Below, piece after piece: positions 1 through 43,225 of a stretch of 43,225 bases of DNA. The position numbers and the translations under genes are program-made. The DNA comes from an uncultured bacterium (lineage in GTDB: Bacteria; Hydrogenedentota; Hydrogenedentia; Hydrogenedentales; JAEUWI01), in contig CAXBPH010000017.1 of the NCBI GenBank assembly GCA_963977445.1, positions 1 through 43,225 on the forward strand. The letters run 5' to 3'. Under the pieces are notes generated by a model, which saw only the letters and a list, made by a program, of their open reading frames with translations, made no database searches and was not told the origin of the DNA. The stretch's first letter is position 1. Each line of letters begins with the position of its first letter.

Positions 1-55
1 GCCTTTTTCCTCAGCGCGTAGTGCCCGTGCGCGGGTACGTCCCTTCAACGCCGCG
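1..55. repeat. 55-bp direct repeat, copy 1 (may extend beyond the window edge)
   Basis: GCCTTTTTCCTCAGCGCGTAGTGCCCGTGCGCGGGTACGTCCCTTCAACGCCGCG is identical to 283-337. Confidence 0.9.
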
Positions 56-282
56 AAGGGGACTGGCTCGCGCCGACAACTTCGAATCACTGAAGTGGAC
101 GTGCTGACCATCAATAGGTCGGACGGTTTTCTTGACTGCGGCAACGTGCGTGCCTGTCCCGACGGGGGTAGTCAGCGGTCGCCTGACGAAACTGACCGCG
201 CCATCCTGCCGACCCCAATCGGGACATACCCACGCTTTGTGGCGTCTGGCGTTGAACTTCAGCATATCCGGTTTGCCATCTT

Positions 283-337
283 GCCTTTTTCCTCAGCGCG
301 TAGTGCCCGTGCGCGGGTACGTCCCTTCAACGCCGCG
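283..337. repeat. 55-bp direct repeat, copy 2
   Basis: Exact match to 1-55 at an offset of 282 bp. Confidence 0.9.
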
Positions 338-476
338 GCCGCCTGACCCCACATGAAGCCCTTTTCTGCGCCATGGCGAATCCATACTGAATTTTCTGGT
401 GCGTTTCGCGTCCAGTACGCACCCGTGACACGGGGGAGAGATTTAGGCTGTACCTAAATTAGAGATGGTTTTCTTA

Positions 477-504
477 TTGATTTGGGACCATATTCTGCTA
501 TACT
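477..504 (+). promoter_or_regulatory. Putative sigma70-type promoter for the ECF sigma gene
   Basis: TTGATT (477-482), 16-bp spacer, extended -10 TGcTATACT (496-504), about 95 bp upstream of the ATG. Confidence 0.5.
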
Positions 505-599
505 GCGCTCGTGGCACGTTTAATTGGAACCTTTTGTAACCCGAGAGGATATATCCCCATAGAACGATTGGGACAGCCCGTGGGGATTAAGTAGACATT

Positions 600-1277
600 A
601 TGGCCGACGGAATGGAAAACGTAGTCCGACTATCACCGAAACCGGAACCGAAACTGCGCGTAGTAGAGCGTGGGGAAGGGCCCCTTCGGGATTGGAACGA
701 TGAAGCGTTGATGCTGGAACACGGTAAGGGCTCAGAAGAAGCCTATACCGTGTTGGTTTTGCGTCACCAGCGGGGTGTGCTCAATTACACCTATCGTATG
801 GTGCAGAATCGGCATATCGCGGAAGAGCTGACGCAGGAAGTCTTTCTTGCCTTGGTGAAAAACGGCGCACGGTATCAGCCGACCGCGAAGTTTACGACCT
901 ATCTCTACACGATAGCGTCCAATATCGTCTCTAAGGAATGGGCACGTCGTAAACGTCGTCCCAAATTCTTCAGTCTCTCCAGCTGGTGGAACCAGGAAGA
1001 CGATGAGTCCTTTAATCCCCTCGATCACGTGGGTGATGAGAAGGCCAATGTATTGGCAGCGTTCCAGCGGGGCGAAATCTCCGAAGCGGTGAACGAAGCC
1101 TTACGCCATCTTCCGGAACATCAGCGGGAAACCTTTGTATTGCGGCGCTTCCAGGATCTTTCTTACGAAGAGATTTCGGAAGTGCTTGACGTGCCTGTGG
1201 GCACGATAAAGTCACGTATCGTACGGGCGGAACGGGCACTGCGGCCCTACTTGGAAAAATACCGCGAGTACGTGTAG
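600..1277 (+). CDS. RNA polymerase sigma-70 factor, ECF subfamily (SigW/RpoE-like)
   Basis: Region 2 (AEELTQEVFL, KFTTYLYTIASN) and region 4 (LPEHQRETFVLRRFQDLSYEEISEVLDVPVGTIKSRIVRA); no region 3. Confidence 0.95.
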   Translation: MADGMENVVRLSPKPEPKLRVVERGEGPLRDWNDEALMLEHGKGSEEAYTVLVLRHQRGVLNYTYRMVQNRHIAEELTQEVFLALVKNGARYQPTAKFTTYLYTIASNIVSKEWARRKRRPKFFSLSSWWNQEDDESFNPLDHVGDEKANVLAAFQRGEISEAVNEALRHLPEHQRETFVLRRFQDLSYEEISEVLDVPVGTIKSRIVRAERALRPYLEKYREYV

Positions 1278-1381
1278 TGGATAGTGGTCAAGCGGGCCTG
1301 TCAGGCGCATGGTCCGCGGGGTTCAGACTGCGTTGCGGTCTGTGATCTGGTTTAGCGTCGTGCGAATAAAGGCGAGCGCAA

Positions 1382-2086
1382 GTGCAAATGGCATTGAAAA
1401 TACGCAACCATCCCAGTAAGCAAGTCTTGCTGGCCTATGCGGAAAACGTGGTAGACAAGACCTCGGCTATCGACCGAAGCATGGCTTCTCATATCATGGC
1501 CTGTGCCCAGTGTAAAGCCGAAGTGGCCGCGATTCAGGCTTCCCTCTCTTTTGTGGTATCCGCACCCGAGCTCGATCCGAGTTCGGAAATGACCGCCCGC
1601 ATTCTTATGGCCGGCAAAACGACCCGTTCCGAAATGCGTCAGGGGTTAACGCCCTTGCGTGTGGTATGGAAGGTGGCCCAGGCGGGTGCCTGTGCAGCGG
1701 CCATGGTCGTTGTAGCGGGCCTGACCTTCAGCGCCTTTCTGGGTTCCTCAGAACAGCAGGCCACGGCACCGGTCTTTGAGCACAGCGTGCCCACCATTGC
1801 TACCCAGGGTCGCTCTCCCGAAGCGGTTCGCCAGGCGGCGGTCGAGGTTGCGGCTGAAGTGCGCTCCCTTTCGGCAGCGGTTGCCGACAAAGAACGTCTG
1901 GAGCCCAGTCCCGAAGCGCTCGGTGAATTGCGGGCTGTCCAGTCTCGTGATGCCGATATTGCTGCGGCAGTTTCCGCCCTGGAGCGCAATCCCAACAGTG
2001 TGCGCGCGACCCACGTGGTCCACGCGACATTGAAGCGTCAGGCCGAGTCCCTGCGTAATATCTACGTCGAAGGCGGCAGCCTGTAG
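1382..2086 (+). CDS. Putative zinc-binding transmembrane anti-sigma factor (ZAS / zf-HC2-like)
   Basis: HxxxCxxC motif (HIMACAQC) near the N-terminus, one hydrophobic helix (AAAMVVVAGLTFSAFL), directly downstream of the ECF sigma. Confidence 0.75.
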   Translation: MQMALKIRNHPSKQVLLAYAENVVDKTSAIDRSMASHIMACAQCKAEVAAIQASLSFVVSAPELDPSSEMTARILMAGKTTRSEMRQGLTPLRVVWKVAQAGACAAAMVVVAGLTFSAFLGSSEQQATAPVFEHSVPTIATQGRSPEAVRQAAVEVAAEVRSLSAAVADKERLEPSPEALGELRAVQSRDADIAAAVSALERNPNSVRATHVVHATLKRQAESLRNIYVEGGSL

Positions 2087-2323
2087 TCAACGGCACGTCG
2101 GTGCGATGGTTTCCATCGTGTGACTCCCATGCTGCAGTTTCATCCATTCGGCCTGCGGGCCTGCTCACCGGTTCCATTTCTTCTGCCGGAATCTATCGTG
2201 TCCCCCTGACCACCTGCTTGTCGGCACTTGGGGCCTTCCTCCTCGTGATAAAGTGATTCGGCCGCTGGTATACTCACTTCTGAGCTGATGGCACGACATT
2301 TTTAACCGATTCGGATAGTATTC

Positions 2324-4243
2324 ATGGGCATACGATACAAACATCTCTTAGCATTGGTCCTGCTGTGTTGCTGCGGCGTGGCCTGGGGTGCCGAAGAAGG
2401 GATACTCCAGAAGACCCAGTCGTGGCTTGATGAAGTCGGTCGTGGCATGCGGAAAGTGGGCGAAAAGGCCGGGGGGCTCTTCGGTCCGGGCCTCGACATC
2501 GGCAAAGAGAGTGAAGCGGCCTTTCGTGCAGAGCGAGAGTTCAGCGATCAGCGCCAGACGGGGCCCTCCCCCGTGGTGAACGTGGCCAATGAGTTTGGCG
2601 AGATACATATTGAGACCTGGGATGACCGGGTGGTCCAGGTGAGTGCGAAGATAGTTGTCGGGGCGGAGTCTGCGAGCGTGGCCGAAGAAGTAAAGCGGGC
2701 CATCAATATTTCGATTCGCGAACAGGATGGCGCCGTCTATATTCGCCCCAATCTGCTGCAGAACCACCAGGATATGGGCAGTCTCAGCATGCAGGTGAAT
2801 CTCTATATCACCGTGCCCCGCAGTGCCCAGGTGGTGACTGAAAATCTTTTTGGTGATACCTTCATTCGTGGTGTGGATGGATTGGTGGCGGTGGAATCCC
2901 ACTTCGGCATCGTGGAGCTCAGCGATCTCAGTGGTGCCGTCAGTGGCCGTCTGCGGGGCGAGTTTCCCGCGCGAATCATGGGGCTGGCCCAGGGTGGACA
3001 TTTTCAGCTCAATGGCAGTGCCGCCGAATTCGGACAGATTTCCGGGACCCTTCATGTGAATGCTTTTGGCGGCAGTGTAGCGGTAGGCACCCTCGAGGAG
3101 GCCGCCGAACTGGATGTGGTCAGCGAGGGCAGTGCCATAACCCTGGTGTTGGCGAAAGAGGGTGCACCCGACCTGACGGCCACCACCCGGTTTGGCACGA
3201 TTACGTCTGACCTGCCCGTGACCCGATCGGAGCAGGGTGCCCGTATCCTGGCCCGCCATGGCAGTCCCGACGCACAACAGCGCATCGATGTAAGCGGGAC
3301 CTTCTCGGACATTAAAATTATTTACGAAGGCGAATCCGGTGTGCCGTCCCAGGGCGTGGATAGCGGGGACACCCAGGTCAGCGAGACCATCCGCCGTCAT
3401 CAGGATGTGACACCCTACACCAAAATTCGCGTGGAAGGAATTATCGGTAATATTCAGCTTGAGGGTACCGACGAGCCCGGTGTTCATATCGCGGCGACCC
3501 CCGGCGTGCGTGTGTTGAATACCTCCAAGGCCAAGGCGGCGATTGAGGCCCTGGCGCTCCGGGTAGAGCATGACAAGACAACCGACCAACTGTTGATTCG
3601 TACCGTCCTTACCGCCGATATGGAAACCCTGCAGTGCAGTAAGTACAGGGTGGACCTGGAAATCCGGTATCCCCGTTACCTTCCTGTCACGGTGGTTGCC
3701 GAAGATGGCCTGAGCCAGGTGAGCGGTAATGTGGCCCCCGTGATTGTGGAGCAGGCGGCCGGGGCCATCAGCGCGGAACGTTTCGCCGGCCCCATCACGT
3801 TGAACAATAAAAATGGCGGCATCCGGGTGACCGGGGGCACCGGCGCGGTGACCGCAGAAGCCCGCTATGGGGATACTTATTTCGAGCGGGTTCGGGGCGA
3901 TATTTCCGTGACCTGTGTTCAGGGACACACGGTAATCGAGAGTCCCGGTGCGGGGGTCATGGTCCGAAGTAGTCTGGGCAATGTGCACATTCTCGCGACG
4001 GAAGGGGTAAAGGGGAATTACGACGTGCTGGTTGAGGAGCGGGATTTACATCTGGCCCTTGGTGGCGGCGAATTGCCCAAGGCCAACCTGAAAGTGACGG
4101 TTGAGGGCGGTACGGTCGATAGTGCCTACCCCCTTTCGGGTCAGATTCTGGGGCGTCGTAAAGAAGAATTTGGTAACTATGTGGGCGAAGGGGCTTTTTC
4201 CATGCAACTCGAAGCACGAAATGGGGATATAGTACTAGACTAA
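2324..4243 (+). CDS. Secreted DUF4097 (putative adhesin) beta-strand repeat protein with two modules
   Basis: Signal peptide (..GVAWG-A); repeated strands such as VNVANEFGEIHI, VTENLFGDTFI, LNNKNGGIRV, EARNGDIVLD; this family commonly follows ECF/anti-sigma pairs. Confidence 0.8.
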   Translation: MGIRYKHLLALVLLCCCGVAWGAEEGILQKTQSWLDEVGRGMRKVGEKAGGLFGPGLDIGKESEAAFRAEREFSDQRQTGPSPVVNVANEFGEIHIETWDDRVVQVSAKIVVGAESASVAEEVKRAINISIREQDGAVYIRPNLLQNHQDMGSLSMQVNLYITVPRSAQVVTENLFGDTFIRGVDGLVAVESHFGIVELSDLSGAVSGRLRGEFPARIMGLAQGGHFQLNGSAAEFGQISGTLHVNAFGGSVAVGTLEEAAELDVVSEGSAITLVLAKEGAPDLTATTRFGTITSDLPVTRSEQGARILARHGSPDAQQRIDVSGTFSDIKIIYEGESGVPSQGVDSGDTQVSETIRRHQDVTPYTKIRVEGIIGNIQLEGTDEPGVHIAATPGVRVLNTSKAKAAIEALALRVEHDKTTDQLLIRTVLTADMETLQCSKYRVDLEIRYPRYLPVTVVAEDGLSQVSGNVAPVIVEQAAGAISAERFAGPITLNNKNGGIRVTGGTGAVTAEARYGDTYFERVRGDISVTCVQGHTVIESPGAGVMVRSSLGNVHILATEGVKGNYDVLVEERDLHLALGGGELPKANLKVTVEGGTVDSAYPLSGQILGRRKEEFGNYVGEGAFSMQLEARNGDIVLD

Positions 4244-4459
4244 GCAACGCGCACACCGGTGGCGCCTGCGGTCTGGATTACTATCGGGGTGGGTGGTCAC
4301 GCCAATCTCTGGTTAGTCTCACCATCGAATAAAATCCAGTTCTCGTGGGTAGTATAGTTAACATCTTTCAAGCAACGCACTTATAGTCTTTGCAAAAGAT
4401 GGTATCCAACTTGCTCAGTATCAGTACTTCACCCGCGGAAAGAGCATGGAGAGCATCTC

Positions 4460-5035
4460 ATGACCAATACACTACGCCAGGAGTCCCTGGTTCCCTTTCA
4501 CATTTATTTCACCTGTCCCCACTGCCAGGCGGTCCGTCAAGTGCCCGATCAATACGTGGGCCAGACGGGAAGCTGCAATTCCTGTGGCGGTGCCATCACA
4601 ATAAATGCCAACACGGCTCCGCCCTTGCCCCGTGTGCCCACCGATCCCCATCCCAAGTCGTGGTATCGGGAGCGCAGCAATTACTTCGAGTATTGTCGCA
4701 ATAATTACGAAGCGGCGTGCGCGGAATTTACCATGGTGGTCGACGATGCCTACTGGCAGGGCCGGGTCCATCGGGCGGCCTTGTGTCAGGAGCGTGCCGA
4801 GCAGGTAGCCTACTGGGAACGGCTCGTTGCCGAGGGCATTCCGTGGTCCGTGGCCTTTGAGTACCTGGTCCACTACTACGTGAAGGACCATGATTACGTG
4901 CGGGCGTATTATTTCTGCTGTGTCTATTTCCAGAGCGAGCGCTGGAAAAATCCCAAGTGCGTGGGGAGCAGCTATTCCCTGTTGAAGATCATGCGCAAAT
5001 TGCAGCGGAAACTCAACGAGTTCGAAGAAGACTAA
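4460..5035 (+). CDS. Hypothetical protein with an N-terminal zinc ribbon
   Basis: CPHC-x16-CNSC, Pro-rich linker, helical aromatic-rich C-terminal domain; GGAG RBS upstream. Confidence 0.75.
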   Translation: MTNTLRQESLVPFHIYFTCPHCQAVRQVPDQYVGQTGSCNSCGGAITINANTAPPLPRVPTDPHPKSWYRERSNYFEYCRNNYEAACAEFTMVVDDAYWQGRVHRAALCQERAEQVAYWERLVAEGIPWSVAFEYLVHYYVKDHDYVRAYYFCCVYFQSERWKNPKCVGSSYSLLKIMRKLQRKLNEFEED

Positions 5036-5036
5036 C

Positions 5037-5163
5037 TAAGCGAAGGGGCATCCCAGACTTATTCCACGTCAATCGGTTGCCAGCTTCCAGCATTGGAATA
5101 TGGGCTCGCCGACCCCAGGTCGAAGACGCAAAAACATCGTGCCTTCGGCCTGGGTGCGGCGGG
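5037..5163. repeat. Dispersed palindromic (REP/MITE-like) repeat, copy A
   Basis: Shares TAAGCGAAG..GCATC, CCAGCTTCCAG, CTCGCC and GTCGAAGACG..CGTGCCTTCGGCC blocks with 37428-37564. Confidence 0.75.
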
Positions 5164-5354
5164 TCACCGTTGGAAATAGCTGCGGATAACCGTGTGCGCG
5201 AGGTCGACGGTGTAGCGAACGCTCGGATTGGCTATTCCATGGCGTTGATGGCCGTGTCGGTCACTTGGTGTGTTTTGTCTCAGGCAGGTCATGACGCGCC
5301 GAGGCGGGAATGCCTGAGTCCCTTGAGGGGGCGCCTTTCAGGAGCTCAGGTCGC

Positions 5355-6101
5355 CTATTCCATTTTTTCCAGCGGTTCGGCGTTGCCGCGGATGATGCCG
5401 CCTAGCACGCGGGCAGGGGCCGCCCACTTAATGCCGTTGGCGATGACCTTCAAGATGACTTCGTTGTGGTAGATGGGCAAGGTCTCGTGTCCGGGGCGGA
5501 AATAGAAGATTTTGCCGAGACCCCGTTGCCAGCAGCAACCGCTGCGGAAGACTTCACCCCCCTGGAACCAGCTGATAAAGACCTGTTGATCGGGCTGGGG
5601 GATGTCAAAGTGCTCGCCATACATTTCCGCGAGCTCGAGTTCTATCTTCTCGGGGATGCCGTCCACAATCGGGTGGGATGGGTCCACGACCCAGAGGCGT
5701 TCTTTCTCGCCTCGTTCCTTATACTCCCGCCACTTTAGATCGCAGGTGGTGCCCATAAGCTTTTTGAAGACTTTTGCATGGTGGCCACTGTGGAGGACGA
5801 TGAGCCCCATACCATGCTGTACGACCCGTTCCTGGACCTTGGTCACGATGGCATCGTCTACCCGGTCGTGGGCCGTATGTCCCCACCACGTCATGACGTC
5901 CGTCGTTTCGAGGACTTCGTCGGTGAGGCCGTGTTCCGGGTCATCCAGTTCTGCCACGCGGACCGATGCAATGCCGCGGACTTTTTCCATATATTGGGCA
6001 AGCTGATGGCCGAGGCCTTTGGGATAGATTGCGGAAACTTTGGGGTTGGTTTTTTCGTGGACGCCTTCGTTCCAGATGGTGACGCGTAATCCGTCGGACA
6101 T
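5355..6101 (-). CDS. thuA: ThuA-like (trehalose utilization) protein
   Basis: [60 protein letters not shown] are typical ThuA motifs; start moved to ATG 6101 behind an AAAGGAAG RBS. Confidence 0.9.
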
Positions 6102-6212
6102 GGTGCAACTTCCTTTCGTGGCTACCGTGAGAGTTGCCACATTGTAGGTCGTTGGGCCAGCGGGGCGCAATGAGCATCGTAGTCCGGGACGGGGTGCGCG
6201 CCAGGGCGCTGT

Positions 6213-6288
6213 AAAAAGGAAGGGGGGACCCTGCGTGGTCAGCAACAGGGTCCCCAGAGGGAAGAGAGTCTGAAAGTTGCTTTCAGTA
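6213..6288 (-). ncRNA. Candidate ~75-nt sRNA or attenuator leader upstream of thuA
   Basis: Hairpin CUGAAAG/CUUUCAG, CU-rich linker, hairpin GGGGACCCUG/CAGGGUCCCC, then CCUUCCUUUUU; promoter directly upstream. Confidence 0.45.
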
Positions 6289-6293
6289 ACTAA

Positions 6294-6322
6294 ATGGTAC
6301 CGTAATTTCTTCTTTACGTCAA
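6294..6322 (-). promoter_or_regulatory. Putative sigma70 promoter
   Basis: TTGACG-17 bp-TACCAT on the minus strand, with AT-rich sequence upstream. Confidence 0.6.
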
Positions 6323-6396
6323 GGCTTAATTTAGGCTTTACGTAAAAACAGCATCATTGTGCGGATAAATTGCCTCTCCCAAGGAGAAAAGACATG

Positions 6397-6438
6397 AAAA
6401 AGCCCGTATTGGCCTGCCAAGGAGGCCTATACGGGCTT
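6397..6438 (-). terminator. Rho-independent terminator of the acidic-protein gene
   Basis: AAGCCCGTATAGGCC..GGCCAATACGGGCTTTTT on the minus strand, about 55 nt after the stop. Confidence 0.75.
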
Positions 6439-6494
6439 GTTTTCGTGATTTATGGACCCTACGGGTCCAAACCTATCTTTTCATGTGCTGGAGC

Positions 6495-7049
6495 TCAGTC
6501 GAAGCTGAATGCCTCGTCATCATCATCATCGTCGTCATCGTCGAAGGAGAATGCGTCATCATCGTCATCATCGTCATCATCGGCGTCTTCTTCGGTCTTT
6601 GCGTCACCATCATCGCTGTCGTCATCATCATCGTCAAAGCTGAATTCGCCATCGTCGTCGTCCCCACTATCGCTATCGCTATCACTATCACTATCGCCAT
6701 CATCATCGTCGGCTGTATCGGTGCTTGCTTCCACCTCAGCCAATTTCGCCATGGCTTCTGCGTCGTCCGGCTCGTCTTCGTCCAGCTCAACATCGAAGCC
6801 GAGGGAACGGGCGAGACGGGTTACCCGGGCATTGCCCGATTCGGCCAGTTTTTTCTCGATGTCGAAAGCGGCCTGACCGGACATTTCCTTCACGCGCTGG
6901 TCGATGAGGCGGGCATTTTCCATGCACATACCGATTTCATCGAGCACTTCCTTCAAGGCGTCTTTCAGGTGCTGTTCTGCTTCGGAAGCGACCTTGGCCA
7001 CTGCCATATCTTTCTTGGGATTGGCACTGAGGCCGACTTTGAAATCCAT
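6495..7049 (-). CDS. Hypothetical protein: helical N-terminal domain plus Asp-rich disordered tail with three FSFD motifs
   Basis: ATG 7049 preceded by GGAG; mixed GAT/GAC codons in the tail; followed by a terminator. Confidence 0.8.
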   Translation of the reverse strand: MDFKVGLSANPKKDMAVAKVASEAEQHLKDALKEVLDEIGMCMENARLIDQRVKEMSGQAAFDIEKKLAESGNARVTRLARSLGFDVELDEDEPDDAEAMAKLAEVEASTDTADDDDGDSDSDSDSDSGDDDDGEFSFDDDDDDSDDGDAKTEEDADDDDDDDDDAFSFDDDDDDDDDEAFSFD

Positions 7050-7343
7050 TGCAAGTTTCTCCGCTGAATATTTGGGGCTGGGAGGGGCGTTTTTGTGTTG
7101 CTGCGCTTTTGCGCCGTACGCCGTTCCACATAGTTCCGCTACTGCGCTCAGTCTAGCAGACGGCGGGCCATCGGGCAACGAAGAAATTACCCGTGAAGTG
7201 GGGGTGGTTATGGGGGGTATCGGGGCTCGGCGCTACCCACCCGCGCAACCTCCATTGTAGGGACGCTTGCGGGGTGCTATGATGGTTCCTCGCCGTAGAA
7301 CCAAAAGCGGCCTTGCCGCATGCTAAAACTATCAGGAGTGCCG

Positions 7344-10300
7344 ATGATCGGCTATTACCGTAATCCGACCATTCACCAGGACACCATCGTGTTCTGTGCC
7401 GAAGATGACCTGTGGACCGTGAGCCGCTCCGGCGGTATCGCGCGCCGCCTCACGACGAGTCTGGGTGCCGTCAGTACCCCCCGTTTTTCACCGGACGGGA
7501 CGCTTCTGGCCTTTTCCGGGCGGGAAGACGGGGCGTGGGAAGTCTATGTCATGCCTGCCGAGGGCGGGCCGGCGACGCGGTTGACCTACCAGGGGGTGGT
7601 GGCCCAGGTCGCGGGATGGTCGTCGGATGGAAAATCGATCTATTATTCCAGTGAAGCGACTGCACCCTTTGCTGCGGCCCGTACGCTGTGGTCTATCTCC
7701 CCAAAAGGTGGGGATCCCGTGGGCCTGCCCTGGGGCCCGGCCAGTCATCTGAGCGAAGGTCCGGGAAAGACCCTCGTCCTCGGGCGCAATACGGGGGACC
7801 CGGCCCGCTGGAAGCGTTACCGTGGCGGCCGTGCGGGGCAGCTCTGGATTGATCGGAATGGTGACGGTGAATTTGAGCGCCTCACGCCGGTGTCCGGCAA
7901 TGTGACCTCGCCCATGTGGATCGGAAAGCGGATCTATTTTCTGTCGGATCACGAAGGGGTGGGGAATCTCTATAGTTGCACGCCGACAGGTAAGGGGTTG
8001 AAGCGTCATACCCATGGCGATGAATTCTACGCCCGTGGTGCGTCCACCGATGGTAAGGCGATTATTTATCATGCGGGTGGCAACTGCTATGTCTACGATC
8101 TGGCGACGGATACGGCCACGGTGGTAGCTATCAGCACGCCGAGTCCCGAAGTGCAGCGTCGCCGTCGTTTTGTGCCGGCCACGTCCAACTTGCAGGGCTA
8201 CGGGCTACGTCCCGACGGAAAGGCTTTGGCAATTACAGCGCGGGGCAAGCTGTTTACCATGGGCAATTGGGAAGGCCCCGTGTTGCACCATGGTCAGGAG
8301 GCGGGGAGTCGTGCACGGCTCAGCACCTGGCTCAACGATGGGAAACGTATTGTCACGGTATCTGATCGCAGTGGTGAAGAGTGTCTGGAAATCGTGGATA
8401 CCACGGGAAAAGCGAAGCCCAAATCCCTGGACAAAATTGTCATTGGCCACGCCATGGGAATGACCGTTTCTCCCAAAGAAGATATGGCGGTGGTGCGCAA
8501 TCATCGCTTTGAACTGATTCTCGCCGATCTGAAAAAGGGCACGGGGAAGTGCATCGATAAAAGTGACTTTGGCCCCGTGTCGGGTGCCACGTGGTCGCCC
8601 GATGGCAAGTGGATCGCGTACTCCTACGCCGAGACCTCCCGCAGTCGGGTAATTCGTTTGTACCACGTAGCTACGGGCAAGAAACACGCGGTTACCCGCC
8701 CGGAATTTACCGATGTGGCCCCGTCGTGGGACCCCGAAGGCAACTTTCTCTATTTCATTTCCTACCGAGTCTATAATCCGGTGTACGATGCCCTGCACTT
8801 CGATCTGGGATTTCCCCAGGCCATGCAATTGATGGTGGTGCCCCTGCGCCGTGATGTGGCTAGTCCCTTCGTGGCTCGAAACGATGTTGCGAAGGTAGAG
8901 CCCCCAAAACCCGACAAGAAAAAGACAAAAGAAAAGCCCCTGAAAATCGATGTTGCGGGCTTGGCCGATCGGGTCATCGCGTTCCCCAAGGGTGCTGGTC
9001 GTTATGGCCGGATTGTTGGTATTAAGGGCAAGATTCTCTACAGCCAATATGCCGTGAAAGGTACGCTCGTCAGCCATAGTCCGCCGCCGGAGGATAACCA
9101 CGGTACGGTGTACGCCTACGATCTGACGACCATGAAGGAAGAGACGATTCTCACTGGTGTGGATAGCTTTAGCTTGTCGCGGGACGGCAGTGCGTTGCTG
9201 TATCGGGCCGGGAAACGGCTTCGTGTCGTGAAGGCCGGAGAAAAGCCCAACGAGCAGAAAAGCACCGGCATGGTAAAAGATGGCGGGCGCGCACAGGGCT
9301 GGATTAATCTCGATCGTATTCAGATTGCTGTCGATCCGCCCATGGAGTGGCGCCAGATGTTTCGCGAAGCCTGGCGCCTGCAACGGGATTATTTCTGGGA
9401 CGAGGGCATGTCGGGGGTGGACTGGAAAAAGGTCTACAACCGTTATGCACCGCTCCTGGATCGCGTTGGCTGTCGGAGTGAGTTGTCCGACCTGATGTGG
9501 GAAATGCAGGGCGAATTGGGCACCTCCCATGCCTACGAAGTGGGCGGAGACTATCGTCACGCCCCCCGGGTGCAGCAGGGTAAGCTGGGTGCGGAACTTT
9601 CGTGGGACCAGAAGCGTAAGGGCTACCGAATTTCGGCCATCTCCCAGGGTGACTCCTGGAGCGAGCACCGCCACTCTCCCTTGCAGGCACCGGCGGTGAA
9701 TATCGGCGTGGGTGACGTGATTACCGCCATCAACGGCGTTGCTCTCAGCCCGTCGGTGACGCCGGGGCACGCCCTGGCGAATCTGGGCGGTCAGGAAGTG
9801 CTCCTCCGGGTTCAGCCCAAGACCGGTGCCTCCCGTGAGGCCATCGTGACGACCCTTCGCCATGAAGGGGCGCTGCGGTATCGGGAATGGGTCAACGCCA
9901 ATCGCGAAGAAGTGCACAAGCGCAGCAAGGGCCAGGTGGGCTACATCCACATCCCCAATATGGGTGCTCAGGGCTATGCCGAGTTCCACCGGGGCTGGTT
10001 GCCGGAATTGCACTACCCCGCTTTGATTATCGACGTGCGCTACAACGGGGGCGGTCACGTCTCTCAATTGCTGCTCGAAAAACTCGCACGGAAACGGCTG
10101 GGTTATGATGTGTCCCGTTGGCACGCGCCCGAGGCCTATCCCCGGGAATCGGTGTTGGGTCCCATGGTGGCCCTGACCAATGAGAATGCCGGTTCCGATG
10201 GCGACATATTTTCCCACTGCTTCAAGCGCATGGACTTGGGGCCCCTCATTGGCACCCGGACCTGGGGTGGCGTCATTGGTATCAATCCACGAACCGAACT

Positions 10301-10553
10301 GGTAGATGGTAGCGTAACCACGCAGCCGGAGTTTTCCTTCTGGTTTGACGACGTGGCCTGGGGCGTGGAGAACTATGGCACCGATCCCGACGTGGAAGTA
10401 TTTATAGCGCCCCAGGATTATAAGGCGGGACGGGATCCCCAGTTGGCCACCGGCCTGAAGGCCGTGTTGGATCTGATGAAAGCGAATCCGCCGAAGTTGC
10501 CGGAATTTCATACACGGCCATCGTTGAAGTTGCCTCGATTGCCCAAAGCATAA
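7344..10553 (+). CDS. Tricorn protease homolog (peptidase S41B)
   Basis: Beta-propeller repeats (PRFSPDG, WSPDGKW), GELGTSHAY, PDZ-like region, GYIHIPNM, DVRYNGGG, catalytic AGSDGD, GTRTWGG, ENYGTDPD; start set at ATG 7344 after CAGGAG. Confidence 0.95.
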   Translation: MIGYYRNPTIHQDTIVFCAEDDLWTVSRSGGIARRLTTSLGAVSTPRFSPDGTLLAFSGREDGAWEVYVMPAEGGPATRLTYQGVVAQVAGWSSDGKSIYYSSEATAPFAAARTLWSISPKGGDPVGLPWGPASHLSEGPGKTLVLGRNTGDPARWKRYRGGRAGQLWIDRNGDGEFERLTPVSGNVTSPMWIGKRIYFLSDHEGVGNLYSCTPTGKGLKRHTHGDEFYARGASTDGKAIIYHAGGNCYVYDLATDTATVVAISTPSPEVQRRRRFVPATSNLQGYGLRPDGKALAITARGKLFTMGNWEGPVLHHGQEAGSRARLSTWLNDGKRIVTVSDRSGEECLEIVDTTGKAKPKSLDKIVIGHAMGMTVSPKEDMAVVRNHRFELILADLKKGTGKCIDKSDFGPVSGATWSPDGKWIAYSYAETSRSRVIRLYHVATGKKHAVTRPEFTDVAPSWDPEGNFLYFISYRVYNPVYDALHFDLGFPQAMQLMVVPLRRDVASPFVARNDVAKVEPPKPDKKKTKEKPLKIDVAGLADRVIAFPKGAGRYGRIVGIKGKILYSQYAVKGTLVSHSPPPEDNHGTVYAYDLTTMKEETILTGVDSFSLSRDGSALLYRAGKRLRVVKAGEKPNEQKSTGMVKDGGRAQGWINLDRIQIAVDPPMEWRQMFREAWRLQRDYFWDEGMSGVDWKKVYNRYAPLLDRVGCRSELSDLMWEMQGELGTSHAYEVGGDYRHAPRVQQGKLGAELSWDQKRKGYRISAISQGDSWSEHRHSPLQAPAVNIGVGDVITAINGVALSPSVTPGHALANLGGQEVLLRVQPKTGASREAIVTTLRHEGALRYREWVNANREEVHKRSKGQVGYIHIPNMGAQGYAEFHRGWLPELHYPALIIDVRYNGGGHVSQLLLEKLARKRLGYDVSRWHAPEAYPRESVLGPMVALTNENAGSDGDIFSHCFKRMDLGPLIGTRTWGGVIGINPRTELVDGSVTTQPEFSFWFDDVAWGVENYGTDPDVEVFIAPQDYKAGRDPQLATGLKAVLDLMKANPPKLPEFHTRPSLKLPRLPKA

Positions 10554-10639
10554 AAAATTCGCGGGTACGCCGATGGTGGCCAGGCCCCATCGGCGGCCCG
10601 TAGCCTTGTTACATAAAAGCGGCAGGAAGGAGTGACACG

Positions 10640-13039
10640 ATGGAATCGGAACTTCCCTGGAGGCGGGCAACTCTACCCTTGGTGGCGGTCGGCGTAGTTA
10701 CGGCATTGGGCGTGCAGTTTACGCTGACCACGGGGGTGTTGGAGCATGAATTCACCGTCATCTTCAGCGCCCTCAGTGGACTGATGTTCTATGGACTGGC
10801 CGGCACGGTCTATCGTGGTGTGTGTAAGGCCATGCCCCATGGCGAGCGGAGCGAGCAGCTGCAGATGTCCCTGTTTCTGCTCCTGGTGGGTGGACTGGCC
10901 ATGTCGGCAGTCACCCTGGCCATCATGTACCTCTTCAATTACTTCCGCTACGACTGTTACTTTGGAAAAGGAATGCCCTTCTTCTGGCTCACGTGGACGC
11001 CCGTCGTTTTGTTCATGGCGGTGGTGGGCTTGTGGACGGCGTCCCGGGGCTGGGGTTGGATTCGTCGTCCCGTGTTTTACGTTTTTCTGCTGTTGTTGAT
11101 ATCGGCCTATGATTGGATATTAATGGAGCGGGGACTTCGGGTGGTGGATCCTCTCTTTGGCGTCATCCTGGCCTTCGACCAGCGTGCGGCCATGCTGACG
11201 CCCCACCTGCATATCTATCAGCGTATTGGGGTGTTGCTGTTTACCGGCACCCTGTGGTGCACCCTGCTCTGGCGAAACCGGAGCGCGAGCGTACCTTTGG
11301 AGAGGACGTCTGCACCGACACTTGCCGGGCGCTGGGTCGCCTTTTTGTGGGCGATCTCCCTGCTCTATCTGATTGGCGCGGGCAGTTATGCCGGCCTGGG
11401 CCTGGGTTCCGGAAAACTCTACGGTACCCTTTCGGAAACGCGGGCATCAGAACATTTCCAATTCCATTTCGCGCCCCATGGCCAGGCGGCCGCCAATATC
11501 GATCAGACCATTCGCCATGCCGAGTGGAACTGGGCACGCTTGACGGCGCTCATGGGTATTGCGCCGACGAAGAAGGTCACCATCCAGCTCACGGAAGATA
11601 CCGACATGCTCTGGGAATTGTCGGGCATGCGCGCCGCCAACGCCGGGCCCTGGCGCATGATTATCAACGATGACGCAATACGCACCGATACTTTTTTTCA
11701 TGAATTGGTCCACGCCCTCGATTTGGGCGATGCCCGCAGCGACCCCGCAACGACGACGTCCTGGGATTCCCGTTTGAAGTTGTTGAGACTGGGTGCTGTG
11801 CTCGCCTTTTATCGGGGGAGCACCGAAGGAATTGCACAGGCCTACAGTGAAGAATTCGCCATGACCCCCGTTGCCCACCGACAACAGGCTGCCGCTCTGG
11901 TGGAGGATAAATTGCCGTCTGCCGTAATCTTTATGGGGCGGGGTGGCTTTCGCACGCTCAACGAATACAATGCCTACAATCTCGCTGGTTCTTTCATGGG
12001 CTATCTTGTTTTGACCTATGGAAATGAGGCGATGAATACCTTCCTCGATGATCGGCTGGATTATGAGCGGGCCTTCGGGAAGGATCTGGCCGCATTGGAT
12101 GAAGGGTGGCGGGAGTTTCTCGCACAAGTTCCCGTTTCTTCTCAAGATGTACTCAGTATGGGGCGTTCTTTTGACCCCAGTGTGTCGAAGGGCTATAAGG
12201 AGGAATGCTGTCCGAAACTGGGGAGCCGCACGCCAGACCAGGAAGACCAGGCCTACGAGGACTATCGCCGTGGGCGATTCGATGCGTCCATCGCGGCGTA
12301 TGAAGCGCTCTTCGATACAACGGGCGATCTGCGATTTCGGGTTCATCAAATCAACGTGCTCCGGGCGAAAGGGGATGCCCGGACGGCCCTCGGGGAAATT
12401 GAGGCGTGTCTGTCTGACGATACGTTGTCCGCGACCCGGGTGTTGGAATTCAGCCGATTGAAGCAGGATTGTCTGACCGAGTTGCGTGATTGGGACGCTG
12501 TGTATGCTTTGCACGCCCGGTGGGCGGAAATTGAACCCGATGCCGATGGTGAGGCCCTCCGCATGCAGCGCCTGGTGGCCCAGGAGGCCTATCGCGAGCG
12601 TATGGCGATTCTGTTGACGGCACGGGATGATTATGAGCGACGTGCGGCGGCGGAATCGCTGAAGAACGAATTTCCTGATGATGAGGATATCGCCTATGTC
12701 TATCTGGCGCAGGTTTACGGGCGCATGTGGCCCGCTTGGAATCAGGTGAATATCATGCCAGAAAACCGGAGCAAGCTGGAGCAACTTCTACCTTACCTTT
12801 CTTCGAACCCCGACGTGGTCGATAAGGTGGGGCGCAGTCTGGAGCGCTTTATTGACCGTGCAATTTTTGCAAGTGATTTTGATCTTGCGGAGCGGATTGT
12901 ATCGGTGCTCGCTGCCCACACGAAGGAGCCCATGCGGGCCCACCGGATGGCGGTGTTGTCGGAACGGATTGCCTTTGAGAAGGGCTATGGGTCTGGCGGT
13001 GGTCGCGACGAGTCGGAGAAGCTTGCTCAAAGGCGCTAA
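10640..13039 (+). CDS. Multi-pass membrane protein with a gluzincin/peptidase MA-like domain and a TPR-like tail
   Basis: About 7 hydrophobic segments, then HELVH..TEGIA and AYNLAGSFMGYL, then a helical C-terminus; AAGGAG RBS. Confidence 0.7.
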   Translation: MESELPWRRATLPLVAVGVVTALGVQFTLTTGVLEHEFTVIFSALSGLMFYGLAGTVYRGVCKAMPHGERSEQLQMSLFLLLVGGLAMSAVTLAIMYLFNYFRYDCYFGKGMPFFWLTWTPVVLFMAVVGLWTASRGWGWIRRPVFYVFLLLLISAYDWILMERGLRVVDPLFGVILAFDQRAAMLTPHLHIYQRIGVLLFTGTLWCTLLWRNRSASVPLERTSAPTLAGRWVAFLWAISLLYLIGAGSYAGLGLGSGKLYGTLSETRASEHFQFHFAPHGQAAANIDQTIRHAEWNWARLTALMGIAPTKKVTIQLTEDTDMLWELSGMRAANAGPWRMIINDDAIRTDTFFHELVHALDLGDARSDPATTTSWDSRLKLLRLGAVLAFYRGSTEGIAQAYSEEFAMTPVAHRQQAAALVEDKLPSAVIFMGRGGFRTLNEYNAYNLAGSFMGYLVLTYGNEAMNTFLDDRLDYERAFGKDLAALDEGWREFLAQVPVSSQDVLSMGRSFDPSVSKGYKEECCPKLGSRTPDQEDQAYEDYRRGRFDASIAAYEALFDTTGDLRFRVHQINVLRAKGDARTALGEIEACLSDDTLSATRVLEFSRLKQDCLTELRDWDAVYALHARWAEIEPDADGEALRMQRLVAQEAYRERMAILLTARDDYERRAAAESLKNEFPDDEDIAYVYLAQVYGRMWPAWNQVNIMPENRSKLEQLLPYLSSNPDVVDKVGRSLERFIDRAIFASDFDLAERIVSVLAAHTKEPMRAHRMAVLSERIAFEKGYGSGGGRDESEKLAQRR

Positions 13040-13085
13040 ATTTAATCTGCCGGTAGAGGAATGGCGGTAGACGGATGTACCCGAA

Positions 13086-13116
13086 CCACGGACAAGTCTG
13101 CAAGACTTGCCCGTGG
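13086..13116. repeat. Intergenic REP-like hairpin
   Basis: CCACGGACAAGTC-tgcaa-GACTTGCCCGTGG, 13-bp stem with one mismatch and no U-tract. Confidence 0.5.
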
Positions 13117-13233
13117 GAGACGACAGGTCACTCACGCCCTGCCGCGCAGACGAAACTTTTTCACGGCGTGCCGTCAATGTAGAATAGCCCTCCCGGTTTT
13201 CTTTCAGAATTTTCGTTTGGTGATCTTGGAGTC

Positions 13234-15591
13234 TTGATGCGAAATTTAGTGAGCACGATGTGGTGTGTTGGCCTTTGCGCCATACCAATGTTCCTTCATG
13301 GGTGCGGGGCCTCCCCGGTGACTTCCCTGGCACCCGAGTTCCCAACGGAAGAAGAGGCTGTTACGTTCACGGATCCCCTTCCGGAAGCACCCACGGCTAT
13401 CGCCGATCTGGCTCCGCAGAAGATGGCGTTGCCTGCCTTCGTGAAAGACGAAAGTTGCCGGTCCTGTCACGAGACCCAGTTTGCCGATTGGCTGGGGTCG
13501 GACCACGAACGGGCCATGGACCATGCGACCCAGGCTACGGTGCTGGGCGATTTCAATGACGTAACCTTCAATCACTTTGACGAGCAATGGCGTTTTTTCA
13601 AAGAGGGCGAATCGTTCAAGGTGGGCTATCGCGCGGGTGCCGGGGAGGAAAAAATCTATACGGTGGAATACACTTTCGGCGTTCGGCCGCTCCAGCAATA
13701 CCTCGTGCCTTTCCCCGGGGGGCGCTATCAGTGCGTGCCGGTGGCGTGGGATGTGGCGAAGGCCCAGTGGTACCACCTTTATCCCGATGAGCCCATGCGT
13801 GAAGGGGATCCCATCCACTGGACGGGGCGCTTGCAGAATTGGAATTACATGTGTGCCGAGTGCCACAGCACGAATGTACAAAAGGGCTTTGACGACACGA
13901 CCAATACCTTTAAGACCACCTTCAGCGACATTAACGTGGGGTGTCAGTCGTGCCATGGGCCGGGCTCAACCCACGTGGACTGGGCCGCGTCGAAAACACT
14001 TTCCGAGGGTGGGGCCTACAACGCCCATGGGTTGGTGGTGGATTTCAAAGCGGGTGACGGGGCCTATCAGGTCGATCAGTGTGCCCGTTGCCATTCCCGT
14101 CGTTCCCCCGCCCGGGCGGAAGACAGCCATGAACACCCCTTTCTCGATAATTTTCAGCTCAGCACGCTGCAGGAAGATCTCTATTTTCCCGATGGTCAAA
14201 TCCATGATGAAGTCTATGTGTACGGCTCCTTCGTGCAAAGTCCCATGTATCACGCGGGCGTCCGTTGCACCGATTGCCATGATCCCCACAAGGCGGATCT
14301 GCTGGTGCCGGGCAATGACCTCTGCATCCGCTGCCACCAGAATGTGGCCTTGCCCCAGTTCCCTACGCTGAAGCCCGGCGTCTTTGATGACCCGTCCCAC
14401 CACTTTCACGAGGCCGGAACGCCGGGGGCAGAATGCGTGAATTGCCACATGCCCACGCGGACCTATATGGGTATCGACGTGCGACGGGACCATAGTTTTC
14501 GAATACCCCGTCCTGATCTCAGCGTTGCGTTGGGCACGCCCAATGCCTGCTCCCAGTGTCACACCGACAAAGAGGCCGCCTGGGCCCAGGAAGCCGTTGA
14601 AGGTTGGTATGGCAAAAAGACGCCCGAAGAAAACGTTCACTTTGCCACGGTGATCGCGGCGGGCCGTCGGGGCGACCCGGATGCCGAAGAAATGCTGTCG
14701 GCCCTGGCGCAAGATGGCGAAACACCGGCGATAGTTCGGGCGACGGCGATGGAGCTCTTGCAAAACTATGGTGGGCCTGGGGCGGCCGGTGCCCTGCTGG
14801 CGGGCTTGAAAGATCCGTCGGCCCAGGTGCGTGCCCAGGCGGTGGGGGGGATGGATCGTCTGCCCCCCGAGGCGCGGGGCGAGGTGCTGGGGCCTCTGGT
14901 CATGGATTCCATGGCATCGGTCCGGATTAGTGCGGCCCGGTTGCTGGTGGGTGCCCCGGGGCTGAATGCCGACGTCAATGATGCCCTGGCGGGTGCGGTG
15001 GAAGAATATACGGCCTTGCAACAATCGACCGGCGATCAGCCCGAGTCCCACTTGAATATGGCCTTGCTCTATACTGCGGAGGGGGCACTGGATAAGGCAG
15101 AGGCGGCCTATCGAAAGGCGATTGAACGGGATCCCCAATTTATTCCAGCCCGGGTAAATCTGGCGAACCTGCTGAATAGTCAGGGACGTAATCCGGAGGC
15201 GGAGCATCTGTTGAATGAGGCCCTCGGGCTGGCACCGCAGGAGGGAGAACTCCACTATTCTATGGGGCTCTTACTGGCGGAGTTGGGTCGCTTGGATGAG
15301 GCGCTCGTCTTTATGAAGCGGGCCACGGAGTTGATGCCGGAGCGTGGGCGGGTCTTTTATAACTACGGGCTGTTGCTGCAGCATGGGGAAAAGCGCGCGG
15401 CCGCAGAGCAGGCTCTGCTGGAAGCCCACCGTTTATCCCCCGGCGATGGCTCCGTGTTGCAGGCCCTCGTGATCTTCTATAGTCAGGAGGAGCGCTGGGA
15501 CGCAGCGAAGCCCTTTGCCCAGTCCCTCCTTGCCCTCGAACCCGACAATCCCCAATTGCAGGCGTGGGTGGCGGATATTCTCCGCCGATAA
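13234..15591 (+). CDS. Multiheme (8 CxxCH) cytochrome c with HEAT and TPR repeats, possible lipoprotein
   Basis: CRSCH, CAECH, CQSCH, CARCH, CTDCH, CIRCH, CVNCH, CSQCH; HEAT-like DPSAQVRAQAV; several TPRs; LHGC lipobox-like sequence. Confidence 0.9.
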   Translation: MMRNLVSTMWCVGLCAIPMFLHGCGASPVTSLAPEFPTEEEAVTFTDPLPEAPTAIADLAPQKMALPAFVKDESCRSCHETQFADWLGSDHERAMDHATQATVLGDFNDVTFNHFDEQWRFFKEGESFKVGYRAGAGEEKIYTVEYTFGVRPLQQYLVPFPGGRYQCVPVAWDVAKAQWYHLYPDEPMREGDPIHWTGRLQNWNYMCAECHSTNVQKGFDDTTNTFKTTFSDINVGCQSCHGPGSTHVDWAASKTLSEGGAYNAHGLVVDFKAGDGAYQVDQCARCHSRRSPARAEDSHEHPFLDNFQLSTLQEDLYFPDGQIHDEVYVYGSFVQSPMYHAGVRCTDCHDPHKADLLVPGNDLCIRCHQNVALPQFPTLKPGVFDDPSHHFHEAGTPGAECVNCHMPTRTYMGIDVRRDHSFRIPRPDLSVALGTPNACSQCHTDKEAAWAQEAVEGWYGKKTPEENVHFATVIAAGRRGDPDAEEMLSALAQDGETPAIVRATAMELLQNYGGPGAAGALLAGLKDPSAQVRAQAVGGMDRLPPEARGEVLGPLVMDSMASVRISAARLLVGAPGLNADVNDALAGAVEEYTALQQSTGDQPESHLNMALLYTAEGALDKAEAAYRKAIERDPQFIPARVNLANLLNSQGRNPEAEHLLNEALGLAPQEGELHYSMGLLLAELGRLDEALVFMKRATELMPERGRVFYNYGLLLQHGEKRAAAEQALLEAHRLSPGDGSVLQALVIFYSQEERWDAAKPFAQSLLALEPDNPQLQAWVADILRR

Positions 15592-15601
15592 TTCAACCGA
15601 A

Positions 15602-15811
15602 TCAGCGGCAGTAGACGAAGCCGGGGGTCGGGCCGACCTGGGTGAAATATCCTGGGTCGGGGGTGACCACGGTGACGGTCTCGTGATTTTCCTTGAGTAG
15701 TTCCTTTGGCGCGTTTCGGAGAAAGCTCTCCGTGGGGCCCGGCTGGGCAAACCAATTGCTTACTTCTTGCGCCGTTGCGTGATCCGAAAGGCTCGTTTCA
15801 TACGTAATCAT
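15602..15811 (-). CDS. Putative small protein (69 aa)
   Basis: ATG preceded by AAGAAAGG, AT-rich upstream region, fills an otherwise empty gap, internal FxQxGPT repeat. Confidence 0.5.
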   Translation of the reverse strand: MITYETSLSDHATAQEVSNWFAQPGPTESFLRNAPKELLKENHETVTVVTPDPGYFTQVGPTPGFVYCR

Positions 15812-16291
15812 GGTGTGAATGCCTTTCTTTTTCCGTTGTTTTCTATACGTTGTCCTCAATTTATCTGCACTGTATAGAACCAGACTTGTGCCAGAATTGT
15901 AAGTGGCGTATTTTCAGGCACTTAAGGATTTTATGGGGTCATTTATACTACAACTGTGTCGCGAGACAGAATCACAAGTGTTCATAGTTGCACAACTAAT
16001 GTCGGTTTCCTTGGCCGTGAATGCTGGGCGGCGGAGGGGCGACTGCGGGGACCGTTTCCGATTGCCCCGTGTCGCGGTGCATTGGAATCGGGATGTTAGT
16101 CAATCGGTAACGGTACCCAGAGACCTCACGGGGTCGCGTATAGCAGACCTTTTGAACCATTTTCCTGTCCTCTGTTACACTCAACGCTTATGCGTGAGCC
16201 GCAGGCGTTTTCGGTATTGGTCGAGGATGGCAGACAGCTTTTTTGTGCTCACGTGACGGGTGGCCCCGTGTTGGGCCTGCCAGGGAGATGA

Positions 16292-17740
16292 ATGGGTTTA
16301 ATGGCTGGTAAGAAATCGTTGGTGGTGCCACGTACGCTCAAGGGGTTTCAGGATTTTCTGCCGGGGGATGCGCTGAAGCGCGCCGGGGTGATCGACAAGA
16401 TTCGTCAGGTCTTTGAGCTCTATGGCTATTCTCCCGTCGAAACGCCGGCGCTGGAACATCTGGATGTGTTGCTGGGTGCAGGGGGTGAAGAGACGAATAA
16501 GGAACTTTTTCAGCTGGAAAGCCCGGAGGAAGAGCCTATTGCCCTCCGCTTTGACCTGACCGTGCCCTTTGCGCGCCTGATGGCCCAGTATCCCGAGCAT
16601 ATCAAGGCCCCCTTTCGCCGTTATGCCATGGGCCCCGTCTGGCGGGCTGATAAACCGGGCCCCGGGCGTTTTCGCCAGTTTACCCAGGTCGATATTGACG
16701 CAGCAGGTGCGGCGACGGTGACCGTGGATGGGGAAGTGGTGGCCGTCATGTGTGCCGTGATGGCTGCGCTGGACGTGCCGGATTACCTCGTACTCATTAA
16801 TAACCGGAAACTGATAGATGCCCTTCTTTCCGACTGCGGTATCGATGAACCGGGCCGTCAGAAGCACGTCCTGCGGGTAATTGATAAGCTTTCGAAGGTG
16901 GGCTTGGACAATATTCGCCGCGAATTGGGTGAAGGTCGGGTAGATGATTCCGGTGACCCCATTCCCGGGGTGGGCCTGGCGTCCGAGGTAATTGACCGGG
17001 TGCTGACCTTTATTGCCATTGCCGGCAGCGACCGAAACGGGGTGGTGGCGGCCATGGGTGAGGCGCTCTCTGACTCTGCGCTGGCCCAGGAAGCCCTGGC
17101 GGAAATGACCGAGCTGGCCGAGGCCCTGGAGGCCCTTGGCGTTTCCGAAGAACATGCCCGTTTTGACCCAAGTCTTGCACGGGGGTTGGATTACTACACC
17201 GGCCCGGTTTTTGAGATGATATTGCCCCAGGCCCGTGAATTCGGCACGGTTATGGGCGGTGGGCGCTATAATCAACTGGTGGAACGCTTTATGAAGCAAC
17301 CCATTCCCTGCACCGGCATGTCGGTGGGGCTCGATCGCCTCTTGGCGGCCCTGAGTCACTTGGGATTGGTGGCGGCGGTGCCTACGGCCGTGCAGGCCTT
17401 GGTGGTGACCATGGGGAACGTGCCCAAAGCAGAAACCCTGAAGGTGGCGCAGGAATTGCGCGCCGCCGGAATTCGCACCGAAACCTTCTTTGCAAGCAAG
17501 AAAAAGATGCAGATGGGGAACCAACTGAGCCACGCGGACCATTATGGTATACCGGTGGCCGTGATCATTGGTGAAGACGAAATTGCCCAGGGGGTGGTGT
17601 CGGTGAAAGATCTCGACGAGGGTAAATCGGCCCGGGAAGACATCGATGATCGGGATGCCTATCGTGAGGCGGGCAAGACGGGGCAGGTGACCGTGGCTCG
17701 CGATAAGATGGTGGAGACGGTGTTGGCCTGCCTGGCGTGA
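16292..17740 (+). CDS. hisS: Histidine--tRNA ligase
   Basis: KGFQDFLP, ALRFDLTVPFAR, motif 2 WRADKPGPGRFRQFTQVDID, LARGLDYYTG, GGGRYNQL, GLDRL, anticodon-binding domain. Confidence 0.97.
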   Translation: MGLMAGKKSLVVPRTLKGFQDFLPGDALKRAGVIDKIRQVFELYGYSPVETPALEHLDVLLGAGGEETNKELFQLESPEEEPIALRFDLTVPFARLMAQYPEHIKAPFRRYAMGPVWRADKPGPGRFRQFTQVDIDAAGAATVTVDGEVVAVMCAVMAALDVPDYLVLINNRKLIDALLSDCGIDEPGRQKHVLRVIDKLSKVGLDNIRRELGEGRVDDSGDPIPGVGLASEVIDRVLTFIAIAGSDRNGVVAAMGEALSDSALAQEALAEMTELAEALEALGVSEEHARFDPSLARGLDYYTGPVFEMILPQAREFGTVMGGGRYNQLVERFMKQPIPCTGMSVGLDRLLAALSHLGLVAAVPTAVQALVVTMGNVPKAETLKVAQELRAAGIRTETFFASKKKMQMGNQLSHADHYGIPVAVIIGEDEIAQGVVSVKDLDEGKSAREDIDDRDAYREAGKTGQVTVARDKMVETVLACLA

Positions 17741-18021
17741 TGGGGTGCCTGGAGCGTCTTCGGACGCGGGTGGGAAAATTAATACCCTGATGTGATATTG
17801 TTTTTGCTATTCGTACTTTTCTCTTTGCCTGTTAAGAAAAGGGTTGCGGTACGGATGCTTAGGGTATATGCTATCTAGACTTATGACAGATATTCACCTC
17901 TTTGGGAACATAGGGGTATTTGGGTGCGTGCCCGATTTGACTGAAAACGAATTCGGGTAGCTGTGTGGCTGGTTGCATTCACGCGAAATTGATTAACCTG
18001 ACAACGAAGTAAGGTATAACG

Positions 18022-21000
18022 ATGCGTAAATTCCACGGTGGTATGATTTGGCAGGCGTGGGGGGCTCCGATTGCCCGGGTGTTCATGCTTCTCACAAGTT
18101 TTGGCTTGTTTCTTAGTGCAGCTCATGGCGAGGTGTATGTTGTTGACTTCAACAACAATATCTGCACCAACAGATACGATTGCGGTGACGACCACGATGC
18201 CCAGCCGGGCGACGGTGTCGCCGAGCGTATCCTGGGCGGTGGTCAGACCACCTTTCGCTCGGCCATTGAAGAGTCCAATGAACTCGAGGGCCATGACTAT
18301 ATCATGCTGCCCAGTTTCGAGTTTTTCCTCCGGGTGGATCTGCCCCCCCTGACCGATCCCGCAGGCGTGACAATCATGTCCATGCAGGATGAGCAATATA
18401 TCCTTGACGGCACCGCCTTCGCACAGCGTCTGCGCGAGTACCGGGACCTGCTCGAGGAAAAATTTGATGATATAGACCTTGACGACAGCGACACGCTAAC
18501 TTTCGGAGAAACCGGCAATCTATTGCTTCGCGATGTGCGCAATATCATCCACAGCCAGGACGGAATGAGCCAGGCTGACTTTGATTATATGGATGCCAAT
18601 AGCAATGGTATCCTTACCCACACCGAACTCGAAGAATTTCGTGGAGCCGGTAGCGGAATTACCATCGCCTCGCCGAATAACAACATTCTCGACGTTACAA
18701 TTGTAAACTTCTATGGCCGGGGCATTATTGTTGATGGCGAAGACGCCGACGATAACGTTATTCAGGGCTGTAATATCGGCGTCTGGGGTACCGATGCGCA
18801 AGATCGGTCAAACGCACGTCGCGTTAGCGAAGACGCGTTTGAGGATGCAGACCTTGACAAGAACAACTTATTGAGCCTCATTGAGGCTCAGAGAGCGATT
18901 CCCGGGTTGACACAGGCAGCCTTCAATCGCCTGGATGAAGACAGAAGTGGCTCATTGACTCTTGCCGAGGTTAACGGAATAGCGGCACTCGTCGATACGG
19001 AATTGGCGATATTCATCCAAGACCAATTTGAACAGTTAGATCTCGACAACTCCAACTCTGTTTCCTTTGAGGAGCTTACCGCCGAACTTCCTGACATACC
19101 GCAATCCCAATTCAGCAGAATGGATCGCAACAACAGCGGGGTCCTGACGTTTGACGAACTGGACACGGTCATCGCGGATGGCGATATTTTTGGCGTAACC
19201 GGCACACTCAACCGCAACCGACAGCACGGTATCGTCGTGTCAGGTGGCGCGGACAATACTATCATCGGTGGCGCGGGCGAAGGCGAAGGAAACACCATCG
19301 CGGGCAATGGCTCGAACGATCTCTTTGAGATTCTCGACGTTGATGACAATGTCGTGGGATACAGTGCGCTGGACTTTGGTCACGGTATTCTGGTTTCGGG
19401 TGCAGGAACGACCAACACGAAAATCTACGGTAATTTTGTCGGCACCAATGTAAACGGGCGTGATCCAGTAGGCAATGGTTATTCCGGGATTGTCGTCGAA
19501 AATGGAGCAACCGACACGTCGATTGGTGGGGTGTTGCCAGGAGAAGGCAACGTTATCGACCACAACGGTGCTGCCATAGCTTGTCCGACCAATTGTGCTA
19601 ACGGCAGCCCGTCTTACTACGGTCGTGGCGTGATGATTTCAGGAGGTACGGCCACTAACAATGTGGTCCTGGGTAACGCCATATCGAGCAATGCAACATA
19701 CGGCGTCTATCTTCTTTCCGCAGATGGTGTCCAAATTGGCGGTGAACTCGAAGGTGCGGGCAATACGATAACGAAACACTTTGCAAGTAACCTGGGGGGC
19801 GGGAATATCGCAGTCTTTGGTGGGACCAATATCACCATTGCAGATAATATTTCTACCAACAGTACCAATGGACTCATCCTGGAGGGTGGAGCCAACATCT
19901 TCGTGGGCACTCCCGGATTCGGAAACGTGTTCTCTAGCTGTACCGTGGGAACATCGATATCGTCGTCAACCAACGTGTTCTATTACAGTAATCTTGTCGG
20001 TCCCGATGAGACGGGTACCCTCGCGCGGGCCAACAGTTATTCCGGCATCTATATACGAGGTGGTCTGTCAAACGTCCGCATCGGTGGTGCGGGCGCGGGA
20101 GAAGGAAATGTGATTTCCGGCAATATCAACGATGGCATCGTAATCTACGATATCGATGCTGGAGCGGGTGCCACACCGGATCTCTTCATCCAGGGCAATC
20201 GAATCGGAACAAACGCTGCCGGTACAGCCGCGTTGCCCAATAAGGTGATGGGTATTCTGGTCGGCCCCGATACCCGTAAAATTCTTATCGGCGGAACCGG
20301 CGCGGGAGAAGGTAATGTAATTTCCGGTAACAGTCGCGACGGTATCCGTGTCGCCCGTCGCTTAGACACGAACGAGACGCCGGATAATATTTCCATCTTC
20401 GGCAATGTTATCGGTCTGAATGCGGCAATGACAGCTCCGATACCGAACGCACTTAGCGGCGTCACCCTCCTCCAGGTCGATGAAGATGTGCGACTCGGCG
20501 GGCTTAATGCTGGCGAAGCAAACGTGATTGCCGGTAATACGGAGCACGGTGTACGGGTCAAAGGTGGCGTGCCCACGGATATCACCACCTTCTCAACGAT
20601 TCGCGGAAATTCGATCTATGGCAACGGCATGCGGGGCATCGGCCTCGAAGAAGGCGGCAATGGCGACATAGAAAAGCCTGTCATTCTGGGCGTAAGTCCC
20701 CTCAACGGTACGGCTCCTGCCGATAGCATTGTGGATGTCTATGCAGATACCGCTGATGAAGGCCGCTACTATCTGGGTGCGGCGGTTGCCGACGGGGCAG
20801 GCGTCTTTACGCTGATGGTTCCGTTGGAAAATGTACAGGCCAACAATTTGACGGCGACGGCCACCAATGCGACGACAGGAAGTACTTCTGAGTTTTCCGA
20901 TCCGTTGACGCTGGTTCCGCCGAGTATCGCTACGCCGCCTAATGGGCTAGCCGTGGTTGAGGGTGAGCCCTTCGGCCTTAGTGTGAGCGCCACGGGAACG

Positions 21001-24000
21001 TCGCCCATTACGTATCAATGGCAGTTCCTTCTCGATGGCGACAGTGAATATCTGGACGTGCCTGACGTAGCACCCTTCTCCGGCGCACAGACCAATACCC
21101 TGCTGTCGGCTGGTGCGCGCATATCGGATCAAGCGAAGTACCGCTGCGTTGCGACCAACTTGCTCGGCGATATCGAAAGCGCTTCGGCCACGGTGACCGT
21201 AGTTCCGCTATCGACCGACTTCGTTGCAGTCTCCCCAACGGCGACGGACAACGCGCCTCTTGATGGCACGGATGGCGATACGCAATCTATGGCCCACCTC
21301 ACCGCAGACCCGGGTGAAGACGGTGTTATTTCTCTCCGTGAAGCCATCACGGCTGCAAACAACCATGCAGGCGCAGACACCATAACCTTTACGACTGCCG
21401 GCACGGTTATGCTCGCAGCAGAACTTCCCGCACTCGAAGATGCAACTGGTGGTACTACTATCGACGGTGCTGGCGAAATTGTATTGGACGGTGATGACCT
21501 TTCCGGCAGCGAGTCGGGCCTGCTCATTACTTCTGCCGCCAACGTGCTGAAAGGCCTGAGTGTCGTCAATATGCCGGCAAACGGTATTGATATCTCTGGG
21601 GCCGACGCTACGTCCAACGTTATCACCGCATGTTTCCTTGGTGTTGACGGGGCAAACGGCGCCAACGGTGTTGAAATCCGGGATGGTGCCAGTGATAACA
21701 CTGTCGGTGGTGTCATGGCGGGCGAAGGCAACATTATCTCCGGCAATACGGAAAGCGGTGTTGCGCTCGCAGGCGAGAATACGACCGGCAACCTGGTACT
21801 CGGTAACTTTATCGGAACCGATGCGACGGGCGACGTATCTGAGGCCAACGGCACACACGGTGTGTTGATAGAGGATATGGCGTCGGAAAATGAGGTCGGT
21901 GGTGATGAAGCTGGCGAAGGCAATACCATCGCCTTCAACACCGGCTCTGGTGTCTACATCGTGGATGCTGGCACGACCGGCAATACGGTTTCCGGAAACG
22001 ATATACTGGATAATACGATCAACGGCGTTGCCGTCCTGGATGGCGCGACCGACACGTTCATCGGTGGTCTCACCGAAAATACGGGCAACCGCATTGAAGG
22101 TAATGGAGTAGGTGTACTTTTCGATGGTGCCGCCACTTTGGGCAACACCATTCGAGGAAACAGCATTACAGCAAACGTTGGTGATGGCATTGTTCTTACC
22201 AACGGTGCCAATGAGGCAATTGCGTCGCCGGAAATTGCGGCGATCGGTTCCGTTATCGGCACGGCACCAGCAAACAGTACGGTCGAAATTTTCGTTGACT
22301 CCAGCGATGAAGGTGACCAACTGATTGCAACCATCGTCGTCGGTGGCGACGGAAATTTTGAGAGCAGCGTTGATGTAGAGCCATTCTTTGGTTCCAACAT
22401 AACGGCCACGGCGACCGATGGAGCCGGAAATACTTCCGCCTTCAGCGCGCCTTTCGTACTCGATTTTACCCCGCCCGTGCTCAGCTTGATCGGCGCGATG
22501 GAGATTGTTGTGGAGTGTGGTTCCGGCACCTACGTGGATGCCGGCGCGACCGCCCTGGACAATGTCGATGGCGATATCACGAGTGAGATTGTCGTCACCA
22601 TCATGCAAGGCGCTACCGTCATCGCTGAAATTGACGGTACCGCGACGGGCACCTACACGATTACCTATGAAGTCTCCGACGCAGTCGGTCTTGCGGCCGA
22701 CCCCATCACCCGCACGGTGACGGTGGCAGACTCAACGGCACCGACCATCACACTTACCGGTGCCAGTTCGACGATCGTCGAATGCAGCACGGAATACGTA
22801 GATGCTGGCGCGACGGCCACCGACGGCTGTGACGGCGATTTGGCCGTAGTGGTGAACAACCTGGTAGATACCAGCCAGCCTGGTGTATACACGGTCACCT
22901 ACAGCACGACGGACGGCAGCGGAAACGCCGCCGTAAACGTAGTGCGCACGGTTACGGTCCGCGATACCAGCGTTCCGACCCTCACCTTGCTGGGTGACGC
23001 CATGCTTACGTTGGAGTGCAGCACAGAACTTGTCTACGAAGATGCGGGCGCAACTATCACAGACAGCTGCGATGCCGAGCCCACCTTGGCCGTGACCAAC
23101 CCGGTTAACCCCGGCAAGGTTGGCACCTACACCATTCGTTACAACGGCACCGATGCCTCGGGCAATGCCGCGAATCAGATCATTCGGATTGTCGAAGTGG
23201 TGGATACCACGGCTCCGGTAATCACCCTCAATGGTAACGCCGAAGTTGACGTTACGTGTGGTAGCGTCTACGGTGAAGAAGACGCTACGGCTGAGGACGA
23301 TTGCGGTGGTACATTGGCCGTGACCATTTCCGGCTCGGTCGACACGGGAAATCCGGGGGAATATATTCTGACCTACACGGCCGTTGACGTTGAAGGCAAT
23401 GCAGCGACCCCGGTGACGCGTACAGTACGTGTGGCTGACAGCGGCTTGCCAACGATTCAGTTGATTGGTTCGGCCTCGGTTAGCGTAGCCTGCAACAGTG
23501 TCTACGAAGAACTGGGTGCAACCGCGAGCGACACATGCAGTAATGACATATCCGATTCACTGGTAATCTCTGGCAGCGTTGACACAGAATCAGCGGGTGA
23601 CTACGTCATCAACTATGACGTGACCGACAGCCTGGGTAATGTAGCCACACGGGTAAGCCGCACCGTTACGGTCACGGCTTGTCCCGAGCCTTGTGACATA
23701 CAGTGTGAAAATGATCCCGGTGACAAGATAGATGCCGACGGTGACGGACTTTCCGCCTGTGTCGAAGCCTGCCTTGGCACCAGTGACAACGAGATCGATT
23801 CTGATGCCGACGGCGTTCCAGACGGGGTAGAAGCAACGACGGGAACGGATCCGGCAAATGCGGATTCGGACCTCGACCTCGACGGTGATGGTTTGAGTGC
23901 ACTGGAAGAGTTTGTCTTCAGTTCGGACCCGTTGAATGCGGATAGTCCGGCACAGTCCTTCTTCATCGCATCGAACGGCGCGAATTCAGTAAACGGCGGT

Positions 24001-25101
24001 TCTGCGGGAACACCGTGGAACTCCATCAGCTTTGCTCTTTCGCAAGTCACGCCAACGGCCAACAGCCCGGTACGTCTCATTGTTGGGCCGGGTAACTATG
24101 CCGAAGATGTGGAGCTTAAGTCCTGGGTCACCCTGGTGGGTGCGACGGGCAGCCTGCCCCGCATTGAAGGTACGGTGTTTGGCGCAAATAACAGTACACT
24201 GGATAACGTGGAAATCGCGGCCTTCAGCAGCGACGACGTCATGTTGGTCATGGATAATGTCAAGATGAACGTGCTGAACGTGGTGTTCCGTGGTTCCGCG
24301 GCACGACCGGCTGCTGGCGCACTCGTAGATGGTGCAGCGAGTGCGGCGTCCGTCTTCGACGGTTGCCTGTTTGACAGTTTGTCTGTTGGCGTAGACGTGG
24401 GCGGTGCGTTGCCGATGATTCGTCGGTGCACCTTCATGAACACGAGTATTGCCGGCGTATTTGTTCGCTCGACGGCGAGTATCACCGGTGGTGTATCGCT
24501 GGGCCGAGTTAATGATGCGGGTACCGGTTCAAATTTGTTTGCTGGTATCGACGAAGGTCGTGCGATTATCAATGAGCTGGTGTCCCTCCTTACTGCCGAG
24601 CAGAATGAATGGGGCACGACGGACCTCGTTGCCATTGGAGACACGCTGGTATCCGGTCTGGTGGACTTCGATCCGGTGCTTGCTTCCGGTGCAGCGTCTG
24701 ATACCGCCAGCCTCTATATAACCGTTTGGACGGCCACAAGTCAGGCACGGATTTCCACCGCGAGTGTGACCGTGAGCGGTGCCGGCACCAATACGACGGT
24801 AACCAGTAATAGCAATGGCGTGTATGCCCTTCCGGTGCTTCGCAGCGGAACCTATAGCATCACCGTCGCTGCCCTTGGTTTCGAAGATAAGAGCACGACC
24901 GTTACGCTTACCGCGGAACAGTTGGGCTCGAAGACGGTAGCCCTTACCGGACTCGTCGAAAAGGGTGGTGGTCCCAGCTGTGCACCGGGCGTATCGGGCA
25001 CGGGCCTGTGGAGCGATCTACTGCTCGCGGTGCTGCTGCTCGTCGGGCTTACCTGCGGACGTGAGATTGTCGGCAAGTTGGGCAAGATTGCCCGCCACTA
25101 A
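18022..25101 (+). CDS. Giant secreted/surface protein (2359 aa): CSLREA-like, 6 EF-hands, parallel beta-helices, Ig domain, 5 DUF5011-like repeats, DxDxDG Ca-binding repeats, DUF1565-like, carboxypeptidase-regulatory-like, C-terminal TM anchor
   Basis: Signal peptide (..LSAAHG-E); GNVISGN/GNFIGT repeats; ISLREAITAAN; ATGTSPITYQWQ; DxxxPxIxLxG repeats; DADGDGL; hydrophobic tail. Confidence 0.9.
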   Translation: MRKFHGGMIWQAWGAPIARVFMLLTSFGLFLSAAHGEVYVVDFNNNICTNRYDCGDDHDAQPGDGVAERILGGGQTTFRSAIEESNELEGHDYIMLPSFEFFLRVDLPPLTDPAGVTIMSMQDEQYILDGTAFAQRLREYRDLLEEKFDDIDLDDSDTLTFGETGNLLLRDVRNIIHSQDGMSQADFDYMDANSNGILTHTELEEFRGAGSGITIASPNNNILDVTIVNFYGRGIIVDGEDADDNVIQGCNIGVWGTDAQDRSNARRVSEDAFEDADLDKNNLLSLIEAQRAIPGLTQAAFNRLDEDRSGSLTLAEVNGIAALVDTELAIFIQDQFEQLDLDNSNSVSFEELTAELPDIPQSQFSRMDRNNSGVLTFDELDTVIADGDIFGVTGTLNRNRQHGIVVSGGADNTIIGGAGEGEGNTIAGNGSNDLFEILDVDDNVVGYSALDFGHGILVSGAGTTNTKIYGNFVGTNVNGRDPVGNGYSGIVVENGATDTSIGGVLPGEGNVIDHNGAAIACPTNCANGSPSYYGRGVMISGGTATNNVVLGNAISSNATYGVYLLSADGVQIGGELEGAGNTITKHFASNLGGGNIAVFGGTNITIADNISTNSTNGLILEGGANIFVGTPGFGNVFSSCTVGTSISSSTNVFYYSNLVGPDETGTLARANSYSGIYIRGGLSNVRIGGAGAGEGNVISGNINDGIVIYDIDAGAGATPDLFIQGNRIGTNAAGTAALPNKVMGILVGPDTRKILIGGTGAGEGNVISGNSRDGIRVARRLDTNETPDNISIFGNVIGLNAAMTAPIPNALSGVTLLQVDEDVRLGGLNAGEANVIAGNTEHGVRVKGGVPTDITTFSTIRGNSIYGNGMRGIGLEEGGNGDIEKPVILGVSPLNGTAPADSIVDVYADTADEGRYYLGAAVADGAGVFTLMVPLENVQANNLTATATNATTGSTSEFSDPLTLVPPSIATPPNGLAVVEGEPFGLSVSATGTSPITYQWQFLLDGDSEYLDVPDVAPFSGAQTNTLLSAGARISDQAKYRCVATNLLGDIESASATVTVVPLSTDFVAVSPTATDNAPLDGTDGDTQSMAHLTADPGEDGVISLREAITAANNHAGADTITFTTAGTVMLAAELPALEDATGGTTIDGAGEIVLDGDDLSGSESGLLITSAANVLKGLSVVNMPANGIDISGADATSNVITACFLGVDGANGANGVEIRDGASDNTVGGVMAGEGNIISGNTESGVALAGENTTGNLVLGNFIGTDATGDVSEANGTHGVLIEDMASENEVGGDEAGEGNTIAFNTGSGVYIVDAGTTGNTVSGNDILDNTINGVAVLDGATDTFIGGLTENTGNRIEGNGVGVLFDGAATLGNTIRGNSITANVGDGIVLTNGANEAIASPEIAAIGSVIGTAPANSTVEIFVDSSDEGDQLIATIVVGGDGNFESSVDVEPFFGSNITATATDGAGNTSAFSAPFVLDFTPPVLSLIGAMEIVVECGSGTYVDAGATALDNVDGDITSEIVVTIMQGATVIAEIDGTATGTYTITYEVSDAVGLAADPITRTVTVADSTAPTITLTGASSTIVECSTEYVDAGATATDGCDGDLAVVVNNLVDTSQPGVYTVTYSTTDGSGNAAVNVVRTVTVRDTSVPTLTLLGDAMLTLECSTELVYEDAGATITDSCDAEPTLAVTNPVNPGKVGTYTIRYNGTDASGNAANQIIRIVEVVDTTAPVITLNGNAEVDVTCGSVYGEEDATAEDDCGGTLAVTISGSVDTGNPGEYILTYTAVDVEGNAATPVTRTVRVADSGLPTIQLIGSASVSVACNSVYEELGATASDTCSNDISDSLVISGSVDTESAGDYVINYDVTDSLGNVATRVSRTVTVTACPEPCDIQCENDPGDKIDADGDGLSACVEACLGTSDNEIDSDADGVPDGVEATTGTDPANADSDLDLDGDGLSALEEFVFSSDPLNADSPAQSFFIASNGANSVNGGSAGTPWNSISFALSQVTPTANSPVRLIVGPGNYAEDVELKSWVTLVGATGSLPRIEGTVFGANNSTLDNVEIAAFSSDDVMLVMDNVKMNVLNVVFRGSAARPAAGALVDGAASAASVFDGCLFDSLSVGVDVGGALPMIRRCTFMNTSIAGVFVRSTASITGGVSLGRVNDAGTGSNLFAGIDEGRAIINELVSLLTAEQNEWGTTDLVAIGDTLVSGLVDFDPVLASGAASDTASLYITVWTATSQARISTASVTVSGAGTNTTVTSNSNGVYALPVLRSGTYSITVAALGFEDKSTTVTLTAEQLGSKTVALTGLVEKGGGPSCAPGVSGTGLWSDLLLAVLLLVGLTCGREIVGKLGKIARH

Positions 25102-25122
25102 TTTGTAAAAATTCGTCCTATC

Positions 25123-25168
25123 GGGCGGAACGGGTTGTATATATAACCCGTTCCGCCCATTTTGTTTA
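25123..25168 (+). terminator. Rho-independent terminator
   Basis: GGGCGGAACGGGTTGTAT/ATATAACCCGTTCCGCCC stem followed by ATTTTTGTTT. Confidence 0.85.
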
Positions 25169-25378
25169 TGTAGGCTGCGATTCGCCGCCCCGCCCGTCCA
25201 CGTGACGCTTTCGGTGTTCGTTGTCAGGGTATGTGTGTCTCTTGCATTTTCAGATTTTGGTGTATAATCGTAAGAGGGAATGTGGGAATCGACGCAGGGC
25301 GATTCCTTTGGTGATGTAAAGTCAGTTCGAAATTGAGGAACCGTGCCAACTCGTGTGGCACAGAAGGCGGGATCACAA

Positions 25379-28300
25379 ATGAAGCTCATCTTGCGTAATA
25401 CGCATGTTGCCATGGTACTTCTGGTTTGCTTTTTTACGGCCATGGACAGCCACGGAGCCCAGAAAGGTATCACCATCATCGAAGTGACAACCACCGCTGA
25501 TGTGGTAGACGGTGATGTAAGCTCCATTGCTGCCTTGCAGGGAACTCCGGGCAACGACGGAAGTATTTCGCTCCGTGAAGCCATAACAGCGAGCAACAAT
25601 ACGGTGGGAGAGGAAACAATTACTTTTTCCACGCTCGGCGAGTACCTTGTAGAGACGGCCCTTCCAGAAATGGGACTCTCTTCGGGAGGCACGACCATCG
25701 ACGGCGGTGGCCGCCTTATCCTGGTCAACGGCACGGGCGACCCGGCAGTCGATGGCTTTCTCATCACAACGGGAAGCAATACGATTTCCGGTGTGACCAT
25801 TCGTGGTTTTCAGGCGGCAATTCGCCTATCCGGGCCCGACGCAATCGGAAATTTGATCACCGGAAGCATTCTGGGAAATCTGGATGTCAAAAAGGATACT
25901 AAGGGGGCAGTGAACCTGTTCAATCAGTATGGCGTGGCCATCGATACCGGGGCATCTTTCAACGTAGTTGGCGGGCAACTCACTGAAGAACGGAATGTGA
26001 TATCGCGAAACCTCGTCGCGGGTATTCTTGTTGCAGGAATGTGTGACGGGAACACTATCCGTGGAAACTTCATCGGTACCAACGTCGCAGGGGACGCGGC
26101 CATTCCGAACGTGGTGGGCGTCCTCGTGGATGGGGCCAGCAATACCGTCGTGGGCAGCAATACCGGCGCGGGCGGAAATTTGTTGTCTGGCAACTCAAGC
26201 GCGGGCATCGAGATTAAAGGCAATGCCACGGGGACGAAAATAGAAGGCAATACCATCGGACTCGCCCTCAACGCGACCGCATCCCTTCCCAACGGCCAGG
26301 GCATCTATATTGACGGAACGGGGGGAGCCAACGGTACCACCATCGGATCCACCGTGTTCTTCGGTCGCAACGTTATCGCGGGCAACCTGAATGAAGGTAT
26401 CGTGCTCCTGGCGACGTCAGGCAACTCGATCTTCAATAATTACATCGGTCTGGATTTTAATTTTGGAAATGAAACCCCCAACGGTGCTTCGGGGATTGTG
26501 ATTCTCGGTGGCGCCAGCAACAACCTGATCGGCAACGGGAACTTTTCGGGGCGCAACACGATAGCCTATAACGGCGGCGATGGAATACGGATTGATGGAG
26601 GCGCCACGCTCGCCAACGCAATCCAGAGCAACTCTTTGTTCGATAACGTTGGTCTCGGTATTCGCCTGGACAATGGTGCCAATGGCGGAATCGCGCCTCC
26701 ATCGATTGATAAGCTCCTTTCCGGCCAGGCAATTACGGGGCAGACCGTACCCAACGGCTCGGTGGAAATTTTTACGGGTACGGACGAAGAAGGCGAAACT
26801 TTGTTTGAGCGGGTCGTGGCAGATCCCAATGGCGGGTTCACGACGATCAGAACGTTGTTCAATAGCGATACGGAGATGTTGACGGCAACGGTAACAGACA
26901 CTTCCCTGAACACGTCGGCCTTCAGTGCGCCCCTGTTTACCCCCATTTTCTTTACGGGCGACCCGCAACAACTTTTTGTACTGATTCTGGATGGTGATGC
27001 GGATGGCGATGGTCAATTGGACCCGTCCGAATTCTTACGGGCGACCGGGCGTGATATGGCGACCTTTAATTCAGCTGATTTGGACTCCAATGGCCTTGTG
27101 ACCTATTACGAGCTGCTCGAGCTCTCCCTACGTGAAAACGACGTATCAACCGTCACGGTCGATACCCTTAGCGATGTTGTTGACGCCCCCAGCACGAGCT
27201 CTACCGGCACCCTGATTAATGCGCCGGGTAATGACGGAAAGATTTCATTGCGGGAAGCGCTCGAAGCGATTCAGATGGCGAGTAATGTAAAAATCGATGT
27301 TGCTGTGACGGGTACCATACTTCTCGATAGTGCCTTGCCACCGATTGCTGCTCCTGGCAATCGAATCTATATACGGGGCAATGGAGGCGTAGTGATCGAC
27401 GGAACGAATCTGAGCAATGGAGAAAGCGGATTTACGATCATGGCGACCAATATCATGATCGAAGGGTTCCAGTTGATAAACTTTCCGGGATCGGGTGTGC
27501 TCTTGAGTGGTTTGGATGCGCAAGAATGTGAAATCTTTTCCAGCCAAATTGGAACGGATGGCAGCAGCGCCAAGGGCAACGACGGGGCCGGCATCAAAAT
27601 TGAAGATGGTGCACAGTCCAACGTGGTGGGCGGTCCCTTTGGCGACCTGAAGAATATCATTTCCGGTAACGCCATAGGAATCCATATAGACGGATCCACC
27701 TCCAATGGCAATGTGATTTACAACAACCTGATCGGCGTCGCCGGGTCCGGTATGACAGCGATACCCAATACCTCGGATGGCATCAAAATCAGCGGCGGCT
27801 CGTCGGGCAATTTACTTCTGGGGGTCCAGTCCGATGGCCTGGGATTGCTGATATCTGGTAACGGTAACGGCACCGGCGATGGAGGTGTTTCCATTGGCGG
27901 TAATTCTACCAACACCATCCTACTCGGGTGTGCCATTGGCCTGAACGCGAACGGGGAGCCGAATCTTGGTAACAATCCCCATGGTATCCGACTTTTCGAC
28001 GGTGCCAGCAGAACGATTGTGGGTATCTTCGGGACGGAACCTCCAATCGCAATCGGCAATAGTGACGTCAAAGGGGTCTATTCCACGCTGAAAAATTCAA
28101 AAGGGCAATTCAATCCCGCAGGCCTGTATCAGCTAAATACGATTGGCGGTAACGTAGGTGACGGTGTTCAAATCGACGGCGCCTTGACGGTCGGGAACAG
28201 GCTCTTGGGCAATTCGATCGCTCACAATGGCGGAAACGCGGTGCGCCTCTTGAATGGAGCCAATGGGGGCATTTCTCCTCCCGTCATTACCGAGGTCACC

Positions 28301-30055
28301 CCTACGATGGTATCGGGGCAGTCGCTGCCAAACAGCATGATATTGCTCTATGGCGATGACGAAGACGAAGCCGAATTCCCGTTGCTTTCGACATTCGCCG
28401 ATTCAGACGGAATCTGGCGGGTAGCGTTTTCCAAGGGTTCTCCCCCGTCGTTTTTAAATTACACCGCATTGCAGTTGGACGGAGAATTGGGTAACACATC
28501 AGCACTAAGTGCGGCTGTGCCGGTCGGTTCCGTCGGTGGTGAGGGTGAAGGTGAGGGCGAAGGGGAATGCACGGATACGGAAACCGATTCGGATGGGGAT
28601 GGTGCTTCCGATTGTGAAGAGATGGCGTCGGGCACGGATCCCAACAAACCCGATAGCGATAACGATGGGATGGCCGATGGTTTTGAAATCCGCTTTGGTT
28701 TGAACCCACTCTCTCCCATGGAAAGTCCAGACACCTTCCTCGATTTGGATGGCGACGGCCTGAGCAACCTGGAAGAATTCTTCGGAAATACCAATCCCGC
28801 TGATCCTGCCGATCCGGGCATGGCGTTGTATGTAAATCAGGAAACGGGTATGGACCTGTCGACCAATGGCGGCGTGGACAATCCCATTCGTACGCTCGAC
28901 TTCGCGCTGGACCTTGCTGCGGCGGCCGAAGGTGGCGTGAAACGCATCCTGCTTGCGGCGGGCACCTACATGGGCAATGTGGCCCTGGTCGCCAATGTAA
29001 CCGTCATCGGACCTGCCTTCAACGGCGAAAAGGGACCGGTAGCAACGGCCGTGATTGTCGGCTCCGTGATGGGTGCTGACAATGCCACCTTGTCTGATGT
29101 GGACATAGTGACCTCGGCGAACGTGGGCACCTTGTTGAACCTCAGCAGTAGTGGCATGGTTGCCCGACGGGTGCGATTCTTCGGCGATTCGAATAATCGT
29201 GGTGCCACCGGCATCCTCGCGCAGGGTAGCTCGGCGGCTTCGGGGGTGGTCGACAGTTGTGACTTCGTCGATCTTGGTATCGGCATCGATATCACCGGTG
29301 GCGTTCCGACCATTCGCAAATCGATTTTTATCGATCCATCGGTGGCGGGTATCTACGTCCGTTCGACCGCCACGGTAGATGGAACGAGTGGCCTGAGCGC
29401 CTCTACCGATGCAACGAGCGGGTTCAATACCTTCACGTTTACGGCAGAGGGCGGGATAGCAGCAGAAGACCGTGCGGCCGTCGTAAACGAGACGGGCGAT
29501 GCATTGCGGATGGAAAATAACGACTGGGGCACCGACGACGATGGGGAAGTCGATGCCCTCATCTCGGGCGCGGCTGATTTCCTGCCTAAGCTGGTCAAGG
29601 GATCAGCCATCCTCGCTTCGAGTCTGTTTTGCACGCTCTTTGATGATGGCGATCAGAAACGTCTGACCACCGCTTCCGTAACGCTCCAGGGCAGCGGATT
29701 TGGTCCAATGTCGGACAATGAGTTGGGCGTCTATGCCTTCCCGGCGGTATTGGCGGGCGGCTACGATGTGCTTTGTGAGTCCAACGGCTATTCCAACGCG
29801 AATGTTGGTGTAGACGTAGGCGCAGGTCAGATTAAATCCGTGGTCGTGCCCATGGGTCAGCAGCTTGGCGGTGAAGGGGAAGGCGAGGGCGAAGGTGAGG
29901 GTGAAGGAGAAGGCGAAGGACCCAAAGAGCCTGGCATGGTTTGCGCACCGACGTCGCCAACGGGCTCCAGTCTCTGGAGTGATCTTCTTCTCATGGCGGG
30001 TGTGCTGTCGCTACTCGTGATGGTGGGACGACGTTCTGCGCGGATGTCTTCGTAA
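25379..30055 (+). CDS. Giant secreted/surface protein, paralog of the upstream gene: CSLREA-like x2, beta-helices, 2 EF-hands, GE linkers, DxDxDG repeats, DUF1565-like, C-terminal TM anchor
   Basis: Signal peptide (..MDSHG-A); ISLREAITASN; NVISRN/GNFIGT repeats; DADGDGQLDPSE and DLDSNGLVTYYE; alternative GTG start at 25343. Confidence 0.9.
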   Translation: MKLILRNTHVAMVLLVCFFTAMDSHGAQKGITIIEVTTTADVVDGDVSSIAALQGTPGNDGSISLREAITASNNTVGEETITFSTLGEYLVETALPEMGLSSGGTTIDGGGRLILVNGTGDPAVDGFLITTGSNTISGVTIRGFQAAIRLSGPDAIGNLITGSILGNLDVKKDTKGAVNLFNQYGVAIDTGASFNVVGGQLTEERNVISRNLVAGILVAGMCDGNTIRGNFIGTNVAGDAAIPNVVGVLVDGASNTVVGSNTGAGGNLLSGNSSAGIEIKGNATGTKIEGNTIGLALNATASLPNGQGIYIDGTGGANGTTIGSTVFFGRNVIAGNLNEGIVLLATSGNSIFNNYIGLDFNFGNETPNGASGIVILGGASNNLIGNGNFSGRNTIAYNGGDGIRIDGGATLANAIQSNSLFDNVGLGIRLDNGANGGIAPPSIDKLLSGQAITGQTVPNGSVEIFTGTDEEGETLFERVVADPNGGFTTIRTLFNSDTEMLTATVTDTSLNTSAFSAPLFTPIFFTGDPQQLFVLILDGDADGDGQLDPSEFLRATGRDMATFNSADLDSNGLVTYYELLELSLRENDVSTVTVDTLSDVVDAPSTSSTGTLINAPGNDGKISLREALEAIQMASNVKIDVAVTGTILLDSALPPIAAPGNRIYIRGNGGVVIDGTNLSNGESGFTIMATNIMIEGFQLINFPGSGVLLSGLDAQECEIFSSQIGTDGSSAKGNDGAGIKIEDGAQSNVVGGPFGDLKNIISGNAIGIHIDGSTSNGNVIYNNLIGVAGSGMTAIPNTSDGIKISGGSSGNLLLGVQSDGLGLLISGNGNGTGDGGVSIGGNSTNTILLGCAIGLNANGEPNLGNNPHGIRLFDGASRTIVGIFGTEPPIAIGNSDVKGVYSTLKNSKGQFNPAGLYQLNTIGGNVGDGVQIDGALTVGNRLLGNSIAHNGGNAVRLLNGANGGISPPVITEVTPTMVSGQSLPNSMILLYGDDEDEAEFPLLSTFADSDGIWRVAFSKGSPPSFLNYTALQLDGELGNTSALSAAVPVGSVGGEGEGEGEGECTDTETDSDGDGASDCEEMASGTDPNKPDSDNDGMADGFEIRFGLNPLSPMESPDTFLDLDGDGLSNLEEFFGNTNPADPADPGMALYVNQETGMDLSTNGGVDNPIRTLDFALDLAAAAEGGVKRILLAAGTYMGNVALVANVTVIGPAFNGEKGPVATAVIVGSVMGADNATLSDVDIVTSANVGTLLNLSSSGMVARRVRFFGDSNNRGATGILAQGSSAASGVVDSCDFVDLGIGIDITGGVPTIRKSIFIDPSVAGIYVRSTATVDGTSGLSASTDATSGFNTFTFTAEGGIAAEDRAAVVNETGDALRMENNDWGTDDDGEVDALISGAADFLPKLVKGSAILASSLFCTLFDDGDQKRLTTASVTLQGSGFGPMSDNELGVYAFPAVLAGGYDVLCESNGYSNANVGVDVGAGQIKSVVVPMGQQLGGEGEGEGEGEGEGEGEGPKEPGMVCAPTSPTGSSLWSDLLLMAGVLSLLVMVGRRSARMSS

Positions 30056-30085
30056 TCTGAGCGTCCACTAGTTTATGGTAAGCAG

Positions 30086-30120
30086 GCTGTAGCCGCCTTT
30101 CGGTGGCTACAGCTTTTTTT
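30086..30120 (+). terminator. Rho-independent terminator overlapping the end of the convergent MFS gene
   Basis: GCTGTAGCCGCC-tttc-GGTGGCTACAGC followed by T7. Confidence 0.8.
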
Positions 30121-31294
30121 GTTTTGAAGGGGCCGTGACGGCGAGTCCCACGAAGGCGACCAACGCTACCCAACCTGCAATCTGGAGAACGGCGCGTACG
30201 TCATTGTGAGCCTCCCCCACGGTAGCCAGGGACCACAAGGTGAGAGAGAAGGCGAGTCTCCCTGCGAGGCTCTCGAGAGAGAGGTAGGTAGCGCGATGAT
30301 CTTCACCAATGAGGGGGTTGACGGCCGCGTTGCGGGGGGCGGTCATGATGGCACGGGGGCAACTCCGCAACAGGATAAGCACCGCGACCACTGGATGCAC
30401 AAATAAAGCCATGGCTGCGATGATGAGCGCCTGGAGGGCCGTGCCGAAGAGCAGGGTCGGCACCAAACCCCACCGATCGCGGAGGGCGATGCTTTTTCCG
30501 GCGACTTGGGCAGCCAGGAGCATGGTGATAAGGGTAACAACGCCCGAAACGAGGGGCGTGGTGCCGACATGCTCTTGCAGGAGTTCATCGAGGTAGGGCT
30601 GGTAGAATTCGTAGGGGATATGGTTCAAAACGATCATGATTACACCGTAGGCGGCAAGCCACCGCAAGGGAGGCTGGCGGAGCTCCCCGAGCGCCCGCCC
30701 GATTCGTCTCAAAAAGGCGGTGGCATTCATGACGCCTTCACCCGTTCGTATGTGGGGCTCCACGAGGCGCATGGCGGCGGCCAGGGCGACCAGGGCACCC
30801 AACAGGGAGAGGCCATAGGCATAGCGGAGACTTATGGTGGCCACGAGACCACCGGCCAGCGCGGCCCCTCCACTTCCCAGGAAGGTGAGTCGGGCTACAC
30901 GCGCTTCCCGTTGGTCATATTCTTCGATTCGACCCAACCGCGTGAGGGAGTCAAAGTGCAGGGCCGTATTGGTCCCGGAATTGAAGGCCATCCCGATAGC
31001 AAGACAGGCCTGCCCGATTGCAAAATAGACAAAGGCGTTACCAAAGAAGAAGAAGGCATGGGCTACCGCAATACTGGTGGCAGCGATGATGAGGGTAATG
31101 CGCCGACCGATGGCGTCGGAGAAATATCCCGACGGGACCTCACTCAAGACCACGACAAAATAATAGAGGGCCTCCAGGCGCAAGACCTGGGCCATGCTAA
31201 GCTGGGATTGGAAATACAGGAAGAATACCGGCAACCAGAAGTGGGCGGCAAAGGCCGTGGCGTAGACGGGGTAGAGTCTGAGGTTGCGTTCCAT
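30107..31294 (-). CDS. MFS transporter
   Basis: About 12 TM segments, EVPSGYFSDAIGRR (motif A), HRATYLS; start placed at ATG 31294 although the ORF is open to 31396. Confidence 0.9.
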   Translation of the reverse strand: MERNLRLYPVYATAFAAHFWLPVFFLYFQSQLSMAQVLRLEALYYFVVVLSEVPSGYFSDAIGRRITLIIAATSIAVAHAFFFFGNAFVYFAIGQACLAIGMAFNSGTNTALHFDSLTRLGRIEEYDQREARVARLTFLGSGGAALAGGLVATISLRYAYGLSLLGALVALAAAMRLVEPHIRTGEGVMNATAFLRRIGRALGELRQPPLRWLAAYGVIMIVLNHIPYEFYQPYLDELLQEHVGTTPLVSGVVTLITMLLAAQVAGKSIALRDRWGLVPTLLFGTALQALIIAAMALFVHPVVAVLILLRSCPRAIMTAPRNAAVNPLIGEDHRATYLSLESLAGRLAFSLTLWSLATVGEAHNDVRAVLQIAGWVALVAFVGLAVTAPSKQKKL

Positions 31295-31469
31295 AATGCG
31301 ATGTAGTGCACCTTCCTTGTTGGTCTTCAGGGTCACGATAGCACAGTTTTCTACCGGGTAAAAATACGTCCCCATCCAGGATTGGACTTGGTCCACGAAG
31401 CGCAGTTATGCTTAGAGGCCGCCAGAGGCGGTTAAATTTTCAGCGACATACCAATCGGGAGCAACGACA

Positions 31470-32231
31470 ATGCGAACAGCAAATCCAGCACTGAATGACA
31501 ACACGTTCCGCGAGGTGCGCGGCGCCGACTACAGTGGCCAGAGTATGACCCTGGAGGGTACGGTAAATAAGACCGGTATCTTGCTCATGTTGATCGTTGC
31601 CAGTGCGGCGTTTACCTGGCAGCAGTATATGGCCGGTTCAGCAATGGTCAACTATTGGATGATCGGTGGCCTCATTGGTGGCCTGGTTATGGCGCTGATA
31701 ACCTCCTTCAACCCGAAGGGGGCCATGTATACCGCACCCATTTATGCCCTGCTGGAAGGGCTGTTTCTGGGTGGCTTTTCTGCCTTTGCGCAGTCCCAGG
31801 TGGAACTCAGGACGGGCGTGTCGTCGCCCATCGTGATACAGGCCGTAGGACTCACCTTTGGCGTTTTATTGTCGTTGCTGTTTATCTATCGACTGGGGAT
31901 TATCAAGGCGACGGAGAATTTTAAGCTCGGTGTAGCCGCAGCTACCGGTGGTATCTTCGTGCTCTATATGGTTTCGATGGTGATGGGGTTTTTCGGGGTC
32001 AGCATTCCGTTTATTCACGGTGGTGGCATGATTGGTATCGGATTCAGTCTATTCGTCGTGGTAATCGCGTCGCTTAATCTGGTGCTTGATTTCGATTTCA
32101 TCGAGAACGGTGCGGAATCGGGTGCGCCAAAGTATATGGAATGGTACGCCGCCTTTGGTCTGGTGGTGACCTTGGTATGGCTCTACATTGAGATTCTGCG
32201 TTTGTTGATGAAGCTGAACAGCCGCAACTGA
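31470..32231 (+). CDS. Bax inhibitor-1/YccA family membrane protein
   Basis: MTLEGTVNKT, YALLEGLFLG, NLVLDFDFIE, GAPKYMEWYAAFGLVVTLVWLYIEILRLL. Confidence 0.93.
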   Translation: MRTANPALNDNTFREVRGADYSGQSMTLEGTVNKTGILLMLIVASAAFTWQQYMAGSAMVNYWMIGGLIGGLVMALITSFNPKGAMYTAPIYALLEGLFLGGFSAFAQSQVELRTGVSSPIVIQAVGLTFGVLLSLLFIYRLGIIKATENFKLGVAAATGGIFVLYMVSMVMGFFGVSIPFIHGGGMIGIGFSLFVVVIASLNLVLDFDFIENGAESGAPKYMEWYAAFGLVVTLVWLYIEILRLLMKLNSRN

Positions 32232-32254
32232 ATCCCCGTTTCGACGTAATTGCT

Positions 32255-32297
32255 TTCGGCGAAAGGCCCGGTTTGCGGCCTTTCGCCGAATTTTTTT
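32255..32297 (+). terminator. Rho-independent terminator
   Basis: TTCGGCGAAAGGCC/GGCCTTTCGCCGAA perfect 14-bp stem followed by T7. Confidence 0.9.
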
Positions 32298-32470
32298 CAG
32301 GCGTCGATTGCGGGTTCTTTCGACGCCATGCTACACTGCCGAGGCAGGGTAAAAATCAGGAATCCGTCCATAGTATCGGTGATCGAAATGCTTCGACTGT
32401 TGGCGACATTCCCTGATCGGGTTGTGTGCCCCCCCTTTCATAGTTTGTATGCATATTCGGAGAAATCGAC

Positions 32471-33481
32471 ATGGCACCAGAGATGCTCTTTGTCATCGGG
32501 GCACCTCGATCCGGCACCACCATGCTGGAGCACATGTTAAGTGCCCATGACGCGATTGAAGGGGGGCCGGAGCCCCATCTGTTGACGCCCCTGGCCCATC
32601 TGGGTGTATGGGACATGGTGGACAAAGCGCCCTACGACCATGTCCTTGCTGCTGAATCACAGAAGCTCTTTGTGTCGAAACTTCCCAATGGCAAAGCGGA
32701 TTATTGGGCGGCCTGCCGCGCCTACTGCGATGTGCTCTATGGGGCGTTTATGACGGGACGGTCGGGGCGCCTCTGTCTCGACAAGACGCCCGCCTACGCG
32801 TTGGTCCTGCCGTTTATGATGCGGGTGTTTCCTGACGCCCGTTACGTGGTACTTACCCGCCATCCACTGGCGATGTTTTCCTCCTTCGCCAATTCTTTTT
32901 TTGATGGCGATTACGAAGCGGCCCATCGCTACAACCCCGTGCTGGAGCGTTACATCCCCGCAATGGCGACTTTTCTGCGGCAGACCGATGTGCCCTTCAT
33001 TCACGTGCGCTATGAGGACCTGGTGGCGTCGCCCGAATTGGAATTTGAGAAGATTTGCACCTTCATCGGTGTTTCCAACGATGGGGACGCGGTGAATTAT
33101 GGCGAAAAATCGGGTGGGGCCGTAGCGGAAGGCCTCGGTGATCCGCTGGGAGTCCAGCAGCATACCCGTCCGTCTACCGCATCTCTCGATAAGTGGGTCG
33201 GTGAGCTTGCCCACGATGAAGGGAAGCGTTCGTTGATGGAATCCATGATTGCGAAACTCGATCCCGCTGATCTCGCGGTGTTGGGCTATCCGACGGAACA
33301 GCTCTGGGATGGGTTGGCCGCGGGCGCTTCACTCAATCCTCCCCGCCGCCCCCGACTCAGTCGCTATCGACTACAACGTCGGGCGATCCTGGTGTTGCGT
33401 GGGCGAGCCCAACGCCACCCCGGTTTTCGGGCATTGCTGAAGAAAATTCGCCTCGCGTGCGATGTGTTGACGCGCGAGTAG
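32471..33481 (+). CDS. PAPS-dependent sulfotransferase family protein
   Basis: 5'-PSB GAPRSGTTML, DKTP, 3'-PB RHPLAMFSS, VRYEDLV. Confidence 0.9.
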   Translation: MAPEMLFVIGAPRSGTTMLEHMLSAHDAIEGGPEPHLLTPLAHLGVWDMVDKAPYDHVLAAESQKLFVSKLPNGKADYWAACRAYCDVLYGAFMTGRSGRLCLDKTPAYALVLPFMMRVFPDARYVVLTRHPLAMFSSFANSFFDGDYEAAHRYNPVLERYIPAMATFLRQTDVPFIHVRYEDLVASPELEFEKICTFIGVSNDGDAVNYGEKSGGAVAEGLGDPLGVQQHTRPSTASLDKWVGELAHDEGKRSLMESMIAKLDPADLAVLGYPTEQLWDGLAAGASLNPPRRPRLSRYRLQRRAILVLRGRAQRHPGFRALLKKIRLACDVLTRE

Positions 33482-33590
33482 GCGGGGGGTCGGTTTATTG
33501 CCGGCGCTTCGCAGCGAGCGTGGTGCAGAAGATTAGTGAAACGGATCAGAGACCGTTCGAAACGACATAGATGCAGGAGCAAGGGTAATC

Positions 33591-33947
33591 ATGGAATTAA
33601 CGTGGCAGTCGGTAAAAGCGATCATCAAAGAAGTTCTGGAAGAGGAAATGGGCGCGGGGCGTCACGAGATCGCGTCGAAATACAGCGGTGGTACATTGTT
33701 ACTCCAGCCGGCCGATTCGGATATGCAGGCGAAAGAGATTCCCATCGATGTCTTCTTCAAAAAGATTACCTCCGTGCGTGAAAAGCTCCGTGTGCTGGAG
33801 CAGAAGATCAACAATCACAAAAATCTTTCGGAGGTGGAAAAGGCGGACTTGCAGCGTTTCATTACGAAGAGTTACGGCAGTCTAACCACCTTCAATGTCC
33901 TGTTTAAGCATGACGACGAACGCTTCGTTGGCTCAAAAGAGGTTTGA
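33591..33947 (+). CDS. Conserved hypothetical protein
   Basis: Clean ORF with RBS; KEIPIDVFFKKI..LRVLEQKIN..YGSLTTFNVLF resembles an uncharacterised family I recall from other phyla. Confidence 0.8.
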   Translation: MELTWQSVKAIIKEVLEEEMGAGRHEIASKYSGGTLLLQPADSDMQAKEIPIDVFFKKITSVREKLRVLEQKINNHKNLSEVEKADLQRFITKSYGSLTTFNVLFKHDDERFVGSKEV

Positions 33948-34093
33948 GCGCTGGCCCGGCCCGTGCAGCAGTCCGACGTTCCTGGTGTTACTGAAGACAC
34001 CGACCTCATTAGGATTGACAGGTCAGGCTGGATTGGTGATCATGACGAAAGAGCCGACCCATGGTGTGTTCATACGGCCAATAGCCACCGACG

Positions 34094-36292
34094 GTGTCGA
34101 GGAGTCCCATGCAGGTTTGTCCGACGTACATAGCCATTCCCATCTCCCGGCGATGGGGGAGGTTGCACACCTGGCGATTGCTGGGGCTCGCGATGTGGGT
34201 CTGGAGTGTGGGCACGATTGCCTCGGGGGCGCCGTCGGAGGGTCGATTTCCCTGGCTGACGTTTGAGCCCGAGACGTCCGTGGCAAGTCTTGGCGTGGTC
34301 TACGATGTCTGGGTGTCCACCCTGTTGCTGTTCCTCGTCCTGCTTTGCTGGGATCTCTATCGTTGGCGGGGTATATTTCGCAGGGAGCGCACTGCTGCCA
34401 TGGGTGCCAATCCCATGGAGGATGAATACCAAAGGTCACTGTTTGAGAAGCTGCCCGTGGGTCTGGCGTTGTGTCGACTAAACGGGGAACTGGTCTACGT
34501 CAACGAGGCATTTTCCAAACTGCTCGGGCGGACGACCCGCGAGGTCTTGCAGCTGACCTATTGGGACATTACCCCTGAGTCCTATGCCGCATCCGAGGCG
34601 GCCTTACTGCAAGAAACCCGCGAATCAGGTCGCTACAGGCCCTACGAGAAAGAGTACATTCACAAAGACGGCCATCTCGTTCCGGTGCGCCTTCAAGGGG
34701 TTCTGGTGGAGCACGAGGGTGAAACGCTCATCTGGTCCAGTGTGGAGGACATTAGTGAAGCCCGTGCCGCAGAGGCCTCGTTGCGTCATCGGGAAGAGCA
34801 ATACCGAACGGTCTTTGAGACCGCGCCGGTGGGGTTGATCATTTTCGAGCTGGAAGGCAAGACCGTCGCTGCCAATCCGGCAGCCTGTTCTATGCACGGC
34901 TACCCGCTGGAAGAATTCCTGCTCCTTGAGCCCACAAAATTTATCGATCCGTCATTCCATCCGAAATTCGCCCAGTTTATGGAAGCGGTGGATAATGGTG
35001 AAGAGATTCGTCTCACCGCGCAGGACGTAAAGAAAGATGGGACTGCCTTTGATGTGGAAGTCATTGGGGCTCCTATTCAATACAAAGGGGTTCGCCATTG
35101 CCTGGGCATTGTTCAGGATGTGACCGCCCTTCGTGAGTCGCTGCAGGCGGCGGCAGATATTGTGGCGGCCATTCCCTCCGGCCTTGCTATCTACCAGGTA
35201 ACTCCGTCGGGCGGTCTTATACGGCAGGACGCAAACCCCAAGGCCAGTCGTCTCATGGGCGGGGCCGCACCTCACCCGGAGGGTGCCGACGCTGCGCTGG
35301 CGTGGGTCGATGATTCGGGGGTGACCCTTCGCAGCGTACTCCTCGCGGTCCACCGTTGTGGTGATACGTGTCAACACAATTTTTCGACGTCGGATGGAGA
35401 TATCCTGCTATCGGCGCTCCGCGTCTATGCCTTTCCCATGCCCGGTGAACGGGTCGGCGTAGCGTTGGAAGATATTCTGGAGCGGAAGAACGGGGAGCGG
35501 GAATTGGAGCGCTACCGCCATCAGCTGGAAGAGCTGGTGCAGGATCGGACCAAGGCGCTGGAGGATGCCCAGCACGAAATAGTTCGAAACGAACGGTTGG
35601 CGGCGTTGGGTCAGTTGATTGGCACGGTGAGTCACGAGTTGAGAAATCCACTGGGGACCATCCGGGCATCCACGTTTGCGATCAGCAGTTTTCTGAAGAC
35701 GGAACAACTGGACCGTATACCGAACGTCATTGCCCGGGTGGAGCGCAGTGTCATTCGCTGTGACCGCATCATTGAAGAGTTGCTCGATTTCACCCGGGAC
35801 CCCGTGTTAGAGCGGCGTGAGGTGCACATTGACGACTGGCTTCGCGGTGTGGTGGCCGATATTGGTGTATCTCCTGAAATCGTCTGCCAGTGGGACCTTG
35901 ATGCCGCGTGCACCCTTAGCTTCGATACCGAGCAATTTCGCCGCGTCATGATTAATCTGGTCACCAATGCCACCCATGCGATGGAAGAAGAAGGGGCACC
36001 GGGCAATCGGCTCACGCTGGCTACCCGCGGTGTAGAGGGTGGCGTCAAAATCATGGTCAGCGATCAGGGGGTAGGAATGAGCCCGGACGTACTTGCGAAA
36101 GTGTTTGAACCCCTCTTCAGCACAAAGGGATTTGGTGTGGGCCTGGGCGTGCCCATTATTCGCGGTATAGTCGAAGCCCACGGTGGAAGAATACGCTACG
36201 AGAGTACAGTGCAGCAGGGAACGACGGCCATCGTCTGGCTTCCGGGGCCCGGTCAGGGGCCCACACAAGCGAAACTGCTTGCCGGGGCTTGA
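34094..36292 (+). CDS. PAS-domain sensor histidine kinase
   Basis: N-terminal TM segments, two clear PAS/PAC domains plus one degenerate, coiled coil, H-box SHELRNPL, N-box NLVTNA, DQGVG, FEPLFSTKG, GLG; start uncertain. Confidence 0.93.
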   Translation: MSRSPMQVCPTYIAIPISRRWGRLHTWRLLGLAMWVWSVGTIASGAPSEGRFPWLTFEPETSVASLGVVYDVWVSTLLLFLVLLCWDLYRWRGIFRRERTAAMGANPMEDEYQRSLFEKLPVGLALCRLNGELVYVNEAFSKLLGRTTREVLQLTYWDITPESYAASEAALLQETRESGRYRPYEKEYIHKDGHLVPVRLQGVLVEHEGETLIWSSVEDISEARAAEASLRHREEQYRTVFETAPVGLIIFELEGKTVAANPAACSMHGYPLEEFLLLEPTKFIDPSFHPKFAQFMEAVDNGEEIRLTAQDVKKDGTAFDVEVIGAPIQYKGVRHCLGIVQDVTALRESLQAAADIVAAIPSGLAIYQVTPSGGLIRQDANPKASRLMGGAAPHPEGADAALAWVDDSGVTLRSVLLAVHRCGDTCQHNFSTSDGDILLSALRVYAFPMPGERVGVALEDILERKNGERELERYRHQLEELVQDRTKALEDAQHEIVRNERLAALGQLIGTVSHELRNPLGTIRASTFAISSFLKTEQLDRIPNVIARVERSVIRCDRIIEELLDFTRDPVLERREVHIDDWLRGVVADIGVSPEIVCQWDLDAACTLSFDTEQFRRVMINLVTNATHAMEEEGAPGNRLTLATRGVEGGVKIMVSDQGVGMSPDVLAKVFEPLFSTKGFGVGLGVPIIRGIVEAHGGRIRYESTVQQGTTAIVWLPGPGQGPTQAKLLAGA

Positions 36293-36317
36293 CGGTACTT
36301 ACCGGTCGGTATATACT
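36289..36317 (+). promoter_or_regulatory. Near-consensus sigma70 promoter with a palindromic operator in the spacer
   Basis: TTGACG-17 bp-TATACT; TACCG-gt-CGGTA palindrome at 36300-36311. Confidence 0.65.
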
Positions 36318-36322
36318 GAATG

Positions 36323-36412
36323 GGTAATTCTTCCTTAACCTGCACTCCAGGTTCACACGTTTGAACGGGAGGCATTTGACGGGGGAGGCCACTTCCTTCC
36401 TCCCCCGTTATA
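36323..36412 (+). ncRNA. Candidate ~90-nt structured sRNA or leader
   Basis: Downstream of the promoter; hairpin AACCUG/CAGGUU; 12-bp stem 36377-36388/36399-36410 with a CCACUUCCUU loop. Confidence 0.4.
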
Positions 36413-36703
36413 TCACTCACCCTACTCCGGGTGTCCTGCGTTACGGCGGCCTACCCACCGGGGCGGATTGTAACGATTGTTCCTGCCAATCGTACTGTTT
36501 TATACCCCCTCATGTCTGGTTGTGCGACAGAACCCCATGGATGCGATGGCAGGCATCCCGAAGACAAGCCCCCGAGCGACGATGGGAGCCGGGTCAGAGA
36601 AATTGGGACGGTTACCCTCTGAATGGGCATAATAAGAGCCCCAAACTCCCCCCACGTCCTCCGGCGACCGGGGAGTCCAACGTTGTACAGGTGCGATTAA
36701 TTA

Positions 36704-37426
36704 ATGAGTAATGAAGCGCTGATTTCCAGTACGGAGAAGATAGCCCCGTCTGTAATTCCCATTCTTTCCGTTTTTCCCCATGCGCCACAAAAATTGATGA
36801 TCTGTGGCACGGGTTTTTTTATCCACGAGCGTGGCTGTCTGGCTACAGCGGCCCATGTGGCCCGTCTGGAGCATAAGTGGGCTCTTTACGACGGTACCCT
36901 GCTGGAATGCGATGTAATGGCGGAACAGCTGACCATCAATAAAGAAAAAGATGACCCACGGATGAAGCACGCTTGGGATATCGGGGTGCTTCAGGTGCAG
37001 GCACCGCAGAAGGCCTTTCACCCGCTGACCCTGTCCCCAAAACTCCACTTCCGTCGGGGCGAGCCCATTGCCCAGTATGGGTATTACGATCAGGGCGTGA
37101 AATACAAGGTGGGATCCATCACGGGCCTGAACGGGCTCCTGACGACGGGTATTGTGAGTGCGTCGACCAATATCCGCATTGGTCATATCGAAATGGGCAG
37201 TCGGCTCATCCTGGATATCAGTGCCGGTCCGGGGAGTAGCGGAAGTCCCGTCTTTGATCCTGAAAACGGCCACGTTCTGGGCATGATCGTGTCGGGAAAA
37301 GAAAAGCAGGTCCTGGGTCCGGGGCCGAGTCCCACCGAAATGACCATCGAGCATATTCCCCTGGGCATTGCCTATTCTGATCCCGTCATTCACCTGAAGA
37401 TGTGGCTCGAGCGTTTTCTTGCCTAG
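36704..37426 (+). CDS. Trypsin-like serine protease (S1, Trypsin_2-like), no signal peptide
   Basis: GTGFFI, His in TAAHV, Asp in WDIGVL, Ser in PGSSGSPVF. Confidence 0.88.
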   Translation: MSNEALISSTEKIAPSVIPILSVFPHAPQKLMICGTGFFIHERGCLATAAHVARLEHKWALYDGTLLECDVMAEQLTINKEKDDPRMKHAWDIGVLQVQAPQKAFHPLTLSPKLHFRRGEPIAQYGYYDQGVKYKVGSITGLNGLLTTGIVSASTNIRIGHIEMGSRLILDISAGPGSSGSPVFDPENGHVLGMIVSGKEKQVLGPGPSPTEMTIEHIPLGIAYSDPVIHLKMWLERFLA

Positions 37427-37427
37427 A

Positions 37428-37602
37428 TAAGCGAAGATGCATCTCGGACTTTCTCCAAGTTATTTGGTTTCCAGCTTCCAGACTTGGAGCTTGGGAGCGC
37501 AGGCGGCTCGCCTGCATTACGTCGAAGACGTAAAACGACGTGCCTTCGGCCCGGGGCAGGCGGGCGGCCCACCTAAGGCCCGTCCGAGACCTGCGCTCCC
37601 AA
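37428..37602. repeat. Dispersed palindromic (REP/MITE-like) repeat, copy B
   Basis: Homologous to 5037-5163; also has a perfect 13-bp inverted repeat TTGGGAGCGCAGG (37491-37503) / CCTGCGCTCCCAA (37590-37602). Confidence 0.75.
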
Positions 37603-38074
37603 TGGTCAAGGGCTACTTTTCAGGCGATAGTGGTTAAGCTGCCGGCGGGTTGGCCTTTTGTAGGAACTTCTTTAAGTAAGCGTCATGCGAAGTCTGACGC
37701 CAATCCACACGGATACATCCGGGCCCGGACAGATTCAATTGTACTGCCTCCCACGGGAATGCCCCTTTCTGCCTGCTTGCAGCGCTTCGCCGTTCATTGT
37801 ATTGTGCTCTTTATCCTGTAAATCGCTATAGGACAACGGGTTAGTGTTTTCTGTTCGGTCGTGACAATCGAGCATGGGGCTGGTTGGTGGTGCGGTGTGG
37901 CCGCAGCGGCCAAGGCTTGAATTTCGCATGATCTGACGGTCATATGCTATTATCCGGGATTGTACAGACCTCTCGTTGGCCCGAATCGCGGTGCATATCG
38001 GCCCGCCTTCGGGACTTCTGCTTGACGTCGGACCCGTTCCTGGTTGGTCCGCACAGCCCTGGAAAGAACGTGGC

Positions 38075-38926
38075 ATGAATCCTATGATCCGGCAGACCAT
38101 TGCCGCCGCGCTGGCCGAAGATTTGGGCCAGGGTGATATCACGAGTACCAGCCTGGTGCCCTCGGACGCCCGGTGTACCGCGCGCCTTATTGCAAAGCAA
38201 CCGGGCATACTGAGTGGTATCGCGGTCTATGAGTCGGTGTTTCTGGCGCTGGAGGTGGAGATGACGGACTGGACCGGTGGCGCGGATGGCGATGCATTGG
38301 AGCCGGGTGACGTTGTGGCGAGTTTCGTCGGGCGCACCCAGGCCGTCTTGTCGGGTGAGCGTACGGCCTTGAATTTTTTGCAGCATTTGTCCGGTATTGC
38401 AACCCTGACCCGGACCTATAGCGATGCCATCGGGGACGTGGACTGCAGGCTCTGCGACACCCGTAAGACGACGCCCTTGCTGCGTCCCCTGGAAAAGGCG
38501 GCCGTAGTTCATGGTGGCGGGACAAATCACCGCTATAATCTGGCAGACGGCATACTCATTAAAGAAAACCATATTGCGGCGGCGGGTGGCATTGAAACGG
38601 CCATTACCCGAGCCCGGGCCGGCGCCCACCACCTGATGAAGGTGGAGATAGAAGTTCGGGATCTCGACGAGCTTCGCCAGGCCCTGGTCGCTGAAGCCGA
38701 TGTGGTGATGTTGGACAATATGGACAACGAAATGATGGCGACGGCGGTGGCCCTCAATAAAGAATTGACCGGGGGGCGGACGGTGCTGGAAGCGAGCGGC
38801 AATGTGTCGCTGACGCGGATTCGGGCCATGGCGGAGACGGGGGTGGATGTGATTTCGGTCGGTGCCTTGACCCACTCGGCACCGTCACTGGATTTTTCGC
38901 TGCTGATTACGCCCCTCGAGGCGTGA
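38075..38926 (+). CDS. nadC: Nicotinate-nucleotide pyrophosphorylase (carboxylating)
   Basis: AEDLGQGDITS, ERTALNFLQHLSGIAT, DTRKTTP, HRYNLADGILIKENH, EIEV, MLDNM, EASGNV, ISVGALTHS. Confidence 0.97.
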   Translation: MNPMIRQTIAAALAEDLGQGDITSTSLVPSDARCTARLIAKQPGILSGIAVYESVFLALEVEMTDWTGGADGDALEPGDVVASFVGRTQAVLSGERTALNFLQHLSGIATLTRTYSDAIGDVDCRLCDTRKTTPLLRPLEKAAVVHGGGTNHRYNLADGILIKENHIAAAGGIETAITRARAGAHHLMKVEIEVRDLDELRQALVAEADVVMLDNMDNEMMATAVALNKELTGGRTVLEASGNVSLTRIRAMAETGVDVISVGALTHSAPSLDFSLLITPLEA

Positions 38927-38965
38927 ATAAACCAACCCCGGACACGTCTGGTGGGATAAATTGGC

Positions 38966-39742
38966 ATGTTACTCGTAATTGATGTAGGCAATTCCCATAC
39001 CGTTTTGGGTCTATACCAGGACGATACCCTGCAGGGTCATTGGCGTGTGGTAACGAACAACTACCGCACCGGTGACGAGCTGCGCATATTATTCTCCATG
39101 CTCTTGCAGGGAGAAGGGGTGCGAACGGAAGCGATTACGGGCTGCTGTATTTCGAGTGTGGTTCCCCAGTTGAACATGGCATTACACGAGGTGTGCCAGA
39201 CGGCGTTTGGCCTGACCCCGCTTATGGTGGGGCCGGGGATAAAGACGGGCTTGCAGCTTCAATGCGACAACCCCAAAGAAGTCGGTGCCGACCGCATTGT
39301 AAACGCGGTGGGGGCCATTGAGGCACACGAGGGCGCGCTCATCATTATTGATTTTGGCACCGCCACGACCTTTGATGCTGTGACGGAGAAGGCGGAGTGG
39401 CGCGGTGGTGCTATCGTGCCGGGCGTGCAATTATCAGCCGAGGCCCTCTTTGAACACTGCGCCAAGTTACCCCGTGTGGAACTGAGCCGTCCGGACCATG
39501 CGATTGGCCGCGATACGGCAAGTAATATTCGCTCGGGCATCATTTTTGGCTATGCCGATTTGGTGGACGGGCTGGTGCGACGTTTTGGTGAAGAAATGGG
39601 CGGATCGCCCAAGGTTATCGCGACGGGCGGCCTGGCTTCGCTCATCGCCGACGTGGGTACGTCTATTGACGTAATTGATCCCATGTTGACGCTGAAAGGG
39701 CTCAAAGCCGTCTATCGTCGGAACCAGAGGTCGGCATCGTGA
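38966..39742 (+). CDS. coaX: Type III pantothenate kinase
   Basis: IDVGNSHT, SSVVP, EVGADR, IDFGTATT, GGAIVPG, ATGG, LTLKGL. Confidence 0.97.
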   Translation: MLLVIDVGNSHTVLGLYQDDTLQGHWRVVTNNYRTGDELRILFSMLLQGEGVRTEAITGCCISSVVPQLNMALHEVCQTAFGLTPLMVGPGIKTGLQLQCDNPKEVGADRIVNAVGAIEAHEGALIIIDFGTATTFDAVTEKAEWRGGAIVPGVQLSAEALFEHCAKLPRVELSRPDHAIGRDTASNIRSGIIFGYADLVDGLVRRFGEEMGGSPKVIATGGLASLIADVGTSIDVIDPMLTLKGLKAVYRRNQRSAS

Positions 39743-40338
39743 AGTATTTCATCCTTAGTATCGGCCTGCTCAGCATTCTGGCCGGATGTACTGCGGAGCC
39801 TATGCCGGGCGCAACGCCGGAAAGCGAAGAATCGCCCCCATCTGCGGGCGACGTGCCGGAAGATGTGATGGAGAACATTCGCATGGACCTGTGGCCGTCG
39901 AACGAAGCACCCCGTCAGGGCCAGAAACCCGTGCTTTCGATTAGTGCACGCCGATTTATGGGTTCCGTCGGTTCCGGCAATGAGTGGTCCTTTGAAGATG
40001 CCCAGGCCGAGGCGCCTGCTCAGGATGACGAACACACCGCGATACGATTTGAAGCGGCCCGTGGCGTGTTTCGCGAAGACGAGCGGGCCGTTCTCGAAGG
40101 TGGTGTGACCGCCTACTTGAACGATATGATCATACACTTGGAAGACATCGTCTGGGAGATCAACGTGGCCAATGGGGCGACATCTTCGGGGGGCCGGGCC
40201 TATAGCGATCACCCCGTGCACATTGAAAGCCCTACCCAGCAGCTGGACGCATCCAGTTTGACCATTGACCCCGCGACGGCAACCTTTGAACTTACCGACG
40301 TATCCGGGGAAATCCATTTTGGAGGTATTAAGCAATGA
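39739..40338 (+). CDS. LptC-like LPS export protein (divergent, lipobox-like N-terminus)
   Basis: Sits before lptA-like and lptB; jellyroll-like strands (FEAARGVF, VLEGGV, SDHPVHI); LAGC lipobox. Confidence 0.6.
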   Translation: MKYFILSIGLLSILAGCTAEPMPGATPESEESPPSAGDVPEDVMENIRMDLWPSNEAPRQGQKPVLSISARRFMGSVGSGNEWSFEDAQAEAPAQDDEHTAIRFEAARGVFREDERAVLEGGVTAYLNDMIIHLEDIVWEINVANGATSSGGRAYSDHPVHIESPTQQLDASSLTIDPATATFELTDVSGEIHFGGIKQ

Positions 40339-41216
40339 AGCATTTGATTCTAAGTGCAATTCTATTGGTCATTCTGACGCCATTCAGCTATGCCCAGGGT
40401 GGTGCCGAGGGCTATGACATGATGTCGGTGAGGGCGGGGAAGATGGTGGGAAATTTTAATACGGGTCAGATGGACAGTCTCACCGGAGGCGCGAATATCG
40501 TGTTGAAGGCGAGCGACAGCAGCCAACCCGATATGCCGATTAAGGCCACTTCCATTACCTTTACCTGGAAAGCAGGTCAAACGATGCCGGCCGTAATTAA
40601 GATGGAAGGCAATGTGGATATCCGCCATCCCGACGCGAAGATTACGGCTCAGCGCGCTGATTGGAATCTGGAAAGTGGTGATCTGGTTTTTACAGGAAGT
40701 CCCGTGATGGATTCGCCGGCACTGAAGGGCCTGCGGGCCAGCAAAATCAGCATTAACCTGACTACAGGGGCCTATGAGATCGAACAGGGTGAGGCCGATG
40801 GCGTACCCCTCCAGGGCATGGGCGGCGACGGCGGCGGTGGCTCCGTTCCCGGTGAGCTCAGCGACGGGGATGTGACGGATTGGACCGGACTCATTGATAC
40901 GCTCAAGAGTCAAGGGAAGGCCGACGGTGAAAATCCCGGTAAGCAGATACTCCAACAGTTGGATGACAAGACCCGAGGTCTCCTGGAAACGATTGACACG
41001 GCGGCACTCGTTTCCAACAAAGGCGATTTGTTGAAGAAAATCAATGGTGTCGTTCGTCGTCCTGGTATGTTCAAGCGGAGCGCCTGGGAGGGTATTACCC
41101 TGACCGACGAAACGGAGGCCCTGATCGCCAAAAAAGATCAGACCCCAGCGGAGCAGGTGCGACAGAATCGCCTGGTCTTGAATGCCGCCTATCCAAACTT
41201 GATTGCTGCACCGTAA
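40335..41216 (+). CDS. LptA/OstA-like protein with a C-terminal extension
   Basis: Signal peptide (..SYA-Q); MEGNVDI, ITAQRADW, LVFTGSP, ASKISI; directly upstream of lptB. Confidence 0.7.
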   Translation: MKHLILSAILLVILTPFSYAQGGAEGYDMMSVRAGKMVGNFNTGQMDSLTGGANIVLKASDSSQPDMPIKATSITFTWKAGQTMPAVIKMEGNVDIRHPDAKITAQRADWNLESGDLVFTGSPVMDSPALKGLRASKISINLTTGAYEIEQGEADGVPLQGMGGDGGGGSVPGELSDGDVTDWTGLIDTLKSQGKADGENPGKQILQQLDDKTRGLLETIDTAALVSNKGDLLKKINGVVRRPGMFKRSAWEGITLTDETEALIAKKDQTPAEQVRQNRLVLNAAYPNLIAAP

Positions 41217-41236
41217 TTCCCACCCTGTACGAGGAT

Positions 41237-41986
41237 ATGGACGTGTCGAAACGCAAGAACGCTTTGCTGTATACCGACGGCCTGGAAAAATCTTTCAAAA
41301 AGCGAAAGGTGGTCCGGGGGGTTTCTATTGCCGTGAATCCTGGCGAAGTCGTGGGCCTGCTGGGTCCCAACGGGGCCGGTAAGACGACAACCTTCAGCAT
41401 GACCGTGGGGCTGCTACGTCCAGACAGTGGCACGATTCATTATGACGGAAAAGACGTCACGCGCTTGCCCATGTACCAGCGGGCTCAGCTTGGGATTGCC
41501 TATCTTCCCCAGGAGCCCTCGGTGTTCCGGCAGCTCACCGTTCGGCAAAATGTCCTCGCAATCCTGGAGTACCAGAAGCTGACAAAAAGGGAGCGTGAGG
41601 GCCGTGCCGATGCCTTGCTCGATGAGCTCAATATCTCACACCTCGCCGATAGTCCGGCCTACACCCTTTCCGGTGGCGAGCGCCGTCGCACGGAAATTGC
41701 CCGTGCCCTCGTCACCAACCCGAAGGTATTCCTGTTGGATGAGCCTTTTGCGGGGATTGACCCGATAGCCGTGGCCGATCTACAGGATATGATGGCCCAG
41801 TTGAAGGAAAAGGGCATCGGCGTGTTGATTACCGATCACAATGTGCGGGAAACCCTGGGCATATCGGATCGGGCCTATATTATTATTGAGGGGCAGGTCC
41901 AGGTATCGGGGACCCCCGAGGATATTGCGAAGGATCCCACAGCGCGAAAGTATTATCTGGGCGAGCGTTTCCAGATGACGTCTTGA
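41237..41986 (+). CDS. lptB: LPS export ABC transporter ATP-binding protein
   Basis: GPNGAGKTT, YLPQEPSVF, LSGGERRR, LLDEPFAGIDP, ITDHNVRETL, YLGERF. Confidence 0.97.
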   Translation: MDVSKRKNALLYTDGLEKSFKKRKVVRGVSIAVNPGEVVGLLGPNGAGKTTTFSMTVGLLRPDSGTIHYDGKDVTRLPMYQRAQLGIAYLPQEPSVFRQLTVRQNVLAILEYQKLTKREREGRADALLDELNISHLADSPAYTLSGGERRRTEIARALVTNPKVFLLDEPFAGIDPIAVADLQDMMAQLKEKGIGVLITDHNVRETLGISDRAYIIIEGQVQVSGTPEDIAKDPTARKYYLGERFQMTS

Positions 41987-42043
41987 GGGCTTCTCGCAGT
42001 CTCTTCGCGCGAATTGGCGTACCAATAGAGACGTACTCCACCA

Positions 42044-42271
42044 GGAAAAACTGAACCCAGCACATGTGCCGCGCGATCCGGTATTCCCGGTTCGTGCGTG
42101 AGTCGGGGGCCGAGATCGCGTCTCCGCATCAAGGCCGACCTCATGCACCATGTACTATTCTAAATGACATCTCGAAGACTTCCCTGCTCCTCGTAGTCCC
42201 CACGGACTTCCCAAAGTCCCTTCGCACGAACCCTCGTACCTCGGGATCGCGCGGCACGTCCATGTTTTTCC
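42044..42271. repeat. Long imperfect inverted-repeat element (MITE-like or structured RNA)
   Basis: Nested inverted repeats 42044-51/42264-71 (8 bp), 42066-79/42244-57 (14 bp) and 42089-98/42223-32 (10 bp), between convergent genes. Confidence 0.7.
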
Positions 42272-42340
42272 GTTTATTTACAAAAAGATACGTGGTGCCA
42301 TGTTTCGGACGACCCAATTTTGCCTTCGGGCCCTGACGTC

Positions 42341-43225
42341 TTATTTTTTCGTGTCTTCGTCACCCGCTACACGATCGACCACATAGACGGGGCGGCATTT
42401 CACCTCGTCGTATATCCGGGCGATGTATTCCCCGAGCAGTCCCACGCCAAAGAGATTGATGCCCCCCAGAAATGATGTGGCGATTAATATGCTCGAAGAA
42501 GCACCAAGATCGTGGCCCATGAATTTATTGCCCAAGGCGTAGAGCACGAGCAACACCGACAGGCCAATGCTCAGGACGCCGGCAATGCGGAAGACAAAGA
42601 GGGGCACGTAGGAAAAAGAAAAGACGGCATTCATACCCAGAGTCCACAGGCCCCGAATGCCGACGCGGGTGGAAGAGTCATAGCGGGCGCGGCGCGGTAC
42701 GGCCACCCCGGCCTGGCGGAAACCCACCCAGGCGCGAAGCCCGGGCAGATAGCGATTGCGCTCGGGGAGTTGATTGAGCTGGGCCACGACCCGCCGGTCC
42801 ATGAGGCCAAAGTTGCCGGCATCCATGGGGGATTTTGTATCGGCTATCCAGGCGAATACCCGATAGAAACACCAGAAGATGCCCCGGCTGATGGGGTTTT
42901 CTTCCCGGGAAGCGCGCTCTACATAAACAACGTCGAATCCCTTTTTCCACGTTTCCAGCAGGGGCGCGAAGGCAACGGGGTCATCCTGATAATCGGCATC
43001 CATCAGGATGACGGCATCGCCCTGGGCATGGTCCAATCCTGCGGCGACGGCAGGCCCGTGGCCAAAATTCCGTGCCAGGTGTACAACGCGTAGTTCACCG
43101 GGGTACTTCACGGCGAGCTGGTCCAGCAGGGCCGCGCTGCCATCGGTGCTGCCGTCGTTTACCAGGACGATTTCAAAGCGGCCGGGCTGATCCAGGGCCG
43201 TCAGGTGCTCATAGACTTCCTGAAC
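42341..43225 (-). CDS. Glycosyltransferase family 2 (GtrB/ArnC-like polyprenol-phosphate glycosyltransferase), 5' end outside the window
   Basis: Frame open to the window edge (..EIVLVNDGSTD..); RNFGH, MDADYQDDP, FGLMDRRVV, two C-terminal TMs, GEYIARIYDEVK. Confidence 0.93.
   Translation of the reverse strand, partial: VQEVYEHLTALDQPGRFEIVLVNDGSTDGSAALLDQLAVKYPGELRVVHLARNFGHGPAVAAGLDHAQGDAVILMDADYQDDPVAFAPLLETWKKGFDVVYVERASREENPISRGIFWCFYRVFAWIADTKSPMDAGNFGLMDRRVVAQLNQLPERNRYLPGLRAWVGFRQAGVAVPRRARYDSSTRVGIRGLWTLGMNAVFSFSYVPLFVFRIAGVLSIGLSVLLVLYALGNKFMGHDLGASSSILIATSFLGGINLFGVGLLGEYIARIYDEVKCRPVYVVDRVAGDEDTKK

Follow-up and report, generated by a model that had tools for sequence, protein, structure and literature searches.

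The question raised by this locus is whether two tandem genes of an uncultured member of Hydrogenedentota, whose proteins share the segment LWSDLLL close to their C-termini, carry a recognised protein-sorting signal, and which enzyme would process it. Both genes lie in the window, that is, the whole analysed stretch of 43,225 nt. The sequence-only reading of this DNA had proposed a lineage-specific sorting system with CAP..G..LWSDLLL as its signature. The results suggest that the two tails are probably members of a recognised C-terminal sorting or anchoring signal that extends across Hydrogenedentota.

Tails of the two tandem genes

The features of the window used in the analysis are listed below.

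18022..25101, + strand: gene 1, 2359-aa secreted multidomain protein with tail copy 1
18022..18129, + strand: signal-peptide-like N-terminus of gene 1, residues 1-36 (...LSAAHG before E), from the sequence and a home-made hydrophobicity heuristic
24964..25101, + strand: tail copy 1, from GGGPS to the stop codon, exactly the span flagged earlier
24979..24981, + strand: Cys of tail 1, invariant in the family
24982..25014, + strand: spacer of tail 1, short and Gly/Ser-rich, 11 residues
25015..25017, + strand: Asp at the helix head of tail 1, near-invariant in the family
25018..25059, + strand: hydrophobic helix of tail 1 (LLLAVLLLVGLTCG)
25060..25098, + strand: basic C-terminal end of tail 1 (REIVGKLGKIARH)
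25343..30055, + strand: gene 2, 1570-aa secreted paralogue with tail copy 2
29870..29920, + strand: (Gly-Glu)n linker preceding tail 2
29942..30055, + strand: tail copy 2 (Cys 29942-29944, Asp 29981-29983, helix 29984-30028, basic end 30029-30052, stop)
41237..41986, + strand: LptB, the LPS export ATPase (TIGR04406, 359 bits, cut-off 240)

Both open reading frames (ORFs) ended as the sequence-only reading had described: C-A-P was followed by a Gly/Ser spacer and then LWSDLLL, and the proteins closed with a hydrophobic helix and basic residues. Tail 1 read GGGPS-C-APGVSGTG-LWSDLLL-AVLLLVGLTCG-REIVGKLGKIARH, and its basic end was longer and less Arg-rich than the family norm. Tail 2 read (GE)n-PKEPGMV-C-APTSPTGSS-LWSDLLL-MAGVLSLLVMVG-RRSARMSS, and the (Gly-Glu)n linker ahead of it is the usual lead-in to family tails within the genus. 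The gene 1 protein contained EF-hands, beta-helix, Ig-like, five Bact_surface_Ig-like, TSP3 and CarboxypepD_reg domains, and the gene 2 protein contained beta-helix, EF-hand, TSP3 and CarboxypepD_reg-like domains. The likelier start of gene 2 is the ATG at 25379, ahead of a signal-peptide-like helix.

The two proteins are paralogues. LWSDLLL was encoded by ctg tgg agc gat cta ctg ctc in copy 1 and by ctc tgg agt gat ctt ctt ctc in copy 2, with synonymous differences in four of the seven codons, and the remainder of the proteins was more diverged than this 7-mer (34% identity across the final ~490 residues); both observations had been made in the earlier reading. Among the real large ORFs of the genome, the exact pattern W-[ST]-D-hydrophobic near the ORF end was found in the two window tails only. 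The tail common to both genes is inherited and is no chance match, because the genes are paralogous, the exact motif occurs only in this pair, and a looser profile recovers 30 tails. The presence of LptB in the window bears out the lpt gene reported before and fits an outer membrane and a diderm host; secretin homologues were also present in the genome.

Conserved residues and distribution of the tail

Orthologues of the tandem pair in seven sister genomes retained the Cys and the Asp, which points to selection on these two positions, and the other tail positions turned over. The segments equivalent to the 7-mer were VTDLTL, LGDLLV, WGDLSL, WGDLAL, AGDLLL, GSDMLL, PSDLLV, LSDLLV, LSDLLM and LSDFLV, indicating that the identity of LWSDLLL is peculiar to the host genome and that the W and S before the Asp, stressed in the sequence-only reading, are variable. 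An alignment of 29 tails, and again one of 45, showed an invariant Cys and an Asp in at least 90% of tails; in the short-spacer subtype the Asp was invariant. In the family pattern, 11-20 residues separate the Cys from a [G/S/A]-Asp that begins the membrane helix on its outer side, and basic residues follow the helix. CAP..G..LWSDLLL therefore did not hold up as a conserved signature, since only its Cys and Asp are conserved. The strict W[ST]D plus hydrophobic motif, found only in the two window tails, was dropped as a conserved unit.

Both window tails are diverged short-spacer members of the larger Hydrogenedentota-wide family. They were the weakest members on the long-type profile (26 and 19 bits) and scored 47.5 and 43.3 bits on the short-spacer profile, scores that are not independent, as both tails are in its seed. 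It is hardly credible that the LWSDLLL/CAP motif of this pair is a separate signal apart from the phylum-wide tail: the sameness of the 7-mer despite its codon differences and its lack of any other occurrence in the genome speak for this, but the orthologues of both genes do not retain it and both tails align to the family profiles.

The looser profile search detected the 30 tails in the host genome at E<1e-3, and all eight sister genomes in the genus had 16-37 matches each. In the phylum, the tail was present in 77 of 126 genomes, and the inspected tails of the Hydrogenedentota families f3, f5, f7, f10, f11, f12 and f13 were true tails. The part of the earlier proposal concerning a lineage-specific system thus stood in the form of a phylum-wide C-terminal tail that reaches beyond the two paralogues, while its signature was reduced to the Cys and Asp.

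Matches were confined to C-termini, as had been predicted. In a protein library of 1.84 billion cluster representatives, searched at a strict threshold, 102 of 102 matches ended no more than 10 residues from the C-terminus; when the six-frame ORFs of the host genome were searched at full length, all 29 matches ended at most 7 residues before a stop. The host range outside the phylum was assessed in 20 library clusters, where the seven organism-named members were all Hydrogenedentes, Hydrogenedentota or Hydrogenedens. Pfam analysis of 15 full-length carriers revealed BACON, DM13, EF-hand, beta-helix, CAP, PKD, FG-GAP or Ig-like domains or none, and a signal-peptide-like start was seen in 12 of 17 carrier ORFs of at least 250 aa by a home-made heuristic.

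Comparison with known sorting signals

The tail shows the anatomy of the Cys-type tripartite class (Haft 2023), namely a Cys signature, a membrane helix and a basic cluster at the extreme C-terminus, and, as in that class, its carriers are unrelated proteins with signal-peptide-like N-termini (heuristic). We compared the 30 tails with the NCBIfam CTERM models, a strong match to which would have counted against the earlier proposal, and no tail reached a cut-off. The tail is most plausibly a new variety of Cys-containing sorting signal, of the MYXO-CTERM kind.

MYXO-CTERM, the substrate of the myxosortases MrtX/MrtC/MrtP in Myxococcota (TIGR03901), is likewise an extreme C-terminal tripartite tail with an invariant Cys, a helix and a basic end. 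The Cys of MYXO-CTERM often lies in GCGC, and the tail of Hydrogenedentota family f11 has GCGCGC. Further points of likeness are dozens of unrelated secreted carriers per genome, a diderm host with type II secretion-type secretins, and carrier genes unlinked to the enzyme gene. In contrast, TIGR03901 gave a best score of 9.2 bits against a cut-off of 20 for one of the 30 tails and no match for the other 29. The Cys lies 12-20 residues from the helix in the Hydrogenedentota tail and directly adjoins it in MYXO-CTERM. In at least 90% of the Hydrogenedentota tails the helix begins with Asp, whereas MYXO-CTERM helices are described as free of charged and Pro residues (10.1101/2023.06.07.544157), so recognition of the Hydrogenedentota tail may differ from that of MYXO-CTERM. 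The phylum is also another one, and no CPBP here reached the cut-off of a myxosortase-type model.

JDVT-CTERM, paired with MrtJ in Pseudomonadota, resembles the tail in having a single Cys followed by a distant conserved Asp tied to the helix, and the small CPBPs of the host genome had MrtJ and MrtS as their best, though weak, NCBIfam matches. According to the same source (10.1101/2023.06.07.544157), JDVT-CTERM has an Asp-Pro nine residues past the Cys, within the helix, and its carriers typically number one per genome and adjoin the protease gene. Unlike this signal, the Hydrogenedentota tail has no Pro, a variable spacing and up to 37 carriers, none of which adjoins a protease. It is thus no JDVT-CTERM, and the MrtJ model scored 21-27 bits against a cut-off of 75.

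PEP-CTERM, paired with exosortase (TIGR02595), shares the acidic residue at the outer edge of the C-terminal helix and many diderm carriers, and the host genome does contain an exosortase family. The tail differs from it in lacking the PEP motif, in the absence of a TIGR02595 match among the 30 tails, in its extra invariant Cys, and in that one tail-bearing genome (G091) has no exosortase. The PEP-CTERM model works in the host genome, G000, where it found 21 true PEP-CTERM ORFs, none of them among the 30 tails. GlyGly-CTERM matched no tail, and the two rhomboids scored 40 and 28 bits against the rhombosortase cut-off of 84 (TIGR03902). One of 28 tails reached 14.8 bits on the LPXTG model (TIGR01167, cut-off 15.9 bits), in the helix region only, and one of 28 reached 6.7 bits on NF058595, the 'lipo-invert' C-terminal anchoring domain (cut-off 37 bits). 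Literature searches found no paper under the name 'lipo-invert', and no description of the tail among the papers listed for Hydrogenedentes/Hydrogenedentota with sortase, CTERM or exosortase.

Candidate processing enzymes and biological meaning

By analogy with MYXO-CTERM and myxosortase, Sec would export a tail-bearing protein, and the tail helix would keep it in the inner membrane while the basic end stays cytoplasmic. Once at the membrane surface, the Cys would be modified, probably lipidated, a housekeeping intramembrane protease would cut off the helix, and the mature protein would reach the cell surface, probably via the type II secretion system. Cleavage or lipidation at the tail Cys is inferred from this parallel. 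Cleavage of MYXO-CTERM by MrtX depends on the Cys (PMC11980579).

Processing by a CPBP (Rce1-like) glutamic intramembrane protease is a real possibility, which we offer tentatively. A CPBP is the best guess because proteases of this family are the partners of all four known Cys-containing tripartite signals (10.1101/2023.06.07.544157). The least unlikely candidates are the stand-alone L046-type paralogue (G000:C58:26208-26957) and the L042-type paralogue (G000:C86:15432-16097). None of the six CPBPs of the genome reached the cut-off of the Mrt sorting-protease models. A two-part signal, made up of the distal Cys and the Asp-headed helix and served by one or two enzymes without any previous link to protein sorting, seems to us doubtful; the candidates would be the L046-type, a divergent CPBP-like protein that stands alone, or a CPBP working together with the orphan exosortase and the extra membrane domain of the latter.

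Presence/absence profiling was performed with 41 and then 126 genomes, among which kin genomes are not independent. It singled out neither a CPBP protease nor the orphan exosortase, and none of the three CPBP subfamilies profiled tracked the tail better than the unrelated exosortase did. The L044-type CPBP was present in 113 of 126 genomes (tail and enzyme 75, tail only 2, enzyme only 38, neither 11), and its presence is accounted for by its position in a peptide, GNAT and ABC-exporter operon. The L046-type was present in 109 of 126 (74, 3, 35 and 14 in the same order) and scored 19-21 bits against the Pfam CPBP cut-off of 22.4. For the L051-type exosortase the corresponding counts over the 126 genomes were 71, 6, 34 and 15. 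An L044-type or L046-type enzyme was thus present in 35-38 genomes that had no detected tail. The L042-type CPBP occurred in only 10 of 41 relatives, confined to the host genus and one sister genus, though tails are phylum-wide. The co-absence of tails and the L044-type CPBP in nine f3 genomes had been read as a signal; this reading was withdrawn because the L046-type was also absent in eight of the nine and the L044-type sits in the peptide operon. A low-stringency search (E<=0.5) of three g61 and two f3 genomes gave no convincing tail, and g61 and f3 therefore do not separate the enzyme candidates.

No sortase-like gene was found in the window, in line with the earlier reading, and the neighbours were housekeeping or unrelated genes. 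Likewise, no tail gene lay near the L042-type CPBP (nine genomes), the L051-type exosortase (five genomes) or the L046-type (three genomes), where the surrounding genes were housekeeping or unrelated ones. A complex prediction with the L042-type CPBP, the L051-type exosortase and the tail scored 0.00, which is no answer and neutral on binding.

These results for enzymes and neighbourhoods would also be expected if the tail were a plain, unprocessed C-terminal anchor whose helix tethers proteins to the inner membrane, with the Cys serving a disulfide or nothing special and one anchor module shuffled among surface-protein genes. Profiling ties no processing enzyme to the tail, no neighbourhood among the loci examined links a tail gene with a protease, and the end of tail 1 is long and weakly basic. 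We nevertheless consider a plain anchor unlikely. It would not be expected to keep its Cys invariant and its Asp nearly so across the phylum while neighbouring residues change freely; giant adhesin-like proteins (Ig, PKD, beta-helix, TSP3) would be trapped in the periplasm of an LPS-bearing diderm; and the well-studied tails of the same architecture are all processed (10.1101/2023.06.07.544157 and PMC11980579).

It is improbable that the orphan L051-type exosortase (G000:C48:25743-26690, with an additional membrane domain of ~190 aa) takes the tail as its substrate, cutting at the Asp-headed helix as at PEP, possibly in partnership with a CPBP on the model of XrtE, in which exosortase and protease are fused. 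NCBIfam includes a fused exosortase/CPBP model (TIGR04162). The L051-type keeps its Cys, Arg and His residues and was present in 105 of 126 genomes. It was the sole exosortase-family gene in five tail-bearing genomes (G026, G033, G039, G074 and G025), where it is without a known substrate because no PEP-CTERM match was found there, against the 21 in the control genome G000. In genus g61 the exosortase and the tails were both absent from eight of eight genomes, including the three inspected at low stringency. However, G091 (97% complete, 10 contigs) had a genuine tail and no exosortase-family match, and G004 (95% complete, 60 contigs) had 22 long-type and 10 short-type tail matches and no L051-type match. 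The exosortase was also present in the 34 genomes with no detected tail, and the exosortase signals known to us have Pro-containing motifs and no Cys.

As a recognised sorting signal of the Cys-containing kind, the tail would be the fifth beside the four of Haft, from which its Cys spacing and charged helix head distinguish it. This spacing and the Asp head would make it a natural test of how Cys-type enzymes recognise their substrates and of the generality of C-terminal Cys lipidation. No cultured member of Hydrogenedentota is well studied, and most of the large adhesin-like proteins of the phylum carry a hypothetical annotation; tail-bearing genes also break short-read assemblies because of the (Gly-Glu)n linkers ahead of the tails. 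The tail profile would mark the surface proteome in one pass: as many as 37 proteins in a genome, and 102 clusters even at the strict threshold. If the enzyme proves to be one new to sorting, the tail would represent a new signal-sortase pairing over the whole surface proteome of an uncultured phylum.

Conserved residues in the tails of the tandem gene pair

The window carries two adjoining genes whose products end in a Cys, a spacer, an Asp-headed membrane helix and a basic C-terminus.

18022-25101, + strand: gene 1, ORF of 2359 aa adjoining gene 2
24964-25101, + strand: tail 1, from GGGPS through the stop codon of gene 1
25343-30055, + strand: gene 2, ORF of 1570 aa adjoining gene 1

Translation of the ORF ends gave GGGPS-C-APGVSGTG-LWSDLLL-AVLLLVGLTCG-REIVGKLGKIARH for tail 1 and (GE)n-PKEPGMV-C-APTSPTGSS-LWSDLLL-MAGVLSLLVMVG-RRSARMSS for tail 2, in agreement with the sequence-only reading. 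The two genes are paralogues with 34% identity across the final ~490 residues, and both encode beta-helix, EF-hand, TSP3 and CarboxypepD_reg-like domains. Four of the seven LWSDLLL codons differ synonymously between the tails.

A genome search for a strict W[ST]D motif close to ORF ends returned the window pair alone. A wider tail group was seen on surveying ORFs that end in a helix and basic residues, and a profile search of every ORF end, run in two rounds, identified 30 tails in the source genome (E<1e-3). In an alignment of 29 tails, Cys was invariant and Asp was present in at least 90%; the outcome was the same with 45 tails, when those of other genomes were added. Two forms could be told apart: a long one, in which G-C(-x-C)-x-K-S is followed after some ten residues by L-G-D-L-F-L-x-G-L-A-L, and a short one, to which both window tails belong, in which 11-17 spacer residues rich in Gly, Ser and Pro lead to [G/S]-D-[L/M]-L-[L/V].

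The tandem pair was kept across the genus. Its orthologues retained Cys and Asp and carried VTDLTL, LGDLLV, WGDLSL, WGDLAL, AGDLLL, GSDMLL, PSDLLV, LSDLLV, LSDLLM or LSDFLV at the LWSDLLL position. The proposed signature CAP..G..LWSDLLL did not hold, since W and S vary among these orthologues. This pattern of retention and variation indicates that Cys plus Asp are the tail signature and that W, S and CAP are local detail.

The CarboxypepD_reg-like domain directly upstream of tail 1 (24802-24990) weakly matched the anammox Kustd1514 S-layer glycoprotein model (23 bits, cut-off 1400), and this domain is also found ahead of tails in G091, another Hydrogenedentota genome, and in several paralogues. 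A tricorn-type protease (PD40, PDZ, S41; 7320-10553), a multihaem cytochrome fused to TPR/HEAT repeats (13234-15591) and a sulfotransferase (32471-33481) in the window look ordinary and unrelated to the tails.

A C-terminal module carried by unrelated secreted proteins

Four sets of results showed that the tail is a C-terminal module of unrelated secreted proteins. The long-form profile gave 102 matches (E<=1e-3) among 1.84 billion cluster representatives, 52 of them fragments of <130 aa, and in all 102 the C-terminus lay within 10 residues of the match end. Among full six-frame ORFs of the source genome, 29/29 matches ended within 7 residues of the stop and none was internal, a weak control because most of these matches had been used to seed the profile. 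The Pfam content of 15 long members was highly varied: BACON with InlB repeats, DM13, EF-hands, beta-helix with NosD, CAP, PKD with PMP repeats, FG-GAP, Ig-like domains, or no domain at all. A basic hydrophobicity heuristic, used in place of SignalP, gave a signal-peptide-like start for 12 of the 17 member ORFs of at least 250 aa; two of the other five were truncated by contig ends. With 30 copies in the source genome, the tail is not confined to two paralogues, and its library matches were exclusively C-terminal.

An EF-hand/dockerin-like loop (D-x-D/N-x-D-G-x-L-x-x-x-E-L) directly precedes many long-form tails (proteins P0004-P0104; loci L071-L080 of genome G032). Half of the tail ORFs (15/30) touched a contig end (e.g., G000:C10:3-191, C84:25027-25218 and C292:8516-8695, G000 being the source genome), evidently because (Gly-Glu)n linkers ahead of the tails break assembly. 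Carrier genes are often truncated in this way in the source and related draft genomes.

Matches were found in 29/41 relatives, including all eight sister genomes of the genus (16-37 each). Of the 126 Hydrogenedentota genomes with a completeness of 80% or more, 56 matched the long profile, 70 the short profile and 77 one or both; tails from families with few matches, inspected by eye, were genuine. In 20 library clusters, the seven members with an organism name were all Candidatus Hydrogenedentes, Hydrogenedentota or Hydrogenedens, and products were named 'hypothetical', 'PASTA', 'WD40' or 'DUF5011', never CTERM. Nine genomes of family f3 and the genus g61 were tail-less, and low-stringency searches in five genomes of these clades found no hidden tails.

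As the sequence-only reading had supposed, no existing CTERM model matched: in an NCBIfam scan at E<=10, none of the 30 tails (2 window, 28 further) reached a cut-off. The source genome also holds a separate, ordinary PEP-CTERM set (21 matches) and an XrtA-like exosortase.

Sub-threshold NCBIfam scores, each from one tail
LPXTG anchor: 14.8 bits, cut-off 15.9, helix only
MYXO-CTERM: 9.2 bits, cut-off 20
VPDSG-CTERM: 11.6 bits, cut-off 22
NF058595 'lipo-invert' tail: 6.7 bits, cut-off 37

Candidate processing enzymes

A search of the gene content confirmed that the window holds nothing sortase-like. The source genome encodes six CPBP-family proteins, two rhomboids and three exosortase-family proteins, none of them encoded on the same contig as a tail gene. 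We profiled three CPBP or CPBP-like candidates (L042-, L044- and L046-type) and one exosortase (L051-type). Tail/enzyme contingency tables over the 126 genomes, in which relatives are not independent and L046 was counted from its own presence profile, were alike for all candidates.

A CPBP protein could be the tail protease, though we regard this as doubtful. The small L042-type was sharply bimodal, scoring 256-305 bits in this genus and one sister genus only (10/41) and <=59 bits elsewhere. Genomes with it were the richest in tails, but tail-rich f11 genomes lack it. The L044-type was single-copy in 113/126 genomes, a distribution for which its membership in a peptide operon accounts. In the source genome this operon (G000:C32:29400-35487; L143:1401-7488) comprises ORFs for a 41-aa 'MKH...' peptide, a pair of GNAT acetyltransferases, the L044 CPBP protease, an ABC ATPase and a membrane protein, plus one of 648 aa that has no Pfam match; two response regulators come after it. 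The L046-type, stand-alone and marginally CPBP-like, occurred in 109/126 genomes; its source-genome copy (G000:C58:26208-26957; L144) is a membrane protein of 250 aa whose CPBP motifs are variant (E-x-x-x-R, H, H-x-x-x-E); it scores slightly below the Pfam cut-off and has no informative neighbours. The nine tail-less f3 genomes lacked the L044-type (9/9) and mostly the L046-type (8/9).

That the tail is instead an anchor left unprocessed seems unlikely. The L051-type exosortase, present in 105/126 genomes, retains the Cys, Arg and His residues. It has an additional membrane domain of ~190 aa, which most families carry as a fusion and this genus as a separate part; both tails and exosortase are absent from g61. 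It is the sole exosortase-family gene of five genomes devoid of PEP-CTERM matches, and is therefore an orphan that might process the tails, but this is improbable, because G091 (97% complete, 10 contigs) carries a genuine tail but matches no exosortase family member, and tail-rich G004 (22 long-form and 10 short-form matches) lacks the L051-type. The source-genome locus (G000:C48:25743-27196; L051), like loci L122-L126, belongs to an exosortase subfamily under the XrtH cut-off. Elsewhere (G000:C62:12312-16504; L050), an 895-aa ORF ending in PAVPEPEEW, a helix and a basic tail immediately precedes a 528-aa divergent exosortase (XrtT/XrtQ-like but under the cut-offs), the two probably forming a dedicated exosortase-substrate pair.

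A proposed sorting route

Cys-containing tripartite C-terminal signals are already a known kind (Haft preprint, 10.1101/2023.06.07.544157); the present tail differs from them in its Cys-to-helix spacing and the Asp heading the helix. A description of the Hydrogenedentota tail was not found in the literature searched. The present analysis adds the distinction of two subtypes, the comparison of orthologues by which Cys and Asp were picked out, counts across the phylum and an enzyme profiling with negative outcome.

The architecture, position, carriers and spread of the tail form the established part. LptB is encoded in the window, bearing out the earlier mention of lpt genes, and secretin homologues occur in the genome; both are consistent with a diderm that has type II-like secretion. 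We lean toward the tail being a recognised sorting or anchoring signal. By analogy with MYXO-CTERM (PMC11980579; 10.1101/2023.06.07.544157), the carrier would be exported by Sec, and its helix would keep it in the inner membrane; the Cys would then be modified, the helix removed by an intramembrane protease and the protein passed to the cell surface.
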